Shown one piece after another: positions 1 through 64,000 of a stretch of DNA of 64,000 nucleotides. Location: the NCBI GenBank assembly GCA_018992685.1, contig JACVGT010000014.1, positions 29,040 to 93,039 on the forward strand, in the 5' to 3' direction. This DNA comes from Theionarchaea archaeon. GTDB taxonomy: Archaea; Methanobacteriota_B; Thermococci; Methanofastidiosales; SZ-28-30. The notes under the pieces were generated by a model, which had not been told where the DNA came from, did not search any database, and saw nothing but the letters and a program-made list of their open reading frames with translations. Position 1 is the stretch's first letter; every line of letters starts with the position of its first letter. Position numbers and translations under genes: made by a program.

Positions 1-558
1 ACGGAGGTGAATTCCATTGCGTGGGAATGCAGTCACGGTAGCATGCATCTAGATGCAGATTCTGTCATTGTAGAATTCATAAAAGAGGGTGAACAGGTGG
101 CCCCTGGTGAGCTAGGAGAAGTGGTGGTAACAAACTTGTGGAATGTGGCCATGCCCTTCATCAGATACCGGCTGGGCGACGTTGCTGTACCTTTGGACGA
201 ACTCTGTTCGTGCGGCCGAGGTCTGCCTATCATTAAAGAACTTGAAGGAAGACTTGATGATGTCATTGTATTGCCTTCCAAGGAACTGGTACCTAGTACC
301 AGGATATGTCCACTGTTTCATAGGATACCTCAAGTGGCAGAATTCGGCATAGTCCAGGATAGCATCTCTCATGTTGCCATACGGATTGTCCCCCATGGTG
401 AGTTCACGGAACATGCGGAGAGCACCCTGCGGACCAGAATACAGAATGTTCTCGGCAGCTCCGTGGACATCGATATCACAGTTGTGGATCAGCTGGAACG
501 TACCACAAGCAGCAAATTCAAAAGAATTCGACGCACCTTTGATGTGCAGGTCTTGTGA
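1..558 (+). CDS. Adenylate-forming enzyme of the phenylacetate-CoA ligase / coenzyme F390 synthetase (PaaK) family; C-terminal part, 5' end cut by the window edge
   Basis: Open frame runs to position 1 without a stop. C-terminal domain motifs (VVVTNLWNVAMPFIRYRLGDV ... KFKRIRR) resemble the PaaK/F390-synthetase C-terminal subdomain. Confidence 0.5.
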   Translation, partial: TEVNSIAWECSHGSMHLDADSVIVEFIKEGEQVAPGELGEVVVTNLWNVAMPFIRYRLGDVAVPLDELCSCGRGLPIIKELEGRLDDVIVLPSKELVPSTRICPLFHRIPQVAEFGIVQDSISHVAIRIVPHGEFTEHAESTLRTRIQNVLGSSVDIDITVVDQLERTTSSKFKRIRRTFDVQVL

Positions 559-683
559 GGGTCTCCCCTTTGACGATGGAGACATCGCAGAAGTACAGTC
601 ATTGTAGGGCTTTGCGGGTTAGAGGAAGAAATATGGGAGCCAGCGGGTGTGTCAGTATCAAGTAAGACCTGAAAGAACCAAAG

Positions 684-693
684 TTTTTAAAAG
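684..693 (+). promoter_or_regulatory. TATA-like box (tttttaaaag) about 27 bp upstream of the GTG start at 715; implies a leaderless transcript
   Basis: AT-rich 10-mer preceded by a purine-rich BRE-like stretch, at archaeal promoter spacing. Confidence 0.35.
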
Positions 694-714
694 ACACCAA
701 TACCAGGTGGCAAG

Positions 715-3225
715 GTGACATTCCTGAAGAGAGCACATGCAATCCCCTTGCGCACAGGTACAGCAGTGGTAGCAGCTGCACTAGTTGCAGCAATAGTTGT
801 AGGATTGAATGAACCTCTCATTGCTGGACTCTCCTGGCTGAGAATGCAGGTCTATGAGAACTCTTTGGGGTTTCTGGGAATCCTGGTGCTCGTAGTGGTA
901 ATCGGCGTGATCCTTTCTCTCAAATCACGGAAAGTCTTGCCCATTGTACTGTCTGCGTTCATCACATTCTGTGTGGTGTTCAATGCCTTTGCCAGCTACC
1001 AGGAAGTTCTCAAGTTCGGGATTAACCAAGATGTCTTTACCGGGCTGGTCAGCATTCTGCTCCATTCTGCTGCCTTTCCTCTCCTCATACTACAGGTAGA
1101 CATTACTCTGTCTGCACTTCTGGGATTGGCGGCTATTGGAATCATGGTGATAAAGGGGTTCATCATAACTAGGAAGTGGATAGAAACCTCTCTTCTGCAA
1201 CAAGGTATCCTCAGCTTTGCCTTCGGCTTCGGGGTGACAGCTTTTTCGACGTTTCTCCTGGCAGCTCTCCAGTTGTTAACAGTACGGAATGTCTTGTTAT
1301 GTGACGCAGCCTTCTTTTGCGCGGTTGCTCTGATTCCATCCCGGAGGTTCAGGCTTCCAGACATAGAACCACCTCTATTAGACCATGAAAAGAAGTGGTG
1401 GAGGATCATTGGAATCGTCCTGGTGGCTGGGCTGCTATATGCTGTATTGTTTCCCCCATTGGAATGGGATTCTCTTGCCTATCAGGCCTATTACTCACGG
1501 TTGGTGTATCAACACGGGGGCCTTCCGGTAATCTTTGGTCCCTCAATTGGGATCGAAATGAGTGCCGCATATCCGCCTGCATACCAGATGCTGGGATGTT
1601 ACACCTACATCTTTTCAGGAGAACCCAGCGCCCAGCTCTTGAGTGTTCTCGGCTACACAGCAGGAATCCTGAGCCTGCTGGTAACATTCTTGTTCTCCAG
1701 CCTGGTTCTTCCTTCACACAGGATCTATGCGGTTCTTGCTGCTGTGGCAGTGCCCTTCTTTCTTGGATTCTCTGCCTCCCCTCACTATATGACTCTGCTA
1801 ATTTTCTTCAATGGGCTCTTTTTGTTTTATGTAACGAGTTATGTCCTGACCAGGAATGTGACTTCTTTATATCTGAGCGTCATTTTTCTGGGAGCAGCCT
1901 GTCTCACCAGCTATCTGGCCCTGGCCTCAGTTTTGATTCTGGTCATTGCATACATAAGGCGAAAATTCCCTCTGAAAGCTTTCTTTTTGCCTGCTGTAAT
2001 CGGCTCACCCCCCTTGCTGAGAAATTTCTACTATACTGGAAATCCTCTGTTCCCCCTTTTCGGACTGGGGCGCCAGCTGCAGAATCCGTTGTGGGAATCC
2101 AATACGAGTCATTTTCAGACCCAGACGATTTATGCGGGATTAGATGTGTTGTCACCCTTTTCTATTCTGGATTTTCTCATGAACAGAATTAGTTCAGTCC
2201 GCCCTCTACTCCCCCTAGTCATCGTGGTTGGTGTGATATTCCTCGTTCTTGTCAGGCCCAAGACAGAGGAAAAGAAATGGCTTGTAGTGTGGTTTCTGGC
2301 CTGCATTGTAATCTTTCTGGTGAGACCCACCTTTGATCGGTACTTGCTGGTGTACATCCCCGTGTATGCGACGTTCTTTGCCTGGCTCATCTACAAGTGT
2401 GAAGTCCTTTCTTTCAGAACACTGAAGTACTCTCTCCAGTTTGCGCTGGCAGTCTCGTTATGTATTGTCGCCCTGGGAATAGCTATTACAGGTCCTTTGA
2501 TGGTAGCGTCTCATGTAAAGCAATTCCCTGATCAACCCCTTGATGATTGGGCATACGTACGACAGTTCTACCCCCATGATACGCCCTGCTGGCGTTACCT
2601 CAACGAGAACACTCCCCCAGGGATGTATGTGGCAACCTATGATATTAGATACTACTACATTGATCAGGAAATATTTCCCCTGGATGGGCTGAAATCTCTT
2701 CCCTTGTATGATATGGACTACCAGGAGGCTCTTACCTTTCTGGAAGAACATGGCGTGGCATACTGGTTCAGCTCGCGGTGGACATCTCCAGCAGATGAGA
2801 CATGTCCCCACGCGTACTACGATAATCCATTGACTCCCTATCTCGGGAGCGATGTGCTTCCTTTGGTATTCGTCTCTGGTCAGTCAGCAGTGTATAATGT
2901 AGGAAAGAAACGAATTGACTACCAGGAACTCTTGACCACGGAGAATGTGTTGTACCCTGTATTTGGATATGAATATAGATTTAGTCAGGGAAATATGGTA
3001 TACTTTGACATTCCTGGAGATTTTCAGGGAAAAGTGATAGTCCTTCGCTTCTCCACAGGTGTAAGGGCATCATTGCATGGAGGTCACGCAGCCTCCCCCT
3101 TGCTCCTCGGAGATACACTTTACAGGACAGAAGGCGAATCCATGGTCTTCATCGCATATTCTGGGAAATATACTCTGTACCTCGAATCTGAGGGACCCTT
3201 CACTGTGCTGGTTTCTATCACCTAG
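715..3225 (+). CDS. Large polytopic membrane protein with a C-terminal soluble domain; putative GT-C-fold glycosyltransferase (ArnT/PMT/DUF2079-like)
   Basis: 836 aa with roughly 14 hydrophobic helices in the first ~520 aa followed by a ~300-aa hydrophilic domain. Sits next to polysaccharide deacetylase and hexapeptide acetyltransferase genes. Family assignment is by topology only. Confidence 0.4.
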   Translation: MTFLKRAHAIPLRTGTAVVAAALVAAIVVGLNEPLIAGLSWLRMQVYENSLGFLGILVLVVVIGVILSLKSRKVLPIVLSAFITFCVVFNAFASYQEVLKFGINQDVFTGLVSILLHSAAFPLLILQVDITLSALLGLAAIGIMVIKGFIITRKWIETSLLQQGILSFAFGFGVTAFSTFLLAALQLLTVRNVLLCDAAFFCAVALIPSRRFRLPDIEPPLLDHEKKWWRIIGIVLVAGLLYAVLFPPLEWDSLAYQAYYSRLVYQHGGLPVIFGPSIGIEMSAAYPPAYQMLGCYTYIFSGEPSAQLLSVLGYTAGILSLLVTFLFSSLVLPSHRIYAVLAAVAVPFFLGFSASPHYMTLLIFFNGLFLFYVTSYVLTRNVTSLYLSVIFLGAACLTSYLALASVLILVIAYIRRKFPLKAFFLPAVIGSPPLLRNFYYTGNPLFPLFGLGRQLQNPLWESNTSHFQTQTIYAGLDVLSPFSILDFLMNRISSVRPLLPLVIVVGVIFLVLVRPKTEEKKWLVVWFLACIVIFLVRPTFDRYLLVYIPVYATFFAWLIYKCEVLSFRTLKYSLQFALAVSLCIVALGIAITGPLMVASHVKQFPDQPLDDWAYVRQFYPHDTPCWRYLNENTPPGMYVATYDIRYYYIDQEIFPLDGLKSLPLYDMDYQEALTFLEEHGVAYWFSSRWTSPADETCPHAYYDNPLTPYLGSDVLPLVFVSGQSAVYNVGKKRIDYQELLTTENVLYPVFGYEYRFSQGNMVYFDIPGDFQGKVIVLRFSTGVRASLHGGHAASPLLLGDTLYRTEGESMVFIAYSGKYTLYLESEGPFTVLVSIT

Positions 3226-3322
3226 CTTCAGGAATCGGTCCTGGTATGGAGCTTTCAAGATTCTCTGTGGCATTCATGAAAAGACTTATATAAGGGACTG
3301 CCTGTTTCAAATCTGTGATTCC

Positions 3323-4729
3323 ATGGATGAAGATTGTGCAGAGTTTGCCGTGGATGCAGCCTCCACTCTAGGAGCCTCATTTGCTGATGCCAGGTTTGAA
3401 CGCCAGGAAAGAACTGATATTGTGCTCAAGAACGGTGGGCTCGATGCTGTATCTACTATCGTCAGCGAAGGCATTGGGATCAGGGTTATCACTTCGAGGG
3501 GAATTGGATTCTCCTCAACCAATGACCTGAGCAAAGTGAGTGTACGCAGGACGGTGAAGGAGGCATTCAGGCAGGCGGAATCCTGCAGGAGAAAGACTCC
3601 TCCTCGGCTTTCAGATGAGAAGAGAGCCACTGCAACATGGGAAGTCCCTCAGAAAGAGAACCTCTCTGACATCGATGTCCAGGAAAAGGTAGCCCGCCTC
3701 ATAGAGGAGGATGAAACGATCTCTTCATCAGGAGATATCCCTGCCAGGATGCTTATTTTTGCTGATAGACAGCTTGAGAAGGTTACTGTAACTTCTGAAG
3801 GGACAAGGATTACCGGGATTCTGCCTGTGCTGCTCTGTTCATACTTTCTCACAGTGAAATGCGGCAACCAAGTGGAGCAGAGTGTGAGACGGTTTGGCTA
3901 TACAGGGGGATGGGAAGGGTTTAGCCAGTTTGACATAGCAGAAGATGGGCTACACGAAGTGGAGATTCTGCAGAGGCTCATGAAGGAAGGGAAGAAATCT
4001 CCCCGTGGTACCATGGACCTGGTTGTTGGACCTGACGTCATCGGTATTATCTGTCATGAGAGCTGCGGCCATCCCATGGAGGCAGATCGGATCCTGGGTA
4101 GGGAAGCTTCTCAGGCAGGAGCATCTTTCATGAACCAGCAGCTTCTGGGAACCCGTGTTGGCTCAGATGAGGTAACAGTTGCAGAAGATCCCACCATTGA
4201 ACACAGCTTCGGCTACTATGCGTATGACGATGAAGGTGTAAAATCCAGGAGACGTTTCCTCTACAAGGATGGGATAATCAACCAGTTCTTGCACAACAGG
4301 GAATCTGCAGCACGAATGGGGACTACCAGCAATGGAGCAGCCAGGAGTTCAGGGTACAACAGAGAGGCAATCGTGAGAATGGCCAATACATATCTGCTTC
4401 CTGGAGAGTACAGTCAGGAAGAACTGATTGAGGGCATCAACCATGGAATATACATGAAATCGTATACTGAGTGGAATATAGATGACAAACGGTATAATCA
4501 GAGATACATAGGAAGAGAGGCATACTGTATTGAACATGGTGAGATAACACATATGGTGAAAAGGCCAACCCTGGAGATCACCACTCCCGGATTTTGGAAG
4601 GCTGTGGATGCTCGAGGGAATGACCTCGTGTTCAGGGCGGGGAATTGTGGAAAAGGAGATCCTATCCAGGAGATGGATGTGCTGTACGGTGGACCCACTA
4701 CCAGGCTGCGAGGAGTTTTCATGAGGTGA
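3323..4729 (+). CDS. tldD: TldD-family metallopeptidase (peptidase U62)
   Basis: HESCGHPME (HExxxH) motif and the glycine-rich C-terminal region typical of TldD. ATG at 3323 gives 468 aa; the longer frame from 3077 overlaps the upstream gene and is rejected. Followed 1 nt later by its PmbA partner. Confidence 0.85.
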   Translation: MDEDCAEFAVDAASTLGASFADARFERQERTDIVLKNGGLDAVSTIVSEGIGIRVITSRGIGFSSTNDLSKVSVRRTVKEAFRQAESCRRKTPPRLSDEKRATATWEVPQKENLSDIDVQEKVARLIEEDETISSSGDIPARMLIFADRQLEKVTVTSEGTRITGILPVLLCSYFLTVKCGNQVEQSVRRFGYTGGWEGFSQFDIAEDGLHEVEILQRLMKEGKKSPRGTMDLVVGPDVIGIICHESCGHPMEADRILGREASQAGASFMNQQLLGTRVGSDEVTVAEDPTIEHSFGYYAYDDEGVKSRRRFLYKDGIINQFLHNRESAARMGTTSNGAARSSGYNREAIVRMANTYLLPGEYSQEELIEGINHGIYMKSYTEWNIDDKRYNQRYIGREAYCIEHGEITHMVKRPTLEITTPGFWKAVDARGNDLVFRAGNCGKGDPIQEMDVLYGGPTTRLRGVFMR

Positions 4730-4730
4730 T

Positions 4731-6056
4731 GTGATGACGGACCATACGAGATGTGCAGTGAAAAAAGCGCTTGAACACGGAGCAACAGATGTCATTGCCA
4801 AGGAAATTACGCGCCGTAACCAGCAGGTGCGATTCTCCAATAATGAGATCGACATAGCCAAGACGTGGTATGAGACCGTGCTGAAGATATTTCTTGTGCA
4901 TGAGAAAAGAGTTGTACTCACAGAAATCAGTAATTTTGACACTCTTGATGAGACGCTGAGCCGGGCACTAAGACTGGCCAGAATCAGTAGGGAAAATCCG
5001 GAATACAGGGGAATTGCTGAAGGTCCCTTTGAGTATCCAGAGACCAAGAGCGATTCCAGATTGAAGAAGATCACAGATCACACAGATTACATCATGGCTG
5101 CCATTAACAAAGCTATTGAGCAGGCTGAGACTACGTTTGGCACTCTGCAGATAATAAATGAGACTATGGCACTGTCAACCTCACGGAATGTGGAAGTTCA
5201 CGATGAGAAGGCGTCCATTGAGCTTTCTATCCGGGCATTCTCTCAGAAGGAGGCTTCTGGGCATAGCGTGACCTGTTCTTCTACACTCAAAGGATTCAAT
5301 CCTGAGAAAGCGGGGGAAGAAGCAGGTGAGTATGCCCGCCTTGCCAGAAATCCTGAACAGGGAAAAGAAGGTACATACGATGTTGTGTTCTCCCCTCTCT
5401 TTGTGGGATCTATTTTGAACTACTCCACTGACATGATTTCTGCATTCAGCGTCTTGGCAGGACGCTCCATGTACGGGGGGAAAATCGGGGAGAAGGTTGC
5501 CTCGGAGGCCGTCACTGTTGTGGATACGCCCGCAGGATTCAACAGAGTGATGGTTGATGATGAAGGAGTTCCAACCAGAGACACTATTCTGATTGACAAG
5601 GGAGAACTGAGAACCTATCTTCACAATACGTCAACAGCTAGAGCGATGAACACAGAAACCACAGCCAATGCCGGATTGGTAAAGCCAGAACCGCTGAATA
5701 TCTGGATGCATCCGGGAGGGTATAGCAGTGAGGCACTTTTCCAGAGTGTCGAGAATGGGTTGTATCTCACAAATACCTGGTACACTCGGTTCCAGAACAT
5801 GCAGACTGGAGACTTCTCCACCATACCGCGTGATGCTATCCTCGTTATTAAGAAAGGAGAAATCGCCGGGTCTATAAAGAATATTAGGGTTTCAGACAAT
5901 ATGCTGCAGCTTTATCTGAACATGGAAGCTGTGGGGAAGGAACAAAAGGTGGTTCACTGGTGGGCTGAAGTGCAATTCCCGTGTTTTGCGTCTCATGTAC
6001 TGGTCCGAAACGTCCACATTACTCGATCGACAGAATCAACGAGTCCATCACAGTAG
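4731..6056 (+). CDS. pmbA: PmbA/TldE-family peptidase partner subunit
   Basis: 441 aa with PmbA-like N-terminus and the conserved C-terminal GxxGxxxR / NTWY region. GTG 4731 or ATG 4734 start immediately after the tldD stop. Confidence 0.8.
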   Translation: MMTDHTRCAVKKALEHGATDVIAKEITRRNQQVRFSNNEIDIAKTWYETVLKIFLVHEKRVVLTEISNFDTLDETLSRALRLARISRENPEYRGIAEGPFEYPETKSDSRLKKITDHTDYIMAAINKAIEQAETTFGTLQIINETMALSTSRNVEVHDEKASIELSIRAFSQKEASGHSVTCSSTLKGFNPEKAGEEAGEYARLARNPEQGKEGTYDVVFSPLFVGSILNYSTDMISAFSVLAGRSMYGGKIGEKVASEAVTVVDTPAGFNRVMVDDEGVPTRDTILIDKGELRTYLHNTSTARAMNTETTANAGLVKPEPLNIWMHPGGYSSEALFQSVENGLYLTNTWYTRFQNMQTGDFSTIPRDAILVIKKGEIAGSIKNIRVSDNMLQLYLNMEAVGKEQKVVHWWAEVQFPCFASHVLVRNVHITRSTESTSPSQ

Positions 6057-6069
6057 CTGAATGTTGACC

Positions 6070-6624
6070 TCACGTCGAGTTGTCCAAGTCATCGTCAAGA
6101 ACCAGAACTCTGTCTCTTGTTGCTCCAGGAGGAATTTCAAACTGAGGTGTCAGGGTTCTGATAACCTTTGCAGGGACTCCGGCAGCCAGTACATGGTCGG
6201 GAATGTCTCCCGTCACTACCGCTCCCGCTCCTATTACTGCGTATTCTCCCACAGTTACTCCGGGGAGGAGTGTGGCTCCTGTTCCAATCCAGCTGCCCTT
6301 TTTTATCAGCACTGGGTTCACAACTCTGGGGCCCAGATACTCGTACAGGGGCAACGTAGGGTTACTGTGGGCAAAAATAGTTGCTCTCGGGCTTATCGTT
6401 ACATCATCTTCGAGAATGACACTGTGAGGTTCCACTGGATCTATCAAAACATCATGGGCGATCTTGACCCTGTTCCCTACAACTACTCCTCGTAGACGAT
6501 GAAGGAAAGCATTGACTCCGACAAAGGGAGAAATCATGGCCAGCCTCAGCAGAAAATAAGTGTACAGCATGTGCTTGTGCTTCCAGGCGTATCGGGCCAG
6601 CCGTTTCCTATCTGTAGAGTTCAT
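6070..6624 (-). CDS. Hexapeptide-repeat (left-handed beta-helix) sugar O-acetyltransferase
   Basis: Tandem hexapeptide repeats (VVVGNRVKIAHDVLI ... IGTGATLLPGVTVGEYAVIGAGAVVTGDIP). Start chosen at ATG 6624; alternative 6654. Confidence 0.7.
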   Translation of the reverse strand: MNSTDRKRLARYAWKHKHMLYTYFLLRLAMISPFVGVNAFLHRLRGVVVGNRVKIAHDVLIDPVEPHSVILEDDVTISPRATIFAHSNPTLPLYEYLGPRVVNPVLIKKGSWIGTGATLLPGVTVGEYAVIGAGAVVTGDIPDHVLAAGVPAKVIRTLTPQFEIPPGATRDRVLVLDDDLDNST

Positions 6625-7363
6625 AGACCTGCTCCATAGTAATAAAATCAACATTCAGCTCTCTAAGAAATTTAAGATATCTTTTCACCTTTTTTATGAA
6701 CGCAGCCCCTGCATTCTTGGTGACGTAAAAAGGAACTGGGACCTCTGGAGGGACAAATGAAAACTCCCAAGGATGGAAGTTCACTACCAGATACCCATCG
6801 CGCTTCAGAGTGTACAGGGCCATTATCTTGGCCAGTGACAAGGGGCACATCCGCAAGACCATGCTGGTTAGGGGTACAATACCCACAGTTGATATTGGTA
6901 TCTCCATTAATGATTCCGAAAGCATATACACATTGAGGAATCTGTCCATTCTTGATGCGCTCCTTACGGGTATCTGGGAGCTGTCGTACACAAAATAGGG
7001 CTCCAAGTACTTGACCATCAACCTGCTGAACCCATAATATGGAGCTCGAAATCCTCTGGCCGAGAAGAGACGATTACAGTGGGATAGCTCTTCCTCCAAT
7101 GCGATAGGTGATAATGAACGCAAATCCAGGTGTGTATACCCATGAGATGCTATTTCATGGCCATTTTCACGCACGATGTCTAGAATGGTAGGAGTACTCT
7201 CCACATATCTACCCAGCATGAACAACGTCGAAGGTACGTCTTCTTCACAGAAAATATCAAGAAGGGCTCTCAGCCCATGATAATCATTCACCGAACAGGA
7301 TACCCCATACTTGGCAATGGCATCTGAAAACTTCTCAATATCTGCAGTCACACATACGTGCAT
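6608..7363 (-). CDS. Polysaccharide deacetylase (NodB homology domain, CE4)
   Basis: Motifs TADIE, FMLGRYVE, HGYTHLDL characteristic of the NodB/CE4 domain. Overlaps the downstream acetyltransferase by 17 nt, so the two are co-transcribed. Confidence 0.75.
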   Translation of the reverse strand: MHVCVTADIEKFSDAIAKYGVSCSVNDYHGLRALLDIFCEEDVPSTLFMLGRYVESTPTILDIVRENGHEIASHGYTHLDLRSLSPIALEEELSHCNRLFSARGFRAPYYGFSRLMVKYLEPYFVYDSSQIPVRSASRMDRFLNVYMLSESLMEIPISTVGIVPLTSMVLRMCPLSLAKIMALYTLKRDGYLVVNFHPWEFSFVPPEVPVPFYVTKNAGAAFIKKVKRYLKFLRELNVDFITMEQVYELYR

Positions 7364-7633
7364 GTAGACACTATGATCCTCAATGTTTTAAGATTATCTT
7401 TGGAGAGAGATGCATCAGAACTGTCCATTTTTCCTTGATGAAATATAGCCAACCTGAGAGCATCTTGGTGTCTTCATGGAGACACGGTGAGATCCTGTAT
7501 TCTGCAACTCTGCAGAATCCCCAACCAACCTCACGTGGAGGAGTTGCATCTGGCAGAGACTCCACGGTTATACCCGTTCCCCACCCGTAGTGAGGCGATG
7601 AAACCTTTTTAAAACATACAGAGTAACCAGTAC

Positions 7634-8032
7634 ATGAGAAGAGATCTTTCGTGGGTGTTCTCCTTGAAGACAATTGCCGTCGTGGGAGCTTCTACAAATG
7701 TGAATAAACCTGCCCACAGTGTGCCTCAGTATCTGAAAGAGAAAGGGTACACCATCATCCCCGTTAATCCCAATGCAGACCAGATATTTGGTGAGAAGTG
7801 CTACAGTAACTTGAGAGACATTCCCGGCAGCATTGATATTGTCCAGATGTTTCGACCCTCTGAAGAAATAACGAATTTTATGGCAGATATTCTGGCAGTA
7901 TCCCCCACGGTCTTGTGGATGCAACTAGGAATAGAAAGTGAAGAAGCAAGGAAGGAGGCTGAGGCCCATGGAATCTTTGTGGTTATGAACAGGTGTATGA
8001 TGGTGGAGCACAGGATACTGGTTGGTGATTGA
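7634..8032 (+). CDS. CoA-binding domain protein (YccU-like)
   Basis: IAVVGAS...P...V...L...GY.IIPVNP signature of the CoA-binding (succinyl-CoA-synthetase-like) Rossmann domain. TATA-like ttttaaaa sits 24 bp upstream. Confidence 0.65.
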   Translation: MRRDLSWVFSLKTIAVVGASTNVNKPAHSVPQYLKEKGYTIIPVNPNADQIFGEKCYSNLRDIPGSIDIVQMFRPSEEITNFMADILAVSPTVLWMQLGIESEEARKEAEAHGIFVVMNRCMMVEHRILVGD

Positions 8033-8932
8033 ATGTATGACGTGGTCATCGTAGGAGGAGGTCCTGCAGGGCTGACGGCGGGAATTTATGCTGCCAGGGC
8101 TCGCCTGGAAACAGCCATTCTGGAGCGGTTGATGCCGGGGGGGCAGGCTGCAGTAACAGATTATATTGAAAACTATCCTGGGTACCCTGAAGGCGTAGCA
8201 GGGCACGAACTGGTGGCAAGAATGCAGGAACAGGCAGAGAAATTTGGATGTCAGATACGGTCAGACGAGGTTGAAGCAGTAGACCTAGGAAAGAGAACAG
8301 TGATCACAGGGTCTGAGAGCTATCTGTGGAAAGCATTGATAATCGCAACAGGAGCAGATCCCAGGACACTAGATGTTCCCGGATGCGCAGCCCTCAAGGG
8401 GAGAGGAATAAGTTTCTGCGCCACCTGTGATGGAGCTCTCTTTTCTGGAAGGCACGTTGCGGTGGTGGGAGGGGGAGATTCCGCTGTGAAAGAGGCCATG
8501 TACCTGACCAAGTTTGCCTCCGAGGTTTTTGTCATCCACAGGAGAGACAAGTTGCGGGCAGAAGGAATTATCCAGGAAAAAGCTTTCAACAATGAAAAAA
8601 TTACCTTTGTATGGGATTCAATAGTCACAGAGATCAAGGGGAACCAGCAGGTAGAGGGAGTTCACATTAAGAATGTGAAAACGGGTGAAGGAAAAGACCT
8701 GGCCGTGAGTGGAGTTTTTGTGTATATTGGCAGGATACCCAATACAGCTATGGTTAATGTTGAAAAAGACAAAGCAGGATACATTATTACAGATTCTGAC
8801 ATGCGCACATCAGTCGAGGGAGTATTTGCGGCAGGTGACTGCAGATCAAAAGAGCATCGTCAGGTGGCGACAGCAGTAGGAGATGGAGCTGCAGCAGCCA
8901 TGTCGGCAGAAGAGTATATTGCCGGCTTTTGA
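8033..8932 (+). CDS. trxB: Thioredoxin reductase
   Basis: N-terminal FAD motif VVIVGGGPAGLTAGIYAAR, redox-active CATC (written CATCDGALF), second dinucleotide motif VAVVGGGDSAV, C-terminal GDC. Start codon abuts the stop of the CoA-binding gene. Confidence 0.85.
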   Translation: MYDVVIVGGGPAGLTAGIYAARARLETAILERLMPGGQAAVTDYIENYPGYPEGVAGHELVARMQEQAEKFGCQIRSDEVEAVDLGKRTVITGSESYLWKALIIATGADPRTLDVPGCAALKGRGISFCATCDGALFSGRHVAVVGGGDSAVKEAMYLTKFASEVFVIHRRDKLRAEGIIQEKAFNNEKITFVWDSIVTEIKGNQQVEGVHIKNVKTGEGKDLAVSGVFVYIGRIPNTAMVNVEKDKAGYIITDSDMRTSVEGVFAAGDCRSKEHRQVATAVGDGAAAAMSAEEYIAGF

Positions 8933-9153
8933 GGATTCTGGTCAGATCTCCTGATTGGCTTGGCCTGCATCAACATACTTTCCCAGGTACGTTCATGGCA
9001 AAAGAAAGGAGGAAGCCCCGAAGGCAATGACAAACGATGCAGGAAGAGAGAACTGTAAGGGATGCGGATGGTCAATATGTGGTTGTGACCGGACTCTTGT
9101 CTGTGAGAATTCGAGAAGATTTCGGAATTGCTGCTTTGACATGATTTCAGTGA

Positions 9154-9390
9154 CTATCCTCCAACTACTGGGGGGAAAACGGCCACTTCGTCACGTTCTG
9201 AGAGAAGTTCCGTGCTTGACACCGTCTTTCGATTAACGGTCACCAAGAATCCTGTATCCAGGCCGTAGGTATCCCTTAGAACCTGCATCAGATCATCGAC
9301 AGTTTCAACATCTTTTTCCACGTACTCCTCTCTCTTTCCTATCTTCTGTCTGAGTACTCCAAAGTACTTGACATGAACACGCATGATCAA
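9154..9390 (-). CDS. MoaD/ThiS-family ubiquitin-like small protein (SAMP-like), C-terminal GG
   Basis: 78 aa, beta-grasp-like sequence ending ...PPVVGG, the diglycine end of MoaD/ThiS/SAMP carriers. Confidence 0.65.
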   Translation of the reverse strand: MIMRVHVKYFGVLRQKIGKREEYVEKDVETVDDLMQVLRDTYGLDTGFLVTVNRKTVSSTELLSERDEVAVFPPVVGG

Positions 9391-9396
9391 ACCCTC

Positions 9397-10239
9397 CTAG
9401 TAGTATGCCAAGGTTCCTTCCTTTCGAGCTCTGTTCAACCCCTTCTTGAATAGAAGCACTCCCAGGGACAGAGCTACCAGTGCCAGAACCAAGAGCATCC
9501 AGAAGTATCCCATGATCTGGTCCATGGTAGCTTGATCAGAAAGGGCCAGCCGCAGCCCGATAATGGAATAATACATGGGCAGTATTTTTCCTACTGGCTG
9601 AAGAATCTCTGGCAGGACATCAAGTGGGAAATATACACCGCACAGGAAAATTGCGATTCCCTGTACCACAGAAACCAGAGACCCTACTTGCTTCAGGAAC
9701 ACATTCAATCCCGCTACCATGAGTCCGAACCCTACCATCATCAGAACAGACAGCCCCATCAAGACAATGCCCATGGCGACATTTCCTGTAATTGATACAT
9801 CAAACACAGTGATGCCAAAAAACAGAAAGATTACCATGGATATCGTTCCCATAAACAGTCCCCAAACAGTGTAGGCTATCACAATAACAAAGGGGGACGT
9901 GGGAGTGAGAAAAATAGGTTCAAACGTTCCTCTCATCATTTCCTGCTGTATAGATCCTGATGCAGCTCCCATTGCGCTCCACAAATACCCCCACCCTATG
10001 GAGCCCACCAGAATATACTGGATGTAATCTCCCCCAAAAGGAGCAAGGATGGTCAGCATCCGATCACCAAACATCTCTGCAAAGAGAACGAACAAGAACA
10101 GGTTCATGACCATCTGTGCATAGTTAAAGACCATGGCAAATTTATACGTGAACATCATGAGGAAGTCCCTTTTGACAAATACATACAGTTTTCGTAACAT
10201 GGCGTCTTCACCACTTTGCTTTCTGGGGTATGTTAGCAT
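9397..10239 (-). CDS. ABC-2 family transporter permease (no cognate ATPase gene adjacent)
   Basis: 280 aa with 6 predicted TM helices and ABC-2-type N-terminal cytoplasmic stretch (YVFVKRDFLMMFTYKF). Confidence 0.55.
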   Translation of the reverse strand: MLTYPRKQSGEDAMLRKLYVFVKRDFLMMFTYKFAMVFNYAQMVMNLFLFVLFAEMFGDRMLTILAPFGGDYIQYILVGSIGWGYLWSAMGAASGSIQQEMMRGTFEPIFLTPTSPFVIVIAYTVWGLFMGTISMVIFLFFGITVFDVSITGNVAMGIVLMGLSVLMMVGFGLMVAGLNVFLKQVGSLVSVVQGIAIFLCGVYFPLDVLPEILQPVGKILPMYYSIIGLRLALSDQATMDQIMGYFWMLLVLALVALSLGVLLFKKGLNRARKEGTLAYY

Positions 10240-10344
10240 AGGAGTTAAAAAGGTTTTGGAAGGTCGAAAGAAGATGCAAGAAGGATAGTCGAGTCTTCAG
10301 CAGTCACCACCAATCTTTATAATATCTCAGGGTCTCCTCATACC

Positions 10345-10884
10345 ATGGAACCCATCAAGCAGCTGGTTGAAGCTGTCCTCTTCGTCAGTGGCAAGCCAGT
10401 GAGCCTGGGCAGTCTGGCCCAATCTCTCAATACACCGGGGGGGCAGATCAAGGAACTCATAGCAGAGCTCCAGAAGGCCTACCAGGAACGAGATTCTGCT
10501 GTCGAAATTGTGGAGACCGTGGACAAGAAATTCGTGATGCAGTTAAGACCAGAGCTTTCTGAGACTGTCATGGATTATGCTCCCGAGTCTGGAGAATCCA
10601 AAGCATTGCTCAAGACATTATCCCTCATTGCGTACTTGCAGCCTGTTCTCCAGTCAGATGTGGTTAAGTACAGGGGAACGGGCGCATACCAGCACATCAA
10701 ACAGCTGGAAGACCACGGACTGATTGAGAGGAGACCCAAAGAAAGGACCTATCTACTGAAGACAACTCCCAAGTTTGCAGAATTCTACGGACTGAAATCT
10801 GATTCTCCTGAAGACATCAAGAAATTCGTAGAACAGCATGTAGAAGTCATGAAACTGGAAAAGAATGGGGCACAGGCCCGGTGA
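10345..10884 (+). CDS. scpB: Segregation and condensation protein B (ScpB)
   Basis: Tandem winged-helix ScpB signature (LVEAVLFVSGKPVSL ... ALLKTLSLIAYLQPVLQSDV ... YQHIKQLEDHGLIERR). Confidence 0.75.
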   Translation: MEPIKQLVEAVLFVSGKPVSLGSLAQSLNTPGGQIKELIAELQKAYQERDSAVEIVETVDKKFVMQLRPELSETVMDYAPESGESKALLKTLSLIAYLQPVLQSDVVKYRGTGAYQHIKQLEDHGLIERRPKERTYLLKTTPKFAEFYGLKSDSPEDIKKFVEQHVEVMKLEKNGAQAR

Positions 10885-10887
10885 AAG

Positions 10888-13284
10888 CTACTTGCGCCTC
10901 ATCTTGAACCGCACATACATTATGATCAGCAAGAACACCACGAGAATGAGTACACCCGAGGAGACTCTCCTCACCCTCTCCTGTTCAACTTGATTTTGAA
11001 TCCGTGCACTGAGGGTCTCAAATTCTATAATAGTCGTTTTGGCTTTATCTTCAGCTTCCTGGTATTTCCCTTCAATAAAAAGGGCTCTGGCTTCTGCCAG
11101 CAATTCAAGGGCTTGATCTATCTCCTCTTCAAGTGCTGTGGTGTTAACATTCAGTTGTTGGGCCTCTTCCAGAGCCAGGGGGATTTTTGAGTAGCTTCTC
11201 TTGGCCTCAGCGATACTCTGCCTGGCTGTCTCCCTGTTCTGCATTTCTTTTTCTGCTCGTTCCTGTTCCAGCAAATAATAGGTTGAAATGACTGCAGCAT
11301 TATCCCCCATGTTGTAAATTTCTGTGAGCAGCTCGTCAGTGAGAGCCAGTCGGTAGGTATACGCAATATAGAATCCTCCCCACAAGGAATTGTCGAGCGA
11401 TGACTGAGGATACGCACCCACACTGGTGATCCCATTGTTATAAGCAACAATTAAGGAATTAATTAAGTTCTCCCGGGCTGGAGGTGCAGGAGATTCAACG
11501 TAAAAACTCAGGATGTACTTTGAGGGAGTAGGGAGGCTCTTTACTATGTATTCTACGCGAGGTGGGTTTTGAAGACCGATGTTGATCAGGACAATCCGGT
11601 CAACGATATCTTCCACCTCTGGGAGGTACAACCCGTACTCAGAAGAAGCAAGTTCCAAGTTGGCAGAAACTGGGACCTCCACCCACAATTCCTTGTTGGA
11701 ATCGCGTATAAGTTCCCTGAGGTCCCGCAGAAACTGGGAAAGCAGACTGGTCTTCCATTCTCTCACGGTTGGATCATAAATATTGATGCTGCCATCTGTC
11801 CTGGGCCAGTCTTCTACAGGGACACCTTTCTGAGCCATGTAATCAATATAGGATTGCAGGCAATCAATACAGAAACAGTCTTCCAGATAGTACAGTTGAG
11901 TAACAAGGATTGCTTCTGCATCATAATTGTTTGCTAGATACGTGACCATTTCAAAGAATTCTGTTTTATAAGGGTCCTGGATGAGTGCTGTGAGACATAT
12001 TCTCTTTCTCAGGACTCCCCACTCAAACGTTACAGAAGCTGAATCTTTATATCTGGTTGCAAATTCCTCGGACTGGGCATTGACCTGCAGGACACCGTAC
12101 AGATTGGCATTCCGTGCCTTGGAGATCATCTCATCAACATAATCTCGATCATATTTCTGTATGTAGGCACTCCACTTGTCGGGATAGGGCCAATACTTGA
12201 AGTATGTTGAGAACACGTGACCTGCCGGCAGAACAGCTGTGTTGACCTCGTAGCTTCTCCACTCTTCCATATTGTACTGATTGTTAAAGAACTCAATAAA
12301 GGTCAATCGAGTCATCCGAATGTCTTCAAAGGGAATTTGAGCCTTCTTTATGCGTTCGAAGTCCTTTCTCTGCCAGGCATCAGAATCAAAGATGAGCATA
12401 TCTGCATACGTACTCTCAGCCACCTGAGCTCTGGCATTGCTGACGTAGTCATCAGGAATGATGACGTACACTCCTGCTTTGGTCAACAACGTCAGCCTGT
12501 TGATGAGCGGAGTCGGGTTAGCCTCAGTCTGAACAGCCACAAAGGTAGCTACTCCCGGAGGCACATACTCTGCATCCTGATCTTGCAGTTCTTCAGGGAT
12601 GACTGTCACACCCACAGGCAGGTCTTGAGGCATAATGTCACGCAGAAAGTCAGAAAGGACTTCATTCCGGTAGGAGAGCCAGTCATACCAGAGGGGGGTA
12701 TTGCGTTCTTTTTCAAGCGATAGGTCAATGGAACCCATGTTATACCCGTATCGCTGCCCAAAATTGGCCTTTAATTCATCACTGGCAGCAAAATCATCAG
12801 GAAACCACAGATAATCGAAAAGTATCCCATCAATTGGATATGCTGTTACCTCATTCATCATGATTGTGTAGTACTGTCTCGATTTCAGAGGAGAGATCCA
12901 GTATTCTTTTGTGGCCATGTTCTGTTCCGCAAGCCACCTGTCATACAAGAGAGGAATCCACGCATACACCTTGATATTCTGATCATGTGCCTTCTTCAGA
13001 GTCTCATCAAGCACATCAAACTCGGACTTAACAAGGCTCCTGGGACTATTGTAGTACACCAGTCCTGAATCTGGTCCAGTGTCCTGCTTTATCATGAGAA
13101 AAATGTAGGAAACTCCATATTCTGCGCACAAATTCACAATAGAATCTATGTCTGCCTTTGTCTGTATAATATCATGGGGACGCACAAAGATCGCCAGAGG
13201 TAGATCAGTTGGTAATGATGCCGAAGGTGTGGGAATCATGGCAAGGCCCAATACAATGAGGAAGAGTACTGCAGCTCGATTCAT
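10888..13284 (-). CDS. Large secreted protein: signal peptide, TIM-barrel-like glycoside-hydrolase-like domain (GHL10/DUF187-like), long coiled-coil stalk, C-terminal TM anchor
   Basis: N-terminal signal peptide (MNRAAVLFLIVLGLAMIPTPSAS). Central region resembles the YngK/GHL10 family. C-terminal ~150 aa is heptad-rich (EKEMQNRETARQSIAEAKRS ... QVEQERVRR), followed by a hydrophobic anchor and a KMRRK tail. Confidence 0.35.
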   Translation of the reverse strand: MNRAAVLFLIVLGLAMIPTPSASLPTDLPLAIFVRPHDIIQTKADIDSIVNLCAEYGVSYIFLMIKQDTGPDSGLVYYNSPRSLVKSEFDVLDETLKKAHDQNIKVYAWIPLLYDRWLAEQNMATKEYWISPLKSRQYYTIMMNEVTAYPIDGILFDYLWFPDDFAASDELKANFGQRYGYNMGSIDLSLEKERNTPLWYDWLSYRNEVLSDFLRDIMPQDLPVGVTVIPEELQDQDAEYVPPGVATFVAVQTEANPTPLINRLTLLTKAGVYVIIPDDYVSNARAQVAESTYADMLIFDSDAWQRKDFERIKKAQIPFEDIRMTRLTFIEFFNNQYNMEEWRSYEVNTAVLPAGHVFSTYFKYWPYPDKWSAYIQKYDRDYVDEMISKARNANLYGVLQVNAQSEEFATRYKDSASVTFEWGVLRKRICLTALIQDPYKTEFFEMVTYLANNYDAEAILVTQLYYLEDCFCIDCLQSYIDYMAQKGVPVEDWPRTDGSINIYDPTVREWKTSLLSQFLRDLRELIRDSNKELWVEVPVSANLELASSEYGLYLPEVEDIVDRIVLINIGLQNPPRVEYIVKSLPTPSKYILSFYVESPAPPARENLINSLIVAYNNGITSVGAYPQSSLDNSLWGGFYIAYTYRLALTDELLTEIYNMGDNAAVISTYYLLEQERAEKEMQNRETARQSIAEAKRSYSKIPLALEEAQQLNVNTTALEEEIDQALELLAEARALFIEGKYQEAEDKAKTTIIEFETLSARIQNQVEQERVRRVSSGVLILVVFLLIIMYVRFKMRRK

Positions 13285-13470
13285 TGTATCAATGTTCCAG
13301 ACAGTGTTTAAAAAGGTTTTTCAAACTATCAACTGGTGCTCTCCAAGGAAAGCATTCATGCCGTGATGTTAACACTGAAAAAAGAGAGAACTGAATCACC
13401 AGCGCTCTGCGTACCGCATGACTGGATGCTGGATGACAACACATATAAAGCGGAGACAGCACGTTCTCTC

Positions 13471-13986
13471 ATGCTTTGTGTTGTGGGAATGCCAGGCTGC
13501 GGGAAGAGCATCTTCCTCACAACGGCTTCAAATCTAGGTTACTCTATTGTGTCCATGGGAGATGCTGTGCGAGAGGAAACTGAAAAAAGAGGGCTCCCCC
13601 CTGACAGGCATGGAGAGGTTGCTCAGCTTCTGAGAGAAGAACGAGGATTGGCTGCAGTAGCCCATCTGGTAGCGGAAAAGGTTGCTCCAGATTGCATTGT
13701 GGACGGCGTGAGGGGATTGGCCGAAATTGAGGTGTTCAAGAAGAAGCATTCTGTAGGCATTGTGGCCGTTCATGCTTCTCCCAGAACTCGGTTCTCCAGG
13801 GTTCAGAAAAGACAGAGGCCCGGAGATCCCCTGTCCTGGGATGAGTTTACAGAAAGAGATGCCCGTGAGCTGAAATTTGGCATAGGAGACGTGCTGGCTT
13901 TAGCCGACTGCATGCTGGTCAATGAATCCACCCTAGAGCACTTTAGGGGGGAGTGCAGGAGATTTCTCAAGAGGAGATGCTTGTGA
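13471..13986 (+). CDS. P-loop nucleotide kinase of the archaeal UPF0200 family (adenylate/dephospho-CoA-kinase-like fold)
   Basis: Walker A VVGMPGCGKS near the chosen N-terminus, then a kinase-like core. The 45 codons upstream in frame (13336-13470) are rejected as an extension. Confidence 0.5.
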   Translation: MLCVVGMPGCGKSIFLTTASNLGYSIVSMGDAVREETEKRGLPPDRHGEVAQLLREERGLAAVAHLVAEKVAPDCIVDGVRGLAEIEVFKKKHSVGIVAVHASPRTRFSRVQKRQRPGDPLSWDEFTERDARELKFGIGDVLALADCMLVNESTLEHFRGECRRFLKRRCL

Positions 13987-14366
13987 AAGTAGCTGTCAGA
14001 ATATCAACTCCCGTTCATTTAACAGAATCAGAGTCGAAGGTCAGGAAGGCCTTAGAGTACATTTTTCCTTCCGTGTGTTTCTTCTTGGATGGAACTGTCT
14101 TCAAGGGGGAATCGGAAGAACTGACATCACTTGAACATTTCAGGGAACTCTTGAAATCTCAGAAGATTCGCTCCACTGCTGATAGAATATTGAGGAATTC
14201 TCTATATGGTAGCGAACTGACATTTTACCTGAACAAACAAGCAGCGTATGTGGGGAAGGTGAATTTCTCAGAAGAAAGTCCCCTTGGCCCGATTACCATC
14301 ACACTGTCCTGTGAGAATTTCGATGAGTTGATCACCTACCTCTCTTCTCCCCCACCCGAAATGTAA
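13977..14366 (+). CDS. Conserved archaeal small protein (UPF0201-like), translationally coupled to the preceding kinase gene
   Basis: Overlaps the kinase gene end. Family recalled only from its usual pairing with UPF0200 in archaea. Confidence 0.3.
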   Translation: MLVKVAVRISTPVHLTESESKVRKALEYIFPSVCFFLDGTVFKGESEELTSLEHFRELLKSQKIRSTADRILRNSLYGSELTFYLNKQAAYVGKVNFSEESPLGPITITLSCENFDELITYLSSPPPEM

Positions 14367-14466
14367 ACTGCTTGGAGTTTGCGAAATTTTGCCCCCTCAC
14401 AAAGGACCAGCTTTCCAATTGCAGGTTACAAGCAGTGGGTTTACCGAAAAACTTATAAAGGAAGAC

Positions 14467-14503
14467 TTTTATTATAAAAGGTGGCTTTTCAAGCCATTAA
14501 AAT
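14467..14503 (+). promoter_or_regulatory. Histone gene promoter region with two TATA-like elements (ttttattataaaag; attaaaattg) upstream of a strong SD (aaaggaggt)
   Basis: AT-rich boxes 50-85 bp upstream of the ATG at 14552, with a GGAGG ribosome-binding site 8 bp before the start. Confidence 0.35.
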
Positions 14504-14551
14504 TGACATAGAATAGGAGCAAAATTCATCGACTTAAAAGGAGGTATCACG

Positions 14552-14761
14552 ATGGCATTACCACTAGCATCTGTTGACAAGTTGATTCGAAAGGCCGGTG
14601 CTCACCGTGTGTCAGAAGACGCGGCTAAGGAACTTGCAGCTCATCTGCAGGAGACAGCTATCGAGGTTGCCCGCGAAGCCATAACACTGGCAGACCACGC
14701 AGGGAGAAAGACGGTCAAGGCCGAGGACATTGCGCTGGCCAAGAAGCGAATGTTTGAGTGA
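14552..14761 (+). CDS. Archaeal histone (HMf-like histone fold)
   Basis: 69 aa: MALPLASVDKLIRKAG...AKELAAHLQETAIEVAREAITLADHAGRKTVKAEDIALAKKRMF, the canonical archaeal histone fold. Confidence 0.9.
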   Translation: MALPLASVDKLIRKAGAHRVSEDAAKELAAHLQETAIEVAREAITLADHAGRKTVKAEDIALAKKRMFE

Positions 14762-14763
14762 TC

Positions 14764-14790
14764 CTTTTCACTCCTTTTTTTATATTATAG
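14764..14790 (+). terminator. Oligo-T tract (ccttttcactcctttttttatatt) downstream of the histone gene
   Basis: T-runs immediately after the stop codon, typical of archaeal intrinsic termination. Overlaps the 3' end of the convergent HD gene. Confidence 0.4.
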
Positions 14791-15540
14791 TGTGATGGGC
14801 AGGGTCTTGTTTCTGTGAATGCCCACAATCTCTAGATAGTCCATGAGCCCAGACGTCCTGGCCTTTGCTCCCAAGACTTCCTGAATCTGGAAAATGCCTG
14901 CCTGACTATCCATGCGTACTTCAATCTTCAATGGCTTCTTCACACCAGGAGAAAGGGTGACTTTCTTTATGGAGAGAGCTGAAACAGAGTGAATATCGAC
15001 TTTACCTCGATGATACGGTATTCTAGCTCTGCCCTCCGCCATGTCGCATCCATCTGCCACCTTGACAATGCCTGCTTCTGTGGTGAGACAGTGAGTATCC
15101 TCATGGTGGGAGTACACACAGTGGAGAATTTCAGAGAGCATCTGGACAGGTCGGGCCGTGAAATCTGGAAGTACCGGGTGGAGAAGCTGGGCGGTCAAAT
15201 AGCAGCTGTGCATGATGTGTTCTTTTCTGTGAACCATGTTTCCCACATCATGGAGAAAGGCTCCTGCCATCACCACAAGCTGAACATCACCATAGGTTCC
15301 CAGGTTCTCTTTGACAATGTTGAGAGGTACTTTCTCTTTGAGAATATCCAAAATATGCAATGCATACAGGGTGATAATCTTTGAGTGAATTAGCCCGTGA
15401 TCATTATACCCCATGCGGATAATGACCATCTGGTTTGATGCGTCTAGAAATGGAGAGAACTCCAGCAGCCTCCGGTAAAACTTGCGACCATCTGCAGACA
15501 GAAAAGATTCAATGTCAGCATCCAGCCTTTTCAGGTTCAT
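14785..15540 (-). CDS. HD-domain (HDIG-like) metal-dependent phosphohydrolase
   Basis: H...HD...H...D pattern (HSKIITLYALHILD ... LHDVGNMVHRKEH ... SHHE). Confidence 0.6.
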   Translation of the reverse strand: MNLKRLDADIESFLSADGRKFYRRLLEFSPFLDASNQMVIIRMGYNDHGLIHSKIITLYALHILDILKEKVPLNIVKENLGTYGDVQLVVMAGAFLHDVGNMVHRKEHIMHSCYLTAQLLHPVLPDFTARPVQMLSEILHCVYSHHEDTHCLTTEAGIVKVADGCDMAEGRARIPYHRGKVDIHSVSALSIKKVTLSPGVKKPLKIEVRMDSQAGIFQIQEVLGAKARTSGLMDYLEIVGIHRNKTLPITL

Positions 15541-16424
15541 ATGTCTACCTCAAAGCTCAACACAGTTCCCTGATCGCACAGAGCCCAGGCCATATTGTTG
15601 GTGTTGAAGGCGTATTCTACATTTCCGTGAAAATCTATGGCAATTGCCCCTGTTTCCGGTGAACTGGTGAGCATGGTTTGCAGAGCTTCCTTGAGAGAAC
15701 AGGTTGGCAAGAGATCGTGAACGGACTTTGAGAATACTGATCTAATAATATTTTCGCCGATTCCTGTGGCAGAAAGGGCTGCCTTCTCCCCTGCATACGT
15801 CCCACACCCTGCCAGCGGCGAATCGCCAACCCTGCCTTTTAGCTTCAGCCAAATTCCGCCTGTGGAAGTCGCGGCTGCCAGATCTCCATCAAAGGCAACA
15901 GCTCCCACAGTTCCATGCTGGGCGTACAAGTTCACATTCTTTTTCCACCTGGTATCGCCTTTCAGAAACTGAGATCTCAGCTCTTCAAATTTCTTCCTAC
16001 GCTCGTTTGTCACAGGGTCATAGTGATCAAACCAATGTCTCCCAAAAGAATATGCACCCTCTCCCACCAGAAAGACATGGTCAGTCCTCTCCATAACCAG
16101 GCGAGCCACCTGCACAGGGTTTTTCATGTTTCTCAGAGCCCCAACAGCACCCACATGTCCTTTGAACATGACCATAGCGTCAGCTTCCACCTCTCCTTCA
16201 ATATTAAGGACTGCCCCGGTACCTGCATTGAATAGAGGGTTGTCCTCAAGCGAGGACACAGCCTGAATGACTGCATCCAGGGCGTTGCCTGTGGCCAGTG
16301 CATCGTAACCTGCCTGGGCCGCATTCTCGACACCCTCTTTGTATTCAGCAATATCATGGTCAGCCTTGGAGAAGTCTCCAGCTCCTCCGTGAACGATGAC
16401 TTTCTTCATGAGAGCTATTCGCAT
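15537..16424 (-). CDS. Isoaspartyl peptidase / L-asparaginase (Ntn-hydrolase, plant-type asparaginase family)
   Basis: VIVHGGAG N-terminus, GTGAVLN, catalytic-threonine context TVGAVAFDG and GxxGDSPxxGxGxYA C-terminal motif. 4-nt overlap with the downstream HD gene. Confidence 0.8.
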   Translation of the reverse strand: MRIALMKKVIVHGGAGDFSKADHDIAEYKEGVENAAQAGYDALATGNALDAVIQAVSSLEDNPLFNAGTGAVLNIEGEVEADAMVMFKGHVGAVGALRNMKNPVQVARLVMERTDHVFLVGEGAYSFGRHWFDHYDPVTNERRKKFEELRSQFLKGDTRWKKNVNLYAQHGTVGAVAFDGDLAAATSTGGIWLKLKGRVGDSPLAGCGTYAGEKAALSATGIGENIIRSVFSKSVHDLLPTCSLKEALQTMLTSSPETGAIAIDFHGNVEYAFNTNNMAWALCDQGTVLSFEVDI

Positions 16425-16740
16425 ACAGGATTTTAAAACTTTTCCGGAAGAACCGCAGCCAGCCTATGATTCATCAAAGAATGACTAGTGGGGGTTCTGC
16501 CAACCATCACATTCTGGCAGTACAAAGGTATATAGTACTGATTACGAATCTTTACAGATTTACAATGCGTTGAGAAAGCTTGGAATACACAGCTTGATAA
16601 GAACAGGCTGCTGTGAAACCAACTAGCTAGCCCCACAACACTCGCGAAATCTGCGAAAAATCGATGAGTGACAGAAAACTTCTAAAGGTGGAACTCACAA
16701 ATGAGTTAGAGGTGAGAAAATGGACTGCATAAGGAAACTC

Positions 16741-16790
16741 GGTGGAGGACCAGGTGTCCCCACGAAATTGGGTGGAGGACCAGGTGTCCC
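16741..16790. repeat. Direct repeat: two copies of ggtggaggaccaggtgtccc with 30-bp periodicity
   Basis: Exact 20-mer at 16741-16760 and 16771-16790 separated by 10 nt, in a 510-bp non-coding spacer. Confidence 0.85.
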
Positions 16791-16942
16791 GACATCCAAC
16801 TGAATAATTCACTCGTTCAAGGTAACTTCCGTGATCCATCACAGGATCAGGGTTATTCTTCTCATATTGGGTAATGGATCTTTTTTCTTTTTCGTCCCTT
16901 CCCTACTCTTCTGGCCTAGCCGTGCTCATCCTTCAAGAAGCA

Positions 16943-17911
16943 TCATTCCACAAGACTCTGTTCTTCCTCACCCTCAATGTAGTGAAGGACGCCAATGGCC
17001 TGACTAAATTTGTCTATCATGCCGCTGGTTTTCATGAATTGAAGCGTTGCTGAAAGATCAGTGAAGGTGAGATCTGACTTGATGCTCAGCCACACCAGCA
17101 ACCCTTCCTCGGTATGGGTACAGACAGTACTGGTAGGAAGGTTTGAGAGGAGTGCAATTACTGCGTCAGTGTATCCAGTTCTGAGGAGGAACACAAAGTG
17201 AGTGTAGTTGAGATAGCCATCAGGGTAGAACCTCATGAGGACAGTCGTATGGTTACAGACAGTTTCTAGCCACTGGTAAAACTTGTCAGATGAGATCAAA
17301 TGTTTTCTCAACGCAGGAGTGACTTTCTTTCTGAAATCATATTCATATTCATAAAACAGTTTCCATTCTTCTTCATCCCAGGAGGGAGGTTCATGGACAG
17401 GCAACCCCACCTTTTCAAGACCATTGGGCTCAAACTCGTGTGCCTGACTCTTCATTCGCTTGAAAGCTGGAATCCAATCAGTGAGAGGGACCCGGGGAGT
17501 AGTGATGTCTCCTCGTACTCCCTGGAACAATAAGTATTCAAATCCTTCAATGTGAGAGGGGTCATATTTCCCGTCTGAAATGTACATGATGTTCCAGTCT
17601 CCTAGGAACAAGCTACAATAGTCGATCTGAGGAATCTCTCTTAGCTGTTCAAATGCATTGTTTGGATCATCAAACTTGACGAGATGAAAGTATTTATTTA
17701 GTCCGGGATAGTATTCAAGTCTCAATTCTGGTCCAAACAGTATCTGAGAATCATACATATGATCTAAATAGCTGGAAACTGTATTTCGTGCCATTTTAAC
17801 ATTCTTAGAAATCTCATGAACGTGTACTCTGGGATTTACATATATTTGATTATATATAGCATGGTATCTTCTCAATTTCTCCTTTCTTGTAAGTTTGCTC
17901 ATATAACTCAT
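16943..17911 (-). CDS. Orphan hypothetical protein with an N-terminal helix-turn-helix (putative DNA-binding protein); rest has no recognisable family
   Basis: 322 aa. Residues ~25-60 (VHVHEISKNVKMARNTVSSYLDHM) look like a classical HTH. Isolated by long AT-rich intergenic regions on both sides. Confidence 0.4.
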   Translation of the reverse strand: MSYMSKLTRKEKLRRYHAIYNQIYVNPRVHVHEISKNVKMARNTVSSYLDHMYDSQILFGPELRLEYYPGLNKYFHLVKFDDPNNAFEQLREIPQIDYCSLFLGDWNIMYISDGKYDPSHIEGFEYLLFQGVRGDITTPRVPLTDWIPAFKRMKSQAHEFEPNGLEKVGLPVHEPPSWDEEEWKLFYEYEYDFRKKVTPALRKHLISSDKFYQWLETVCNHTTVLMRFYPDGYLNYTHFVFLLRTGYTDAVIALLSNLPTSTVCTHTEEGLLVWLSIKSDLTFTDLSATLQFMKTSGMIDKFSQAIGVLHYIEGEEEQSLVE

Positions 17912-18029
17912 CCCAACATTAATATAGTACTTCTTCGTAGCTATGTACGTCCATATCGCATATGGACCGATGTATAGGCTATGTCCCTAAGCTATAAATA
18001 CCTTTCGGCACGGATCTTTCACCCCCTTC

Positions 18030-18056
18030 GAGACCGGTTGTTCTACAACCGGTCTC
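18030..18056. promoter_or_regulatory. Perfect palindrome GAGACCGGTTG-ttcta-CAACCGGTCTC (11-bp arms) in the 5' region of the HTH gene
   Basis: Exact inverted repeat about 120 bp upstream of the HTH gene start (minus strand) and about 320 bp upstream of hdrC. Confidence 0.6.
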
Positions 18057-18376
18057 CCAAACACGACAAACACGCTTTTTTAAACACGTTTTTCTTTCCT
18101 TTTTCTAATCAACTCAACATGTCCACTCTTTCGTGATAATATTTTATTAGGTTCCTTCTGGACGCCTCCAGAGGGTGTTCTCCTGACCTTTCCAGATAGT
18201 GCACACCGTTTCAATGTCTTCCCTATGTCTCGACTACCTTCTCGAAATATATTTACACATTTTCTACAGAAAAAACTATATAAACTAAAAGGCTAAGATT
18301 TATAAATGTAAAGGAAGACTAAACCTTTGACCTCAAAGCCAAAGAAAAAGAAAAATGTACTTGAAGGAGCGAGAGA

Positions 18377-18880
18377 ATGAAAAAGAAGGAAATTATCAAC
18401 ATGGACGAACTGGATCCCCAATTCAAGTATGAGATCGCTTCCCAACCAGGAGGAGAGCACATACTGAAATGTGTGCAGTGTGCTACTTGTTCCTCTGGTT
18501 GTCCTGTGGCTTCTGTGAGTGACAGATTCAACCCACGGAAAATTATCCGAATGGCAGTCCTGGGACTGAAGGATACAGTCCTGAGAGAGGATTTTGTCTG
18601 GTACTGTGCTGCCTGTTACACATGCTCTGAACGCTGTCCCCAGGACGTGAGAATTCCTGACCTCATGGCGGCTGTCAGGAACATCGCAGTCAAAGAGGGA
18701 TGCATTCACCCTGCCTACAAAGAACAGGGGCGATTAATAGGGGAACTGGGACGATTGTATGAAGTGACTGAATTTGAGAATGAGAAAAGGGAGAAGCTTG
18801 GCCTTCCCAAAGTGAGAGAGAAGAATGAAGAAATAGCTGAAATTTACAGCTGCACTGGTGTAGGAAAGGTGGTGCTGTGA
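18377..18880 (+). CDS. hdrC: Heterodisulfide reductase subunit C
   Basis: Two Cx2Cx2Cx3CP ferredoxin motifs (CVQCATCSSGCP; CAACYTCSERCP) in a ~165-aa protein, directly followed by hdrB. Confidence 0.85.
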   Translation: MKKKEIINMDELDPQFKYEIASQPGGEHILKCVQCATCSSGCPVASVSDRFNPRKIIRMAVLGLKDTVLREDFVWYCAACYTCSERCPQDVRIPDLMAAVRNIAVKEGCIHPAYKEQGRLIGELGRLYEVTEFENEKREKLGLPKVREKNEEIAEIYSCTGVGKVVL

Positions 18881-19752
18881 AGTATGCATTGTTTTTAGGT
18901 TGTACTGTTCCAGTGAGAACCATGGCGTACGAAATTTCCACCAGAAATGTCATGAAAAAACTGGGGATCTCTCTTGCAGACTTGGAAGATTTCGGCTGCT
19001 GCGGATTTCCTTTAGAATCTATTGATCATACTACCTATTTGTCAGTGGCTGCGAGAAATCTGGCCGTTGCAGAAGCTGCCAACCTGCCTGTGATGACCAT
19101 GTGCAGTGCCTGCAATGGGTCTCTCCTCAAAGCCAACCTGGCCATGCAGGACAAGAATACACGAGATGAAATAAATGCCAACCTAAAGCCCATTAATCGG
19201 CAGTACAAGGGGACTACGGTTGTAAAGCATGCGGCCAGGGTACTATATGAGACCATGGACACCATAAAGGAGATGGCACATCCCCTGAACCTGAAGGTTG
19301 CTGCTCACTATGGATGCCATTACACTAAACCCTCCGAAATATATGCGGATTTCGAAGACCCCGAAGTCCCCTACAGTCTGGAGGAGCTCATCTCTGCAGT
19401 CGGAGCAACACCTATTCCGTACGAGAATAAAAAACAGTGCTGTGGAGGGTCTGTCATGGGAATTGATGAGAGTGTTTCTCTGGAGATGGTACGAGAGAAA
19501 CTATCTCACATCAAGAAAGCAGGAGCAGATGCCATGGTCCTGGTATGCCCGTTCTGTGATGTCATGTATGACATAAATCAGAAACGGATTGAAAATCAGG
19601 CTGGAGAACAATTCGGTATTCCTGTGCTGTTCCTGCCCCAGCTGATAGGACTGGCCCTTGGACTGACACCTGACGAATTAGGGCTGAAAATGAACAGAGT
19701 ATCAGTGCGCAATCTGCTGAAGACCCTGGGTGACGGCAATGAGCAAAAGTGA
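18877..19752 (+). CDS. hdrB: Heterodisulfide reductase subunit B (two CCG domains)
   Basis: Cysteine-rich CCG motifs (DFGCCGFPL; KKQCCGGSVMG) and overall HdrB length. 4-nt overlap with hdrC. Confidence 0.9.
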   Translation: MKYALFLGCTVPVRTMAYEISTRNVMKKLGISLADLEDFGCCGFPLESIDHTTYLSVAARNLAVAEAANLPVMTMCSACNGSLLKANLAMQDKNTRDEINANLKPINRQYKGTTVVKHAARVLYETMDTIKEMAHPLNLKVAAHYGCHYTKPSEIYADFEDPEVPYSLEELISAVGATPIPYENKKQCCGGSVMGIDESVSLEMVREKLSHIKKAGADAMVLVCPFCDVMYDINQKRIENQAGEQFGIPVLFLPQLIGLALGLTPDELGLKMNRVSVRNLLKTLGDGNEQK

Positions 19753-21721
19753 ACCTCGAATCGGAGTGTATGTGTGCCATTGCGGCTTGAACATTGGTGC
19801 AGTTGTGGATGTTGCTGCTGTGGCTCAATATGCCCAGACGCTTCCTGGCGTGGTGGTTTCAAGAGAATCAACCTACACATGCAGCGACAATGGTCAGAGA
19901 TCTATCCAGGAAGACATCGAGAACCACAACCTGAGTCGGGTGGTGGTGGCTTCCTGCAGTCCGCGCATGCATGGCGATACCTTCATGAAGACCTGTGAGA
20001 CTGCAGGGCTGAACCCGTACCTTTTTGAGATGGTCAATATCAGAGAGCAATGTTCATGGGTGCACACTGATAAAGAACAGGCCACAGAGAAGGCCAAAGA
20101 CTTGGTGAGAATGGCAGTTGCCAAAGTACGATTACTGGAACCCTTAGAAAAGCAGAAATCTGCCGTCAACAAGGCTGCACTGGTGATTGGAGGAGGAGTG
20201 GCCGGTATTTTCTCTGCTTTGTACCTGGCAAATGCAGGAATTAAAACATACGTTGTTGAGAAAAAGCCGTCTATTGGAGGACACATGGCTCAACTGGACA
20301 AGACATTCCCCACCCTGGACTGTAGTCTGTGCATTCTTTCTCCAAGAATGGCAGATATAGGAAAACATGAAAATATCGAACTCATTACCTATGCAGATAT
20401 TGAGAATATTTCAGGATACGCGGGGAATTTTCAGGTTACGGTGAAAAGCAACCCACGCTATGTCATAAAGGAGAACTGCCGACTGTGCGGTGTGTGTGCG
20501 GAAAAATGTCCTATCTCGCTGCCCGATGAGTTCAACATGGGATTGAAGAAAAGGAAAGCAGTGTACATACCTTTCCCGCAGGCAGTTCCGAATTACTACC
20601 TCATCGATGCTGGTCACTGTTTACACATTACCAAGGGAGGATGCATGCTGTGCCAGAAAAACTGTCCCAATGATGCCATTGATTTTGAAGAGACAGAAGC
20701 AGTGAGAGAGCTCAATGTGGGCGCCATCATTGTGGCCACGGGATTTGAGCTGTATGATGCTACCCAGAAGAAGGAGTACGGATACGGGAGGTATCCCAAT
20801 GTCATCACCAACATGGACTTCGAAAGGTGGGTGAGTGCAGATGGCCCTACCCACGGCAAGGTTGTGAGGCCTTCAGACGGAGCCCCCCCTCAGAGGATTG
20901 GGTTCATCCAGTGTGTCGGATCCCGAGACGAGAAGGAGGGAGCAGTCTACTGCTCTCGTATCTGCTGCATGGCAACGGTAAAGCAGGCCACGATGCTCAG
21001 GGAGAAGTACCCCTCAGCTGAAATATATGTGTACTACACTGACATGCGAACTCCTGGCAAAGGGTTTGAAGAATTTTACCAGAGAGGACGTGAGCATGGG
21101 ATTGTATTCATCAGAGGAAAGCCAGGGGAAATTGAAGAAGATGACAATCACAATCTCCTTATCGTGTCAGAGGACACCGATTCCGGGCTCATCCTGCGCA
21201 ACACCTTGGACCTTGTGGTGTTGGCATGTGGACTTCGGCCACCTGAGGCGTTGGAAGAACTTGCACAGAAGTTGCATTTATCGCGAAGCCCTGACGGATT
21301 CATTATGGAGGCGCATCCCAAATTGCGTCCTGCAGAAACAAGTATCTCTGGAGTATTCCTGACTGGATGTGTTCAATTCCCCAAAGATATTCCAGATACG
21401 GTGGCACAATCAGGAGGAGCCGCCGCTATGGCCGCGGCCCTGTTGACGAAAGATGAGATCGAACTTGAGCCAGTAAGGGCAGCGGTGGACGAAGAACTGT
21501 GTATCGGGTGTGGATTGTGCGAGGAAAACTGCGACTATGGGGCCATTGAGGTAAAGAAAACAGAAGAAGGAATGAAGGCCCAGGTCATTGAAGTAGCCTG
21601 CCAGGGATGCGGTGTCTGTGCAGCCAGCTGTCCTCAGAAAGCAGTGACAGTCCGTCACTTCACAGATGGTCAGCTGCTGGCCCAGGTCACTGCTGCTCTA
21701 GAACCTGAGGTGATCGTGTGA
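19739..21721 (+). CDS. hdrA: Heterodisulfide reductase subunit A (canonical domain order)
   Basis: N-terminal Cys cluster domain (IGVYVCHCGLNIG ... ASCSPRMHG), FAD motif LVIGGGVAGIFSAL, inserted ferredoxin (CRLCGVCAEKCP / CMLCQKNCP), GPKDIPDTVAQ region, C-terminal 2x[4Fe-4S] ferredoxin (CIGCGLCEENC / CQGCGVCAASCP). Confidence 0.9.
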   Translation: MSKSEPRIGVYVCHCGLNIGAVVDVAAVAQYAQTLPGVVVSRESTYTCSDNGQRSIQEDIENHNLSRVVVASCSPRMHGDTFMKTCETAGLNPYLFEMVNIREQCSWVHTDKEQATEKAKDLVRMAVAKVRLLEPLEKQKSAVNKAALVIGGGVAGIFSALYLANAGIKTYVVEKKPSIGGHMAQLDKTFPTLDCSLCILSPRMADIGKHENIELITYADIENISGYAGNFQVTVKSNPRYVIKENCRLCGVCAEKCPISLPDEFNMGLKKRKAVYIPFPQAVPNYYLIDAGHCLHITKGGCMLCQKNCPNDAIDFEETEAVRELNVGAIIVATGFELYDATQKKEYGYGRYPNVITNMDFERWVSADGPTHGKVVRPSDGAPPQRIGFIQCVGSRDEKEGAVYCSRICCMATVKQATMLREKYPSAEIYVYYTDMRTPGKGFEEFYQRGREHGIVFIRGKPGEIEEDDNHNLLIVSEDTDSGLILRNTLDLVVLACGLRPPEALEELAQKLHLSRSPDGFIMEAHPKLRPAETSISGVFLTGCVQFPKDIPDTVAQSGGAAAMAAALLTKDEIELEPVRAAVDEELCIGCGLCEENCDYGAIEVKKTEEGMKAQVIEVACQGCGVCAASCPQKAVTVRHFTDGQLLAQVTAALEPEVIV

Positions 21722-22458
21722 CATTTTCTCCTAGGATTGTAGGGTTCATGTGTAACTGGTGTTCGTATGCAGGAGCTGATCTGGCTGGAATTTCGAGGAT
21801 AAAATATGCTCCCAATCTGAGGATTATCAGAGTGCTGTGTTCCGGGCGAGTTGACCCTTACGTAGTTCTGACCGCATTCCAAAAGGGTGCAGACGGCGTT
21901 CTGGTTGCAGGGTGCCACCCTGGAGACTGCCACTACATATCAGGGAACTACCAGGCAGAAAAGAAAATGAAAGCGACATGGAAGATATTGAGCAAAGCAG
22001 GGATTGATCAAGAAAGACTGGGACTGGAATGGATTTCTGCAGCAGAAGGTCAGCGATTTGCTGACGTTGTCAACTCGTTTACTCAACTGATTACTGAGTT
22101 GGGACCGCTTCAGGCTGATCCGCAGAAGATTGCCTCGGCCAAGGAAGAGACTGCAGATTTCAGAATTAGGTGGCTGGTGGGAAGAGAAAAAGACTTGCTG
22201 GAAGAGGGAAATGTGTTTGGCGAACCTGTAGAAGAAGCAGTGTTTGAGACCCTTCTGGATGATGTTGTTTCTGCCCAATACATCAGGAATTCTATTCTCA
22301 CCGTGCTCAAGGAACAGTCTATGTCAGCCAAAGAACTGGCAGAAACTCTTGAAATTCCTTCTCACGTGGTTGTGGAGCATTTGATTCACCTGCGGAGAGG
22401 GCAGAAGGTGCACATGGTTGAAGGTCATCCCATTCGGTACGAGGTGAGCGCATGGTAG
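21718..22458 (+). CDS. mvhD: MvhD-like [2Fe-2S] electron-transfer protein fused to a C-terminal winged-helix-like domain
   Basis: Residues 1-135 are MvhD (VGFMCNWCSYAGADLAG ... VAGCHPGDCHYISGN). An extra ~110 aa tail contains an HTH-like stretch SMSAKELAETLEIPSHVVVEHLIHLRRGQKV. GTG start overlaps the hdrA stop (GTGA). Confidence 0.8.
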   Translation: MTFSPRIVGFMCNWCSYAGADLAGISRIKYAPNLRIIRVLCSGRVDPYVVLTAFQKGADGVLVAGCHPGDCHYISGNYQAEKKMKATWKILSKAGIDQERLGLEWISAAEGQRFADVVNSFTQLITELGPLQADPQKIASAKEETADFRIRWLVGREKDLLEEGNVFGEPVEEAVFETLLDDVVSAQYIRNSILTVLKEQSMSAKELAETLEIPSHVVVEHLIHLRRGQKVHMVEGHPIRYEVSAW

Positions 22459-25421
22459 GTTCCATAATGGTTGTAGGAGGAGGAATTGCAGGAATGCAGG
22501 CCTCCCTGGATCTGGCAGATTCTGGATTTCGAGTATACCTGGTGGATAAAGCACCCACTATTGGTGGAGTGATGGCTCAGCTGGACAAAACCTTCCCCAC
22601 ACTGGACTGCTCCATGTGTATCATGGCTCCCAAGCTCGTGGCCACCGGGAGGCACCACAATATCCATCTGCTTACCAATGCAGTGATCACCAATGTGGAG
22701 GGAACCCCAGGCAACTTCACCGTAACGGTGACAATGAAGCCCCGTTACGTAAACGCGGAGAAATGCACAGGATGCGGACTGTGTGCCCAGTACTGCCCTG
22801 TAGAAGCAGTAAATGAATATGATGAACGACTGACGTTGCGCAGAGGTATCTACGTGGACTATCCTCAGGCAGTCCCGTTGGTATATGCGATAGACAGAGA
22901 GAAGTGCATTGGATGCGGATTGTGTGAGAATATTTGCCAGGCTGAAGCCATTGAATATCATCAGACTCCTGAAGAAGAACAGGTGAATGTAGGTGCCATT
23001 ATTCTGGCGGCAGGATTTGACGAATTTGAACCTGATACCAAGAAGGAATATGGGTACGGCAGGTTCAAGAATGTGGTGACTGCCACTGAATTCGAGCGCA
23101 TCCTCAGTGCTTCAGGTCCCTTTGCAGGACACGTGGTGAGGCCTTCTGATGGTGAAGTCCCGGGGAGAATAGCATTCTTGCAGTGCGTGGGGTCCAGAGA
23201 TGAAAACAGCAACAAGTATTGCTCTGCCGTGTGCTGCATGTATGCCACAAAGGAAGCTATTATTGCCAAAGAACACAACCCCGACCTTGAGGCAACAATC
23301 TTTTTCATGGACATGCGTACCTACGGGAAAGGGTTTGAACAGTTCTACAAGAGAGCCCAGTCTGAATACGGTCTCAGATACACGAGAAGCCGCGTCCCCT
23401 GTATTGAAGCAGACCCCGAAACTCAAAACCTCCTTCTTACCTATGAAACAGAAGATGGTACCATAACTAAAGAAGAATTTGACATGGTGGTCCTCTCAGT
23501 GGGGTTGGAGCCGCCAAAATCCAATCAAGAGCTGAGCAGCATTTTCGGTGTTCCTCTGAATGAATATGGGTTCCTAGACTGGAAAATATTTGAACCCCTC
23601 AAGGCAAAGGACGGCATATATGCATGCGGAGCCTTCTCTGGACCAAAAGACATTCCTGATACTGTGGCGCAGGCATCAGGAGCAGCAGCTATGGCATCAG
23701 GCGTAGTCTCCGGAGAACGGGGCACTCTCGTGGAAGAAAAGGTCTATCCTGAGGAGCTGGACGTTGCGGAACAGCCGCCCCGAATTGGTGTTTTCGTGTG
23801 CTGGTGCGGTATCAATATAGGTGGCATTGTCAATGTGCCCGAGGTGATGGAGTATGCCTCCACCCTCCCCAATGTGGTGTTCGTCGACCAGAATCTGTAT
23901 ACATGTTCACAGGATACGCAGGAGAAGATCAAACAGGCAGTGGAAGAGCACAGCCTGAACCGTGTGGTTGTTGCGTCCTGTACACCGCGAACACACGAAC
24001 CGCTGTTCCAGAGCACTATTCGGGAAGCTGGGCTGAACCCGTATCTCTTTGAGATGACAAACATTAGAGACCAATGTTCCTGGGTTCACATGCACACTCC
24101 AGAAGAAGCTACAGAAAAGGCAAAGGACCTGGTGAGAATGGCGGTAGCCAAATCCAATCTACTGGAGCCATTGAAGAGTTCGTCAGTTGAGGTCACTCAG
24201 TCTGGACTGGTCATTGGAGGCGGTATTGCGGGAATGACAGCAGCTCTGGGCCTGGCTCAACAGGGATTCACTGTCCACCTGGTAGAAAAGGAGGATCATC
24301 TGGGAGGGCTGCTGCGTGACATACGCTACACGGTGAGCGGGGAAGACCCCCAGGAGTATTTGACAGGTCTGGAACAGAGTCTCAGAGATCATCCCAATGT
24401 CACCATCCACACACAAGCAGTTGTGGAGAAAGTTGAGGGATATGTGGGGAACTTCACCACCACACTGTCCTCAGGAGAGGAAATCAACCATGGAATCTGC
24501 GTTATAGCTGTAGGAGGGCAAGAGCACAAGCCCACCAGTTATCTGTATGGCGAGGACAAGAGAGTCATCACCCAGCTGGAATTTGAGGATATGCTCTCCA
24601 AAGGAGTGAAGGCCAAGACTGTGGTGATGATAAATTGTGTGGAATCCAGAGATGACACCAAGGAATACTGCTCCAGGGTATGCTGTTCAGAAGCTGTGAA
24701 AAATGCTTTACAGCTGAGAGAACAGAATCCAGACGCAACCATATATATTCTGTACAGGGACATGAGAACCTACGCGTTCAGAGAGCAGTACTATGACAAG
24801 GCACGGGAAGCAGGTGTCGTATTCATGAGGTATGATCCAGAGACAAAACCTCGACTGGAAAAGAAAGACAAATCGTTGGTGTTATACGCGCACGATTCTG
24901 CTCTGGATCTTGACTTTGAACTGCATCCCGACCTGGTTGTACTGTCTACAGGAGTATCTCCCTATGACAACTCAGCGCTCTCTCAGATGCTCAAAGTCCC
25001 TCTTGACAGAGACGGGTTCTTCTTGGAAGCCCACATGAAACTGCGCCCGGTGGATTTTGCCACAGACGGGGTATTCATGGCAGGGCTGGCACATTCTCCC
25101 AAGTTCATTGATGAGACGATTTCTCAGGCTTTTGGAACAGTTGCCCGGGCTTGTACCATCGTCTCAAAAGAGAGAATAGAGACAGAGCCAATCATTGCAG
25201 AAGTTGATGAAGAACTCTGCTGCGGGTGCCAGGTATGTATACCAATGTGCCCGTATAATGCACGTGAATTAGATGAGGAGGAGAAGATAGTCAAGGTCAA
25301 CGAAGTGCTCTGCAAAGGGTGCGGTTCGTGTGTTGCTGCATGTCCCTCCAAGGCAGCTCAGCAGAGACACTTCCGTGACAGCCAATTAAGTTCCATGATT
25401 GAGGCCTTTGTGAGGCGATAA
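22452..25421 (+). CDS. Large (989 aa) HdrA-like flavoprotein with permuted and duplicated domains: FAD domain with inserted ferredoxin, HdrA N-domain-like Cys cluster, second FAD domain, C-terminal ferredoxin
   Basis: Two Rossmann FAD motifs (MVVGGGIAGMQASL at residue ~6; LVIGGGIAGMTAAL at ~580). HdrA N-domain-like segment in the middle (IGVFVCWCGINIGG ... ASCTPRTHE ... NIRDQCSWVH). Ferredoxin CxxCxxCxxxC motifs after FAD domain 1 and at the C-terminus. Confidence 0.8.
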   Translation: MVGSIMVVGGGIAGMQASLDLADSGFRVYLVDKAPTIGGVMAQLDKTFPTLDCSMCIMAPKLVATGRHHNIHLLTNAVITNVEGTPGNFTVTVTMKPRYVNAEKCTGCGLCAQYCPVEAVNEYDERLTLRRGIYVDYPQAVPLVYAIDREKCIGCGLCENICQAEAIEYHQTPEEEQVNVGAIILAAGFDEFEPDTKKEYGYGRFKNVVTATEFERILSASGPFAGHVVRPSDGEVPGRIAFLQCVGSRDENSNKYCSAVCCMYATKEAIIAKEHNPDLEATIFFMDMRTYGKGFEQFYKRAQSEYGLRYTRSRVPCIEADPETQNLLLTYETEDGTITKEEFDMVVLSVGLEPPKSNQELSSIFGVPLNEYGFLDWKIFEPLKAKDGIYACGAFSGPKDIPDTVAQASGAAAMASGVVSGERGTLVEEKVYPEELDVAEQPPRIGVFVCWCGINIGGIVNVPEVMEYASTLPNVVFVDQNLYTCSQDTQEKIKQAVEEHSLNRVVVASCTPRTHEPLFQSTIREAGLNPYLFEMTNIRDQCSWVHMHTPEEATEKAKDLVRMAVAKSNLLEPLKSSSVEVTQSGLVIGGGIAGMTAALGLAQQGFTVHLVEKEDHLGGLLRDIRYTVSGEDPQEYLTGLEQSLRDHPNVTIHTQAVVEKVEGYVGNFTTTLSSGEEINHGICVIAVGGQEHKPTSYLYGEDKRVITQLEFEDMLSKGVKAKTVVMINCVESRDDTKEYCSRVCCSEAVKNALQLREQNPDATIYILYRDMRTYAFREQYYDKAREAGVVFMRYDPETKPRLEKKDKSLVLYAHDSALDLDFELHPDLVVLSTGVSPYDNSALSQMLKVPLDRDGFFLEAHMKLRPVDFATDGVFMAGLAHSPKFIDETISQAFGTVARACTIVSKERIETEPIIAEVDEELCCGCQVCIPMCPYNARELDEEEKIVKVNEVLCKGCGSCVAACPSKAAQQRHFRDSQLSSMIEAFVRR

Positions 25422-25423
25422 CC

Positions 25424-25834
25424 ATGTATGAACCAAAAATTATCGGATTCTTGTGTAACTGGTGTTCATATGCAGCTGCAGATCTGGCGGGGACTTCCAG
25501 GATACAGTATCCATCCAACATGAGAGCGATCCGGGTTATGTGTTCCAGCAGGGTGGACCCTGAACATGTGCTGCGGGCATTTGTCAACGGCGCAGACGGC
25601 GTTCTGATTGCAGGATGTCACCCCGGTGACTGCCACTACATCTCAGGTAACTACAAAACAGAAAGGAAATATGTGCTGCTGCGCGAGATGTTGGAGCAGT
25701 TCGGCATTGACCCACGCAGGCTGAGGCTGGAGTGGTGTTCTTCTGCTGAAGGTGGAAAGTTCGCGCAGGTAGTGACGGAGATGACTGAAGAACTGAAAAC
25801 TCTTGGACCAATAGAACTGGGAGCTGGTGATTGA
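25424..25834 (+). CDS. mvhD: MvhD, [2Fe-2S] subunit of F420-non-reducing hydrogenase (stand-alone copy)
   Basis: 136 aa: IIGFLCNWCSYAAADLAG ... IAGCHPGDCHYISGNY. Confidence 0.9.
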   Translation: MYEPKIIGFLCNWCSYAAADLAGTSRIQYPSNMRAIRVMCSSRVDPEHVLRAFVNGADGVLIAGCHPGDCHYISGNYKTERKYVLLREMLEQFGIDPRRLRLEWCSSAEGGKFAQVVTEMTEELKTLGPIELGAGD

Positions 25835-26809
25835 ATGGATAAGCTAAAGTTTGCTTTCTATTGGGCCGCCTCTTGCGGCGGCTGTGAAATCGCTGTTCTG
25901 GATATTGATGAGAAGATACTGAATGTCGTTGAAAAAGCAGACATTGTCTTCTGGCCAGTGGCACTTGACACCAAGTACAAAGATGTAGAGGCATTCCAAG
26001 ACAAGTACATTGATGTGTGTTTCTTCAATGGTGCTATTAGAACCAGCGAACATGAGGAAATGGCCCATCTGCTCCGTGCGAAATCCAAGACATTGGTTGC
26101 ATTTGGAGCCTGTGCCTGTTTTGGAGGAATACCAGGGCTGGCCAATGTTTCTGACAGAGACGAGATCTTTGATCTGGTATACAGAGAGTTACCGTCCGTA
26201 TCCAACCCGGACAAGACGACACCTCAGCTCACCTACACAGCTCCCGAGGGGGAGTTGACTCTCCCACAATTCTTCGATACAGTCAAGGCTCTACACCAGG
26301 TCTGTGACGTAGATTACTTTTTGCCTGGGTGTCCTCCCACCCCGGAGATGATCGAACAGGCGGTTACTGCGATTTTTGAGGGAACTCTACCTTCAAAAGG
26401 AAGTACCTTAGCACCTGAAAAAGCGTTGTGTGAAGAGTGCCCCTTGGAAATCCAAGAGAAAAAAATCCCTTTTATCAAGCGCCCCTACCAGGTCACACCT
26501 GATGGAAAAAGGTGCCTGTTGGAACAGGGTGTCATTTGTATGGGCATCAATACCAGAGCAGGGTGTGGAGCCAGGTGCATCAAAGCCAACATGCCGTGCA
26601 GAGGATGCATGGGTCCGACTCCTGAGGTGGCTGATCAGGGAGCAAAACTGGTATCTGCCATTGCTTCCATTCTGGGTGTGGAAGGAGAAGAACGCATGAC
26701 GGAAAAGGAAATTGAAGCCCTGATAGCCCAGATAAAGGATCCACTCGGAACATTCTACCGGTACACCTTACCAATTTCTCTGTTAAGAAGAAAGGTGATA
26801 AAAAAATGA
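25835..26809 (+). CDS. mvhG: [NiFe]-hydrogenase small subunit MvhG
   Basis: N-terminal proximal-cluster motif YWAASCGGCEIAVLD, GACACFGG, and the CPPTP region typical of group 3c small subunits. Confidence 0.85.
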   Translation: MDKLKFAFYWAASCGGCEIAVLDIDEKILNVVEKADIVFWPVALDTKYKDVEAFQDKYIDVCFFNGAIRTSEHEEMAHLLRAKSKTLVAFGACACFGGIPGLANVSDRDEIFDLVYRELPSVSNPDKTTPQLTYTAPEGELTLPQFFDTVKALHQVCDVDYFLPGCPPTPEMIEQAVTAIFEGTLPSKGSTLAPEKALCEECPLEIQEKKIPFIKRPYQVTPDGKRCLLEQGVICMGINTRAGCGARCIKANMPCRGCMGPTPEVADQGAKLVSAIASILGVEGEERMTEKEIEALIAQIKDPLGTFYRYTLPISLLRRKVIKK

Positions 26810-28260
26810 ATCGAGTTACCATTAATCCTATCACTCGCCTGGAAGGGCATGGTAAAATTGAGATATTCCTTGATAGCAAGGGAAATGTGGAGAATGCCTA
26901 TCTGCAGATTCCTGAATTGCGCGGATTTGAACGGTTCTGCCAAGGAAGGCCTGGGGAGGAACTGCCCAGAATTACTCCTCGAATCTGTGGTGTGTGTCCC
27001 ACTGCTCATCACATGGCATCTGCAAAAGCACTGGATGCAGCCTTTAATGTGGAGCCGACACCCACTGCTAAGAAATTGAGAGAACTCATGTATGCAGGAT
27101 ACTATGTATATGATCACACTCTTCACTTCTACTATCTGGGTGGTCCTGACTTCATTGTGGGGCCTCAAGCCCCGGCTGCAGAACGAAATATTCTTGGCGT
27201 TATCAACAAGGTGGGACTTGACATTGCAAAAGAAGTGATCAAGCACAGAAGCTACGGACAAAAAGTCATTGAAATCCTGGGAGGAAAAGCCACTCATCCT
27301 GTTTCAGCACTCCCGGGAGGGATATCTAAAGGGCTGACAGAAGAGGAAAGGGCCAGCATTGAAGAAATGGCCAGGTCTTCTGTCAAGTTTGCAGCGTTTT
27401 CTCTAGAAACCTTTGACAACATTGTCCTCAAGAACAAGGAATATGTTGATTTGATTACTTCAGATGCCTATACCATGAGAACATATTACATGGGGCTTGT
27501 TGACGAGAACAACAAGGTCAACTTCTACGATGGAAAGATAAGAGTTGTGGATCCCACTGGGAAGGAGTACATCAAGTTTGATGCTTCAGACTACCTCACA
27601 CACATTGCAGAACATGTGGAACCCTGGTCGTACATCAAATTCCCTTACCTGAAAGGGGTAGGATGGAAAGGGTTTGTAGATGGCGTAGACTCTGGAGTGT
27701 ACCGGGTTGCCCCATTGGCAAGACTCAATGCTGCACAGGGAATGGCCACACCATTGGCCCAGGAAGCATATGAGAAGATGATGGAAACGCTGGGTTCCCC
27801 TGTCCACCATACGCTTGCCACACACTGGGCCCGCCTCATTGAGCTTCAATATGCAGCAGAACGCCTGCTGGAGTTGGCCCAGGATGAAGACATCACTTCC
27901 AAAGACATACGAGCTGAGCCGGGAGAACCCGGTGAAGGAGTGGGGGTTGTCGAAGCAGCTCGTGGAACCTTATTCCATCATTACAAGCTGGACAAAGACG
28001 GGCTCGCCGAAAGTGTCAACCTCATAGTTGCCACCGTAAACAATGGACCCGCCATAAACATGTCAGTAAGAGATGCAGCAAAAGGACTCATAAAAGAGGG
28101 TAAGGTATCTGATGGGTTGCTGAACATGGTAGAAATGGCCTTCAGGTCATATGACCCCTGCTTTGGCTGTGCTACCCATTTCCTCCCTGGAGAAATGCCA
28201 CTACAGGTGAGAATTCACAGAATCGACGGAACAGTTCAAACTCTTGAACGGAATCTCTAA
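26806..28260 (+). CDS. mvhA: [NiFe]-hydrogenase large subunit MvhA
   Basis: N-terminal RICGVCPTAHH (RxCGxCxxxH) and C-terminal DPCFGCATH (DPCxxCxxH) nickel-ligand motifs. About 26 residues follow the C-terminal His. Confidence 0.9.
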   Translation: MNRVTINPITRLEGHGKIEIFLDSKGNVENAYLQIPELRGFERFCQGRPGEELPRITPRICGVCPTAHHMASAKALDAAFNVEPTPTAKKLRELMYAGYYVYDHTLHFYYLGGPDFIVGPQAPAAERNILGVINKVGLDIAKEVIKHRSYGQKVIEILGGKATHPVSALPGGISKGLTEEERASIEEMARSSVKFAAFSLETFDNIVLKNKEYVDLITSDAYTMRTYYMGLVDENNKVNFYDGKIRVVDPTGKEYIKFDASDYLTHIAEHVEPWSYIKFPYLKGVGWKGFVDGVDSGVYRVAPLARLNAAQGMATPLAQEAYEKMMETLGSPVHHTLATHWARLIELQYAAERLLELAQDEDITSKDIRAEPGEPGEGVGVVEAARGTLFHHYKLDKDGLAESVNLIVATVNNGPAINMSVRDAAKGLIKEGKVSDGLLNMVEMAFRSYDPCFGCATHFLPGEMPLQVRIHRIDGTVQTLERNL

Positions 28261-28290
28261 TCTCTTTTTTCCTCTGTTTTCTTATTCAAT
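28261..28290 (+). terminator. Oligo-T terminator-like tract after mvhA (tctcttttttcctctgttttcttattc)
   Basis: Consecutive T-runs directly after the last gene of the hdr/mvh cluster. Confidence 0.45.
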
Positions 28291-28374
28291 CTCTCGGATG
28301 GCTCGTCTCTTGTTCTACATGAACCTGTGAGACACAGGCAAATTTCGTAAGTTTGACAATGTGGTAAAGTTTAT

Positions 28375-28776
28375 ATGGTACAAAAACACTGGACAGCGAT
28401 GTTTCGATGGCATGAATTCAGACCAGATGAGAAGGGAATTGAGAAGGTGTTGAGCCCTCTGGAATCTGAGATCATGCAGATTATGTGGGATGAGAAGATA
28501 TCTGTGGCTCGGGATATCTATGAGATCATGAAAAAAAAGGAAAAGAAGACCCGCAGATCTACAATCAGCATCATGATGAACCGGCTGCGCGAACGGGGGC
28601 TTCTGGAGAGACAGCCGGAGACAGGAAAAGGGGGAGAACGATATGTCTACACCGTCAGAGTAACACGGGAAGAGTTTTCCCGTGCAGTGGTGGAAAAGGT
28701 AATGAGCAGTCTCACAGAAGCGTTCCAGGATGCCACGGTGAGGTATGTGAGAAACCATCTTTCTGATAAGATTTAA
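28375..28776 (+). CDS. BlaI/MecI/CopY-family winged-helix transcriptional repressor
   Basis: LSPLESEIMQIMWDE ... STISIMMNRLRERGLLERQ ... YVYTV matches the Penicillinase_R wHTH pattern. No BlaR1-type sensor or copper ATPase adjacent. Confidence 0.6.
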   Translation: MVQKHWTAMFRWHEFRPDEKGIEKVLSPLESEIMQIMWDEKISVARDIYEIMKKKEKKTRRSTISIMMNRLRERGLLERQPETGKGGERYVYTVRVTREEFSRAVVEKVMSSLTEAFQDATVRYVRNHLSDKI

Positions 28777-28904
28777 GGCACAAACTCAAGGAGAAAAAAA
28801 GGGTGGGTCTGCAGGAATCTCAGGTTTAGTCGACATGGGGTTTGGATCCACAATCGAAATGCGGTTAACTGCTAGCAAAAGTGCTTTAGAATGAGGAGAC
28901 TCTA

Positions 28905-29714
28905 ATGAATTGTGTTGTGATAAGATATGGAGAGATAGGCACCAAGTCGAGGCGGACTCGCAGGCGATGGGAAAGCATATTCATGAAGAATATTAGGAGC
29001 GCATTGGAAGCAAACAATGTTGAATTCAGCTCCATTGAAAACCCCAGAGGCAGAATCATCGTTGCCACCAGAGATCCGAGGGCAGTCGACGTGATAAAGG
29101 ATGTCTTTGGAATTTCGTCAATTTCGTTTGCCACACGAGGGAGTCTTGATCTGAAAGACATGAAAGAAAAAGCGTGGGAGTTCTACAGGAGGTTCGGAAA
29201 AGGAGGTACCTTCCGCATTTCTACACAGAGGCTGGACAAGCAGTTTCCCCTAACATCCCAGGAGGTTAGTGCAGAAGTGGGAGCCTTTATTGCCTGCAGG
29301 CATGTCTCTGTTGACCTCACAAATGCTGATGTTGACATTGGCATCGAGATCCTGAGTGATGCTGCCTACTTTTTTGTGGATCGTATTTCAGCTTACGGAG
29401 GAATTCCGGTGGGAATACAGGGGAAAGTGTTAATTCATCTCACAGACAGGAGATCTGCAGTGGCTGCATGGATGATGTTGAAGCGGGGATGTGGGCTGGT
29501 GGTACACGGAGATGAGGAGATCGGTTTCCGCCTTGGACGATTTTCATACGGGTGTCCTATCACCAAGCTTCTGGACTCACAGAAAGCAAAGAGTGTTCTT
29601 GCTGTGGTCTTTTCTGAGTTCCATCCAGAGAAAAGAGACATTCCAAGTTTCTATCCACTTCTAGGACTGAAAGAAAGCCAGATACAAGAAATTTCGGAAG
29701 ACATTTTTAGATAG
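28905..29714 (+). CDS. ThiI-like THUMP-domain protein lacking a functional PP-loop
   Basis: N-terminus VIRYGEIGTKSRRTRRRWE and THUMP region resemble ThiI. The segment aligned to the PP-loop (GKVLIHLTDRRSAVAAWMMLKRGCGLVVHG) has TDRRS instead of SGGxDS. The protein stops at 269 aa. Confidence 0.5.
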   Translation: MNCVVIRYGEIGTKSRRTRRRWESIFMKNIRSALEANNVEFSSIENPRGRIIVATRDPRAVDVIKDVFGISSISFATRGSLDLKDMKEKAWEFYRRFGKGGTFRISTQRLDKQFPLTSQEVSAEVGAFIACRHVSVDLTNADVDIGIEILSDAAYFFVDRISAYGGIPVGIQGKVLIHLTDRRSAVAAWMMLKRGCGLVVHGDEEIGFRLGRFSYGCPITKLLDSQKAKSVLAVVFSEFHPEKRDIPSFYPLLGLKESQIQEISEDIFR

Positions 29715-29794
29715 AAGAATCGACACATGAACAGCTCATGTGGGATTTCACTGAAAAACAAATAAAAAGTAGAAAAGGAAAATTGAGAGTTAAA

Positions 29795-30625
29795 CTACGG
29801 TTTCTTGCCTTTTCCTTTGCTCTTACCCTTGTTCTTGTCTTTTCCCTTTCCTTTGCCGTTGTTGTTGCTGTCGCTTTCACTGTCCTCATCGTCTTTGTTG
29901 TTGCCATTTCCCTGATTCCCAAGAGAATTCTTCTCTCTGTTCTGTTCTCTGTTCTGTTCCTGGTTTTCATCCTCGCCTTCGTTCTGTTCTTCGTTCTGTT
30001 CTTCGTTTTCCTCTCCGTCCTCTCCGTTGTCTCTCTCGTACTTGCTCAGAGCATTCCCGGAGGTGTGGAGTGCAGCATTTGAAAGACCCTTTGCAGCACC
30101 AAGTTTTCCCTCTGCTGCCTTTTCAGCTGCCTTCTGCAGCAATTTAACAGCTACATTGTATAGGGTCTCCACGGCCTGAGAAACTTCTCCCTCGCCTTCT
30201 TCGTCTTCTTCATCGTCGCCTATTTCATCGTCTCCGTCATCTTCGCCTTCTCCGTCATCTTCGCCTTCTCCGTCATCTTCGCCTTCTCCGTCATCTTCGC
30301 CTTCTCCGTCATCTTCGCCTTCTCCGTCATCTTCGCCTTCTCCGTCATCTTCGCCTTCTCCGTCATCGCCGTTAAGCAGCTCTTCAAGTTCTTTTATGTT
30401 ATTGGCAGCATCAATGAACTGCTGTACCAGCGCTTCTGACATACCTTCGTTGTCGGCATCGTCAGGGAAGGGATCAAATTGATCAGGAATTCCATCGCCG
30501 TCAGAGTCAGCCCACGGATCAGTCTCTTCATCTTCTTCCGGAGGATCCTCTGAGTCTTCTGCAAGGATTGGATAGAGGTTTCCGATAAGCATCATGAGCA
30601 TCAAGATCGCAATCAGCTTTTTCAT
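29795..30625 (-). CDS. Secreted low-complexity poly-acidic protein with (GEGEDD)n repeats, thrombospondin-type-3-like Asp motif and a Lys/Gly-rich C-terminal tail
   Basis: Signal peptide MKKLIAILMLMMLIGNLYPILA. DSDGDGIPDQFDPFPDD (DxDxDG-like) motif. Seven-plus tandem GEGEDD units, then E/N/Q-rich segment and KGKGKDKNKGKSKGKGKKP end. Confidence 0.5.
   Translation of the reverse strand: MKKLIAILMLMMLIGNLYPILAEDSEDPPEEDEETDPWADSDGDGIPDQFDPFPDDADNEGMSEALVQQFIDAANNIKELEELLNGDDGEGEDDGEGEDDGEGEDDGEGEDDGEGEDDGEGEDDGEGEDDGDDEIGDDEEDEEGEGEVSQAVETLYNVAVKLLQKAAEKAAEGKLGAAKGLSNAALHTSGNALSKYERDNGEDGEENEEQNEEQNEGEDENQEQNREQNREKNSLGNQGNGNNKDDEDSESDSNNNGKGKGKDKNKGKSKGKGKKP
30231..30374. repeat. Perfect 18-bp tandem repeat (tctccgtcatcttcgcct) x7 plus one diverged unit, encoding the GEGEDD repeats
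   Basis: Seven identical consecutive 18-mers read directly from the sequence. Confidence 0.95.
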
Positions 30626-30830
30626 GTAGTTCACCTAATCCTCTTAGGCACGATCCTTTATAAGCTTTTCGCCGAGTAGTCAGAATATTTTCAATCTTTT
30701 TAAGAAATTTCTTAAGTCTTTTGCGAAATATACAATACATGACAGTACTGTGTGTTATTGCGAAGGGAAACCCCCTGGAAAGATGCAGTCCTGCGCAATG
30801 TTTATAACTGACAATGGACTTTTGTTTTCC

Positions 30831-31322
30831 ATGAGATATGCAGCGATATTTCTGATCTTGTTGACTGCAGCGTGCATAGGTCAAGAATCTGAACAGCCCC
30901 AGGTGATGGCCACTCCTGAGGAAATCATAACCTCGTACGTTGAGGGTCTGAATCAGAGAAATTTGGCTGAAATAGAGGACCTGACCCACCCCTACTTCGT
31001 CAATGATGCAGAACAGCTCCTGGACTTCGTCACAAATGAGAAGCTGAGATTCGAGATAGCAGGAATATCTCTTGTGATGGAAGAAGAAGAGTTCAGGGAA
31101 ATGACAAAGGGACTCTCTGACGCCGAATTTGCCGAACAAATTGGAAAGAGAGGAAGGTCCTATGAGGTCATAGTCACCGTCACCACTTCAGACACTTCTT
31201 ATGAGGAGATTCTCCTGTTTATTGAATTGGGAGAAACTGAGGAAGGATGGAAAGTCATTGAACCCAATGTGCTCCAGTTGCTGATTGAAACCTCATTGGA
31301 AGTCGCACAGGCAGAAGGTTAA
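30831..31322 (+). CDS. Hypothetical lipoprotein
   Basis: Signal peptide with lipobox-like LLTAAC|IG after start MRYAAIFLILL. Acidic soluble domain with no recognised family. The longer frame from 30750 is rejected. Confidence 0.4.
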   Translation: MRYAAIFLILLTAACIGQESEQPQVMATPEEIITSYVEGLNQRNLAEIEDLTHPYFVNDAEQLLDFVTNEKLRFEIAGISLVMEEEEFREMTKGLSDAEFAEQIGKRGRSYEVIVTVTTSDTSYEEILLFIELGETEEGWKVIEPNVLQLLIETSLEVAQAEG

Positions 31323-31622
31323 GAAAGCAGCCCGATAACCGTGTGTGTCTTCCTGAACCAGTATGTTCAGTAGCTACTGATTTCTGGATTTATCACTACC
31401 TACACATGAATAATGATCACATGCTGGGACAGAACGTTTGACTGAACGGTTTACACTGTGATATTTGAAGCCGCATTGCGTGAAGAAACTCATCAGTTTA
31501 CGAACAGTGATCCTGTCACACAGAGAGGATCAATGACTGGTGAGGTCCACTCTTTCAACATATCCTTGAGTAGGTCCTCGTGCAGGGATTAACTTATTTA
31601 TGTCGTGTTTCCATGGAAGTAT

Positions 31623-32555
31623 ATGCTCATAATCAATGAACAATCTGTTCTTGACTGCATTACAGCATGTTCTGAAGTAAAGAATATCGCGGTACAGGCT
31701 CCAGCAGGACTGAGGAAGAAAGCCTTGGAACTCAGCACCTTTCTGGAAAATGCAGGGTACACAGTTTTTATTTCAGCTGCCCCCTGTTATGGTGCCTGTG
31801 ATCTGGAGGAATTTGGAGATCTTCTGGTTCATGTTGGACACACTGAAATCTACTCTGCCAAGATACCCGTAGTCTACGCGGAGGTTATTGATGATTTTGA
31901 CTTTATTCCCACGTTAGAAGAGAACTTGAATAAGATACCGGCGCGAGTTGGGCTCCTCACTACTGCCCAGCACAAGCTCGAACTGGAGAGAGTTCAGAGG
32001 TATCTGAACACCAACCGAATTGAAACTCACACAGGTCTCGGATCAAGAACTGAATTCGAAGGTCAGATACTGGGCTGTGATCTCATGGCAGCAGTCAGCG
32101 TTTTGGAGGCAGTGGACGCTTTTCTCTACTTGGGAACAGGCGACTTTCATCCTCTGGGTGCAGCCATTGCCACGGGAAAGCCTGTATTCCGAGTATACGA
32201 TACGTTTGAGATTGTAGATTTCGAGAAATTGTTGAGAAAGAGACATGCTCTCATCTTTGAAGCTTCCCGGAGATCAACCTTTGGCATCGTCATTAGCACA
32301 AGAAAAGGCCAGAACAGAATGAGTGAGGCCTTGGCCATTAAGTCCTACTTGAGAGAAAGAGGGAAGAACACTTTCCTTTTCGTGTGCAACGAAATCAGAC
32401 CAGAGGTTCTGTATGGGTGCGATGCATATGTTATCTGCGCCTGTCCCAGGATTGCTTTGGATGATGCTGCGCTGTATGATGCTCCTGTCCTGACCTGCAC
32501 GGAAGTTCCCTTGATGTTTGAGGAAAGGGAGTATACTATGGATATGATCATATGA
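31623..32555 (+). CDS. dph2: Diphthamide biosynthesis enzyme Dph2 (2-(3-amino-3-carboxypropyl)histidine synthase)
   Basis: Strong match to archaeal Dph2 throughout (LLTTAQH ... ILGCD ... LYLGTGDFHPLG ... FGIVISTRKGQNR ... ICACPRIALDD). TATA-like acttatttatg sits 26 bp upstream of ATG 31623. Confidence 0.85.
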   Translation: MLIINEQSVLDCITACSEVKNIAVQAPAGLRKKALELSTFLENAGYTVFISAAPCYGACDLEEFGDLLVHVGHTEIYSAKIPVVYAEVIDDFDFIPTLEENLNKIPARVGLLTTAQHKLELERVQRYLNTNRIETHTGLGSRTEFEGQILGCDLMAAVSVLEAVDAFLYLGTGDFHPLGAAIATGKPVFRVYDTFEIVDFEKLLRKRHALIFEASRRSTFGIVISTRKGQNRMSEALAIKSYLRERGKNTFLFVCNEIRPEVLYGCDAYVICACPRIALDDAALYDAPVLTCTEVPLMFEEREYTMDMII

Positions 32556-33160
32556 AAAAAAAGACCCTGGCAATGATGCTATCTTCCCTAGAGACCGTTC
32601 ATTCCTCCGCCTCCTTGGAACAGTACACCTTGTCAGGTGACGTGGCTGCAGATATCCTGATCTATGCCTACGACTTTGAAGACGTATGCTCCAGGGCAGT
32701 GGCTGATCTGGGATGCGGGTCTGGAATTCTGGGAATTGGAGCTCTCCTCTTGGGAGCTGCAGGTGTTACTTTTGTGGACTGCGACTCCCGCGCAATTGAG
32801 ATGGCACGGACAAACCTGATTACAGCAACAAAAGATTTAAAAGTGGGTAAAATAATTTTTGAATGTGGTAATATTCAAAATATTACACTCACCGCCGATA
32901 CTGTGGTGCAGAACCCTCCTTTCGGGACGAAAAGGAAGGGTGCAGATGTGCAATTTCTGAAAAAAGCAACGGAAATTGCCCCAGTAGTATATTCGCTACA
33001 CAAGAAGGGAAATGCAGGCTTCCTTTCACAGCAAACGCACCACACACTCACGCATGTAAAGGATATGACACTGCCATTATACAGGAATTATCCTTTTCAC
33101 ACAAAACGGGTGGTTAATGTAGAAGCAGAACTATTGCGGTTTGAAAAGGTGAAAATATGA
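32552..33160 (+). CDS. N6-adenine-type class I methyltransferase (METTL5/HemK-like, NPPF motif); putative rRNA methyltransferase
   Basis: SAM motif DLGCGSGILGIGA and catalytic VVQNPPFG. Confidence 0.65.
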   Translation: MKKKTLAMMLSSLETVHSSASLEQYTLSGDVAADILIYAYDFEDVCSRAVADLGCGSGILGIGALLLGAAGVTFVDCDSRAIEMARTNLITATKDLKVGKIIFECGNIQNITLTADTVVQNPPFGTKRKGADVQFLKKATEIAPVVYSLHKKGNAGFLSQQTHHTLTHVKDMTLPLYRNYPFHTKRVVNVEAELLRFEKVKI

Positions 33161-33726
33161 AGGACGGAGAATTAGTCATGCCTGGCTCCTTTCTAGGAGT
33201 TGCAGAAGAATTCTTGCCGGGTAGAGGTGCGTTTGAAGAAGATGGAAAAATCTATGCCTCCACCATTGGCATTGCTCGATATGATATGAAAGGAAGGAAA
33301 GCAGAAGTCAAACCAATGGTGAAACAGCCTCCAACCCCAACTTCAGGAGATATTGTCATTTGCCAGGTTGAACTCATGAGAGAAAAGATGGCATTGGTGG
33401 AAATCTTAGCACTGGAAGGATATGAAGATAGAGAGGTGACAGGCTCCACCAAGGCACGGATCTATATCTCTCAAACTGCCCAGAGATATGTAAAGGATCT
33501 GGCGACTCAATTCCATGTTAATGATACTGTACGGGCCAAAGTAAGGAAAGCGCAGAGGGAGCCCTATGAGCTCTCTACAGCAGGCAATGATCTGGGAGTG
33601 GTCAGAGCTCTCTGTTCGAAGTGCCGCACTGTGCTGAAGCGCAAGGGCAATGTACTTGAATGCCCTGAATGTGGGAACATCGAGATGAGAAAGCTGGCCT
33701 CTGACTATGGAAAAGGCCGGGTGTGA
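33157..33726 (+). CDS. csl4: Exosome complex RNA-binding subunit Csl4
   Basis: N-terminal domain, S1 domain (GDIVICQVELMREKMALVEI) and C-terminal Zn-ribbon (CSKCRTV ... CPECGN). Confidence 0.85.
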   Translation: MKDGELVMPGSFLGVAEEFLPGRGAFEEDGKIYASTIGIARYDMKGRKAEVKPMVKQPPTPTSGDIVICQVELMREKMALVEILALEGYEDREVTGSTKARIYISQTAQRYVKDLATQFHVNDTVRAKVRKAQREPYELSTAGNDLGVVRALCSKCRTVLKRKGNVLECPECGNIEMRKLASDYGKGRV

Positions 33727-34000
33727 TAGTGTGGAACTTGAAATTCTAACCCATGAGAAAACCAGACTGGAAGCTGCTCTGAAGGGAGAAGATCATACTT
33801 TTGCCAACCTGCTTCGGCAGACGCTGAAAGAAGATACTCATGTTGTTTCTGCAGCGTACAAGGTGGGCCACCCCTTGCTTGACAAGGAGCGTCCAGTCCT
33901 TTTTTTGGAAACAGACGGCAAGGAAAGTCCCAAGGAAGCTCTGACCAAGGCTGCTCGCAAGATAAAGGAGCAGATAAATGAATTTGGAGCAAAACTTTAA
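33707..34000 (+). CDS. rpoL: DNA-directed RNA polymerase subunit Rpo11 (RpoL)
   Basis: HTFANLLRQTL ... VVSAAYKVGHPLLDKERPVLFLETDG is the Rpb11/RpoL dimerisation-domain signature. Confidence 0.8.
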   Translation: MEKAGCDSVELEILTHEKTRLEAALKGEDHTFANLLRQTLKEDTHVVSAAYKVGHPLLDKERPVLFLETDGKESPKEALTKAARKIKEQINEFGAKL

Positions 34001-34382
34001 GGGATTTGGCGATGCTCTTATTAATTTCCTGTACTCGCTGGCTAAGTCCAAAGCAACGGGCACCTGGACAGGGGAGAAAGTATCCAATTACGTTCTTTCA
34101 CAGGCGCTGATTTTCTCAGAAATTAGTAATCCTGGAGGGATGGATAAGCACGAAAAGGGAGACTATGTGGAAAGCTTCATCGCTCAAGCATGGGTTGACC
34201 GTGTCGTGAACACTGAGGAAGCTGTGGACGTGCTGGTAGGAGTCCTGAAAACCTACAATCTGGAAGAAGAAGAACAGAAAGCCATGACTGATGCTTTTCG
34301 CCATCTCCTGGATTACATACAAGAGAAACACAGGAAGTCGTTGAAGAAACCTTTGCGGAGATTCCTGGGACTGATCACATGA
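33978..34382 (+). CDS. Conserved hypothetical protein in the exosome-neighbourhood operon (weak RNase-III-like FGDALINFLYS motif)
   Basis: 134 aa, translationally coupled to rpoL upstream and the DUF99 gene downstream. Family not recognised. Confidence 0.3.
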   Translation: MNLEQNFKGFGDALINFLYSLAKSKATGTWTGEKVSNYVLSQALIFSEISNPGGMDKHEKGDYVESFIAQAWVDRVVNTEEAVDVLVGVLKTYNLEEEEQKAMTDAFRHLLDYIQEKHRKSLKKPLRRFLGLIT

Positions 34383-34948
34383 AGATTAAGCCTCAAATTC
34401 GCATTCTAGGAGTGGACGATGGTTCACTGTGTGGTCAGCGAATTCTGTTGGTTGGAGTAGTATTTCGAGGAGGATTCTGGATTGATGGGCTCTTGAGTTG
34501 TGAAATCCAGCGAGATGGTACTGATGCTACAGAGAAGATCATCTCAATGGTGAGCAACACAAGACATGAAGACCTCAGGATTATTATGACAGATGGTATT
34601 ACTTTTGCAGGGTTCAACACCATTGACATCAAGGCCATCTCTCAACAAACAGGGCTGGGGATCATCCCTGTCATGAGGAGGATGCCGGATTTCCAGAAGA
34701 TCTCCAGGGCACTGGAGAATTTTCCTGATAGAGATAAGAGATGGGAGTGTATTGAGAAAGCAGGACCGGTGTTCTCTGTCAAGGTTGGCCAGGGGGAGCT
34801 CTTTTACCAGGTTGCAGGACTCGAAAGAGAAGAAGCAGAGAAAGTAATTTCGCTAACCTGCATGCACTCTCACCTGCCTGAACCCGTGAGGGTCGCACAC
34901 ATCATCGCCACAGGGGTTGTGCGAGGAGAAGCCTCCAAGAAACCATAG
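34379..34948 (+). CDS. UPF0215/DUF99 family protein
   Basis: N-terminal IRILGVDDGS motif typical of DUF99. Confidence 0.5.
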   Translation: MKIKPQIRILGVDDGSLCGQRILLVGVVFRGGFWIDGLLSCEIQRDGTDATEKIISMVSNTRHEDLRIIMTDGITFAGFNTIDIKAISQQTGLGIIPVMRRMPDFQKISRALENFPDRDKRWECIEKAGPVFSVKVGQGELFYQVAGLEREEAEKVISLTCMHSHLPEPVRVAHIIATGVVRGEASKKP

Positions 34949-35331
34949 ACTTCCCGTGGATTGTTCCGTATGAGGATTGATTGTCCATTTCACTCTTGGC
35001 TCCTGAGTGTAAATAATGGGAGCATCTTACTTTTTCGTATAAACTCATAATCCCTAAATGGCCAATGGAGTTATCTCGTACTGTAATTTTTGGTCAAATA
35101 TGATATTTTGTTGAATCTCGTTCATTGATTTCGCTTTTTTCATTACTTTTCCTTCTAACCTACTATTTCCAATTTTACATCTCCCAGTCGTTTCCAATAA
35201 TGGTCATTCCTATAACCAAAAAATAAATAGCATGCACAAAGTATATATGGTTCGAAATGAAAAAACCCCAGCGTTTGTTGAGATCTGTAGGGGGGTGGGC
35301 AGAGAAGATCATGTGGTGAAGAGGCTCTCGG

Positions 35332-35357
35332 CGCTCCTGGGAAGTTTCCCAGGAGCG
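35332..35357. other. GC-rich hairpin (CGCTCCTGGG-aagttt-CCCAGGAGCG) between convergent genes
   Basis: 10-bp perfect inverted repeat with 6-nt loop, about 50 nt past the PAC2 stop, inside a 457-bp AT-rich non-coding spacer. Confidence 0.5.
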
Positions 35358-35405
35358 GTTCATCCAGAGCCTTTCTAACTGTATGATTCCATAATCCAGA
35401 GACGG

Positions 35406-36182
35406 CTATCTGATGTAGCCGAAATCTCCAAGTTCCTTCAACTGCTGTTGCAGTCTCTGTTTCTTCTCCATGTCCTGAACTTTCTTAATGAACTGTTCTG
35501 TCTCCTGCGCTCTCCGTTCCAGTTCAGACATGTCAACATCGATGCCCAGTATCTTGGTAAGCACTTCCAGAACGGACTTGGCTGATCTCGCGTCGATCAC
35601 CAGGTATCCCGGAGATTCTCCCAGAAGACACACTCCCTGCATCCCTCTGAGATAACCCAGTGCCAGGAGCAGTCCAGATGCACCCACAATGGCAGAACCC
35701 GGGTCTGACTTGAAGGTGATACTCGCTTCCTGATATTTTTCCACCATCTCGACGGCAGTGGCCGCTCCAAAAACCCGAGGAGTTTTGACCTCCTGCCCTC
35801 CTGTTGAGGAACCTCCCAGGGTAAACATAGTAGTCACTCCAAACTGTTCCAGATAGTCCAGAATTGCTCCCACCACTTCATAATGCCCATAGCTGTCTGT
35901 GGGCTGTGGCTGAGTGTCTCCCACAAGGATAACCAATTCGAGATTCTGTCCCTTCCAGTAATAGAACTCGTTCCTCATGGGGCGAACTGTAGAATCAGAT
36001 TCTACAACAGCCTGGTGCATGAATTGAGGGGAGTACAACTCAGCAAATTTCTCTGCATGAAGTTCTGAGATCAAATGGTCTGCTGCCAGTTTTCCAATCA
36101 ATCCAATTCCGGGTAATCCTTCAATAAGAATTGGATCATGCATTTCAATCTTCTTGAGTTCTCTAATGATGCTCCTTTTCAT
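35406..36182 (-). CDS. PAC2-family proteasome-assembly-chaperone-like protein (COG1938)
   Basis: LIEGLPGIGLIGKLAADHLI N-terminal signature and length of archaeal PAC2 proteins. Confidence 0.7.
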   Translation of the reverse strand: MKRSIIRELKKIEMHDPILIEGLPGIGLIGKLAADHLISELHAEKFAELYSPQFMHQAVVESDSTVRPMRNEFYYWKGQNLELVILVGDTQPQPTDSYGHYEVVGAILDYLEQFGVTTMFTLGGSSTGGQEVKTPRVFGAATAVEMVEKYQEASITFKSDPGSAIVGASGLLLALGYLRGMQGVCLLGESPGYLVIDARSAKSVLEVLTKILGIDVDMSELERRAQETEQFIKKVQDMEKKQRLQQQLKELGDFGYIR

Positions 36183-36332
36183 TTATTCACCTCTTTTCAG
36201 TTTTCGTCTGTATTCTCCATACTTGTCTTCTGGTGAAAATCGGGGAGGTTTTACCGTATCGGCTCTCCCTCCACATGCACAACCATCTTTTAACGTATAT
36301 GTGCCGCAGACGGTACATTTTTTCAGTTTCAT
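36183..36332 (-). CDS. nop10: H/ACA ribonucleoprotein subunit Nop10 (49 aa; below the 60-aa cutoff of the ORF track)
   Basis: Hand translation gives [49 protein letters not shown]: Zn-ribbon plus the PPRFSPED-YGEYRR Nop10 signature. 4-nt overlap with the aIF2-alpha gene upstream. Confidence 0.85.
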   Translation of the reverse strand: MKLKKCTVCGTYTLKDGCACGGRADTVKPPRFSPEDKYGEYRRKLKRGE

Positions 36333-37084
36333 TTTCGAGTGAATTTCACCTCTCCACCGTGTTCTTCGATAAATGAGGTGACACTTTCATGTATGTTCTT
36401 AAGAATATCCTCTGCCACTTTGTATTCTTCTGCTTCTATCTTCACCATATACCGGGGAGTTCCAACGAGTTGAACCGTTACTCCGTCGTCTTCTACTTTC
36501 GTCAATGCGTCTTTGATGATCTCTACTCCATTGCGCTGAGGACAGGTAACATCGAGATATCCCGTGATCTCTACTGTGGGAACCTCTATATTGGCCGCCA
36601 GGAGTTCGAAAAAACTATCTCTGCACGTTTCAGGGATGATAGACAGGAGGGTCTTCTCTCTTACCATGGCTTCCATTCCTTCCAAAATAGATTCATATTT
36701 CTTTTTTATGGGTTCAATGACACAGTTTTCTAACTCTTCTTCAGTCAACCCACTTTCTTTTTGATAGTATTCCAGAAGTTTTTCCACTTTTTTCTCCCGC
36801 TTGTACTGCTGGATCTTCCATTTTCGCTGCTGGGCAGTGGTCCTCCTCAGTGACAGATCAATGTGTCCCTTGTTGGGTACCACCTTCAAAACCTTGGTTA
36901 CCACTTTCTGGCCCTCTCTGACATGGTTTCGGATGTTTTTTACCCAGGCAGAGGAAATCTCTTTGATGTGAATCATTCCTACCTTGTCATATTCATCCAG
37001 TTTGACAAAGGCCCCGTAGGGGAATACATCGGTAACATCTCCGATGACCAGTTCTCCAACTTCTGGATACTCTTTCTTACTCAT
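36329..37084 (-). CDS. eif2a: Translation initiation factor 2 alpha subunit (aIF2-alpha)
   Basis: N-terminal S1 domain ([35 protein letters not shown]) and full aIF2-alpha architecture, 251 aa. Confidence 0.9.
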
Positions 37085-37245
37085 TCTAATACCTCAAGTA
37101 TGCGGGTCTTTACCAGACCTTTCCCACCTTTGGGCTCTTCGACTGTCTTGCCACACACCAGACAGCGCACCACTGAAGCAGGCCTATTAAAGATGACCTG
37201 TTCATTACCACAGTCTTCACATTTTATCCTCAAGAACTTTGACAT
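37081..37245 (-). CDS. rps27e: Ribosomal protein eS27 (S27e); 54 aa, absent from the ORF track
   Basis: Hand translation gives [54 protein letters not shown], a C4 zinc-finger S27e signature. TGA stop overlaps the aIF2-alpha ATG (ATGA). Confidence 0.85.
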
Positions 37246-37253
37246 ATGATCAC

Positions 37254-37526
37254 CTACTCGAAATCCAGTCTCTTTGTACGGAATCCTTTTTTCGTGGAAG
37301 ATCTATTGCATTCCTTGCACGTATACCGCAAATCGTGTCTTCGGGTGGGTTTTTCACCCTGGGGCTTGGCTCTGGGGTATCCACCATATCCTCTTTCTAT
37401 GCGGCGGAATCGTCTCTGACCCTGTTTCAGTTCGCCTCGTTTCCTTTTCTTCACTACTTTGATTCTATGAACAGTGTGTTTCTTGCACCATTTACAGTAT
37501 GTCCTTCGCGTCTTTGGCATTTTCAT
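37254..37526 (-). CDS. rpl44e: Ribosomal protein eL42 (L44e)
   Basis: [20 protein letters not shown] ... RYTCKECN matches the L44e Zn-ribbon protein. Confidence 0.9.
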
Positions 37527-37993
37527 CAGATCACCTGTTCGATCAATCCTTTCTCTTTTAAAAGGGTTGCGATTGTCTCATCTAGAAGTACTTTTTCACC
37601 TCTCCTGTACGGTCCCAGAACTTTCAGGTCCGGTCCGTAGAATTGAGGAATATCCTGAAGGACCATTACCTTCTGGGCAGTACCTTCCTTCTGAAGTAAA
37701 GATTCCAATACATCCTTTTTAAACTTTTTGAATGTAGAGGCACATTCAGCCAAGGCAGATTCTGTCTGTAGCATGTTTTTTCGCTGTCCATAGAATATCT
37801 TTTCAGCTCTCAGATCAATCAATTCCTCTAGAACCTGCTGCATCAGGCGAAGTTTTTCAGCAGATATGATATCTGAGCGGGACTCCAGATCTGTCATATG
37901 TTCTTGAATCCTGACCAAGAAATCATGATCCAGTGAAGATAATTCAGCAGTCTCCCGTTCTTTCCGGAGTTTTTCTTCCAGTAGTTTCAGCAT
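37526..37993 (-). CDS. GINS complex subunit Gins51 (Gins15)
   Basis: Alpha-helical A-domain and a C-terminal B-domain (VLQDIPQFYGPDLKVLGPYRRGEKVLLDETIATLLKEKGLIEQV) resembling archaeal Gins51. Lies next to the PCNA gene. Confidence 0.55.
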   Translation of the reverse strand: MLKLLEEKLRKERETAELSSLDHDFLVRIQEHMTDLESRSDIISAEKLRLMQQVLEELIDLRAEKIFYGQRKNMLQTESALAECASTFKKFKKDVLESLLQKEGTAQKVMVLQDIPQFYGPDLKVLGPYRRGEKVLLDETIATLLKEKGLIEQVI

Positions 37994-37994
37994 A

Positions 37995-38729
37995 TTACTC
38001 TCGTTCTACCCGGGGAGCCAGGATAAATAGAATTTCGGCACCATCCAGTGTAAACGTTATCTTGAGAGGCATGTCATTTCCCACATCCAGGGTTACTTCA
38101 TCTTCAACCGACTTTGCAACATCAGTCAAATAGCTGAGGTTGTATGTGGACAGGGCTGGTTCAGATACCTCATACTCCAACCACTCTTTGATTTCCGTCT
38201 GTATGCTGCCTGAATCACCTTCGGCTTTCACCAAGAAAACATCAGGATCAGCCTTGAAGGTCACATTATCCGCGATAATATACGCATCTTTTATAGCGTC
38301 ATCAAACACAAAAGAAGGAAGTCTGATCTTGACTGTGGTATCCAGATGGGGTACTTTGTATTTTTCCCCACCAATAACGTCGATCAAGGGCAGTTCAAAT
38401 CGACGGACTGTCTCTCCGTCTGCCCTTTGAAAGGTGAGAGTCATTCTGGTTTCATTTGCTTCCACCGTAAGAACGTCATCTGGTCGTGAACGATTGATGA
38501 TTTTTCTGTTCTCATCCACATCCAGTCCCAGAGAAGTCTCTTCGGTGACTTCATATTCTTCAAAATGCTCCTTCCCCATATGAAAGTCCACCATGCTGAT
38601 GTGGGAGGGGTCCATAGCAGTGAATTTGATGCCCTCTGGCGCAGCCTCAATGGATACTTCCTCTATGATGCTGGCCAGAGCATTGATTATCTTTTTCCAC
38701 GTTTTGGCTTCCAGTTTTGCGCGAAACAT
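37995..38729 (-). CDS. pcn: DNA polymerase sliding clamp PCNA
   Basis: 244 aa with the two-domain PCNA pattern (MFRAKLEAKTWKKIINALASIIEEVSIEAAPEGIKFTAMDPSHISMVDF ...). Confidence 0.9.
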   Translation of the reverse strand: MFRAKLEAKTWKKIINALASIIEEVSIEAAPEGIKFTAMDPSHISMVDFHMGKEHFEEYEVTEETSLGLDVDENRKIINRSRPDDVLTVEANETRMTLTFQRADGETVRRFELPLIDVIGGEKYKVPHLDTTVKIRLPSFVFDDAIKDAYIIADNVTFKADPDVFLVKAEGDSGSIQTEIKEWLEYEVSEPALSTYNLSYLTDVAKSVEDEVTLDVGNDMPLKITFTLDGAEILFILAPRVERE

Positions 38730-39010
38730 TCCACCACCAATTGAGTCAGAGAGGGTTTTGTGTTATTTAAAGGTTTGTACTGCGAGATGTCCTCTCGGGC
38801 GCTGTGTCAGGCAACCTCTGATTCTGGGGAACATTAACAGTGCAGAAGCGCTTGGGAAGGTGACTCAGGAGAGTTCATCGAATAAGCCACGGAACCATCA
38901 TAACCGTAGTGGTTCTTCAGGGACAGAAGGCCGGACATGCAGCCACAGCACAGGTGAAAAAAGTGCATTCGAAAGGACGCGTCTCGACGCCTCTGACTCC
39001 ACGTGCAGCT

Positions 39011-40513
39011 CTATAATGGTTCAATGGTCTGAGGGGGTTTGTGAGACACAAAATAGGCGACTGACACTACCTCTGGAATTTCATTTGTTATTCTGGTGGA
39101 CATTCTCTCCAGTACATCCCAATCAACCTTCACAAAGTTGGCAGTCATGGCATCTAGCGATTGTACAATCCTTATGCCCACAACATTTCCCAGGTTTCGT
39201 TCATCTCCCACTACACCCACGACCTTGTCCTCAAACAGAACAGCAAATCCCTGCCATACCTCATTATAGAGTCCTGCGGCCTTCAATTCATCTTCCACAA
39301 TTGTGCAGGCCTTCCTGCAGATGATAATAGACTGATCATTGACTTCTCCCAGCACTCTCACAGCCAGACCTGGACCCGGAAAAGGGTGCTTCCTCAGGAT
39401 GTCATCTGGCAGTCCCAGTGTTTTTCCCACTTCACGGACTTCGTCCTTGTACAGGTCCTGCAGGGGCTCCACCACCTGTTCAAATTCCATGACCTCAGGC
39501 AGTGCTCCCACATTGTGGTGGGACTTGATGACATCAGCATGCTGCGTGATACCACTTTCGATCCTGTCAGGATAGATGGTCCCCTGTACCAGCGTGGTTG
39601 CCTTCACTTTACGAGCCTCTTCCTCAAATATTCGAATAAACTCCTCTCCAATTACTCTTCGTTTCTCTTCAGGATCGAGAACCCCTTTCAATTTTGAGAA
39701 GAACCTGTCCTTTGCAGATATGACTTCCAACGTTACCTTTCCTTCAAACCACGTTCTTACCTGCTCTACTTCACCTGCAGGAAGCAGCCCGTGATCCACA
39801 AAAACTGCTGTTAACCGTGTACCTATGGCTCTACTCACCAGAGTGGCAGCGACACTGGAATCAACACCTCCACTCAGCCCGATAACTGCATTCCCTGGAA
39901 TCTTCTCTCGTAGCTCTGCCACAGTCTGCCTGGTGAAATCTTCCAGATGCCAGTCTCTCGTTGCACCTGCAATTTCCAGAAAATTCGACAACATTTTCAT
40001 TCCATTTTCTGTGTGGTGAACCTCAGGGTGCCACTGGACTGCATACATGGTATTACAGCGGAAGGCCGCAAACTCACTGTTCTCCGTGGATGCAATCCTT
40101 GAGAATCCAGGTGGTAGTGCTTCCACCCTATCTCCATGGCTCATCCAGACTTTCTGCGTTATGTCCAGCTCCTTGAAAAGAGGATCATCTACGACAAACG
40201 CATCAGCTGTGCCGTATTCTCTCTCTTTTCCTTTTACTACCTTCCCTCCAAAGTGCTGGGCAATTAAATGCAGACCATAGCAAATCCCCAGGGTTGGAAT
40301 CTTCTCGGCGAACAGCCAATCTAAAAGTGCATCATTCCGGGGTGCATTCTCGCGATACACACTGGAAGGTCCTCCAGAAAGGATAACTGCCTCCACATCA
40401 GTGTCTGCAACATCCTGGTAGAATGGGAATATCTCTGAATACACATTGAGCTGACGAATCCGCCTGGCAATCAGGTGGGTGTACTGGCTGCCAAAGTCCA
40501 TCACGGCGAGCAT
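39011..40513 (-). CDS. guaA: GMP synthase, glutamine-hydrolysing (fused GATase + ATP-pyrophosphatase)
   Basis: GATase motifs (GICYGLH, catalytic Cys), PP-loop SGGVDSSV, full-length C-terminal dimerisation domain. Start at ATG 40513; the 42-codon upstream extension is rejected. Confidence 0.85.
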   Translation of the reverse strand: MLAVMDFGSQYTHLIARRIRQLNVYSEIFPFYQDVADTDVEAVILSGGPSSVYRENAPRNDALLDWLFAEKIPTLGICYGLHLIAQHFGGKVVKGKEREYGTADAFVVDDPLFKELDITQKVWMSHGDRVEALPPGFSRIASTENSEFAAFRCNTMYAVQWHPEVHHTENGMKMLSNFLEIAGATRDWHLEDFTRQTVAELREKIPGNAVIGLSGGVDSSVAATLVSRAIGTRLTAVFVDHGLLPAGEVEQVRTWFEGKVTLEVISAKDRFFSKLKGVLDPEEKRRVIGEEFIRIFEEEARKVKATTLVQGTIYPDRIESGITQHADVIKSHHNVGALPEVMEFEQVVEPLQDLYKDEVREVGKTLGLPDDILRKHPFPGPGLAVRVLGEVNDQSIIICRKACTIVEDELKAAGLYNEVWQGFAVLFEDKVVGVVGDERNLGNVVGIRIVQSLDAMTANFVKVDWDVLERMSTRITNEIPEVVSVAYFVSHKPPQTIEPL

Positions 40514-40571
40514 ATATCCATCAATAAGGAGAAAGCTTATAAAGATAATTGACATGCTTGTGGTTATGAAC

Positions 40572-41264
40572 ATGGTGGAGAGCATGAAGTTGAGGATACG
40601 TTCTGTAGAGTATCTGCAGATGCTCAAGAGAAAGTTCACCTATTCTCAGCTGGGTGAGATGTTTGAGCTGCCTGCCACTGTCCTCAACCGGTACATCATG
40701 GGCAGGGTCCTTCCCAATGAAGAGAGAGCAAGAGAATTCATTGCCCACTTTAGAGAGTACTACAACCTGGAGCAGGAGATACGAGACAGGATCCACTGTG
40801 ATCGCGAAGGATATTTTGACAATTCCCCTATTCTGTATGACACGCTTCTACTCTTGGAAATTGCAGATCAGGTGGCAGAACGATTCCAGGAAACAGAGAA
40901 GATTTTGACCTCTGAGACAGATGGAATCCCGGTAGCGTGCAGCATTGCAGCTCGTCTTGGAGTTGATGCTGTCTATGCCAGAAAGAACAGAGAAGTGGGG
41001 GTCACTGATTATGTTGAGGAGACCTATGTACCCAGTTCCTCAGGAAACCTCATGTCCCTGTATCTTCCCAAGAATGCAATTCAGAAGAATGAAAAAGTTC
41101 TCATAGTCGACGACGTCCTGAGATCAGGAGAAACCCAGAGAGCCCTGATTAACCTGGCGGAAAAAAGTGGAGCTTCTATTTATGGGATTTTCATGGTTAT
41201 CAGTGTGGGTGATGCAGATCTCGTGAAGGGTGAGAGTTTCTTCTCTTTGGTTACCCTTCAGTAG
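40572..41264 (+). CDS. PurR-like regulator: N-terminal HTH fused to a type I phosphoribosyltransferase (PRPP-binding) domain
   Basis: HTH-like FTYSQLGEMFELPATVLNRYIMG, then PRTase fold with the PRPP-binding loop VLIVDDVLRSGET. Divergent from guaA. Start uncertain (40554-40584). Confidence 0.5.
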   Translation: MVESMKLRIRSVEYLQMLKRKFTYSQLGEMFELPATVLNRYIMGRVLPNEERAREFIAHFREYYNLEQEIRDRIHCDREGYFDNSPILYDTLLLLEIADQVAERFQETEKILTSETDGIPVACSIAARLGVDAVYARKNREVGVTDYVEETYVPSSSGNLMSLYLPKNAIQKNEKVLIVDDVLRSGETQRALINLAEKSGASIYGIFMVISVGDADLVKGESFFSLVTLQ

Positions 41265-41451
41265 GGAATGCAAAGGTCATGCTGCCAGGTTGTATCTCTT
41301 TCTATCAGGTGTCTCAGTCATCCTCTTGGACACACATGCACCTGTTCTGGCAATCTATTAGAAGGAAAATCTGCTACCATTTACAAATGTAAGCCCTTGT
41401 ATGGTTCTGATCATGCAAAAATATATATGTTCTATTCAGAAGAAGGTAGTA

Positions 41452-41901
41452 ATGTATAAGAAGATTCTAATTGCCACAGATGGATCTGAACACTCGGAGA
41501 GAGCTGAGGCCCATGGATTGATGCTCGCCAAGAGATCTGGTGCACTGGTGACTGCATTGTACGTCGTGGAAGTGGTGCATCCTGCGCGATCCATTGGCGG
41601 TCCTCCTTCGTTGCTCCTTGAAGAGCAGAAAGAAGGGCTCATGGAAGAGGGTAAGAAAATAGTGGACAGAGTTGTGCAGAAGGGAAAAGACATGGGGGTC
41701 GAGGTGCATCCCATGGTTGAGGAGGGGCACCCCGCCCAGGAGATTATCGATCACGCCGCGGACTATGACCTGGTGGTCGTGGGCACACTGGGGAGGACGG
41801 GACTATCTCATCTGTTACTGGGGAGTGTTGCTGAGAGAGTGGTGAGACATGCACCTGCACCCGTTTTGGTGGTGAGAACTCGAAAAGATGAACCAGGCTG
41901 A
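41452..41901 (+). CDS. Universal stress protein (UspA family)
   Basis: KKILIATDGSEHS ... LVVVGTLGRTGLSHLLLGSVAERVVRHAPAPVLVV. Upstream aaaatatata TATA-like box at -26 to -35. Confidence 0.8.
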   Translation: MYKKILIATDGSEHSERAEAHGLMLAKRSGALVTALYVVEVVHPARSIGGPPSLLLEEQKEGLMEEGKKIVDRVVQKGKDMGVEVHPMVEEGHPAQEIIDHAADYDLVVVGTLGRTGLSHLLLGSVAERVVRHAPAPVLVVRTRKDEPG

Positions 41902-42088
41902 ACTCTCCGGATTCTCCCGTCTTTCTGTCCCTTTACAGCTGGCAGCTTCCACGTTGATAATGGGAATCATCGGAATGAAGGTGGGGAGATGGATATACGG
42001 GGATTTTGGGGGGGCCCTGGGATTGATGATTGGACTAATCGCAGGGTTCTTCATCTACATTGCGGTAATTGTAAAGAGAGAACAGTAG
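41888..42088 (+). CDS. Small two-TM membrane protein (hypothetical)
   Basis: 66 aa, two hydrophobic helices with Gly-rich faces. Overlaps the uspA end by 14 nt. Confidence 0.3.
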   Translation: MNQAELSGFSRLSVPLQLAASTLIMGIIGMKVGRWIYGDFGGALGLMIGLIAGFFIYIAVIVKREQ

Positions 42089-42094
42089 GTTTTT

Positions 42095-42373
42095 ATGCTC
42101 GAAGGAATAGGTACCACCATGAAGAACTGTCCTCACTGCGCAGCTTCAAACTCCGAAAAGGCTGGTTTCTGCTGGAGATGCTACAAACCACTGGATTCTT
42201 TCAGCTATGAAGGATTCATATCCCTGCGGCAGAGAATCAGAGAGAAAGTGCGGGATATTGTACAGTATAGGGATATTCGAGAGCTCCTGAGAGAGAAGAT
42301 CAAACTGCTGGCAGAGAGGGAGAGTGAGGAACGGGGTGAGCTGCTTACTGAAGGACTGCCAAGGAGTCGGTGA
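42095..42373 (+). CDS. Zn-ribbon-containing small protein (hypothetical)
   Basis: CPHC ... CWRC four-cysteine motif at the N-terminus, charged helical tail. Confidence 0.3.
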   Translation: MLEGIGTTMKNCPHCAASNSEKAGFCWRCYKPLDSFSYEGFISLRQRIREKVRDIVQYRDIRELLREKIKLLAERESEERGELLTEGLPRSR

Positions 42374-42469
42374 GAGAGGACACGTTCATACCACGAGTGT
42401 GACAGCTTCGCGGTGGACAATCTACGGGAAAGGGAAAAGCTTTTCTTATCTTCATTCTGAGGAAGGGTC

Positions 42470-43201
42470 ATGGGTTATGAAGCATCCGCACAGTACTATG
42501 ATCTTTTTGGAGAAAAACCAGATCTAGAATATTATAAACAGCTGGCAGAGAAAGCTGGAAAAGCTCTCGAGATAGGGGTTGGAACCGGGCGGGTAGCTCT
42601 GGAACTGGCGAAGGTGGGTGTTGAGGTATGGGGGATTGATAATTCCCCGGCAATGCTGAAAATCGCAGAGGCCAAAATCAAAGAATTGCCAACCCATGCA
42701 CAGGATAAGATCAAGCTTGTGCAGGCTGACATGATTTCATTTGATCTTTGTCGAAAGTTTCCACTGGCGTATATGCCATCTTCCACATTGAGCCACTGCA
42801 TCACCACGGAAGATCAGGTGAAAGCACTCCGCTGCGTCCATGATCACCTGCAAGAAGACGGGATCTTTGCATTTGACATATTGCTTCCATCCTCCAGGTT
42901 CGATGGCGCTCTCAGACCTGCTGGAAGGCAGCCAATGGGAGACCGGACTGTCATGCGGTGGATTTCCAATCGTTCAGATCCTGCAAGTCAGGTACTACAT
43001 ACGATTCTGATCTTTGAAGTGTACGAGAACAACATTCTGATAGAAAAGGTCATGGAATCTTCTACGGTGAGCCTCATCACCAGACGAGAAGTCGAGCTCC
43101 TCCTGGAGAAAGCCAACTTTGAAATTGAAACCCAGTTCGGTGACTTCTCCTACTCTGAGAATATCACTGATCTTCTGGTTATACAGGCACGAAAACCCTA
43201 A
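42470..43201 (+). CDS. Class I SAM-dependent methyltransferase
   Basis: Motif I LEIGVGTGRVALEL and motif II/post-I (VWGIDNSPAML). Confidence 0.65.
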   Translation: MGYEASAQYYDLFGEKPDLEYYKQLAEKAGKALEIGVGTGRVALELAKVGVEVWGIDNSPAMLKIAEAKIKELPTHAQDKIKLVQADMISFDLCRKFPLAYMPSSTLSHCITTEDQVKALRCVHDHLQEDGIFAFDILLPSSRFDGALRPAGRQPMGDRTVMRWISNRSDPASQVLHTILIFEVYENNILIEKVMESSTVSLITRREVELLLEKANFEIETQFGDFSYSENITDLLVIQARKP

Positions 43202-43232
43202 ACCTTTTTATTCTCCCCACAGTGGTAGTCGC

Positions 43233-44171
43233 ATGATCTGGGACATCACCATTATCGCTCTTGGATTCTTCTTTCTGTGGAAGGGCAGCGAGTACTTTGT
43301 GACGGCGGCTGCAGAAATTGCCAGGCGTATAGGGGTCTCTGATTTAGTCATCGGCCTAACTCTGGTATCGGCCAGTACCACGTTGCCTGAATTCATGGCC
43401 TCTGTCATGGCGTCCCATCTCGGATCTGGCGGAATATGTGTTGGGAATGCAGTCGGCAGCAACATAACAAATATCGCTCTCATTCTGGGAATCTGCATGA
43501 TACTTGAAGGATACCGGGTGGAACCTGTGGTATTGAAAAGGTATGGTGCTGTCCTCTTACTGGTGTGCTGTCTGTTTGTAGTTTTCTGTCTGGGTGGTGT
43601 GTCCCGTCTGGAAGGGGGTCTCCTCTTAACATTATTCTTTGTATATTTGTTTGTGTTGAGCAGGGAGAAGCATACGAGACGAGAAATGGTGGAAGTATCC
43701 ATTGAGTTGAGGGATATCCACAGGGAACCAGTGTGGAAGATACTGGTGAAATTTGTGGGAGGAGGTGCTGCTATCTTCATAGGAGCACGGTATCTGGTCC
43801 AGTCAGCTCTGAACATTGCTGCTGCGTTGCAGGTACAGGAATCAGCCATCGGGGCTACTATTGTGGCATTGGGGACATCATTGCCCGAATTCGCAGTAGC
43901 ACTGAGAGCTTTGAAGGAGGATTTTGAGGAGATATCAGTAGGGAATATTCTAGGTGCCAACACGTTCAATATATTGTGGGTTGTTGGGGTTTCTGCATTG
44001 GTGAGACCTTTGGCCCTGGACAGCAACCTACTGTACTTCAATATACCCATGATGATGGGAGTTACCCTGCTCCTTCTAGGATTCATGAGCAGGGGGTATC
44101 AGTTGAGGAGATGGCAGGGCATGTTGTTCGTAGGATTGTATTTGCTGTTTGTGATAACTAATTTTGTGTGA
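43233..44171 (+). CDS. Ca2+/cation antiporter (CaCA family, YrbG/NCX_Mj-like sodium/calcium exchanger)
   Basis: Two alpha-repeat regions (GLTLVSASTTLPEF ; GATIVALGTSLPEF) and about 10 TM helices. Start at ATG 43233; the upstream in-frame extension is rejected. Confidence 0.75.
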   Translation: MIWDITIIALGFFFLWKGSEYFVTAAAEIARRIGVSDLVIGLTLVSASTTLPEFMASVMASHLGSGGICVGNAVGSNITNIALILGICMILEGYRVEPVVLKRYGAVLLLVCCLFVVFCLGGVSRLEGGLLLTLFFVYLFVLSREKHTRREMVEVSIELRDIHREPVWKILVKFVGGGAAIFIGARYLVQSALNIAAALQVQESAIGATIVALGTSLPEFAVALRALKEDFEEISVGNILGANTFNILWVVGVSALVRPLALDSNLLYFNIPMMMGVTLLLLGFMSRGYQLRRWQGMLFVGLYLLFVITNFV

Positions 44172-44387
44172 GAAGCTGGGACAACCAGGACCTGCTGACG
44201 GTGGGAGTGGTGCAGAGCTTCTGTTGACAGAAGTACCAGTGGTTTTTTGAAGGTGAGAACACTGAATTTATGGCGGAGGACACTATAGATGGGCTGTATG
44301 CAGTACCTCTCTTGAGAGATTTCAGGTGGTCGTTGATGGATCACGGTAGAACCTCTACGTTTAAAAAGAGATGTCCCATGACTATGC

Positions 44388-45221
44388 ATGGATATTTGGG
44401 AAGCTTCTGAATACGCATGTATCATTGAGGCAGGAACCTTCAAACCCGGAAACGTGCATTCGAGACGAGAAGAGTTTCTGGATTTTGTGATGAGTGCTCT
44501 CCTGCTGGGAAAGAGCATTCGAAACATGCTGAGCCAGAATGAGATACACATGGGAAAATTCATTAGGGAAGCAGTAATGGAAAGGTCAAGAGTGGTGCCT
44601 TCGAATACGAATTTGGGAATTATCCTGCTTCATATTCCACTTGCGGTGGCAGCTTCGGTAAATCGAAAAAACATGCAACAGGCTCTGGATACACTAGTTC
44701 GTACCGCTACAGTAGGGGATGCTGAGCATGTGGCCGAGGCTCTCAGGATTTCAAACGCACGCCTGGGAACTCCTTTGGAGGGTCCTGACATGAGGAATGA
44801 ACAGGTTGCTGTTGAAATCCACAAGAAGGGGCTGACTTTGCCTGATTTGTTTTTGCTGTCTTCCTCCTGGGATATGATAGCATCGGAGTGGGTAACAGGG
44901 TTTCCAATCACCTTTTCATGCGCAAAGAGGTTGGTGGAGGGTGATTCTGTCCTCAGTGTGTACATGGACATACTCTGTAACTACCCTGACTCACTCGTAC
45001 AGCGGAAATTCGGGAAAGAAGTGGCAGAAAGAATCAGGTCAGACGCAGCGAACATGCGTTCTGTTGAGGACATGAAGGAATGGGATGCATTGCTACACAC
45101 TGAGGGGATCAATCCTGGGACGACAGCAGATCTGGTGGCATCCAGTATTTTTGTTGCTCTCCTGGATGACGAGAGTCTGCTCCAGAGGTTGGTGAAAGAC
45201 ACCCGTTCTTATCAGCACTAG
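44388..45221 (+). CDS. CitG/MdcB-family triphosphoribosyl-dephospho-CoA synthase-like protein
   Basis: AGTFKPGNVHSRREEF resembles the CitG KPGxV(D/H)R motif. Length fits the family. Confidence 0.45.
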   Translation: MDIWEASEYACIIEAGTFKPGNVHSRREEFLDFVMSALLLGKSIRNMLSQNEIHMGKFIREAVMERSRVVPSNTNLGIILLHIPLAVAASVNRKNMQQALDTLVRTATVGDAEHVAEALRISNARLGTPLEGPDMRNEQVAVEIHKKGLTLPDLFLLSSSWDMIASEWVTGFPITFSCAKRLVEGDSVLSVYMDILCNYPDSLVQRKFGKEVAERIRSDAANMRSVEDMKEWDALLHTEGINPGTTADLVASSIFVALLDDESLLQRLVKDTRSYQH

Positions 45222-45390
45222 GGAAAGGCTGAAAACACGAGATACTGGAAATAGAAAACTCCAGGGGATTCCTATATGGATGATTTATCGATAATGAAAT
45301 ACTGAAAAGAGATCTTGCAGGAAAAGATGGATAGATGACTTAACAGGCAGAAGAATATTCATTCGGAGCTGAAACTGCAGGAGCAAAACC

Positions 45391-45400
45391 TTATATATAT
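45391..45400 (+). promoter_or_regulatory. TATA box (ttatatatat) for the tRNA gene, centred about 26 bp upstream
   Basis: AT-rich 10-mer with an upstream purine-rich BRE-like agcaaaacc. Confidence 0.5.
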
Positions 45401-45420
45401 CATGTCAGAGGAAACATCAT

Positions 45421-45527
45421 GCCGGGGTGGCTTAGCCTGGTTATAGCGCTCGGCTCATAAGCTCAATGAAATTGGATTCATCACCTGAGACACCGAGAGG
45501 TCGCGGGTTCGGATCCCGCCCCCGGCA
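45421..45527 (+). tRNA. tRNA with CAU anticodon (elongator Met or Ile2), containing a ~32-nt intron in the anticodon loop; no encoded CCA
   Basis: Acceptor stem GCCGGGG/CCCCGGC + A73. D-arm GCU..AGC. Anticodon stem CUCGG/CCGAG with loop CU-CAU-A. T-arm GCGGG-UUCGGAU-CCCGC. The two halves are separated by agctcaatgaaattggattcatcacctgagac. G1-C72 and a non-GGG anticodon stem argue against initiator tRNA. Confidence 0.85.
45460..45491 (+). other. tRNA intron at the canonical 37/38 position (boundaries uncertain by 1 nt)
   Basis: 32-nt insertion between the anticodon-loop A and the 3' half of the anticodon stem. Confidence 0.6.
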
Positions 45528-45763
45528 TCATATGACTTGTTCCGATCTCTAACTTTCCATTTCTTCCTAATCTCATAAGATTGCTGTTTTTAGGAATCTT
45601 TCATTTCAGTTGTTTTCAACGCCTTGAGGAGACCTTGCTCGCCTGTATCACATTCAAATGATCTTCGTAGCCAGTCACAGTCTGATTTGACCAAAGGTGG
45701 TTTTAGAGACTCCCATCACTGTTTGATCAGAGACATCATAATAATCTAAGATTATCGCTCTCT

Positions 45764-46210
45764 TCATCCGACAATGACCGTCCCATCTTCTTGTATCTCG
45801 ATGTCCTGTCCATTCTCCACGCGATCCAGAAACTCCCTGCCCAATTGATCTACAGTGACAATTCGCTTTTCTAGCCAAATTTCAGCTAGAATTATCCCAG
45901 ATGCAGCAAGTGAATCAATGCCCTCTGAAAAAAGCATGGCTTTCGGCATAAGTCTTCTATTAGCTGCCGTCTCCAGCAACAGGCCTCCCGCAGTCGAACC
46001 GATAGTCCCAGGAAGACAGAGGATCTTGCCTGTCATCACTTTTTGATACAGCTCAGGATTGTCATGATCTCCACAGACTGCTTTTCCAGTCACGTTGAAG
46101 AGTAGACTGCTGCGAAAAGATGCCAGAATGTTGAAAGGACTATGCGTAACCAACGCTTCACCTTCAATATGTCCTGGAAGAACTGCCCTTCCCTGAAAAG
46201 TCTTGCTCAT
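45764..46210 (-). CDS. Aconitase X small (swivel, DUF126) subunit; phosphomevalonate dehydratase small subunit
   Basis: ~148-aa AcnX swivel-domain-like protein, 4-nt overlap with the large-subunit gene. Confidence 0.6.
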   Translation of the reverse strand: MSKTFQGRAVLPGHIEGEALVTHSPFNILASFRSSLLFNVTGKAVCGDHDNPELYQKVMTGKILCLPGTIGSTAGGLLLETAANRRLMPKAMLFSEGIDSLAASGIILAEIWLEKRIVTVDQLGREFLDRVENGQDIEIQEDGTVIVG

Positions 46211-47520
46211 TGTACTCCCCCTGGTACATTTCCGGTGGTAACTATCTTCAGAATGTCCTCGTCTATGAAAAACCTGGCTGAAGAATATCCACGCAATTTG
46301 CTGGAGTTGGTGATTACAGCAATTCTTGAGGACAGTGGGTTATTCATTTGTGCGAGAGGACAGACAGAGCTTAGATTGGCACCAACAGTCTTCATCTGCT
46401 CATGTTCTGTACTGTACTGTTTCTTGAACAGTTCCACAACATCGGGAGCAGCACACAAGACTGTGTCTACTGTGACTTTTGAATTCCTCACTTCATGTAC
46501 GGCATTCTGTATCTGGTGTACCCACCAACGGACTTGTTGCAGGCTGAGATGTGGACAGCCAATGAAACAAAGCTGGGGTCTGGCATCTGCGTGTTTCCAC
46601 TGCATTGGATAGCTATGCATTACCCGTTCAAGTTCTGCATCATCGACAACATAGGTTTGATGATCCTTGATCAAGAGGTTCCGCTGAAGCTTCAAAGCTT
46701 CAGGAGTGACATTTTCTACATGAAAAAGCCCCACTGCACCATTGGTTGCCGCAGCCGCTCCCATATCCTTCAAGTAATCTCTGGCGGTTTCTGAAAGTCC
46801 TCTGCCCAAAAAACGGTCCAGACCAATAATGAAAGGAGTACTTTCAGCAACACGTAATCCGATGGCGCTGCCCAACAACTGAGGATTCGGAAGGTTGGAG
46901 GTCTTCACATCTACCAGCCAGGTGGCACGTCGTCCTTCGTCTGTCACTAACCCAAAGAATGGCACTTTGCCCACAATGTTACACAGCAAATCGATTCCAG
47001 CAGAATTGCGGTGAGTCCGCGCTCCTAACACTGAATTAACATAGACCACAGCTGAGGATTCAGACCACGCCGATATATCTCCTTCCTGTGGTGTGTTCCC
47101 GACTTCAGGTAGGTAACTGGTACAGGTGAACGCCCTGTCGTTCATCAGCCCTAACTGGATCAGTTTCTTCTCGTAGTCTCCCTGCCCAGCATACATGTAC
47201 CTGAAGATAATCTTCTGTAGTAGGCTGCATTTGACGTTCTTGAAATCCATGGGACGCGGATCTGTCGTAAAGGGTCTTGTTGTCTTGATTCCTGCTGCTA
47301 TCAATTCATCTACCATCTCAAAGTAAGGACCTAGTATACCAGAACTCGCAGAAAGAACCAGATGTGGGTTTGCATCAATCTTCACCAATTTTCGTGCTCC
47401 AAATGTTTCTCCATAGGCTATCACAGACTTCATTACCTTTCGCATGGTTTCTCCATGCAACCCATTCAAGACGTCCTGTTCGTCTTGGGTCAGTTCCATG
47501 GTGGAATGATGTCTATTCAT
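46207..47520 (-). CDS. Aconitase X catalytic (DUF521) subunit; phosphomevalonate dehydratase large subunit
   Basis: ~430-aa AcnX catalytic domain. Alternative start at MELTQ (47499). Confidence 0.65.
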   Translation of the reverse strand: MNRHHSTMELTQDEQDVLNGLHGETMRKVMKSVIAYGETFGARKLVKIDANPHLVLSASSGILGPYFEMVDELIAAGIKTTRPFTTDPRPMDFKNVKCSLLQKIIFRYMYAGQGDYEKKLIQLGLMNDRAFTCTSYLPEVGNTPQEGDISAWSESSAVVYVNSVLGARTHRNSAGIDLLCNIVGKVPFFGLVTDEGRRATWLVDVKTSNLPNPQLLGSAIGLRVAESTPFIIGLDRFLGRGLSETARDYLKDMGAAAATNGAVGLFHVENVTPEALKLQRNLLIKDHQTYVVDDAELERVMHSYPMQWKHADARPQLCFIGCPHLSLQQVRWWVHQIQNAVHEVRNSKVTVDTVLCAAPDVVELFKKQYSTEHEQMKTVGANLSSVCPLAQMNNPLSSRIAVITNSSKLRGYSSARFFIDEDILKIVTTGNVPGGVQ

Positions 47521-47621
47521 GATCTTCCTCCCGATTGCTTTTCATCAACATACTACTACCGTGTTGAATTCTCATCAGCTATTATCTCAGTCAGGAACTT
47601 TCCCCTCCATTTCTTCCTCAT

Positions 47622-48260
47622 CTAACTCTCTCTTGTGCGTGCTTTCGCAATCCTGAATATATCAGCTGACCTACCGGTAGCTCTACACTCAACCTCTTTC
47701 ACCTCATGGTCATGACCTGTAATCCACCTCATGAGGTATCGGATCATTCCAGTGTAGACACCGCATACAGGTTCCTCTGAGGTTACTCCATCACTCTCGA
47801 ACCGATCCTTGTGAATGAGGTAGAAGTAGTCGTCATCCTCTTTCAGTTCGATAATTGGTCCACTCACCGTTGATGTGAACCATTCGTTTCCTGTCTCTAC
47901 CAACTTATTGAGAAGCAGATGCATTTTCGTTCTTTCTGGAGCAAGACGGGCCGCAATCAGTAAGGCTTTCACCAATCCTGAGCGACCTTCGATGCCGACA
48001 CGGGCAAATTCTCGACCAACTCGAAGGGAGAGAGTCCGAGAACCTTTTTTTCCAAATAAGTCATAGAGAGATAGAAATAGATCTCTCGCATCTTTCACTG
48101 GAATTTCTAACAAATCGTTGTCTGGTGGAAAATTATCAATGTATCTCTCTAAATGAGCAAAGTTCAAAACTGATTTCAGTCCATTGGGTCCAATAGTATT
48201 CTCAACAGTCTGAAGCCAGCATCTCATCATGAAATTATCTGTCTTCTTTTCTTCTGCCAT
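47622..48260 (-). CDS. V4R-domain protein (4-vinyl reductase / Bet3-TRAPP-like hydrocarbon-binding fold)
   Basis: C-terminal V4R signature with conserved Cys (PVCGVYTGMIRYLMRWITGHDHEVKEVECRATG). Start at MAEEKKT. Confidence 0.6.
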   Translation of the reverse strand: MAEEKKTDNFMMRCWLQTVENTIGPNGLKSVLNFAHLERYIDNFPPDNDLLEIPVKDARDLFLSLYDLFGKKGSRTLSLRVGREFARVGIEGRSGLVKALLIAARLAPERTKMHLLLNKLVETGNEWFTSTVSGPIIELKEDDDYFYLIHKDRFESDGVTSEEPVCGVYTGMIRYLMRWITGHDHEVKEVECRATGRSADIFRIAKARTRES

Positions 48261-48291
48261 GGATCTGCACCTCCTAGTGTGATATGTATTT

Positions 48292-48675
48292 TCAAACAAG
48301 CTTTGATATCTCTTCAGCAGTTCTCTTCATATCTAGAAATACTAGTCCAAGTTTGGCATCTCTTCTTGCCAGAGCAGTCAGCACAGCATTTTCTCCTGAA
48401 GCCATTAGAACCACATAACCATTTTCACCCTTTACATACACTTCGGAGAGACCACCACGAGCCAACTCGCTAGCTGTTCTCTCTCCTAACGATAGCATCG
48501 CAGCTGACATGGCAGCTACTCTATCTTCTTCTACATCTCTCGGTAGCTCGGATGCAATCATTAGTCCGTCCACAGAAACCACAGCAGAAGCCTCAATATC
48601 GGGAGTAGTTGCTTCCAGATCTTTCAAAAGAGTTGACAACTCTTCAACTCTTGATTTCTTGGCTATTTGACTCAC
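48292..48675 (-). CDS. Roadblock/LC7 (MglB-like) domain protein
   Basis: 127 aa with the Roadblock alpha-beta-alpha pattern (ASAVVSVDGLMIASELP ... GYVVLMASGENAVLTALAR). Confidence 0.7.
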   Translation of the reverse strand: MSQIAKKSRVEELSTLLKDLEATTPDIEASAVVSVDGLMIASELPRDVEEDRVAAMSAAMLSLGERTASELARGGLSEVYVKGENGYVVLMASGENAVLTALARRDAKLGLVFLDMKRTAEEISKLV

Positions 48676-48965
48676 CTCATTTCATTTTATTCTCTATGTG
48701 GGTGTTTCTCTTCTCTCCTTTTCCTTTTTATCCGCTACGTTTTGGAGCATATAAATCTTACGGAAAATTGGAACCCCACATCATCCCACGGGACCATTAG
48801 AAGATGAAGAATGAAGAGATTTTAATTGGAAGTGGTTCTGATTCTGAGGGAATGCTGTCAGTCTTCTCGTCCAGAAGTGAAATCAACCTACAATGTAATG
48901 TTGCTTAAAAATAAAGAGTAGGTAACCTACAAAAAAGACTGTTGTCACCAAATCGTGCTTTCTAG

Positions 48966-49265
48966 CTACAGTTCCCTTTTTCGGATCAAAGAGTTCCCCA
49001 CAGTAAGTGTATCCGTGTCCTTAATACCCGTGACAGTGGCTATTTTCCCTCCAATTAACCTCATTCCCCTTTCCAGACTCTCTTGGAGGAAATGTCGCTC
49101 AATATCCAGGACCAGAAGAATGTCATGCCTCCCAAATATACTGTGCACTTCTGTCGTTTCTGGGAATTTCTTCAGCTTCTCCACTACCTCTTCGTGCTTT
49201 CCACCCTCTGTATCTACAAGCACAAAAAACCGCTGGGTTTTCTTGGGTTCAATGTATTCACTCAT
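48966..49265 (-). CDS. Stand-alone Lrp/AsnC C-terminal (RAM) ligand-binding domain protein
   Basis: ~99 aa, beta-alpha-beta-beta-alpha-beta pattern (FFVLVDTEGGKHEEVVEKLKKFPETTEVHSIFGRHDILLVL). Confidence 0.45.
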   Translation of the reverse strand: MSEYIEPKKTQRFFVLVDTEGGKHEEVVEKLKKFPETTEVHSIFGRHDILLVLDIERHFLQESLERGMRLIGGKIATVTGIKDTDTLTVGNSLIRKREL

Positions 49266-49529
49266 GGTAGTTTCTAACCAGGAGATTTTATAAGCATTTC
49301 CTTACTTCAGTCGTTCCTACACATTTATCCTCTTGAACCCCACATCGTGATTAAAATCTCTTCATGGCTGTCAACTTTTGAAGATCCCTCGATACAATTC
49401 GATTTACGGTGGATAATTTATGACAAATTGAGAGGTTCATCATGGGTTCCTCCAGCACAGAGAGAGGAGAAAAGGAAATGTTATATACCCTGTATGAAAT
49501 GAAAAGCATGAACCCGAGGAGGAACCCTC

Positions 49530-50285
49530 ATGAATATGGTTGAAACGGAATATCATGGTGATGTAGCTCTCATAAGGCTGGCCAGAGACACCACCAATGC
49601 CCTGAATACCCCGTTTATTATTGAACTATCTCAGATGCTGGATATGGCGAGAAAAGATCCAGATGTGCACAGCATTGTCATTTCAAGCTCTAATAACAAG
49701 TTTTTCTGTATCGGATATGATCTCAAGGAGTTGCATTCCGTTTCCCGCCAGGAGTTCACAGAATTCTATCACGCATTCAATCGTCTCTGCATTGAACTCC
49801 TGACTACACCAAAACCAACCATTGCAGCAATTACCGGACATGCCATAGCCGGGGGATGTGCTCTCACACTGTGCTGTGACTACCGGTATATTGCTGAAGG
49901 CCATAAGTTGATGGGATTCAATGTATTAAGACTGGGTATCCCTGTTCCTTATCTTGTGGAGTGGCTCCTGCACCACATCGTTGGAGCACGAACTGCCAGG
50001 AATGTTGTAGACTCCGGCCAGTTTTTTACACCTGATCTCTTGTTAGAGATGGGTCTCGTGGACGCTGTTCTGCCGTTGGAGACTCTTATCCCTCGATCTC
50101 TGGAGAGAGCTCAGGAACTGGGCAGTATGCCGCATAAAGCATTCGCTGTGACCAAACGCAACCGCAGTGAAGTGTTAGAGTACCAAATTCTGGTCAAGCT
50201 TGAGGAGAAAAACCAGGAATTCATAGATTGTTGGTTTTCAGAAGAGGCGCAGACTCTGTTGAAAGATGCAGTGAAGAAATTCTAA
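49530..50285 (+). CDS. Enoyl-CoA hydratase/isomerase (crotonase) family protein
   Basis: Oxyanion-hole region ITGHAIAGGCALTLCCDYRYIAE and crotonase fold length. Confidence 0.75.
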   Translation: MNMVETEYHGDVALIRLARDTTNALNTPFIIELSQMLDMARKDPDVHSIVISSSNNKFFCIGYDLKELHSVSRQEFTEFYHAFNRLCIELLTTPKPTIAAITGHAIAGGCALTLCCDYRYIAEGHKLMGFNVLRLGIPVPYLVEWLLHHIVGARTARNVVDSGQFFTPDLLLEMGLVDAVLPLETLIPRSLERAQELGSMPHKAFAVTKRNRSEVLEYQILVKLEEKNQEFIDCWFSEEAQTLLKDAVKKF

Positions 50286-50333
50286 GAATATGTTTACTGA
50301 AAAGCTTATATCCTTCAGTGTCTAGCTTTTTGC

Positions 50334-51230
50334 ATGACATACATCATCAACAGTTACCAGGAAGCTTTCGTTGAAGATCAAGAACGAGTGGGAAAGGAAG
50401 TCACCAAAAACTGGAAGTCCTTTGAACAGTCCAGTGTTGATCAGCTGCGACAAGTGTATTCAGCACCTGATTTTGATCCTGAGACCAGATTTTACTGTTT
50501 TAGAGATAATGAATTAGTGGGATTTTTGACCTCCAACATAATAAAAGACGTAACACCCAGGAAGGCCAACCTGGAATTCCCCCTGGTCTTGCCTGCGCAT
50601 GAAGAGGCTGAATCTCTCTTATTTGAGAAAGCGCTGGATGTACTCAGGGGAAAAGGTGTTAAAGTGGTGAGAACCCGGGTGAGTAAAGCCTGGGGAAAGA
50701 CATATGACATGGCACAAAGGTGGGGATATACATTTGTGGAGGAGCAGGGAGTAACATACAGTGCAGACCTGACTGGAGTGTCAATACCGGAGAGCACTGG
50801 ATTGGACAGAGTTGAAGAGTATGATTATCAGAGAGACTGTCAGCAGATGGTTGACATCTTCGTGAAACACTACGGCATGACCCCAGAGCAGGCACAGGCG
50901 AATTTTGACGCACTGGCCGATGCTGCAGATCAAGTTATTTCTCATGTGGTAATTCGGAAGAATGGGCAAATTACAGGCCGAGCCCTGGCACTCCGTTACA
51001 GGAATGATCCTACCCGTGGACATACAGGGGCTTTTTTTGTTACTGATGAAAAGCAGCGCCTTCCGCTTGTGGCCCGAATAGTGAAGGACTGTATGGCAAA
51101 GAGGGTTACCACTCTTGAGGCTGCCCTTTTTGGGGACATGCTCAAGGATAAGGACGTAATTTCCAGCATGTTTGAATCCCTGGGGTTTGTTCACCAGGCT
51201 ACCATATCCTTCTATGAAAAAAGGATTTAG
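50334..51230 (+). CDS. Putative tandem-GNAT N-acetyltransferase-like protein
   Basis: Two ~140-aa halves each with GNAT-like beta-alpha pattern (LVGFLTSN ... RGKGVKVVRTRV ... WGYTFV). Weak. Confidence 0.35.
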   Translation: MTYIINSYQEAFVEDQERVGKEVTKNWKSFEQSSVDQLRQVYSAPDFDPETRFYCFRDNELVGFLTSNIIKDVTPRKANLEFPLVLPAHEEAESLLFEKALDVLRGKGVKVVRTRVSKAWGKTYDMAQRWGYTFVEEQGVTYSADLTGVSIPESTGLDRVEEYDYQRDCQQMVDIFVKHYGMTPEQAQANFDALADAADQVISHVVIRKNGQITGRALALRYRNDPTRGHTGAFFVTDEKQRLPLVARIVKDCMAKRVTTLEAALFGDMLKDKDVISSMFESLGFVHQATISFYEKRI

Positions 51231-51297
51231 ATTCACGGTGGTCTCCAGGAATTCTGTGATGATGACACGGTGTTCCAGAGAGGAATGACATGGATGA

Positions 51298-51537
51298 TTT
51301 CAAACGCTGTATCTTGCGAGGCAACTCCTTCACCTCGCCACAAGGGCAGAGGTAGCTGCAGTCATTCTCAATGACGGTTTCATTGTTGGCACTTGGCAGA
51401 TGAAAAAAGAGGGGGACTCGTATTTGTTTCATGCAGAGCCCTTAACAGGCTTTGAAGAGTATGAGACGGCCTCGATTGAAAAAAGGATAGATGAGATTGC
51501 CCATTTTCTGGGAACTGATGATTACGAGATTCGCTAG
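51298..51537 (+). pseudogene. Possible gene remnant: 80-codon stop-to-stop frame with no plausible start at its 5' end
   Basis: Frame FQTLYLARQLLHLATRAEVAAVILNDGFIVGTWQMKKEGDSYLFHAEPLTGFEEYETASIEKRIDEIAHFLGTDDYEIR* looks protein-like but begins right after the preceding gene. Confidence 0.2.
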
Positions 51538-52266
51538 GTAAGACTTTGCTCTTCACTGCTGCCCTCTCCCTCTGAGAATCTCTTACAGTACTGGCGAGAA
51601 GTGAAATTTCTAATTCTTCTTCTTGCCGGGGAAGAGGGCGAATTTTGAAGACATCCTTTCTTCCCATTCTTTCAATTTGGTGCTCCACGTTTCCATTTTC
51701 GTCACCTCGATTCGGTTTTTCAGAGCTCATTGAGTAATATCCTGAGACCAGGTTCAATACTCAATCAGGTTCAAAACTCAACCAGAAATTGATCGATCTC
51801 AGATAGTGCTTCAGTAATATCAACCGACAGTATTTCTCTTTTCGTACCTTCTGTGTGAATTCTTGCCTCGACAGTCAGTTCAAAATCTCCTCAATATACT
51901 TCTGCATGTTCATTCTGAATCCTCAGAACAAATCACAGCCGAAGCATGGGGGTTGTGCCCTTCTTGCCTTTGCAGAATCTGACTATCTTTCAATCTCGAT
52001 ATGTGATTCTATTAGTTCCCTCCTTTATGAAGCTTTCTATAGGGGTCAAGAGATGTTGGGCTCAACGATGTCAGTCTCGAACGTGCCTTTTCTGGTTCTT
52101 TGAAAAGTCTCCGGGCAGAGTGGAGTGTTACCAGGGCATGCAGGTTTTTGATTTCCAACACTCCTGTAATCCCCTAGCGGGAAAAACACGGAGTCACCTT
52201 ATAACAGAATAGATACCTTCAGCAGGAAAGAAGACAAATGGCAGCCAAAATAAAAGAAAGAAAAAA

Positions 52267-52992
52267 TTACTTTCTATCAAGATACAGCACCGTATATGCC
52301 ACGATTGCATACATTCCTACAAAAACACTGAGCAAGCCACCAATCCAAGGGACAAGACCAACGACAAGGCCAAGTACAAGGAAGACTAACACAAGAATCA
52401 AGACTTCAAAGAAGTTTTCCTTGGCAATGCTGTAGCTCCTGCTGAATGCTGTTCCCAGATCAAGATCATCAACCACTATTCCCTGTTTCACAAAGATGAG
52501 CAAGATCATGACGATCAACGCACCGATGCAGAAGACGAAAAATCCAAGAATTGTCAGCAAAGTCACGATTATGGAAGCAATCAGCAGGATGAGTATTTTT
52601 CCTGCTCCAATTTCGTTCCACACTTCAGACAGCGACAGCTTCTTCCCTTGAGTAGCATTATACGCAATCCTGATAGCAAATGCGTCAATCACTACGCCAA
52701 ATATCCAGCTGAGTATCCCAAAGACTGATATAAGTCCGAGGAATGACAATGCCGTGCCCAGGAAGTACTCTGGATCAACCTCGAATCCCCTGAATCCAGG
52801 CTGCATCATCCCTTGCTGAAAGAACACTCCCACTGTAGTGAGGATACCGATCAATGATAGTATCACAGGTATCAGGTACAGCACGATGATGATCGGATTC
52901 TTTCCGATGATGTCCAAAGCCTCAGAGAGTATTTCTCCTATTCCTTTCTTTTCATTTGTCATGGTAACACCTGAAGATATAGGAGAATTCAC
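52267..52992 (-). CDS. Integral membrane protein (about 6 TM), hypothetical
   Basis: 241 aa dominated by hydrophobic helices. No recognised motif. Confidence 0.45.
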   Translation of the reverse strand: MNSPISSGVTMTNEKKGIGEILSEALDIIGKNPIIIVLYLIPVILSLIGILTTVGVFFQQGMMQPGFRGFEVDPEYFLGTALSFLGLISVFGILSWIFGVVIDAFAIRIAYNATQGKKLSLSEVWNEIGAGKILILLIASIIVTLLTILGFFVFCIGALIVMILLIFVKQGIVVDDLDLGTAFSRSYSIAKENFFEVLILVLVFLVLGLVVGLVPWIGGLLSVFVGMYAIVAYTVLYLDRK

Positions 52993-53214
52993 ACTTAAAT
53001 AACTTTTCGCTTCCAGAGAGGGTGCTATGTAACTTTTTGGCTTCTGTCAGGATTTTACTTTGTGTTTTGGCAGGATATGAAATAGTTCCCATGATTTGCT
53101 GAAATAGAACACGTGCGGCTTGAGGTGGTATTCACCAATGTGTAGATAGTACTGAATTAGCTGAAGAAGATGAGTCGTGTGAAAAGATACTTAAGGGACC
53201 TTGCCCCTCACACA

Positions 53215-54006
53215 ATGATGAAGATTGCTGTGGCTGGAAAGGGTGGAGTAGGAAAGACCACCCTGACAGCACTACTCTCAACACTGTATAGAAATGAAGG
53301 ACGCACAGTCCTGGCTATTGATGCAGATTCAAATCCCAATCTCGCTGACATTCTTGGTGTTTCAACCCATATTGTTCCCTTGACTGATCAGAAAGAGTTG
53401 GTAGAAGAAAGAACCCAGAGCACATTGGGAGGGTTTGGAGGCATTTTCAAGTTGAATCCTCGAGTCGACGATATTGCCTCCAAGTATGCAGTTGAGCATC
53501 AAGGAATTAAGGTGTTGGTTATGGGATCAGTGAAAGTGGCAGAAAGTGGGTGTGCGTGCCCCGCCAATGTACTGGTAAAGAATTTATTGAGTCACATACT
53601 CCTCACCGAAAAGGATGTGGTGATCTGTGACATGGAAGCAGGAGTTGAGCACCTGGGACGGGGAACTGCCAAGGCAGTCGATGCCATGGTGGTGGTGGTT
53701 GAGCCCGGGAGAAGAAGCGTGGAAACGGCCAATCGTATCTATCGCCTGGCAAGGGACCTGGGAATTCAGAACATTTTTGCTGTGGGAAATAAGGTGAGAA
53801 ACCAAGAAGAAAAAGAATTTCTCGAGGATATGGTGGACATGGAGGTTCTGGGCACCATCATGTATGACGAGAGGATCATTGAATCGGATATGAGAGGGAG
53901 CCTACCACAACATGACAACCTGGTTTCAGAGATTAGAGTCATAAAGGAGAATTTGGAAACGCAGGTAAAAAAGTCAGTTCCTACCAAGAATAGCAACGAA
54001 TACTAA
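53215..54006 (+). CDS. cooC: CooC/AcsF-family P-loop NTPase (MinD/ParA superfamily; nickel-insertion accessory-protein-like)
   Basis: Deviant Walker A IAVAGKGGVGKTT and the CooC-specific ESGCACPAN (CxC) motif. Confidence 0.6.
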   Translation: MMKIAVAGKGGVGKTTLTALLSTLYRNEGRTVLAIDADSNPNLADILGVSTHIVPLTDQKELVEERTQSTLGGFGGIFKLNPRVDDIASKYAVEHQGIKVLVMGSVKVAESGCACPANVLVKNLLSHILLTEKDVVICDMEAGVEHLGRGTAKAVDAMVVVVEPGRRSVETANRIYRLARDLGIQNIFAVGNKVRNQEEKEFLEDMVDMEVLGTIMYDERIIESDMRGSLPQHDNLVSEIRVIKENLETQVKKSVPTKNSNEY

Positions 54007-54034
54007 GTAAAAAGCGAAAAAAAGGAAAAAGTGA
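54007..54034 (-). terminator. Oligo-T tract on the minus strand just after the malic-enzyme stop
   Basis: Reverse complement reads ctttttcctttttttcgctttttact. Confidence 0.4.
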
Positions 54035-55393
54035 TTATTCGGGGGCTTCTGGAATGTATCCTTTTTCCATGAGCAGCCCGGTCTGGGCCCGGGATTTTCT
54101 GATAATTTCCATGGCCTCTTCCATCAGAGTCTGGCGAGACGCTTTTCTCCTGGCAATGCCCTGCTCAATGGCCTTGAGTCCTACAGCCACAGCTTCTCTG
54201 GGGAACACTTCCCACTCATCCATGGTGGGGACAATGTATTCCTCATGAATACCATTATCCTCAGCAGTCTTGGCCAGCTCAAGAGCAGCTGCAATGCACA
54301 TCTCGTCTGTGATAGTTTTCGCCATGACGTCCAGCGTACCTCTGAAGATACCGGGGAATCCCAGTGAATTGTTAATCTGGTTGGCAAAATCCGATCTGCC
54401 AGTCGCCACGATGTAGGCACCTCCCTCTTTGGCTTCCCACGGCCAGATTTCAGGAATAGGATTTGCGGTGGCAAATACAATGGACTTGTCTGCCATGCCT
54501 TTGACTTCTTCAGAAGTGATGGTGCCAGGACCCGGTTTTGAGGCGGCAAGACAGATATCAGCACCCTTCAAAGCATCCTTAATGGTTCCCGACCGCTGTT
54601 CCTTGTTGGAGTTGACAGCCATATCCCACTTTAAGGGGTTATTCTTTTTATCTGCTTCCAGGTCTTTTCTCTGAGCGTTGAGAATACCTTTCGAATCCAC
54701 CATGATGATATTACCCTTGGTGGCTCCCGCAGCAATCAGTACTCTGGATATGGCAATATTGGCAGCACCTGCTCCGATCATAGTAATGGATGCTTCTTTT
54801 ATCTTTTTCCCAACCAGCCTGAGGGCGTTGATGGCTCCTGCCACCACGATGGTAGCAGTACCCTGTTGGTCATCATGCCACACAGGGATATCCATCTCAG
54901 GATCAGATCGCAATGTATCCAGGATATAGAAGCACTTGGGTTTTTCAATATCTTCCAGGTTAATACCGCCGAAGGAAGGTTTCAGAAGCTTTACCGTCTT
55001 GATAATATCGTCAGGATCTCTGGTATCCAAGCAGATAGGGTATGCGTCCACACCACCCAGGTACTTGAAAAGCATAGCCTTTCCTTCCATAACAGGCATC
55101 CCCGCTTCGGGCCCGATATTTCCCAGGCCTAGTACACGGGTTCCATCTGTCACAACAGCTACAGCGTTCCACTTATTGGTGTATTTGAACACCAACTCTT
55201 TGTCCTTTGCGATCTCTTTGCAGGGAGCGGCAACCCCTGGCGTATACCAGATGGCAAAATCATCAAAGGAGCGGACACATGCTTTAGGGTTAACTTCGAT
55301 TTTTCCCCTGTAAAAAGGATGAAGTTTCATTGCATCTTCATTCGGTTTCATAGCCTTTTTCAGGAGTTCTTCTTTAGTCATTTTTTCATTCAT
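54035..55393 (-). CDS. NAD(P)-dependent malic enzyme (short prokaryotic form)
   Basis: FAIWYTPGVAAPC, VTDGTRVLGLGNIGPEAGMPVMEGKAMLF, GINLEDI, GAGAANIAI motifs. Confidence 0.85.
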   Translation of the reverse strand: MNEKMTKEELLKKAMKPNEDAMKLHPFYRGKIEVNPKACVRSFDDFAIWYTPGVAAPCKEIAKDKELVFKYTNKWNAVAVVTDGTRVLGLGNIGPEAGMPVMEGKAMLFKYLGGVDAYPICLDTRDPDDIIKTVKLLKPSFGGINLEDIEKPKCFYILDTLRSDPEMDIPVWHDDQQGTATIVVAGAINALRLVGKKIKEASITMIGAGAANIAISRVLIAAGATKGNIIMVDSKGILNAQRKDLEADKKNNPLKWDMAVNSNKEQRSGTIKDALKGADICLAASKPGPGTITSEEVKGMADKSIVFATANPIPEIWPWEAKEGGAYIVATGRSDFANQINNSLGFPGIFRGTLDVMAKTITDEMCIAAALELAKTAEDNGIHEEYIVPTMDEWEVFPREAVAVGLKAIEQGIARRKASRQTLMEEAMEIIRKSRAQTGLLMEKGYIPEAPE

Positions 55394-55668
55394 GGGAATA
55401 CCTCCCGTTGCAGATTTGTGTTGGATTTATAAAGGTTTTCTCTGTATTCCGCAAATGCGAAGTTTGGATGTTCTTTCAGTCTCTTTTCCAGTCAGAATCA
55501 GACTTCATTCCTATCACTCCTACATCCTTCTCTCGGACAATTCACAGAGAAGTTGCAGTCATGACCTCCAATGAGAGTTTCTCCCGATGTCTTTTCATTC
55601 CTAGACCCAGTTCCCGGCACGTCTCTTCCCGTTCTGTTCGGAAGACGTATCGTCTGTTTCAGATCTCT

Positions 55669-56037
55669 TTATGTCTTCCTTTCCAGATCAAATTCATAGT
55701 CTCTCTTTTCCAGATTTTGAAACTTGTATACCAGCTTGTGAGCACACAAACAAAAAGTGCAGTTCTTGCATTCGGGAGCAATGTATTCAAGGATAATCCT
55801 GTTGCCCAAGATCTGGCAGTCTCCGTCTGTGATCTCTTCGGCACAGTTAATGTTGACGTAGACTGTGACCATCAGTGTTTCACCATCTATCCACTGAACA
55901 TCTTTCACACCCATGTCTGTGTTATAGGGGTCAATGCTGCTGTCACAGGGGCCAGCAGAAAACTCTAAATGAGGAGACTGGCTGATGCATCCACAGAACA
56001 GGGCCACAAGCATGAACAGGTAATACTTCGGATTCAT
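55669..56037 (-). CDS. Small secreted/lipoprotein (hypothetical)
   Basis: Signal peptide MNPKYYLFMLVALFCGC|IS with a lipobox-like Cys. Cys-rich mature part. Confidence 0.4.
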   Translation of the reverse strand: MNPKYYLFMLVALFCGCISQSPHLEFSAGPCDSSIDPYNTDMGVKDVQWIDGETLMVTVYVNINCAEEITDGDCQILGNRIILEYIAPECKNCTFCLCAHKLVYKFQNLEKRDYEFDLERKT

Positions 56038-56170
56038 GCTTTTCTACTCCGGTTTTTATACTTAAATCTATCGGGGGGATGCAGCTGACTTTTTATGTCA
56101 CCAGGGTCTGGAGTAAAAGACTGCATGACATCCCTGAGCGCAGGCAATCTCTTGCTACATACTTTCAAAA

Positions 56171-56180
56171 AGTTTATATT
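56171..56180 (+). promoter_or_regulatory. TATA box (agtttatatt) 22-31 bp upstream of ATG 56202; leaderless transcript
   Basis: AT-rich box with a caaaa BRE-like stretch upstream. Confidence 0.4.
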
Positions 56181-56201
56181 GCAGCCGGGAACCTGATACC
56201 C

Positions 56202-56771
56202 ATGAATCGACGACAATGGTATGAAGAACATACCCTGAGAATAGGCCGTACAATAGCTCGTACTGGGCTAACACCCAATCAGTTAACTCTTCTCTCTTTG
56301 GTTCCTGCAGTCGTGAGTGCATACTTCTTCGCCAGTAGAAGAGAACTTGTGGGCGGACTCTTCTTGGTAATCATGTTAGTGTTTGATGTTTTTGATGGAT
56401 CTGTAGCCAGAGCTCAAAACAAAAAAACTGATTATGGATTCGTCCTGGATGCTACCATTGATCGCTACTGTGAGATCATCGTTCTTTTTGGGATTCTCCT
56501 TGGAGGGTTTGCTGAAGGATGGGTCGTCTTATTGTGCTTTTCTGGTATGATTATGGCGTCATATGTGAGAGCTCGCATTGAATCCAAAGGTATATCTGCC
56601 ATGAGCATTGGGCTCATGGAACGTATGCAGAAAATGACGATACTGCTCATAGGGGTCGTGCTGTACGGGTTCTTTGACAAAAGTATCACTGTGGCACTGT
56701 TACTTACTGGAATTCTTTCACATGTTACTGCTGCGCAGAGGCTCGCTTACTGCAGGAGGGAATTCTCATGA
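56202..56771 (+). CDS. CDP-alcohol phosphatidyltransferase family protein
   Basis: DGSVARAQNKKTDYGFVLDATIDRYCE matches D-G-x2-A-R-x8-G-x3-D-x3-D. 5-6 TM helices. The long upstream frame from 56079 is rejected. Confidence 0.75.
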   Translation: MNRRQWYEEHTLRIGRTIARTGLTPNQLTLLSLVPAVVSAYFFASRRELVGGLFLVIMLVFDVFDGSVARAQNKKTDYGFVLDATIDRYCEIIVLFGILLGGFAEGWVVLLCFSGMIMASYVRARIESKGISAMSIGLMERMQKMTILLIGVVLYGFFDKSITVALLLTGILSHVTAAQRLAYCRREFS

Positions 56772-57655
56772 TGGTGGCTATTGGAAATCCCGTTTATGAT
56801 CTCATCAATACACCTCTCACTCGAACCACGGAAAGAGTGTTATCTGGCTGTTCCACCAATGCATGCATTGTGTGCAGCCAACTCATGTATGACACGGCTC
56901 TGGTGGGCTGCGTGGGGGATGACTACAAGAAACAGACAGAAGAGATTCTCATGGGGTTCGGAGTGAACCCTTGGCTGTATCCCTCAAGAGAGACGGGTGG
57001 ATTCTCCCTGCTCTACGATGATCAAGGGAACAGGGAGCTGGCCATTCTGGGACGGGCAGATCCCATCAAAGACGTTCCACAAGAGGTTCTCAATGCAGAT
57101 GTTCTCCTGTTTGGACCAATCTTGCAAGAGATAGATCCTTCGCTGGTTGTTAGACTGTCTGAATCATCGCCCCTGCTCTTCTGTGACCCTCAGGGGTTTC
57201 TCAGAGGTATCGAGAATGACCAGATTACCCACTTCTTTCCCGAATCCTTCAAAGAGATCCTTCCTCTGTTCGATGTCATCAAACCCAATGAACTGGAAGC
57301 ATACATCATGACAGGAAAAAACCCCTTAGAATATCCAGAACAGGTCATGGAATCACTGTATGAGTTTGGGACTGAAATCTGTATTGTTACCCTGGCAGGG
57401 AACGGATCTCTCATTTACGATGGCTCCGAGCTTCTGAAAATACTTCCCTATGCCACAGAAGCCAGAGACCCCACTGGAGCAGGGGATACCTACGCTGCAG
57501 GATTCATAGTGGAATACATGCGCACCAGAAACCTGTACAAATCCGGACTGTTTGCTTCCTGCACTGCGTCTATATGGGTAGAGAAAATTGGGCCATATGT
57601 AGAGATCACAGAAGAAAAAGTGAGAAAAAGAGTAGAAATCCTAGAACAACGTTGA
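56768..57655 (+). CDS. PfkB-family carbohydrate/nucleoside kinase (ribokinase-like)
   Basis: C-terminal DPTGAGDTYAAGF anion-hole motif and N-terminal GG region. 4-nt overlap with the upstream gene. Confidence 0.75.
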   Translation: MMVAIGNPVYDLINTPLTRTTERVLSGCSTNACIVCSQLMYDTALVGCVGDDYKKQTEEILMGFGVNPWLYPSRETGGFSLLYDDQGNRELAILGRADPIKDVPQEVLNADVLLFGPILQEIDPSLVVRLSESSPLLFCDPQGFLRGIENDQITHFFPESFKEILPLFDVIKPNELEAYIMTGKNPLEYPEQVMESLYEFGTEICIVTLAGNGSLIYDGSELLKILPYATEARDPTGAGDTYAAGFIVEYMRTRNLYKSGLFASCTASIWVEKIGPYVEITEEKVRKRVEILEQR

Positions 57656-58981
57656 ACCAGTAAAAGTAAACTCTCCAACCCGGAGAGCAGGGGCACAGAC
57701 AGCAGCCTTTGCATACTCCATTCGGAGAATCCCCAGTTCATCACCTATCCCTTGAACGGTGGACAGTGCGCCCAGGACGCTCTGAGTGAATCGCATGTTC
57801 TTCAACCCTTTTACAATTTCTCCATTTTCGATGAGAAAAGTCCCGTCCCTGGTCATTCCGGTGATGACTGTCTTGAGGCGGTGCATGGGGTTAATATAGT
57901 GGAATCGGGTGACCAGAATGGCGCGTTTGCATTCGGAGATCAAATCTTCGAGACTGGATTTGCCTTCACCCATGAACATGTTGGCGGAAAATGGGCCTGT
58001 CCCAAAGGGTAGGTCTATAGCATGTCCGGTATTCTGCGTCCCCGCTTTCTGTGCGTAATATGAATCATACACAACATTACGCGCAATCCCCTGTTCTATG
58101 AGATCCACTTTCTGCCTGGGAACACCTTCTGCATCAAAGGGAAGTGGGAATCCCCTCTCATCCAGTCCATCATCCCATATGGAGATGCTGCTATCTGCCA
58201 CCTGATCTCCAAGATGATCTGAAAAAGCACTTCGCCCTTCAAGGTACGGTTGAGCACCAAAGGTCATCATGGCCAGATACATCAGCATTTCACACACTGC
58301 CTGTTCTTCCAGAACTACCTGGTAGGAACCTGGATTTGCGGGTTCAGTTTTTCTGCTGTTCAAAGCCTTGTGGCATGCCTTCTCAGTCAATGCCTCAGAG
58401 TTAAGGTCTTTGTGGTTGCGGGAAAACCTCTGAGCTATTCCCGTTCCTTCGCCCAATCGGGTGTTGATCTTGAAGCAGGAGAGGGTCCCCCTGAAAAAGG
58501 CCTCTATTCCCAGAGAATTGGCTACAGCGATTTCTTCCGTCCCAGTGTAGTGGGTACCAGACACACTCTCCATGCCCATGGTTTCTGCCTGATCTATAGC
58601 TGCCTTCACCACCAAAGCACGGGCATCTGGTTCCACGTCAGCTGTCTCCTTAAAGAACCCCTTCACTGACGGTACCGGATCAGGTGACGGCAACGACACG
58701 AAATCAGGAATCTCTCTTTGGACCCGGGCAATGTCGTCAGCTCTTCTCACAGCCTCAGCCATGGATTCAGGATCAAGTTGATTGGTCTGAGCCTTTCCAA
58801 TTTTCTTTCCAAAGACAGATCGTATGGTGAGCTCTGCATTGTCTTCCACGACATTCTGATGGATGTAATTGTTGGCAAACCGAGTCAACCCCCAGGACAT
58901 ACCTGATAGGCGGGCTTCACACTGATCTGCTTTGGACATTTTCACTGCTTTCTCCACAATAGATAAATACTCCTCCTTCAT
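57641..58981 (-). CDS. pmbA: PmbA/TldE-family peptidase partner subunit (second copy)
   Basis: 446 aa, PmbA-like with a conserved C-terminal region. ATG overlaps the TAA of the upstream tldD copy by 1 nt. Confidence 0.8.
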   Translation of the reverse strand: MKEEYLSIVEKAVKMSKADQCEARLSGMSWGLTRFANNYIHQNVVEDNAELTIRSVFGKKIGKAQTNQLDPESMAEAVRRADDIARVQREIPDFVSLPSPDPVPSVKGFFKETADVEPDARALVVKAAIDQAETMGMESVSGTHYTGTEEIAVANSLGIEAFFRGTLSCFKINTRLGEGTGIAQRFSRNHKDLNSEALTEKACHKALNSRKTEPANPGSYQVVLEEQAVCEMLMYLAMMTFGAQPYLEGRSAFSDHLGDQVADSSISIWDDGLDERGFPLPFDAEGVPRQKVDLIEQGIARNVVYDSYYAQKAGTQNTGHAIDLPFGTGPFSANMFMGEGKSSLEDLISECKRAILVTRFHYINPMHRLKTVITGMTRDGTFLIENGEIVKGLKNMRFTQSVLGALSTVQGIGDELGILRMEYAKAAVCAPALRVGEFTFTGSTLF

Positions 58982-60396
58982 TAACCCACCCCCGTCCTGA
59001 TGTTTCTAAATCGCGCTGGAGCTGCCCCATGGCCCACAAACATGGTTTGAGAGGGCTCACCTTTTCCGCAATTCGGAACGCCCCATAAGTGCCAGTCTTT
59101 CGATATTGCATCACAGGCCCCCCAGAATTCAGGAGTCAGTGCAGTGTAGCTGGGATTCTTGATGACATCCGTCAGTTCACCATCTTTGATCTTGTATCCA
59201 ATTTCACATCCGAACTGGAAGTTAATTCTCCTGTCGTCAATGCTCCAGCTTTTATTGGTCTGCATGAAGATACCCTCCTGGATATCTTCCAGCAGTTCTT
59301 CAAAGGTATAGTCTCCTGGCATCAAGTTAACATTAGTCATTCGAATTATTGGCATGAAGTTGAAATCAGTAGCCCGCATAGCCCCATTGCTTCTTTCTCC
59401 CATCTGGTGCGCAGTCTCTCTGGATGTCAGGTACCCTGAGAAGATGCCCCTGTCCACCAGAGTGGTTTTGCATGCCTTAACGCCTTCATCATCATAGCCA
59501 AATGTCCCAAGCCCGCCGGGTGTGGTAGAATCTGCCACGATGGTTACAGAGGGGGATCCATACCTGTAGTGACCCAGTTTTTCTTGAGTGAGGAAGCTCG
59601 TTCCTGCATAGCTGGCTTCGAATCCGAGAACTCGATCCAGTTCAGTGGGGTGGCCACACGATTCGTGAACCTGCAGAGCCAACTGAGAGGAATCCAGCAC
59701 AATATCCATTGTGCCTGAGGGACATGTTTCAGCATCCACCAACTTGATGGCTTCTTCTGCCGTCTCTTCACAGTGATCATACAAACTGAGCGCTTCAACA
59801 AATTCATACCCTTGCTGAGAGAAATTCCCATCAAATGAAGTGGGGTATGACCGTTTCTGCACGTCTCCTCCCTTAACCACTATGGCTGTGATACCTGCAC
59901 CGCAGAAAGTGGTGTCCTGATGGATTTTGGCGCCTTCAGAACTGGAAAACCACTTTTCCTGAGACCTTGTGCGCATGGAAGCTTGAGCCACCTTGACATC
60001 CTTGTGTTCAAGGAGAGCTCTGCCACAATCTGACAGAAGGGATAATTTCTCTTCCATGGGTACTGAAAAGGGATCTTTTTTCATGGGAGCTTTCCAGGAA
60101 CCAGTGCAAGGGGTCAGATCTGACAGCTTGATGTCCTCTTTCTTCGCAAGGGCACTGCCTCGTGCTACCTTGACTGCCCTCGTCGCAGTCTGTTCCGGAT
60201 CTTGACCAGCAGCAAAGCCCCAAGCCCCCCTCAGGAGAACACGTACTCCATACCCCTGGTTTACCTTTGAGGATACCTTCTCCGGGTTGCGCCCTCTGAC
60301 TCGAATCTCTTCTTCGCGATTTACCACAAACCGTACATCACAGTAGTCAGCACCTTCGTTTACAGCTACAGCAATTACTTTCTCTAGATCTTCCAT
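58981..60396 (-). CDS. tldD: TldD-family metallopeptidase (second copy)
   Basis: HESCGHPTELDRVLG (HExxxH) and the same C-terminal architecture as the copy at 3323-4729. Confidence 0.85.
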   Translation of the reverse strand: MEDLEKVIAVAVNEGADYCDVRFVVNREEEIRVRGRNPEKVSSKVNQGYGVRVLLRGAWGFAAGQDPEQTATRAVKVARGSALAKKEDIKLSDLTPCTGSWKAPMKKDPFSVPMEEKLSLLSDCGRALLEHKDVKVAQASMRTRSQEKWFSSSEGAKIHQDTTFCGAGITAIVVKGGDVQKRSYPTSFDGNFSQQGYEFVEALSLYDHCEETAEEAIKLVDAETCPSGTMDIVLDSSQLALQVHESCGHPTELDRVLGFEASYAGTSFLTQEKLGHYRYGSPSVTIVADSTTPGGLGTFGYDDEGVKACKTTLVDRGIFSGYLTSRETAHQMGERSNGAMRATDFNFMPIIRMTNVNLMPGDYTFEELLEDIQEGIFMQTNKSWSIDDRRINFQFGCEIGYKIKDGELTDVIKNPSYTALTPEFWGACDAISKDWHLWGVPNCGKGEPSQTMFVGHGAAPARFRNIRTGVG

Positions 60397-60408
60397 AACA
60401 GTCCTCTC

Positions 60409-60987
60409 CTAGTTAGATCCTTTCATCTTCCTTATGAACTGGAACACCCTCCCCCTGAAATCTTCATTTTCTTCCATTCGAAGAAGGATGAGAAACAGTT
60501 CCAGCTTCTTGAGCATGATGATATCCAAAGGTTCGTCGATTTCTTCATATTCTCCAAATAACTCGCTGCGCAGGGCGGTAACGAAGCGTCGACCTTCCGT
60601 AATCAAATCGTCATCAATGTGGATATCCGCGCCCATCTTCTTCATCAGGTGGTAGAGCTTCTCCATCCTCTTGGCAGAGTACGTTTCCAAGAGTCTGGAG
60701 GTTTCTTCAGTTTCGGGCACCAGTATGAAGAAGTGAGCAGTTCGTGCATAGACTTTTTCTGGAATGTGATGAGTTTTCTTCTCTCCCCTCACTTCCACGA
60801 ATCCCGCTTCTTCCAGTTTGCTCATGTGCCGATAAATGGTGGACTGGTCTTTCTGCAACACGTCAGCTATCTGGGAAACAGTCAGTTCACTGAATCTGAG
60901 AAGAGACAGAATATTCCTTCTGGTCTCGTCAACGACAATCTTGATCTTTTCGGGGTCTTTCAGGACACGGGTTTCTGATCTCTTCAT
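60409..60987 (-). CDS. ArsR-family winged-helix transcriptional regulator
   Basis: RRNILSLLRFSELTVSQIADVLQKDQSTIYRHMSKLEEAGFVEV HTH_20 pattern. ATG 60987 chosen because a TATA-like box (ctttatatac, rc of 61008-61017) is centred ~26 bp upstream. ATG 61002 is the alternative. Confidence 0.65.
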   Translation of the reverse strand: MKRSETRVLKDPEKIKIVVDETRRNILSLLRFSELTVSQIADVLQKDQSTIYRHMSKLEEAGFVEVRGEKKTHHIPEKVYARTAHFFILVPETEETSRLLETYSAKRMEKLYHLMKKMGADIHIDDDLITEGRRFVTALRSELFGEYEEIDEPLDIIMLKKLELFLILLRMEENEDFRGRVFQFIRKMKGSN

Positions 60988-61414
60988 GAGTAAGAGTGGC
61001 ATAAAGAGTATATAAAGGTATTGATGTGCAAGGATGCAGGAGTTTGACTTGCTGAGGAGGGGTGAAGGATTTTGCGAACTACGAATGGCAGAATAACTGA
61101 AGATGTTCACGGGAATTCTATGTAAAGGCTCATGAAAAAGAGAGGAGAACCGTGCATACTTCGCAAGTGTCGCATTAAAACTAAATGCCCAACTAGGACC
61201 TGTTTCTGATAGGCCTTTCTCTCGGGCCGAATTCTGTTTTCTCTCAAATGCAGGTTTCTCATCCTCTAATTCTCAGAACCTGTGCCGTGATGCTTAACCA
61301 CGTGCTCTCTTGTGGGGTTCTCAGATTCCGAGATTCTGATTCTCACACTCTGCAGTGTTGTCTTGTCATTTTGGATTGATAATCTTCTAAATATAATCGA
61401 TACAGATATATAAT

Positions 61415-61459
61415 GCCGAGGTGATGTGCATGTGTGTAATATACACACTCATTCTCGGC
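61415..61459. other. Imperfect extended palindrome/hairpin (GCCGAG ... TGTGTGTAATATACACAC ... CTCGGC) in the divergent intergenic region
   Basis: Outer 6-bp arms GCCGAG/CTCGGC and inner GTGTGT/ACACAC arms around an AT loop. Confidence 0.4.
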
Positions 61460-61906
61460 ATGGTCGGGATCATCCTCCTTGGAGGTCCTGTTCCCGGGGA
61501 TGTACCGTACCCCGGATAAGAGAAAGTGAAACACGATAGATGTCTAGGTATACTCAATATTCCTTTTCTTTTTTTGAACGTTCCTGTTTTCAGAAAGCGA
61601 GAGTTGATGTCATTTTCCGAGAATATCTCTGTGCTCAAACTTTTTCATGCATAGGACCCTGCGCTTCCAGAAGGAGACAGATGCTTTTCAGCTCATACAA
61701 GAGGAAGGGTTCCTGCAGACACGAGAAGAATCCACGCCGTCATCTCACAATTTTCAGCCAGGATTCGAATCTGACGTTCCCTAGACTGTGAGGTTTCTAG
61801 CCGCGATATTCAATACAAGAGCAGATTGCTGTGGTTGATGCCAGGAGGATTACTCAAGAACGCTGAGAGCATAAACCCTTTTATAACCTCAGAATACATA
61901 CCACCA

Positions 61907-62809
61907 ATGGACGACGAACTGAAGAACTTGTTGAAAAGGCAACACTACAGAATTGTAGGAAATCATTCCGCAGTGAAGCTCTGTCATTGGCTTCGGAAAA
62001 GCCTTCTAGAAGATCGGTTCTGCTACAAACAGAAGTTCTATGGAATCAGGTCCCACGGTTGCCTTCAAATGACTCCTGCGGTCATTGCGTGCACACAGAA
62101 GTGTCTATTTTGCTGGAGGCCCACTCAATTCACTGAAACGGCCCTTCCTGAATATGATCCCCCAGATTATATTGTTGAAGAAAGCTTGAAAGCTCAAAAG
62201 GCGTTGCTGGCAGGATATTTCGGGTTGCCAGGAAGGGTTTCTGCACGGAAACTCAAAGAAGCTCAAGATCCTGGTAATGTAGCTATCTCTCTGGCCGGAG
62301 AGCCCACCCTGTACCCTGAACTTTCTGAACTGATACGTCAATATAAATCCCGGGGAATGACCACATTCCTAGTCTCGAATGGTACCAACCCGGAAATTCT
62401 TGAGTCGCTGGAACTTCCCTGGAATCTGTATCTGACGCTGGCTGCTCCCACGGAAGCCATCTACAAGAAACTGTGTCACCCACAGACAAACGGATGGTCA
62501 GAAATCATGGAGACAGTGTCGATGTTCTCTCAGCTTGAGACTCAGAGGGTGATTCGGCTCACTTTGGTGAATCAATTCAACATGGTACATCCTGAAGGTT
62601 ATGCCCGGCTCATCGAGAGAGCAGCTCCAGATTTTGTGGAAGCCAAGGCGTACATGTTTGTAGGCTACTCCAGACACAGGATGACTATTGAGAATATGCC
62701 TTCTTTTCTGCAGGTTCAAGAGTTTGCTCATGCAATTGAGGAGCATTCGTCCTATGAGGTTTGTGATTCTCAGAGTGAGAGCAGGGTGGTCTTGCTCAGG
62801 CGATCATGA
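61907..62809 (+). CDS. taw1: tRNA wyosine-derivative biosynthesis radical-SAM enzyme Taw1/TYW1
   Basis: HSAVKLCHWLRKSL, GIRSHGCLQMTP and radical-SAM CTQKCLFCWR (Cx3Cx2C) motifs. Start at MDDELKNLLK. Confidence 0.7.
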   Translation: MDDELKNLLKRQHYRIVGNHSAVKLCHWLRKSLLEDRFCYKQKFYGIRSHGCLQMTPAVIACTQKCLFCWRPTQFTETALPEYDPPDYIVEESLKAQKALLAGYFGLPGRVSARKLKEAQDPGNVAISLAGEPTLYPELSELIRQYKSRGMTTFLVSNGTNPEILESLELPWNLYLTLAAPTEAIYKKLCHPQTNGWSEIMETVSMFSQLETQRVIRLTLVNQFNMVHPEGYARLIERAAPDFVEAKAYMFVGYSRHRMTIENMPSFLQVQEFAHAIEEHSSYEVCDSQSESRVVLLRRS

Positions 62810-62839
62810 ATGGAGCTACTACAACCTTCTCTCATGTGA

Positions 62840-63313
62840 ATGGAGATTCTCTTGTCATCTGAGCAAACCATTATAATGTATTCCCGAAATGGAAAAGCAG
62901 GTGTTATCATGATGCGGCTGATTGTGAGAGGAATTGAAGCTAGAAGATTCTTGAAAGAAGGAGAAACGTTCCCAGAAGTGGGAATCAAAAACAATAGTTC
63001 CATAATAAACATGGAAAAAGAAGATGACGGAATATCCATAGATTTCGTATTCAACACCATTTACAATCCTTCTATAGCCACCATAAAGATAGATGGGACA
63101 TTGTTTTATCGAGGAGAGGATGCTGATACGATTCTTGAACAGTGGAGAGCCAGCAAAACCATAAAAAATGTTCACATACAGAATGCAATCATAGAGAAGG
63201 GATTAATGGAGGCAGTTATTCTTGCAAAAGAACTCAATGTTGTACCTCCCATTCCCTTGCCTCGGATCAAGGAAGAGGAGAAAAAAGTTGAAGAGGAATT
63301 CTACCATGGATAG
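62840..63313 (+). CDS. Hypothetical protein translationally coupled to the SepRS gene
   Basis: 157-aa frame overlapping the next gene start by 4 nt. No recognised domain. Confidence 0.3.
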   Translation: MEILLSSEQTIIMYSRNGKAGVIMMRLIVRGIEARRFLKEGETFPEVGIKNNSSIINMEKEDDGISIDFVFNTIYNPSIATIKIDGTLFYRGEDADTILEQWRASKTIKNVHIQNAIIEKGLMEAVILAKELNVVPPIPLPRIKEEEKKVEEEFYHG

Positions 63314-64000
63314 TCCGATAGAACCTTCAAAGAAAGACTTTGAACAGGGGTGGAAAGGGGAGAGTTCGAGATTCTATGGATCCAAAGGATTTGTTCTACC
63401 CTCTCGAAAGGGTAAACGACATCCTCTTTCAGTACACCTGAGGAAGATAGAGGATATCCTTCTGGACATGGGGTTCGACCAGGTCTTTCTCAAACCTGTG
63501 TGGGATGAAAAGCATGTCCACTTGCAGTACGGACCTGAAGCCCCTGCGATCTTGGATCGATTATACTACCTGGCATCACTGCCCCGTCCTGATATTGGTG
63601 TCCCCCAGGAGATCGAGAATGCCATACTGGAGAGATGTGCTCCCGACATGGGGGAGTTGAAGCAGATTTTCAGGGACTACAAGATGGGTATGATTGATTC
63701 AGGGGAGTTGGTTGAGACGTTTGTCCACAGGTTAGGAATTGCCACGGAAGACGCCCTGTATGTCCTGTCGTTATTTCCCGAGCTGGCAGACATAAAGCCA
63801 GACCCGACCTCCAAAACGTTGATCAGTCATTTTACCACAGCCTGGTTTCCCACGTTAGCATCTTTGAGGAGGGACCCTCCAGTGCTCTTGTATACCTGGG
63901 GATGGCGATTCAGAAGAGAGCAAAAAGAAGATGCCAGTCATTTGAGAGCCCACTATAACCTCAGTCTGGTAGTCATGGGGGACCTGGGCATTGAGGATGG
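63310..64000 (+). CDS. sepS: O-phosphoseryl-tRNA(Cys) synthetase SepRS, N-terminal ~230 aa (3' end beyond window)
   Basis: KGKRHPLSVHLRKIEDILLDMGFDQVFLKPVWDEKHVHLQYGPEAPAILDRLYYLASLPRPDIGVP ... SHFTTAWFPTLA ... WRFRREQKEDASHLRAHY aligns to the SepRS catalytic core. The frame is open to the window end. Confidence 0.8.

Follow-up and report, generated by a model that had tools for sequence, protein, structure and literature searches.

Regulators of the Lrp/AsnC family have one module, about 150 aa long, and form dimers or octamers, and their RAM domain family is recognisable by sequence. OxyR-OxyS, GcvA-GcvB and SgrR-SgrS are bacterial pairs of a regulator gene and a divergent small-RNA gene. 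To our knowledge, no peptide-based system of signalling or recognition has been reported from archaea. In Firmicutes, the Rap-Phr, PlcR-PapR, agr and comQXP loci place a very small peptide gene next to that of a helix-turn-helix (HTH) protein, and Paenibacillus carries many receptor-peptide pairs per genome (PMC7425212).

Here, we compared with these systems a region of a Theionarchaea archaeon genome, which lies in a 64,000-nucleotide stretch of contig JACVGT010000014.1 (the window). Judged by comparison of related loci, the region is a vertically inherited, strictly conserved and lineage-specific three-part module of Theionarchaea, whose parts (regulator, peptide gene and upstream element) were previously undescribed. 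The analysis established the anatomy of the locus (Table 1), its synteny, the fold of the protein, the conservation of the region, the co-occurrence of gene, peptide and element, the paralog cassettes and the bias of wobble pairs to one strand. The reading that we favour, at slightly better than even, is that of one unit, in which a complex control region acting in both directions accompanies a ligand-sensing regulator and its cognate micropeptide.

Table 1. Features of the regulator locus and its two spacers (window coordinates)
Feature	Position	Strand	Description
TCGC-N7-GCGA + A-run motif	16642–16660	+	Upstream of putative micropeptide promoter; conserved in 3' spacer alignments
BRE/TATA-like box of micropeptide gene, AGAAAAC-TTCTAAAG	16673–16687	+	22 nt ahead of the Shine-Dalgarno (SD) sequence
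SD of micropeptide gene, GAGGTGA	16709–16715	+	
Micropeptide gene	16720–16803	+	27 aa, MDCIRKLGGGPGVPTKLGGGPGVPTSN; convergent with regulator gene
30-bp direct repeat	16734–16793	+	10-codon unit KLGGGPGVPT duplicated in frame within micropeptide gene
Regulator gene	16943–17902	-	319 aa; fused double Lrp/AsnC-like protein
Regulator protein layout			Winged HTH + RAM-like domain, then three-helix bundle + RAM-like domain
TATA-like box TTAATATA	17919–17926	+	22 nt before first base of invariant block
Ultraconserved block	17949–18081	+	Candidate divergent small RNA of ~133 nt
Candidate RNA layout			5' hairpin, unpaired conserved core with UCACCCCCU, 3' hairpin (palindrome), AAACACG repeats, T6
8-bp hairpin GTCCATAT-CGC-ATATGGAC	17949–17967		Lower edge of invariant block
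BRE/TATA-like box CCGAAAGG-TATTTATA	17993–18008	-	Points at regulator gene; predicted start near 17970
Invariant 26-mer GGGGGTGAAAGATCCGTGCCGAAAGG	18001–18026	-	Core of dispersed element
Palindrome/hairpin GAGACCGGTTGT TCT ACAACCGGTCTC	18030–18056		12-bp arms
AAACACG x3 + T-runs	18059–18104	+	T6 18076–18081, T5 18089–18093, T5 18100–18104; putative 3' tail/termination region
TATA-like box of hdrC, AAGaTTTATAAA	18295–18306	+	Invariant columns, distinct from ultraconserved block

The regulator gene and its predicted fold

An earlier note on this DNA had described a minus-strand ORF of 322 codons at 16943–17911, and the ORF was found as reported. In most orthologs a stop codon lies between its two ATGs (17911 and 17902) and the gene starts at the second ATG; the start codon is therefore probably 17902 (M4), giving a protein of 319 aa. 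The AT-rich island described in that note proved to be a mild one, with a GC content of 0.419 in the island and 0.469 in the window. The GC content of the regulator gene was 0.418 (mean of the window genes 0.468, sd 0.025), and its GC3 was less than 1 sd off (0.446 versus 0.485, sd 0.044). Codon-position identity across lineages was 0.73, 0.84 and 0.50 for first, second and third positions, respectively, and the protein is evidently under purifying selection across these lineages.

In a high-confidence model, the regulator was predicted to be a winged-helix protein in which two Lrp/AsnC-like modules are joined in a single chain. Its N-terminal region forms three helices plus a wing, that is, an AsnC-type winged HTH, and is followed by RAM-like domains, so that the predicted fold backs the earlier claim of an HTH regulator. 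In the model the RAM fold packs against the HTH as in solved Lrp/AsnC structures, and the fold search matched full-length Lrp/AsnC regulators. The deep-alignment model was used in place of one from orthologs only, which had a mediocre pLDDT of 65.5. The window protein matched HTH_24 with an E of 0.0023 (17.9 bits), below the Pfam cut-off of 21.9. Among the 78 aligned family members, HTH_24 was matched by 44 (best E 7e-8), the HTH_AsnC-type family by 10, and the RAM domain family (AsnC_trans_reg) by none. Searches of Pfam, NCBIfam (0 matches) and PDB sequences with the single sequence and a profile returned nothing beyond the sub-threshold HTH match. The second helical bundle was not recognisable as an HTH from sequence, and HHalign of the N-terminal against the C-terminal half gave a probability of 0.2% for an internal duplication, which is thus a feature of the structural model alone.

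The presence of two fused winged-helix and RAM-like modules makes a ligand-sensing transcription factor the most likely identity of the regulator, which would act as a 319-aa pseudo-dimer and is expected to bind DNA. The family comprised 224 representatives (50% identity level) at E<=0.001, and its named members belong to Theionarchaea or Methanofastidiosia. A tblastn search of the window found no regulator paralogs.

The ultraconserved 5' block

The two spacers around the gene, of 518 nt (16425–16942) and 465 nt (17912–18376), are long, as had been stated earlier, and ranked 2nd and joint 4th longest among the 68 ORF-to-ORF gaps of the window (median gap 19 nt). They are not simply non-coding, because the 30-bp repeat lies within a conserved micro-ORF and the palindrome within an ultraconserved element; the description of the regulator gene as the only gene in about 1.9 kb was not confirmed. 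The tandem repeat (two copies, 90% identical), the three AAACACG copies (18059–18088) and the oligo-T runs were found as described. The palindrome was perfect and correctly placed, but its arms measured 12 bp rather than 11, with a loop of 3 nt; no second copy exists in the window, for which 0 chance matches were expected. AAACACG matched nine times in the whole window against 4.4 expected, with three of the nine inside 30 bp; a common context was looked for around the remaining copies and none was found.

The palindrome lies within a block (about 17950–18060) whose mean pairwise identity reached 0.976 at 17950–18031; in the same lineages, codon third positions were 50% identical versus 97.6% for the block. 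Across 16 loci, 94 of the 109 columns in the -156 to -48 stretch were invariant, compared with 27 of 325 codon third positions. The 8-bp hairpin was kept in every ortholog and in a single type of paralog, and its two stem-base variants preserve a G.U pair on the + strand only. The arms of the palindrome were invariant among orthologs, with variation only in the loop and the closing pair. The AAACACG repeats were conserved in orthologs, where they read on the other strand as CGTGTTT repeats with an A-run. The upstream TATA-like box on the + strand was also invariant, at 21–22 nt from the block among the orthologs checked, whereas identity of the stretch between them (17926–17949) was only 0.72. 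Across 27 metagenome contigs and 2 GTDB genomes, exact copies of the 26-mer were found, and roughly half stand upstream of distant paralogs. P0024, the closest paralog, is preceded by a diverged copy. Contigs of this kind come from sediment samples, for example of the White Oak River estuary (JGI Ga0209636 and Ga0209635). Within the window the core element is present a single time, and a search of viral contigs for the 26-mer gave no match.

The BRE/TATA-like box within the block was invariant among orthologs. From the archaeal consensus we take it to be a promoter; it would be a minus-strand promoter with a strong BRE/TATA serving the regulator gene. The + strand of the block is most likely the gene of a small divergent RNA (~133 nt), with one hairpin first and the palindrome last, which would be transcribed away from the regulator gene. 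This RNA is suggested by the bias of wobble pairs to the + strand: non-Watson-Crick stem positions were G.U on that strand in counts of 15 versus 2, 19 versus 2 and 2 versus 0, which are phylogenetically non-independent and correspond to an estimated ~12–13 independent events against 2. Single-sequence folding did not tell the strands apart and did not favour the + strand (z -3.4 versus -4.1). In paralogs, the T-run after the hairpin lies on the strand of the gene and not on that of the proposed RNA. The element seeds were invariant in orthologs, and the stems of paralogs were not alignable by MAFFT. Rfam 15 covariance models gave no gathering-score match on either strand of the window or 16 related loci, and matches at E up to 10 were at chance level. 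The block, non-coding and far more conserved than the adjacent protein, thus has no counterpart in Rfam; sequences of this kind are seldom found and as a rule point to an RNA of importance or to a highly unusual control region.

The latter possibility, that the block is a DNA-level control region only and contains no functional RNA, is a serious one, although we lean against it. The block would then be a strong, possibly bidirectional promoter between binding sites, with the palindrome as an operator, and its conservation would come from densely overlapping protein sites and gene conversion between copies. In its favour, the same box motif (CCGAAAGaTTTTTATA) recurs in paralogs at the canonical distance, exactly 22 nt ahead of the ATG. 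The palindrome arms are invariant in sequence beyond what structure requires, which fits sequence-specific protein recognition, and contig breaks are frequent at the core, which forms a recombination boundary of the cassettes, making concerted evolution plausible. However, a strong G.U bias of imperfect stem positions to one strand is unexpected for double-stranded operators, and the hairpins of paralogs vary in loop length and bulges. Promoter and operator DNA is usually less invariant than the 94 of 109 columns seen here, and interspecies identity at a single-copy syntenic locus is beyond the reach of gene conversion. At the paralog loci, where hairpins of unrelated sequence occupy the palindrome position, one and the same hairpin sequence was found with four different downstream genes, which argues there against a role of the hairpin as an operator specific to the neighbouring protein. 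An identity of the hairpins as integron-like attC sites was rejected as well; the limits of the cassettes fall close to the ATG and within the peptide gene rather than at the hairpin, and an integrase was not seen. Also rejected were an H/ACA or C/D guide RNA (no pocket and no boxes by eye) and an upstream micro-ORF on the strand of the gene (GGGGGTGA-N7-GTG, MPKG...), whose GTG is absent in the closest paralog. We retain a regulator promoter and a divergent small RNA as the probable content of the block.

The convergent micropeptide gene and the paralog cassettes

The micro-ORF in the 3' spacer was present in every ortholog lineage with downstream sequence; its DNA came in 15 versions, from which 13 different peptides are predicted. 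Its SD and ATG were invariant, and the conserved Gly/Pro codons varied at the third base. Relatives carried one repeat unit (15 aa), two units (26–30 aa) or at least three tandem gene copies. The peptide of the window is rich in glycine and proline, has no hydrophobic segment or evident export signal and does not contain the conserved leader that is present in paralog peptides. The box upstream of its SD is presumably its promoter, and the TCGC-N7-GCGA motif with its A-run may be a binding site of the regulator. The micropeptide would be the functional partner of the regulator, either as a ligand or effector that the regulator senses, or as its regulated product. Long "empty" spacers in compact archaeal genomes may more generally contain micro-genes of 15–30 codons that are skipped by gene callers.

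All paralogs with the full upstream core also had a homologous convergent micro-ORF, encoding MK[EG]LKGWPFEP and then a G/P/D-rich tail, at -4 to +4 nt from the stop of the gene; operon-embedded paralogs with no element directly upstream had no micro-ORF. The closest paralog, with its diverged core, had an overlapping 70-aa version of the peptide with a hydrophobic N-terminus (by eye), homologs of which were confined to close relatives, and the MKELKGWPFEP-type peptides had no hydrophobic segment. Mean identity among paralog peptides was 89% in the leader and 44% in the tail. The flanks of the cassettes were 84–99% identical in nucleotides, and the proteins they enclose were 19–39% identical; the hypervariable cassette of a paralog locus consists of the gene plus the peptide tail and is bounded by conserved flanks. 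The identity of the tail tracked that of the partner protein (Mantel r 0.58, p 0.0002), as linkage within the cassette would also produce, and that of the leader did not (r 0.13).

A more far-reaching proposal, which we put forward only tentatively, is that Theionarchaea and their relatives possess a new receptor-micropeptide specificity system, with a new class of ~130-nt small RNA controlling its units. The fused double Lrp/AsnC-like protein would recognise its cognate, convergently encoded Gly/Pro-rich micropeptide, and paralog pairs would be exchanged as hypervariable cassettes, like pherotype or self/non-self loci. The core of the small RNA would be invariant and anti-Shine-Dalgarno-like and its terminal hairpins variable, and the window locus would be the one conserved core-genome member, beside the hdr operon. 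A conserved regulator-micropeptide pair with cassette-like diversification would make archaeal peptide signalling directly testable.

Genomic setting and comparison with known systems

The order mvhD-hdrA-hdrB-hdrC, regulator gene, asparaginase-HD was the same in all ortholog loci examined, which were drawn from a protein search (proteins 57–92% identical to that of the window). The neighbours of the locus are hdrCBA-mvhD and the genes of asparaginase, an HD protein and a histone; in a single lineage, other genes lay beyond hdrB, with hdrC-hdrB retained. A role of the protein in the local regulation of hdrCBA-mvhD, an operon oriented divergently to its gene, would be compatible with the three-part module and gains from the adjacency to hdrC, which is retained in every ortholog lineage even where the genes after hdrB differ; this conserved position is a lead to the regulation of energy metabolism in an uncultured lineage. 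We nevertheless regard such a role as rather unlikely. hdrC has its own invariant TATA region, split from the block by a variable, indel-rich stretch (with a ~300-nt insertion in one relative), no motif of the block was seen again at the hdrC promoter, with the palindrome unique in the window, and paralogs with the same element adjoin unrelated genes.

Leader-recognition domains of modified-peptide pathways are winged-helix-like, and the micropeptide could be a precursor from which a modified peptide or cofactor of ribosomal origin is made, with the double winged-helix protein as its leader-binding or maturation partner. The conserved leader and variable tail of the paralog peptides, the duplicated peptide unit and the amplification of the gene in one relative would suit such a precursor, but the pair has no conserved neighbouring modifying enzyme, the leader is absent from the peptide of the window, and the fold is that of full-length Lrp/AsnC regulators. 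A precursor is thus improbable. That the protein is an enzyme like the siroheme decarboxylase NirDL/AhbAB and not a regulator is far less probable still. The double Lrp/AsnC-like fold of NirDL/AhbAB is present in the model of the window protein, and AhbA and AhbB were themselves annotated as Lrp/AsnC-family regulators (PMC3942049). However, sequence identity to NirDL was 10%, the NCBIfam, Pfam and PDB-sequence searches gave no match, and the neighbourhood has no tetrapyrrole genes. A hypervariable multi-paralog family would be unexpected for a housekeeping enzyme, and its paralogs, unlike NirDL/AhbAB, are paired with micropeptide genes. Least probable of all is the suggestion of the earlier note that an AT-rich island was acquired horizontally here, or that a toxin/immunity or defence locus has decayed: despite a GC content ~5 points under the window mean and the occurrence of distant paralogs in variable regions with a STAND NTPase, a nuclease and an IS630-like transposase as neighbours, it was refuted because gene order is identical in every relative examined (strict synteny, which the note had itself named as decisive), the protein is under purifying selection, GC3 is normal (within 1 sd), PADLOC and PHROGs gave no meaningful match to defence or phage families, and no mobile-element gene was found near the window locus.

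We thus return to a ligand-sensing regulator with a cognate micropeptide and a bidirectional control region as the preferred reading. Compared with known Lrp/AsnC regulators, this protein has two modules in one 319-aa chain, and its family shows no RAM match at the sequence level and is confined to Theionarchaea and Methanofastidiosia. The candidate RNA and the transcription factor gene stand back to back with overlapping promoter regions, as in OxyR-OxyS, GcvA-GcvB and SgrR-SgrS; the element here differs in being multi-copy, its core invariant and its terminal hairpins variable, in being without an Rfam family match and in that its transcript is predicted only. The receptor-peptide loci of Firmicutes differ in host, the present one being archaeal, and in receptor, which here is not a TPR protein (TPR domains were absent in the Pfam scan and the fold search) or a histidine kinase. 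Here the peptide gene is convergent with the receptor gene and not downstream of it, and an obvious hydrophobic N-terminus occurs in just one paralog type. In both, the gene of an HTH protein adjoins a very small peptide gene, and many paralogous pairs exist in which the receptor and the end of the peptide vary between conserved flanks.

The probable regulator gene and its setting

The ORF that the earlier note had described as an isolated HTH gene between AT-rich, repeat-bearing spacers is present on the minus strand. Its spacers, of 518 and 465 nt, are within the top five of the 68 ORF-to-ORF gaps in the window (median 19 nt, n=68), and the reported 30-bp tandem repeat, three AAACACG copies and T-runs were all found. 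The palindrome is also there, with 12-bp arms rather than the claimed 11 and a 3-nt loop; it occurs once in the window, where none is expected by chance. The AT-richness of the island is real and mild (GC 0.419 versus 0.469), and the GC3 of the regulator gene (0.446) is within one standard deviation of that of the window genes (0.485, sd 0.044). The second ATG is probably the true start, giving 319 aa: orthologs begin with MSKLT, and in most of them a stop codon separates one ATG from the other.

Features of the window
Feature	Position	Strand	Remarks
ORF without Pfam match	10888-13284	-	798 aa
Histone-fold gene	14552-14761	+	69 aa; apparently in another long spacer; synteny kept in relatives
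Motif TCGCGAAATCTGCGAAAAA	16642-16660	+	TCGC-N7-GCGA + A-run; candidate binding site
Micro-ORF	16720-16803	+	3' spacer
30-bp tandem repeat	16734-16793		Within micro-ORF
Regulator gene	16943-17911	-	Probable start 17902
TTAATATA	17919-17926	+	Invariant
Conserved block	17949-18081		5' spacer; extent of candidate RNA (+)
Palindrome	18030-18056		
MvhD (FlpD) homolog	21718-22458	+	C-terminal PF0610-like/HTH_20 winged-helix extension, residues ~190-227; would be a redox subunit joined to a DNA-binding-like domain
Rfam tRNA match	45421-45527	+	107 nt, 53.4 bits; not called by ARAGORN; probably an archaeal tRNA with an intron; its spacer is the longest of the window

Over 8 kb, the window shares 84% identity with a MAG from Theionarchaea (isolate SZ_28-30). 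A protein search yielded 23 ortholog clusters (56-92% identity, nearly all 311-331 aa), and synteny was judged on loci from six of them. Every locus of these six had the order mvhD-hdrA-hdrB-hdrC, divergent regulator gene, asparaginase-HD; in one lineage other genes lie past hdrB and past HD, with the regulator gene still between hdrC and the asparaginase gene. The gene is under purifying selection: mean pairwise identity is 0.73 at first, 0.84 at second and 0.50 at third codon positions. Synteny kept in all loci examined, normal GC3, this selection and the lack of any meaningful PADLOC or PHROGs match on the locus therefore refute, on the earlier note's own terms, a horizontally acquired island and a toxin/immunity or defence remnant. 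An ORF of ~800 aa occupies the position of the 798-aa ORF in several relatives (L008, L009).

Sequence methods showed nothing in the window protein beyond an AsnC-type winged helix, itself below threshold. Among 1.84 billion representatives, a profile search returned 224 relatives at E<=0.001, and the drop from 605 bits for orthologs to 260 bits for the next relative indicates a large, very divergent paralog family of ~300-320 aa, whose members bearing names are from Theionarchaea and Methanofastidiosia. HTH_24 was matched in 44 of 78 family members and the RAM-domain Pfam family in 0 of 78; HHalign detected no internal duplication in the regulator protein. We file it as a protein that works like an Lrp/AsnC regulator, an atypical fused variant without sequence-level membership. 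The same fold can also be an enzyme, as in AhbA and AhbB (PMC3942049); apart from the fold, nothing here suggests such a role.

The putative micropeptide gene and paralog cassettes

Alignment of 3' spacers from seven lineages showed GAGGTGA and the ATG behind it to be invariant on the + strand. The ORF that opens there is convergent with the regulator gene and encodes MDCIRKLGGGPGVPTKLGGGPGVPTSN; within it, the 30-bp repeat duplicates the unit KLGGGPGVPT in frame. A micro-ORF of this kind was found in every ortholog lineage having downstream sequence, with the common pattern M-[DN]-[CS]-x-[RKG]-x-x-G-x-G-P-G-x-P-x and either one unit (15 aa) or two (26-30 aa). The conserved Gly and Pro codons vary in the third base, and an AGAAAAC-TTCTAAAG box lies 22 nt ahead of the Shine-Dalgarno site; we infer from these sequence patterns a translated gene. 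Upstream of its predicted promoter, the TCGCGAAATCTGCGAAAAA motif is kept in all ortholog lineages. The length of the 3' spacer in the relative L005 (6961-8015, 1055 nt) is due to the micropeptide gene, of which at least three copies stand in tandem with one Shine-Dalgarno site apiece; their number is uncertain, since an assembly gap (run of N) breaks the array.

Pairwise comparison of paralog loci showed a replaced cassette inside conserved flanks. In one pair, 92% identity extended from -792 to +115 relative to the core of the upstream element, stopping ~20 nt before the ATG; no similarity was found over the ~1-kb gene (proteins 21% identical), and 94% identity resumed for ~180 nt past it. 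Four more pairs behaved in the same way. Cassettes move between contexts, since two proteins with 83% identity stood in flanks of different type. The conserved 3' flank comprises the predicted promoter, Shine-Dalgarno site and N-terminus of a convergent micro-ORF, which adjoins the gene (distance to the stop, -4 to +4 nt). Paralog micropeptides (27-33 aa, 12 distinct versions) start with MK[EG]LKGWPFEP[LF] and continue in a variable Gly/Pro/Asp-rich tail ending Pro-x; the window peptide resembles such a tail without the leader. In the closest paralog an overlapping form of 70 aa, hydrophobic at its N-terminus, has the tail ...DPFKDVISTVNDGDGGGGGGGIPDSSGDGGES, and operon-embedded paralogs without the element directly upstream are also without the micro-ORF. 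Leader, tail and protein had mean identities of 89%, 44% and 28%. Tail identity correlated with that of the partner protein (Mantel r 0.58, p 0.0002), and leader identity did not (r 0.13); linkage alone could yield the tail correlation. The paralog loci thus indicate that regulator gene, micropeptide gene and element belong together.

The conserved block upstream of the gene

Among 16 distinct ortholog loci, mean pairwise identity over 17950-18031 was 0.976, and 94 of 109 columns were invariant between -156 and -48, counted from the start codon, versus, in the adjacent gene, 27 of 325 at the third codon position and 290 of 650 at the first two. Two GTDB genomes and 27 metagenome contigs contain the exact 26-mer GGGGGTGAAAGATCCGTGCCGAAAGG, about half of its copies being upstream of very distant paralogs (17-25% identity to the window protein), not orthologs. 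The core marks the end of many contigs, as expected of a multi-copy repeat. As an unbiased check, the closest paralog (35% identity, in the same MAG as one ortholog) has upstream a diverged, recognisable element, a different hairpin followed by GGGGGGTGAAAGATC-GG-CCGAAAGATTTATAAA. Rfam gave no match to the element on either strand of the window and 16 related loci.

On the gene's strand the block consists of a hairpin (invariant among orthologs, unrelated in sequence in paralogs), AAGGGGGTGAAAGATCCGTG, CCGAAAGG-TATTTATA, which we take to be BRE/TATA-like against the archaeal consensus, GCTTAGGGACATAGCCTATAC and a second hairpin. In paralogs CCGAAAGaTTTTTATA recurs exactly 22 nt ahead of the ATG, as expected for leaderless mRNAs. 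On the + strand, TTAATATA lies 22 nt (21-22 in orthologs checked) before the block's first base, across a variable stretch (identity 0.72), and the block's 3' end carries the palindrome, AAACACG repeats and T6/T5/T5 runs. A divergent RNA of ~133 nt, with a hairpin at either end and an unpaired core between them, fits this arrangement and is the reading to which we lean, with reserve. Imperfect stem positions were nearly always G.U on the + strand and A.C on the gene's strand (15 versus 2, 19 versus 2 and 2 versus 0 in three hairpin types; an estimated 12-13 versus 2 independent events), and the core of the candidate RNA contains UCACCCCCU, which resembles the 3' end of 16S rRNA. However, single-sequence folding of the block did not discriminate between strands, and paralogs have a T-run behind the hairpin on the gene's strand; both points count against the RNA, and a purely DNA-level control region is a possibility to which we give a smaller, appreciable chance.

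Other surroundings of the element were observed in relatives. In L048 (2282-2336) and L049, an orphan core with its own hairpin and no family gene behind it adjoins an IS630-like transposase pair (HTH_23 + DDE_3) and may mark a disrupted unit. In four paralog loci (L022, L041, L025, L018), 400-800 nt of non-coding sequence past the hairpin, away from the gene, are 84-92% identical between loci, with several hairpin-like parts and AAACACG/CGTGT motifs; Rfam gave no match to this stretch, beyond which lie small ORFs of winged-helix type and a closer paralog of the family. The same region in L028 and L019 carries a second, diverged core copy (GGAGGTGAAGATC). Adjoining the L022 cassette, in a variable region, an ORF (907-4524) combines matches of phosphoglycerate-mutase-like, TFIIB-repeat and NACHT/STAND NTPase type; several genes may have been read through as one.

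Proposed mechanism and known systems

Fold, co-occurrence, cassette structure and conservation are observed here; DNA binding, peptide sensing and RNA expression we infer. In our preferred reading, the regulator gene would encode a ligand-sensing transcription factor of fused Lrp/AsnC type, and the convergent micropeptide would be its functional partner, either its ligand or effector or a product that it regulates. The strongly constrained, probably bidirectional block would set the expression level of this unit and also yield the small RNA. Control of hdrCBA-mvhD by the regulator protein, another proposal of the earlier note, is possible given the conserved adjacency; the invariant TATA-like box of hdrC, however, is a separate one, parted from the block by variable, indel-rich sequence. 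In L001 (~4860-5230), an insertion of ~300 nt that is not in the other lineages lies between block and hdrC promoter.

Titles and abstracts of the Theionarchaea papers listed had nothing on the protein family, the micropeptide or the element. To the possibility that the module as a whole represents a new type we give a minor but real chance. The region is a sequence-level member of none of the systems nearest to it, which are Lrp/AsnC regulators by fold, NirDL/AhbAB by architecture and, by layout, the divergent regulator/small-RNA gene pairs that exist in bacteria. Nearest by logic, with the same absence of sequence-level membership, are the receptor-peptide specificity loci of Firmicutes. In Paenibacillus, many receptor-peptide pairs are present per genome (PMC7425212).

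Follow-up and report, generated by a model that had tools for sequence, protein, structure and literature searches.

A hydrogenase:heterodisulfide reductase-like operon of a Theionarchaea archaeon that may join two HdrA-type flavin modules in series

Eight collinear genes of an uncultured Theionarchaea archaeon from sediment encode all subunit types of an MvhADG/HdrABC-type hydrogenase:heterodisulfide reductase together with a fused type II HdrA and a second MvhD. They occupy positions 18377-28260 on the + strand of the 64-kb stretch of DNA that was analyzed (the window). From gene order and by analogy to a solved complex, we propose with moderate confidence that the products may form one modular supercomplex, in which hydrogenase, MvhD2, HdrA_L, MvhD-wHTH, HdrA_S, and HdrBC would be arranged in series. 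The features are as follows:

18277..18306, + strand: two TATA-like boxes, putative archaeal operon promoter, 71-100 nt 5' of the hdrC ATG
18277-18284, + strand: TATA-like box 1, TATATAAA (sequence reading, putative function)
18299-18306, + strand: TATA-like box 2, TTTATAAA (sequence reading, putative function)
18377..18880, + strand: hdrC, 167 aa, two [4Fe-4S] motifs (CxxCxxCxxxCP twice)
18877..19752, + strand: hdrB, 291 aa, two complete CCG motifs
19730..21721, + strand: hdrA_S, 663 aa, canonical type I HdrA (NCBIfam HdrA2, 2.3e-283)
21718..22458, + strand: mvhD-wHTH, 246 aa, BamF-like adaptor (Pfam FlpD, 1.5e-53, plus PF0610-like_N/HTH_20)
22452..25421, + strand: hdrA_L, 989 aa, type II (fused) HdrA (HdrA2, E = 0, three matched stretches)
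25424..25834, + strand: mvhD2, 136 aa, short MvhD without tail (Pfam FlpD, 8e-57)
25835..26809, + strand: mvhG, 324 aa, [NiFe]-hydrogenase small subunit (Pfam Oxidored_q6, 1.2e-25; NCBIfam VhuG, 3e-67)
26806..28260, + strand: mvhA, 484 aa, group 3c-like [NiFe]-hydrogenase large subunit (NiFeSe_Hases; VhuA, 1.3e-131)
28261..28290, + strand: T-rich tract TCTCTTTTTTCCTCTGTTTTCTTATTC, abutting the mvhA stop (sequence reading)

The junctions between the eight genes measure, in order, -4, -23, -4, -7, +2, 0, and -4 nt, and a GGTG/GAGG-like motif precedes every internal start codon. Both TATA-like boxes are kept in L081 and L082, two syntenic relatives, and the T-rich tract after mvhA is likely an archaeal terminator. 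Since the eight genes are tightly packed and overlapping, have one promoter-like region, and are followed by an oligo-T tract, they are best read as one operon. The single overlapping string described in the sequence-only reading was recovered with every ORF in place, and its subunit assignments agree with strong, specific Pfam and NCBIfam matches for all eight proteins. Regarding the surroundings, the upstream intergenic region carries conserved palindromes, and wHTH genes flank the operon on both sides (a BlaI-like gene at 28375-28776 and a 322-aa ORF at 16943-17911).

HdrC matches Pfam Fer4_8 (1e-11, a Fer4 dicluster) and TIGR03290 CoB_CoM_SS_C (1.3e-33, 116 bits). HdrB matches Pfam CCG in two stretches (3.3e-26) and TIGR03288 CoB_CoM_SS_B (1.9e-83, 280 bits); its CCG cysteines are C9, C41C42, and C76xxC79 in the first motif and C147, C188C189, and C224xxC227 in the second, and its top PDB match is the HdrB 5odc_B (1.1e-69). 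MvhA displays the motifs RICGVC...DPCFGCATH (RxCGxC + DPCxxCxxH), has the MvhA 5odc_F as its top PDB match (4e-125), and carries a 26-aa C-terminal extension that requires cleavage. All NCBIfam equivalog scores remain under the curated cut-offs: HdrA2 with 942 for HdrA_S and 1029 for HdrA_L vs. 1100, HdrB with 280 vs. 345, HdrC with 116 vs. 160, VhuA with 439 vs. 800, VhuG with 227 vs. 450, and VhuD with 128 and 139 vs. 215. We therefore use the label MvhADG/HdrABC-type to denote resemblance. Some 60 window ORFs, picked by eye among those of at least 110 aa, yielded neither HycI nor a polyferredoxin in Pfam scans, and CxxCxxCxxxC motifs in the window are confined to hdrC and the two hdrA genes; scans and motif search thus bear out the earlier statement that mvhB and a maturation protease are missing from the window. 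Mcr and CoM/CoB biosynthesis genes were likewise not found among the scanned ORFs.

The two HdrA proteins differ fundamentally in their build. HdrA_S comprises an N-terminal FeS domain, a TrxR/FAD domain with a C198/C201 pair, an inserted ferredoxin domain, and a C-terminal ferredoxin domain, and it aligns over its full length to PDB 8rvu_a and 5odc_A (53% identity to the latter). It keeps all Cys ligands together with E365 and K418 (residue table) and possesses the FAD site, the N-terminal cluster, HA4, both ferredoxin domains, and the equivalents of Cys194/197, E356, and K409 that characterize canonical HdrA. By these residues it is a complete type I HdrA. HdrA_L matches PDB HdrA in three pieces and has GxGxxG sites at residues 8-13 and 588-593 (Pfam Pyr_redox_2 with three stretches). 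Its N-half (residues 1-~432) contains a TrxR/FAD domain with a C53/C56 pair, an inserted ferredoxin domain, and HA4, and its C-half (residues ~433-989) contains an N-terminal FeS domain, a second TrxR/FAD domain with HA4, and a C-terminal ferredoxin domain. The halves are complementary: the N-half has the Cys197 equivalent and the inserted ferredoxin domain and lacks the N-terminal domain as well as a C-terminal ferredoxin domain, while the reverse applies to the C-half. Equivalents of E356/K409 occur in all three TrxR domains of HdrA_S and HdrA_L (E712 and K750 in the C-half). Judged by its domain content, HdrA_L is evidently more than an enlarged HdrA, namely a fused pseudo-heterodimer of two complementary half-HdrAs. 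The C-half contributes the "mobile arm", made up of its N-terminal cluster domain plus its C-terminal ferredoxin domain; the Cys-pair flavin site, HA4, and the sole inserted ferredoxin domain come from the N-half. Each polypeptide thus has one complete bifurcation track plus an extra FAD/HA4.

HdrA_L is 100% identical to NCBI MBU7015559.1 (Theionarchaea archaeon), 78-94% identical to its closest homologues, and 52-61% identical to homologues from other phyla. HdrA_S shares 45% identity with its N-half and 40-50% with its C-half. In a neighbor-joining tree, with classes assigned after the cited part of PMC12054007, the halves group with the A6 (N-half) and A12 (C-half) classes. With identities of 40-50% and a placement in different, old classes, the two HdrA copies are not recent duplicates, the case that would have spoken against the sequence-only reading.

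The MvhD proteins are likewise unequal. MvhD-wHTH exceeds the short MvhD2 by a C-terminal extension of ~110-115 aa (246 vs. 136 aa) and consists of a [2Fe-2S] MvhD domain (residues 1-130), a helical linker, and a C-terminal winged HTH (residues ~186-246). Within the linker, R151, E157, and N165-V-x-G are invariant in a 35-sequence alignment. The AF2 model (pLDDT 83.7, pTM 0.75) reproduces an MvhD fold, helices, and a wHTH; in Foldseek it retrieved MvhD 5odc_D/8rvu_F at ~1e-12, and its tail resembled Zalpha and ArsR-family wHTH domains. MvhD2 and the MvhD domain of MvhD-wHTH share 61% identity. The MvhD2 orthogroup always adjoins mvhG, and MvhD2 is 87-88% identical to the mvhG-adjacent MvhDs of L081 and L082, even where fdhB stands upstream; MvhD domains cluster by the donor gene that comes next. 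A second HdrA-like protein and a second MvhD, as noted earlier from the sequence, are hence both present, but the fusion within HdrA_L and the tail of the first MvhD had been missed.

To place the operon in context, we compared 82 related loci from Bathyarchaeia, Thermoplasmata, Asgard archaea, and bacteria. In these loci, which were gathered mostly with HdrA_L as query and therefore yield biased synteny counts, type II HdrA lay directly 3' of an MvhD-wHTH gene in 82 of 84 cases, and the gene upstream of MvhD-wHTH encoded another HdrA in 80 of 83. The next gene after type II HdrA encoded a tail-less MvhD (75), an MvhD-wHTH (22), or an HdrC-like protein (6), and the tail was absent exactly where the next gene was not an HdrA. 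Taking MvhD-wHTH as the starting point gave the same pairing at L083, L084, and L085 (three loci only). Natural fusions link the same partners: HdrA-MvhD-wHTH (810 aa, followed by type II HdrA), type II HdrA-MvhD (ORFs of ~1155 aa; also in PMC11237513), and MvhD-HdrC-HdrB (531 aa). At corresponding positions, L082 holds an extra unit of type II HdrA and MvhD-wHTH, and L081, the only relative with NuoEF-like genes, holds NuoEF-like and FdhAB modules. One operon can string together as many as four of these units (L035). The cassette of type II HdrA and extended MvhD adaptor occurs in many anaerobes.

Operon grammar, the natural fusions, and the structure of BamE/BamF suggest that each MvhD may serve as the adaptor that bridges the HdrA of the preceding gene and the electron-donor module encoded next, which would result in a modular multi-flavin hydrogenase:disulfide reductase with two HdrA-type flavin modules joined in series. 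The short MvhD2 would couple MvhGA to HdrA_L; HdrA_S would seat MvhD-wHTH, whose wHTH would dock HdrA_L as donor module. Electrons could pass from H2 via MvhA/G and MvhD2 to the FAD of HdrA_L, further via MvhD-wHTH to the FAD of HdrA_S, and then via HdrC and HdrB to a disulfide, while low-potential electrons would exit via an inserted ferredoxin domain to ferredoxin. Reverse operation, i.e., confurcation, would be possible as well. If the partners pair as in the fusions, HdrBC-HdrA_S-MvhD-wHTH lacks a donor and HdrA_L-MvhD2-MvhGA lacks a disulfide reductase, which argues for joined halves. The sequence-only reading had offered either two alternative HdrA-MvhD modules or a larger supercomplex; given these incomplete halves, the synteny in 82 of 84 cases, the fusions, and the BamF/BamE precedent, we lean towards the supercomplex.

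The nearest solved analogue, likened here by description, is probably BamE/BamF of class II benzoyl-CoA reductase (BCRII). In the cryo-EM structure of the Geobacter metallireducens enzyme, BamE is a fused HdrA dimer with one bifurcation track, and BamF is an MvhD adaptor that exceeds the usual length by more than 100 aa and binds the electron-input module BamI through its wHTH (10.64898/2026.04.10.717634). Shared with BamDEF are the gene grammar (HdrA, then MvhD-wHTH, then a donor module), the wHTH-bearing MvhD extension of >100 aa, and the combination of two energy-coupling flavin modules, which sit in one complex in BCRII and are predicted to do so here. However, the donor docked by the wHTH is NuoEFG/HydABC-like in BCRII, whereas it would be another HdrA here; in the TrxR2 domain of BamE, Gln replaces the flavin-N5 Lys, which is retained together with Glu in both TrxR domains of HdrA_L; and BamF contains selenocysteine where Cys is found here. 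Neither tungsten BamBC nor NuoEFG-like BamGHI was detected among the scanned window ORFs.

Both the components and the idea of serial bifurcation have been published before. Type II HdrA, classes A3/A4, is described for methane-metabolizing archaea in the cited part of Lyu et al. 2025 (PMC12054007), and HdrA3/4 as well as tandem HdrA5/6 for ANME by Chadwick et al. 2022 (PMC9012536). In A3/A4, according to that part of PMC12054007, an A6-like half (TrxR with inserted ferredoxin domain, without N- and C-terminal domains) is fused to an A12-like half, with the N-terminal domain and Cys197 being complementary between the halves; HdrA_L likewise has two TrxR/FAD domains with complementary losses. 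The cited sections of both papers already propose co-clustering of type I and type II HdrA and two successive bifurcations. The clusters described there use FdhB together with a molybdopterin protein that is non-catalytic (F420H2) and belong to Mcr-containing archaea, in contrast to the [NiFe]-hydrogenase donor and non-methanogenic lineage here, and neither the adaptor with its wHTH nor the strictness with which it accompanies type II HdrA is described in those sections.

A possible, albeit less favored, explanation is that one co-transcribed operon gives rise to two complexes, either separate or alternative: HdrA_S might, for instance, form the core of a canonical (MvhAGD-HdrABC)2 and HdrA_L that of a second enzyme, which either shares the hydrogenase and HdrBC (as an isoenzyme used under different conditions) or works for a partner whose genes lie elsewhere. 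HdrA_S has all features needed for a classical homodimeric core, and type II HdrA is a self-sufficient core in BamDE and in MetFV-HdrABC-MvhD of the non-methanogen Moorella thermoacetica. According to the cited part of PMC9012536, the latter combines a fused double HdrA with MvhD and HdrBC; it thus has the same type of core, but one HdrA instead of two, and its MetF/MetV are absent from this window (the related locus L083 combines MetV, MetF, a 1463-aa HdrA fusion, MvhD-wHTH, type II HdrA, and MvhD). Since an upstream MvhD-wHTH is lacking for ~19 of the 101 non-edge type II HdrAs sampled, type II HdrA can apparently work alone, and the two MvhD domains, at 61% identity, might be interchangeable. 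Moreover, the operon contains only one mvhGA and one hdrCB pair, the latter counting against the supercomplex itself; many Bathyarchaeia carry two hdrCB pairs. Separate complexes, however, do not account for type II HdrA following MvhD-wHTH almost without exception, nor for the tail being lost exactly before non-HdrA genes; they deprive each half of one branch under the fusion-supported pairings, and chains of up to four units would be odd for mere isoenzymes.

We consider it improbable that the tail of the first MvhD binds DNA, which would turn the protein into a [2Fe-2S] redox-sensing transcription factor autoregulating the operon, possibly besides a structural role. The tail has a classical wHTH fold with Pfam HTH_20 and PF0610-like matches, and its best structural neighbors are the ArsR-family regulators NolR and HlyU as well as Zalpha. 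This resemblance to DNA-binding ArsR-type domains and the family-wide median pI of 9.1 for the wHTH also count against the supercomplex. Related operons of Thermoplasmata hold stand-alone, ArsR-like wHTH homologues of ~130 aa, and the palindromes upstream of the operon would offer binding sites; these could equally serve the flanking wHTH genes. Yet the wHTH is neutral here (pI 7.2) and the whole tail acidic (pI 5.1), mvhD-wHTH is translationally coupled inside the operon and occurs in up to three copies per operon in relatives, and BamF, the sole solved homologous adaptor, uses its wHTH to dock a protein.

MvhADG-HdrABC, the H2:CoB-CoM heterodisulfide, ferredoxin oxidoreductase of methanogens without cytochromes (PDB 5ODC; for the Mvh-Hdr-Fmd supercomplex, see PMC13580544), shares with this operon all six subunit types with their cofactor ligands, the MvhD His/Asp and HdrA Cys pair implicated in electron transfer to the flavin, and the gene order mvhD-mvhG-mvhA. 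It differs in that MvhD-wHTH and the fused type II HdrA are inserted here between hdrA and mvhD, yielding two HdrA and two MvhD genes of unlike architecture, and in that the mvhB polyferredoxin gene is missing from this window. Since both Mcr and Mtr have reportedly been lost in Theionarchaea (PMC9635834), CoM-S-S-CoB is doubtful as substrate. A vestigial methanogenic enzyme still reducing CoM-S-S-CoB, with HdrA_L as a functionally minor paralogue, would fit the closest PDB matches of HdrA_S, HdrB, and MvhA, all from methanogens, and the descent of Theionarchaea from methanogens with retention of Ehb and the Wood-Ljungdahl pathway (PMC9635834), but it is quite unlikely, as nothing would regenerate the heterodisulfide, all equivalog scores fall below cut-off, the cassette also occurs in non-methanogenic Bathyarchaeia, Asgard archaea, and bacteria, and HdrA_L keeps all cofactor ligands in a strongly conserved sequence, an ill fit for a decaying paralogue.

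All eight open reading frames of the hydrogenase:heterodisulfide reductase cluster were recovered on the + strand at 18377-28260, exactly where the sequence-only reading had placed them, and its subunit order HdrC, HdrB, HdrA, MvhD, HdrA, MvhD, MvhG, and MvhA was upheld by Pfam and NCBIfam (E-values of 1e-11 to 0 across the eight proteins). The gene junctions measure −4, −23, −4, −7, +2, 0, and −4 nt, each internal start is preceded by a Shine-Dalgarno-like GGTG/GAGG motif, two conserved TATA-like boxes are located 71-100 nt before hdrC, and an oligo-T tract lies directly 3' of mvhA. By every sequence criterion, the eight genes are one operon. The longer HdrA and MvhA are 100% identical to MBU7015559.1 and MBU7015562.1 from a 'Theionarchaea archaeon' MAG at NCBI, where the operon genes carry generic annotation only, and the window further contains archaeal genes for diphthamide synthase, PCNA, GINS, aIF2-alpha, and the exosome. 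Neither a HycI-type protease nor a polyferredoxin (mvhB) was found among the ~60 window ORFs scanned, which were picked from ORFs of ≥110 aa, in agreement with the earlier account. Ferredoxin-type Cys motifs within the window are limited to hdrC and the two hdrA genes. Beyond DPCFGCATH, MvhA possesses a C-terminal extension of 26 residues whose removal requires a protease. As none was present in the scanned ORFs, this enzyme must be encoded at another site; a HycI gene is found directly 3' of mvhA in a Bathyarchaeia relative.

Hydrogenotrophic methanogens have flavin electron bifurcation by HdrA as their core device for energy coupling, and many non-methanogenic archaea carry multiple hdrA and mvhD genes. 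We aligned both HdrA proteins with Methanothermococcus HdrA of PDB 5ODC, the sequence of which was reconstructed from the printed alignment, and compared them at each cofactor column. The shorter protein HdrA_S (663 aa) is 53% identical to 5odc_A and contains the full cofactor set, including the cysteines of the N-terminal domain, the C194/C197 pair, the four HA4 cysteines, E356, and K409, with eight cysteines as ferredoxin ligands in the inserted domain and eight more in the C-terminal domain. Judged by its sequence, the longer protein HdrA_L (989 aa) is the 'type II' HdrA, an A6-A12 fusion, of Lyu et al. 2025 (PMC12054007), and likewise the self-complementing fused HdrA already noted by Chadwick et al. 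2022 (PMC9012536). The N-half of HdrA_L (residues 1 to ~432) comprises the FAD site, the Cys pair C53/C56, the inserted ferredoxin domain, HA4, E215, and K267, and lacks the N-terminal and the C-terminal ferredoxin domains. The C-half lacks the Cys pair and the inserted ferredoxin domain, and Lys and Glu are kept at both flavin sites. In the current model, a 'mobile arm' formed by the N-terminal domain, the C-terminal domain, MvhD, and the donor gives electrons to the flavin of the partner protomer via the Cys pair, and low-potential electrons exit via HA3 to the inserted ferredoxin domain of the partner (PMC13580544). Applied to this model, a single HdrA_L chain would provide exactly one complete bifurcation track plus a spare FAD/HA4.

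A recent duplication, which the sequence-only reading had named as evidence against itself in the case of HdrA, can be rejected for both HdrA and MvhD. HdrA_S shares 45% identity with the N-half and 40-50% with the C-half of HdrA_L, one half is 30-35% identical to the other, and the MvhD domains of the two MvhD proteins are 61% identical. In a neighbour-joining tree of 78 HdrA units, which is crude, distance-based, and without bootstrap, separate clades were formed: HdrA_S clustered with canonical type I HdrAs, the PDB protein among them, the N-half of HdrA_L with type II N-halves beside class A6, and its C-half with type II C-halves beside class A12.

The first MvhD protein (MvhD-wHTH, 246 aa) carries a C-terminal winged helix-turn-helix tail, and the second one (MvhD2, 136 aa) is tail-less. 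Residues 1-130 of MvhD-wHTH represent a normal MvhD with conserved Cys, His, and Asp. The AlphaFold2 model is confident (pLDDT 83.7, pTM 0.75), and its N-terminal part was matched by Foldseek to the MvhD/ElpC chains 5odc_D, 8rvu_F, and 7bkb_F (about 1e-12), its tail to Zalpha and ArsR-family wHTH domains (about 1e-2). When only the tail was used as phmmer query, 139 clusters at E ≤ 1e-3 were obtained from 1.84 billion representatives. In many of these matches, the tail is the C-terminus of a protein of ~200-300 aa, and those scanned with Pfam have an MvhD (FlpD) domain upstream of it; some matches are stand-alone or partial (100-140 aa), and a few are longer fusions. In Thermoplasmata (L016 13449-13832, L007 13479-13871, and the loci L043, L011, and L077), stand-alone ArsR-like tail homologues of ~130 aa are encoded between mvhD and mvhG.

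A genome scan with HdrA_L as query returned at least 589 relatives, the best 80 of which are full-length, 52-60% identical, and originate from Bathyarchaeia, Thermoplasmata/Methanomassiliicoccales, Asgard archaea, 'Methanobacteriota' MAGs, and several bacterial groups. ORFs of the related loci were classified by comparison with the eight window proteins, revealing a recurrent layout, i.e., (hdrC hdrB) - HdrA unit - MvhD-wHTH - type II HdrA - short MvhD - (hdrC hdrB) - donor genes. Within these HdrA_L-collected loci, a type II HdrA directly follows the MvhD-wHTH gene in 82 of 84 cases, and an HdrA precedes it in 80 of the 83 cases with an upstream neighbour in the locus, the kinds being A12 (36), type II (22), the Bathyarchaeia 'Cf' form (13), unclassified HdrA (9), and type I (2). 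The gene after a type II HdrA encodes a tail-less MvhD (75), an MvhD-wHTH (22), or an HdrC-like protein (6), so that the tail-bearing MvhD is the form seen where another type II HdrA comes next; the longest chain comprises four type II units in a single operon (locus L035). Because the loci had been gathered with HdrA_L, we also started from MvhD-wHTH proteins, and in all three contexts obtained (L083, L084, and L085), the gene directly downstream is again a type II HdrA. A complete type I HdrA as first unit, which is the form of the window, is rare among the sampled loci. The close syntenic relatives L081 and L082 share the flanking genes of the window. L082 (6298-12964) holds an extra unit of type II HdrA and MvhD-wHTH, and its two type II HdrAs are recent tandem duplicates (95% identical) separated by a second, divergent MvhD-wHTH that is 48.5% identical to the first. 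L081 (3291-17133) additionally encodes NuoE-like and NuoF-like proteins, a 1074-aa 2Fe-2S-HdrA fusion, FdhA-like and FdhB proteins, and a third MvhD.

Regarding further relatives, the MvhD-wHTH, type II HdrA, and MvhD cassette of a Halobacteriota MAG (L083 1990-12180) follows an NfnB/GltD-like-HdrA fusion of the 1460-1510 aa class, which is itself preceded by MetV and MetF at the acceptor end, and the cassette likewise lies 3' of such 1460-1510-aa fusions in Syntrophaceae and delta proteobacterium MAGs (L025 and L026). The cassette may thus exist in versions linked to NAD(P)H and to methylene-tetrahydrofolate/H4MPT. In an Asgard locus (L045, Promethearchaeia MAG), FrhB-like and FNR/PyrK-like genes come after the terminal MvhD, i.e., other donor modules instead of a hydrogenase, and an actin-family gene (19256-20401; Pfam Actin 1.5e-132) lies about 6 kb from the hdr cassette.

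Natural fusions suggest which partners belong together. They include an 810-aa HdrA-MvhD-wHTH protein, with a type II HdrA once more as the next gene, ORFs of about 1155 aa that join type II HdrA to MvhD, and a 531-aa MvhD-HdrC-HdrB protein after a type II HdrA in Thermoplasmata (L016 2784-4379). MvhD domains cluster by the gene 3' of them, and the MvhDs next to mvhG share 87-88% identity between the window, L082, and L081, although fdhB is upstream in L081. In Geobacter, the bam genes follow the order bamE-bamF-bamGHI. Type II HdrA-MvhD fusions are also known from PMC11237513, and class I methanogens show the order mvhDGAB (PMC13580544). Taken together, the fusions, the MvhD grouping, and the same order in known systems support acceptor side - HdrA - MvhD adaptor - donor module as the simplest grammar. 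With the pairings supported by the fusions, neither half of the operon is complete alone, as HdrBC-HdrA_S-MvhD-wHTH is without donor and HdrA_L-MvhD2-MvhGA without disulfide reductase.

The sequence-only reading had offered either two alternative HdrA-MvhD modules or a larger supercomplex. We favour the latter based on synteny, fusions, and the analogy to BamF of class II benzoyl-CoA reductase (BCRII), and keep the former as its rival; the chance that one supercomplex holds both flavin modules seems about even to us. Going beyond domain content, ligands, operon structure, and synteny statistics, which are shown, we infer that MvhD2 would join MvhGA to the arm of HdrA_L, and that MvhD-wHTH would sit on the HdrA_S arm and dock HdrA_L by its wHTH. 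Electrons from H2 would pass through both flavin modules to HdrBC and a disulfide, and low-potential electrons would reach ferredoxin. Lyu et al. 2025 (PMC12054007) already suggested that a type I HdrA encoded in the same cluster might bifurcate the low-potential electrons of a type II HdrA a second time; this specific serial version of the supercomplex is doubtful, and it is speculation that a two-stage cascade might reach lower potentials at low sediment H2 pressures. A BCRII cryo-EM preprint (10.64898/2026.04.10.717634) describes the contacts between the Bam subunits, two energy-coupling flavin modules within one supercomplex, and BamE as 'a fused HdrA dimer', the first TrxR flavin of which bifurcates and the second does not. 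In architecture, MvhD-wHTH resembles BamF and HdrA_L resembles BamE, a likeness drawn by description; HdrA_L differs from BamE by having Lys and Glu at both flavin sites. The PDB copies searched contained no solved structure of a type II HdrA or of BamE/BamF, with matches only to type I HdrA and sHdrA chains. A pair of complexes, either independent or alternative, appears rather unlikely to us, albeit HdrA_S is able to form a classical core, type II HdrAs can act alone, and the upstream MvhD-wHTH is absent in about 19 of 101 type II genes.

A broader version of the supercomplex reading, which seems doubtful to us, is that MvhD-wHTH plus type II HdrA is a general stackable 'stage' chaining HdrA flavin modules into a cascade, in which low-potential electrons of one bifurcation feed the next like in a voltage multiplier; one to four such stages were observed in single operons. 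If true, the cascade would let energy-starved sediment anaerobes, i.e., Theionarchaea, Bathyarchaeia, Asgard archaea, Thermoplasmata, and some bacteria, reduce ferredoxin at very low concentrations of the donors H2, formate, F420H2, or NAD(P)H. The window operon would then be its hydrogenase-driven two-stage form, and gene order would read out the electron path from acceptor over HdrA and adaptor to donor. Previous publications cover type II HdrA, the multi-copy hdrA-mvhD clusters of Asgard and TACK archaea, and the idea of serial bifurcation. The strict pairing of the MvhD-wHTH adaptor with a downstream type II HdrA, the stackable, modular use of this pair with many donor modules, and the hydrogenase-driven combination of type I and type II, here in a non-methanogenic lineage, appear undescribed in the literature searched. 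Among hydrogenase-linked examples, the window locus shows in its simplest form the repeating cassette of extended MvhD adaptor and fused HdrA, which is common to Bathyarchaeia, Asgard archaea, Thermoplasmata, and some bacteria. Should the cassette join two modules that both bifurcate, the principle of 'coupled bifurcation modules', for which BCRII has provided structural evidence, would be extended to deep-biosphere H2 metabolism, and this would help account for low-potential ferredoxin without methanogenesis. For annotation, a practical rule follows: where an MvhD of about 250 aa has a wHTH, the gene directly downstream is predicted to encode a type II HdrA.

The operon is flanked by the following features.

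17935-18080, intergenic: conserved block, non-coding and about 140 nt long, upstream of both hdrC and the divergent ORF 16943-17911
17949-17967: palindrome 1, GTCCATAT-CGC-ATATGGAC, 3-nt spacer
18030-18056: palindrome 2, GAGACCGGTTGT-TCT-ACAACCGGTCTC, 3-nt spacer
16943-17911, − strand: 322-aa ORF upstream of the operon, no Pfam hit
28375-28776, + strand: BlaI/Penicillinase_R-type wHTH gene just downstream of mvhA

The block shows about 95% identity in L081 and L082, compared with only 75-80% for the proteins of these relatives. Pairing within palindrome 2 is kept in L082 by a T:A to C:G double change, and a CTATAAATA box lies between the two palindromes, followed by a T-run. No Rfam match to this element was obtained at E ≤ 1; an operator region or a small RNA are possible roles. 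All three syntenic genomes (window, L081, and L082) have the BlaI-type gene beside the operon, and each of them also has an unannotated upstream ORF of 313-322 aa, likened by size; the 317-aa counterpart in L082 shows a faint HTH_24 match. We consider the BlaI-type gene and the 322-aa ORF candidate regulators. A detached copy of the MvhD tail was rejected as explanation for the BlaI-like gene, the two having no significant similarity.

The wHTH of MvhD itself might bind DNA as a redox-sensing regulator, a role that is compatible with the supercomplex and for which the ArsR-like fold, the basic median pI of the family (9.1), the stand-alone homologues in Thermoplasmata operons, and the conserved upstream palindromes would speak; the neutral or acidic charge in the window protein (pI 7.2 for the wHTH), the repetition of MvhD-wHTH within operons, and the BamF precedent would speak against it, and it seems improbable to us. 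That the operon encodes a vestigial CoM-S-S-CoB reductase is likewise improbable, given the reported loss of Mcr in Theionarchaea (PMC9635834), equivalog scores below threshold, and the spread of the cassette to non-methanogens.

Elsewhere in the window, a tRNA was detected at 45421-45527 (+) by Rfam (RF00005, 53.4 bits), and ARAGORN found none; its length of 107 nt probably reflects an archaeal intron. The ORFs 715-3225 (+, 836 aa) and 10888-13284 (−, 798 aa) yielded no Pfam match at E ≤ 1e-4. Two separate gene pairs encode TldD/PmbA-family metallopeptidases (3077-6056, +; 57641-60396, −). The large and swivel subunits of aconitase X, which serve the archaeal mevalonate pathway, are encoded at 45764-47520 (−), and at 7634-8932 (+), the gene for a CoA-binding protein stands directly before that for a thioredoxin-reductase-like flavoprotein of 299 aa.

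Follow-up and report, generated by a model that had tools for sequence, protein, structure and literature searches.

In a window of 64,000 nucleotides from a Theionarchaea archaeon (the whole stretch of DNA that was analysed), we found an mvhD gene whose product carries a winged-helix tail, and the best reading of this gene, called mvhD-long here, is that it encodes a previously undescribed variant of the BamF-type extended MvhD. We give a probability of roughly 0.6 to the view that MvhD-long is a structural adaptor coupling redox modules in an uncharacterised Hdr/Mvh supercomplex, with its tail as a protein-protein connector. Flavin-based electron bifurcation of the HdrA type has a central place in how anaerobes conserve energy. 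Uncultured archaea and bacteria encode type II (double) HdrA proteins in abundance; according to a 2025 survey, no biochemical study of them exists (PMC12054007). Our results show that these type II HdrA proteins go together with a distinct and conserved subfamily of MvhDs that have a winged-helix tail.

The mvhD-long gene (21718..22458; all features given here are on the forward strand) appears in the ORF list and translation as a single unbroken frame of 246 aa, with a GTG start and a TAG stop at 22456-22458. A Methanofastidiosia/Theionarchaea protein of equal length shares 90% identity with its product. Both junctions were read directly from the sequence. At the upstream one (21707..21721), a GAGGTGA Shine-Dalgarno sequence (21707-21713) precedes the GTG start at 21718, which overlaps the TGA stop of hdrA (21719-21721) in the form GTGA. 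At the downstream one (22441..22458), GAGGTGA (22441-22447) lies within the last codons of mvhD-long, and the ATG of the large hdrA at 22452 overlaps the TAG stop. Translational coupling ties mvhD-long to both neighbours, hdrA-type genes with overlapping start and stop codons on either side, which suggests that MvhD-long is made as a stoichiometric subunit.

The upstream neighbour (19730..21721) encodes a single-unit HdrA of 663 aa, with Pfam FAD and Fer4 domains and a match to positions 1-642 of the NCBIfam HdrA2 model (942 bits). It is preceded by hdrC (18377..18880, 167 aa; Pfam Fer4_8 and Fer4_17) and hdrB (18877..19752, 291 aa; two stretches of Pfam CCG). The downstream neighbour (22452..25421) encodes a large fused double HdrA of 989 aa, of the type II or BamE-like kind, in which Pfam detected FAD/TrxR units and ferredoxin regions, two of each; HdrA proteins of type II and of the fused-dimer form have been described (PMC12054007, PMC9012536). 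Then follow a second mvhD gene, mvhD-short (25424..25834), and the genes for the small and large subunits of a [NiFe] hydrogenase, mvhG (25835..26809, 324 aa; Pfam Oxidored_q6) and mvhA (26806..28260, 484 aa; Pfam NiFeSe_Hases). A unique palindrome (18030-18056) was also seen in the intergenic DNA upstream of hdrC (17912-18376), and nothing connects it to the MvhD-long protein.

A sequence-only reading of this DNA had taken the first 135 aa of MvhD-long for a complete MvhD, and this was borne out. PF02662 (FlpD/MvhD) matched aa 7-129 (21736..22104) over positions 1-123 of its 123 (E 1.5e-53, 180.5 bits, cutoff 22.3), the solved MvhD chain 5odc_D matched residues 3-132 (E 8.9e-49), and Foldseek aligned the domain with 8rvu_F (E 5e-15, TM 0.91 on the target). 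Five cysteines, C12, C15, C41, C66, and C71, were invariant in a 49-sequence alignment, in the pattern CxxC ... C ... GCHxGDCH. Canonical MvhD of MvhAGD-HdrABC (5ODC chain D, 7BKB chain F, 8RVU chain F) resembles the N-terminal 130 residues with E values of 1e-43 to 1e-49, also has the five conserved Cys, and is likewise encoded next to hdrA; however, the solved chains comprise 129-141 residues and stop where the tail of MvhD-long starts. The stand-alone MvhD-short, said in the same reading to lack the tail, does lack it: its 136 aa form a canonical MvhD (Pfam FlpD, E 8e-57) that shares 61% identity with aa 3-132 of MvhD-long over 130 aa. The N-terminal [2Fe-2S] domain of MvhD-long would most likely act as canonical MvhD does, binding an HdrA-type flavoprotein and passing single electrons.

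The tail (aa ~133-246, ~115 aa) is composed of a helical linker and a winged helix. The linker (aa 135-185, 22120..22272), which gave no known-fold match, is predicted to contain three short helices (135-162), followed by the beginning of a long helix (173-199). The winged-helix domain (aa 186-243, 22273..22446) is predicted to comprise the end of this long helix, a strand, helices 204-211 and 215-227, and wing strands 231-234 and 240-243. Structure prediction gave this topology with a pLDDT of 91.2 for the tail alone, while the full-length protein reached a pLDDT of 88.1 and a pTM of 0.83, the latter suggesting that the tail packs on the MvhD core in a defined manner. Across the family, the linker motif was better conserved than the winged helix, as is expected of a fixed protein interface. 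Column counts placed the most conserved stretch of the tail at aa 147-169 (22156..22224; DFRIRWLVGREKDLLEEGNVFGE), with the family consensus D-F-R-L-R-x-L-V-G-R/K-E-R-x-L-x-E-E-G-N-V-Y-G-E. R151 and N165 were kept in 49/49 sequences, E157 in 48/49, G168 in 47/49, and R149 and E162 in 46/49. The conserved surface of the tail also takes in R190, H221, R226/R227, and Y241. On inspection by eye, most of the tail-bearing sequences listed showed the motif, in part degenerate (GDVYGR, NVYHE), and it was absent from the long MvhD of locus L022 and from BamF-type proteins.

Conservation of the linker across the junction also bears on the idea that a frameshift or an assembly error fused two separate genes, one for a short MvhD and one for a small winged-helix protein. 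Split versions do occur, since locus L010 holds a 154-aa MvhD followed by an overlapping 130-aa tail ORF (12264-12656), and stand-alone tail proteins exist (this ORF, P0125, and P0122). Against an artefact, the frame is continuous and without a stop, R151 and N165 are invariant, and more than 100 colinear homologues of 245-260 aa, in which 91-100% of MvhD-long is covered, come from independent assemblies of many phyla. The artefact is effectively refuted, its residual chance being negligible, and the fusion is genuine.

BamF is the MvhD-like adaptor of the class II benzoyl-CoA reductase BamBCDEFGHI of Geobacter metallireducens. A cryo-EM preprint (bioRxiv 10.64898/2026.04.10.717634) describes it as an adaptor homologous to MvhD that exceeds other MvhDs in length by more than 100 aa, and places its winged helix-turn-helix at the interface with BamI, where it joins the BamGHI module to the BamED module. 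In the literature searched on MvhD with a winged helix, a C-terminal extension, HdrL, or Theionarchaea, this preprint was the only source to describe the tail. MvhD-long and BamF have the same build: an MvhD [2Fe-2S] domain comes first, and the extension behind it exceeds 100 aa and contains a winged helix-turn-helix. For comparison we used locus L066, a bamD-E-F-G-H-I-B-C-type cluster by Pfam, whose 254-aa MvhD aligned over its full length with the long MvhDs of other loci and showed 41% identity to MvhD-long over residues 5-250. A tail-only HMM matched the tail of this protein with an E of 4.4e-10. Profile-profile comparison by hhalign of the cassette-type tails with BamF-type tails, the latter taken from BamF-like proteins set by bamDEFGHIBC synteny and not from G. 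metallireducens BamF itself, gave a probability of 96.8% (E 2.2e-10, 85 columns). When the tail was compared with the L066 BamF-like protein by plain BLASTP, there was no match; the homology appears with HMM and profile-profile methods only. On these profile comparisons, the tail of MvhD-long is homologous to the BamF-type tails. With the L066 BamF-like protein as the query, a protein search had no named Geobacter BamF among its top 120 matches, and the link to the experimentally studied BamF therefore rests on synteny.

The likeness extends to the neighbourhood: a gene for a fused double HdrA of ~1000 aa (BamE) adjoins in both cases, and the 989-aa HdrA of the window and the BamE-like protein of L066 shared 47.8% identity over 1006 residues. 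There are also differences. In the window, mvhD-long stands between a single-unit HdrA and a double HdrA gene, and the cluster ends in the second MvhD and the [NiFe] hydrogenase, whereas BamGHI (NuoEFG/HydBC-like) and BamBC (tungsten AOR) are missing; tblastn with BamG, BamH, BamI, BamB, and BamC of L066 found no match in the window. MvhD-long is therefore not a benzoyl-CoA reductase subunit. Moreover, the RxRWLVG...GNVYGE motif of the cassette-type tail is missing from BamF-type tails, so the cassette-type interface may differ, and the window protein has no in-frame stop, in contrast to BamF, which is reported to have a selenocysteine (Sec19).

Tail-bearing proteins were collected by a full HMM scan with a tail-only profile; a word-indexed search with the tail alone gave 3 proteins only, because few candidates had exact words in common. 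A gene for an HdrA-type flavoprotein came next in 26 of the 31 tail-bearing loci with enough downstream sequence. It usually encoded ~1000 aa and was followed by a short MvhD gene, and in most of the 26 loci an HdrA-type gene also lay directly 5' of the long MvhD gene. The conserved cassette reads HdrA, MvhD-long, ~1000-aa fused double HdrA, MvhD-short, then hdrCB or mvhGA, and the window conforms to it. Tail-less MvhD genes mostly adjoined mvhGA, while the long form did not. The tail was also found inside oxidoreductase polypeptides, namely in HdrA-MvhD-tail (810 aa), HdrA-MvhD-tail-Fer4-GltD-like (1737 aa), and MvhD-tail-GltD-like (1227 aa) fusions, and a 415-aa BamF-BamG fusion holds it internally as well. 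Methanosarcina HdrA2, a type Ia HdrA with a C-terminal MvhD fusion (PMC5296606, PMC12054007), shows MvhD working as a fixed attachment to the HdrA encoded 5' of it. The MvhD part of the HdrA2 model was the best NCBIfam match of both window MvhDs, and the 810-aa fusion is of a similar kind. However, the HdrA2 model ends with its MvhD domain (positions 647-775 of 777) and has no winged-helix tail.

The tail had previously been likened to ArsR, MarR, and TrmB regulators. As to the fold, this was right: structure comparison gave that of ArsR, MarR, IclR, and Rrf2 regulators. The family assignment did not stand, since the Pfam HTH models were all below threshold (PF0610-like_N 31.1 bits, cutoff 33; HTH_20 20.1, cutoff 27; TrmB 16.2, cutoff 25.6; HTH_5 15.9, cutoff 22) and the NCBIfam models far below it (HTH_metalloreg 20.1 against 55, SdpR 24.6 against 100). 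The PF21476 (PF0610-like winged helix) match at 31.1 bits against 33 covered 38 residues, with no Cys-rich ribbon after it; a match to this model is precomputed for some homologues. It had further been proposed that the protein could couple the redox state of the Hdr/Mvh complex to transcription. In such a scheme, the winged helix would bind DNA under the control of the [2Fe-2S] centre or of the Hdr/Mvh redox state and feed back on hdr/mvh expression. Such a role would agree with the shared fold, the weak matches to ArsR/SdpR-type models, the basic residues that the family keeps at the end of helix 3 (R226, R227, and K or R at position 228), the family mean net charge of +2 for the winged helix, and the source annotation of some homologues as 'predicted transcriptional regulator'. 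However, the winged helix of the window protein has a net charge of about -1 (counted from the translation), the family mean for the linker is -4, and the exposed helix 3 positions 216, 217, 220, and 224 are variable and often acidic. The tail (aa 133-246) has zero Cys and no recognisable sensor site. Unlike ArsR/SmtB and MarR regulators (CzrA 1R1U, NolR 4OMY, HlyU), it is joined to an electron-transfer domain, lacks metal or redox ligand residues, and shows no evident dimerisation helices; since the chain stops after the wing, nothing in it corresponds to alpha5. Finally, mvhD-long is a coupled structural gene in mid-operon, the tail sits inside polypeptides of 800-1700 aa in some relatives, the homologous BamF winged helix is reported in contact with protein, and a separate gene for a BlaI-type winged-helix regulator lies just 3' of mvhA. 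We found the proposal unsupported and regard a transcription factor as very improbable. An ArsR-type metal or redox sensor was rejected on the Cys-free tail and the sub-threshold scores. The annotation as regulators, although tempting, would thus be corrected for the database entries concerned.

In Zalpha domains (ADAR1, PKZ, ZBP1), another winged-helix match of the tail, the helix 3 residues that contact Z-DNA, Asn173 and Tyr177, correspond to Val and Ile in the tail, and this match therefore reflects a minimal fold rather than function. DsrD is a small free-standing winged-helix protein of the redox enzyme system of sulfate reducers. It was reportedly first suspected of DNA binding because of its resemblance to Zalpha, and was later reported to act by binding the enzyme DsrAB. 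DsrD thus offers an earlier case from anaerobic redox metabolism in which a winged helix serves to bind protein, although it belongs to a different enzyme system.

A docking domain had been named as the alternative to a regulator, and it gained support from the homology to BamF-type MvhDs and from the reported place of the BamF winged helix at the BamI interface. Most likely, the conserved helical linker and winged helix would hold a second redox module in place, as the homologous BamF winged helix is reported to do in class II benzoyl-CoA reductase. For the window operon, the most likely arrangement would be HdrCB-HdrA(663)-MvhD-long docked through the tail onto the 989-aa fused HdrA, which in turn may bear MvhD-short and the MvhAG hydrogenase. 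We infer both that the tail touches protein rather than DNA and which partner it would meet, the latter from gene order and fusions only. Also counted for docking were linker conservation, the pTM, translational coupling, the Cys-free tail, and the sub-threshold regulator scores. Counted against it were that the BamF evidence comes from one preprint, the negative BLASTP with L066, the motif missing from BamF-type tails, the basic end of helix 3 together with the mean charge of +2, which are compatible with nucleic-acid binding, and three loci (L020, L022, and L055) in which the long MvhD gene is the last of the operon, with no flavoprotein gene downstream.

These three loci also speak for an intramolecular role, in which the contacts of the tail are confined to its own MvhD core or to the HdrA already bound, so that it recruits no second module but stabilises or shields the [2Fe-2S] site or guides a conformational swing of the complex. 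The motif is kept in L020 and L055 despite the missing flavoprotein, so that motif and downstream HdrA gene do not track each other cleanly, and the monomer pTM of 0.83 suggests a compact two-domain unit. This role is nevertheless somewhat unlikely in our judgement: a second HdrA-type gene comes directly next in the 26 loci, in the fusions the tail is followed by another flavoprotein module or by BamG, BamF touches BamI, a subunit of another module, and the stand-alone tails of L010, P0125, and P0122 fit a separable binding module.

Under the preferred reading of the tail as a connector between modules, its homology to BamF gives a concrete and testable handle on the assembly of multi-module complexes. 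More tentatively, and possible rather than probable, long MvhDs may be general couplers whose tail would bring two flavin bifurcation units of the HdrA type together in a single hydrogenase-driven tandem-bifurcation supercomplex, the cassette here being HdrA / MvhD-long / fused double HdrA / MvhD-short / (HdrCB) / MvhGA. If true, this would carry the principle of coupled bifurcation modules, recently proposed for benzoyl-CoA reductase, to a widespread uncharacterised enzyme, whose hosts are Theionarchaea, Bathyarchaeia, Asgard archaea, ANME-1, Thermoplasmata, Dehalococcoidia, and Desulfobacterales.

The mvhD-long gene, which encodes an MvhD [2Fe-2S] domain followed by a tail (residues ~133-246, a helical linker and a winged helix), is a single unbroken ORF of 246 codons at 21718-22458 (+), according to the ORF list and translation. 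Eight genes run in the same direction here, with neighbours overlapping or separated by 0-2 nt, and mvhD-long comes fourth: hdrC (18377-18880), hdrB (18877-19752), a 663-aa hdrA (19730-21721), mvhD-long itself, a fused 989-aa double HdrA gene (22452-25421), the 136-aa mvhD-short (25424-25834), mvhG (25835-26809), and mvhA (26806-28260), all on the plus strand. At the 5' end, the mvhD-long GTG start and the TGA that terminates hdrA share the sequence GTGA, with a GAGGTGA ahead of the start (21707-21713). At the 3' end, the mvhD-long TAG and the ATG of the double HdrA gene (22452) overlap, and the GAGGTGA of the latter falls within the last mvhD-long codons. Residues 7-129 cover the entire Pfam FlpD model (E 1.5e-53), residues 3-132 align to 5odc_D, the MvhD of a solved Mvh-Hdr complex (E 8.9e-49), and Foldseek matched the mvhD-long model to the MvhD chains 8rvu_F, 5odh_D, and 7bkb_F. 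Together with five Cys invariant across the 49-sequence family alignment, this confirms that the first 135 aa form a complete MvhD, as the sequence-only reading had stated. Its description of mvhD-short as tail-less was also right, the two proteins being 61% identical over 130 residues. The solved MvhD chains all have 129-141 residues and therefore stop where the mvhD-long tail starts.

The tail is genuine and folds as a winged helix, as had been proposed. Over 100 homologues, each 245-260 aa long, align with 91-100% of the query; the nearest (90-91% identity) are labelled Methanofastidiosia or Theionarchaea archaeon. Given these homologues and the unbroken ORF, the suspicion that a sequencing error or frameshift had created the fusion was discarded. 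When one genome per species was scanned, the long form appeared in Dehalococcoidia and other Chloroflexi, in archaeal Bathyarchaeia, Methanophagales (ANME-1), Promethearchaeota and Sifarchaeum (Asgard archaea), Thermoplasmata, and Methanomassiliicoccus, and in Desulfobacterales, Syntrophorhabdus, Syntrophobacteraceae, Betaproteobacteria, Cloacimonadota, and Rhodospirillaceae. A tail-only profile run against 1.84 billion representative proteins recovered 476 clusters at E <= 1e-3, of which 216 reached E <= 1e-10. mvhD-long thus belongs to a widespread, essentially undescribed subfamily. HdrA diversity surveys cover type II/fused double HdrA and co-located MvhD genes, not the tail (PMC12054007, PMC9012536, PMC2702500), and in the literature searched an MvhD with a winged helix was mentioned by one preprint alone, on the class II benzoyl-CoA reductase (Bam complex) of Geobacter metallireducens (bioRxiv 10.64898/2026.04.10.717634). 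Source annotations of long MvhDs read 'hydrogenase iron-sulfur subunit', occasionally with '/predicted transcriptional regulator'. Long MvhDs of deltaproteobacteria carry an in-frame stop where GCHxGDCH otherwise has its invariant Cys66 (L024 8190-8192, confirmed as TGA, G-TGA-H-F-G-D-C-H; L039, same alignment position). This codon probably specifies selenocysteine, and the stop accounts for the N-terminally truncated ORF calls in the Desulfobacterales loci L023-L029 and L039.

We then considered whether the tail could be a transcription regulator, through which the sequence-only reading had suggested that redox state might be coupled to transcription. This is unlikely. The mvhD-long tail has no Cys, every regulator model matched it under cutoff, and its winged helix carries a net charge of about -1 as counted from the translation (family means are -4.1 for the linker and +2.0 for the winged helix). 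The solvent-facing residues of helix 3 (positions 216, 217, 220, and 224) vary and are often acidic. Conserved in the winged helix are R190, I193, S203, K205, E206, H221, L225, R226, R227, and Y241; R226 and R227, with a conserved basic residue at position 228, may still allow nucleic-acid binding. The strongest conservation lies in the linker rather than in the winged helix, in the motif D-F-R-L-R-x-L-V-G-R/K-E-R-x-L-x-E-E-G-N-V-Y-G-E (residues 147-169, with R151 and N165 invariant). Moreover, mvhD-long is translationally coupled within a structural operon, and just 3' of mvhA, on the same strand, lies a separate and more conventional regulator candidate, a 133-aa BlaI/Penicillinase_R-family winged-helix protein (28375-28776).

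Pfam scans of the longer proteins recovered with the tail profile revealed fusions: HdrA-MvhD-tail (P0123, 810 aa), HdrA-MvhD-tail-Fer4-GltD-like NAD(P)H module (P0197, 1737 aa), MvhD-tail-GltD-like (P0263, 1227 aa, and P0228), and a BamF-like protein joined to BamG (P0277, 415 aa). In these fusions the tail lies inside a redox protein chain, with MvhD on one side and another module on the other, a placement that suits a connector and does not suit a DNA-binding domain. Tails were also found free-standing (P0125, P0122, P0137, and L010 12264-12656) and therefore constitute a separable module. Two proteins, P0248 (756 aa) and P0244 (516 aa), carry it without any MvhD domain, at residues ~385-500 (FRLKIALEKG...GENVYGE and winged helix), after an uncharacterised ~390-aa N-terminal region with, by eye, another winged-helix-like segment; P0248 ends in a 4Fe-4S ferredoxin domain.

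The survey of MvhD genes beside large HdrA genes that had been suggested was run on 81 fetched loci, whose ORFs were labelled by BLASTP with the window proteins and whose tails were flagged by the tail HMM. Downstream sequence of 1.8 kb or more was available for 31 tail-bearing genes. For 26 of these the very next gene was HdrA-type, usually ~1000 aa long, with a short MvhD behind it and hdrCB and/or mvhGA after that. Directly 5', most of these loci had an HdrA-type gene too; it was fused (1000 aa), split into a pair (430 + 557 aa), or, like that of the window, a single unit. The same order was seen by precomputed Pfam labels in L001, from a separate 1.1-Mb contig. MvhDs without the tail were mostly in hdrCBA-mvhD-mvhGA clusters. 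The five exceptions were L066, where BamG comes after the long MvhD, L010, where a split tail ORF precedes mvhG, L020 and L055, in which the long MvhD comes after an HdrD-like gene and ends the operon, and L022. L010, which comes from a Thermoplasmata MAG, has two tail copies: behind the cassette's second MvhD (154 aa), and overlapping it, lies a 130-aa ORF with the tail module alone (11803-12656 together; tail HMM E 2e-22), which reflects either a frameshift or the splitting of a long MvhD. L001 also encodes a 530-aa MvhD + Fer4 + CCG protein (5382-6974; precomputed Pfam), an MvhD-HdrC/B-like fusion, and 657-658-aa ORFs of L010 and L048 have MvhD as best BLAST label; the MvhD domain has therefore freely recombined with Hdr modules.

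The Bam complex offers the closest comparison. There, BamF is reported from the cryo-EM structure to be an MvhD-homologous adaptor joining the BamGHI and BamED assemblies; it exceeds other MvhDs by more than 100 aa, and its winged helix-turn-helix is described as contacting BamI (bioRxiv 10.64898/2026.04.10.717634). Locus L066 has the bamDEFGHIBC arrangement: HdrD-like, 1018-aa double HdrA, 254-aa long MvhD, NuoE-like, NuoF-like, NuoG-N-terminal-like, aldehyde:ferredoxin-oxidoreductase-family, and ferredoxin genes. Its long MvhD aligns end to end with the cassette-type ones, those of HdrA/MvhD-long/double HdrA/MvhD-short loci, and is 41% identical to mvhD-long over residues 5-250. The tail-only HMM matched the L066 tail (E 4.4e-10), and profile-profile comparison of cassette-type with BamF-type (L066-like) tails gave 96.8% probability (E 2.2e-10, 85 columns) from the LVGREK/LVEREK segment to the wing. 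Plain BLASTP of the mvhD-long tail gave no match to the L066 BamF-like protein and the GNVYGE motif is missing in BamF-type tails, so these are two diverged subfamilies. The 989-aa 'type II' double HdrA is 47.8% identical to the L066 BamE-like protein over 1006 residues, whereas the window lacks homologues of BamG, H, I, B, and C. Thus, mvhD-long is related to BamF but differs by its partner genes and conserved linker motif.

Of the two roles that had been put forward for the winged helix, protein docking is thus favoured by the BamF-type homology, gene order, and fusions; coupling to transcription is disfavoured by the sub-cutoff models, the lack of Cys, and the internal tails. The MvhD domain would bind an HdrA-type flavoprotein and pass single electrons via its [2Fe-2S] cluster, as established for MvhD, the partner most likely being the upstream-encoded HdrA, as in HdrA2 and the HdrA-MvhD-tail fusion. 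The tail would dock a second module, in the window most likely the double HdrA with mvhD-short and MvhAG, giving a single assembly, linked to the hydrogenase, in which flavins would bifurcate electrons at more than one site. That the tail merely stabilises its own module is a less specific alternative. With the adaptor reading, how uncharacterised double-HdrA complexes are assembled becomes a testable question.

Around the operon, a 322-aa ORF (16943-17911, minus strand) diverges from hdrC; its N-terminus is HTH-like by eye, with no Pfam match at E <= 0.001. The intergenic region between them holds a perfect palindrome (18030-18056; two 12-nt arms around a 3-nt spacer, GAGACCGGTTGT TCT ACAACCGGTCTC) followed by T-rich runs. 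The palindrome occurs once in the window, against a chance expectation of 0.01. It may serve as an operator or form a hairpin, and no evidence connects it to the MvhD tail. On the minus strand at 29795-30634, a 279-aa ORF encodes a low-complexity, highly acidic protein that contains tandem GEGEDD repeats, a hydrophobic N-terminal segment, and a lysine-rich C-terminus.
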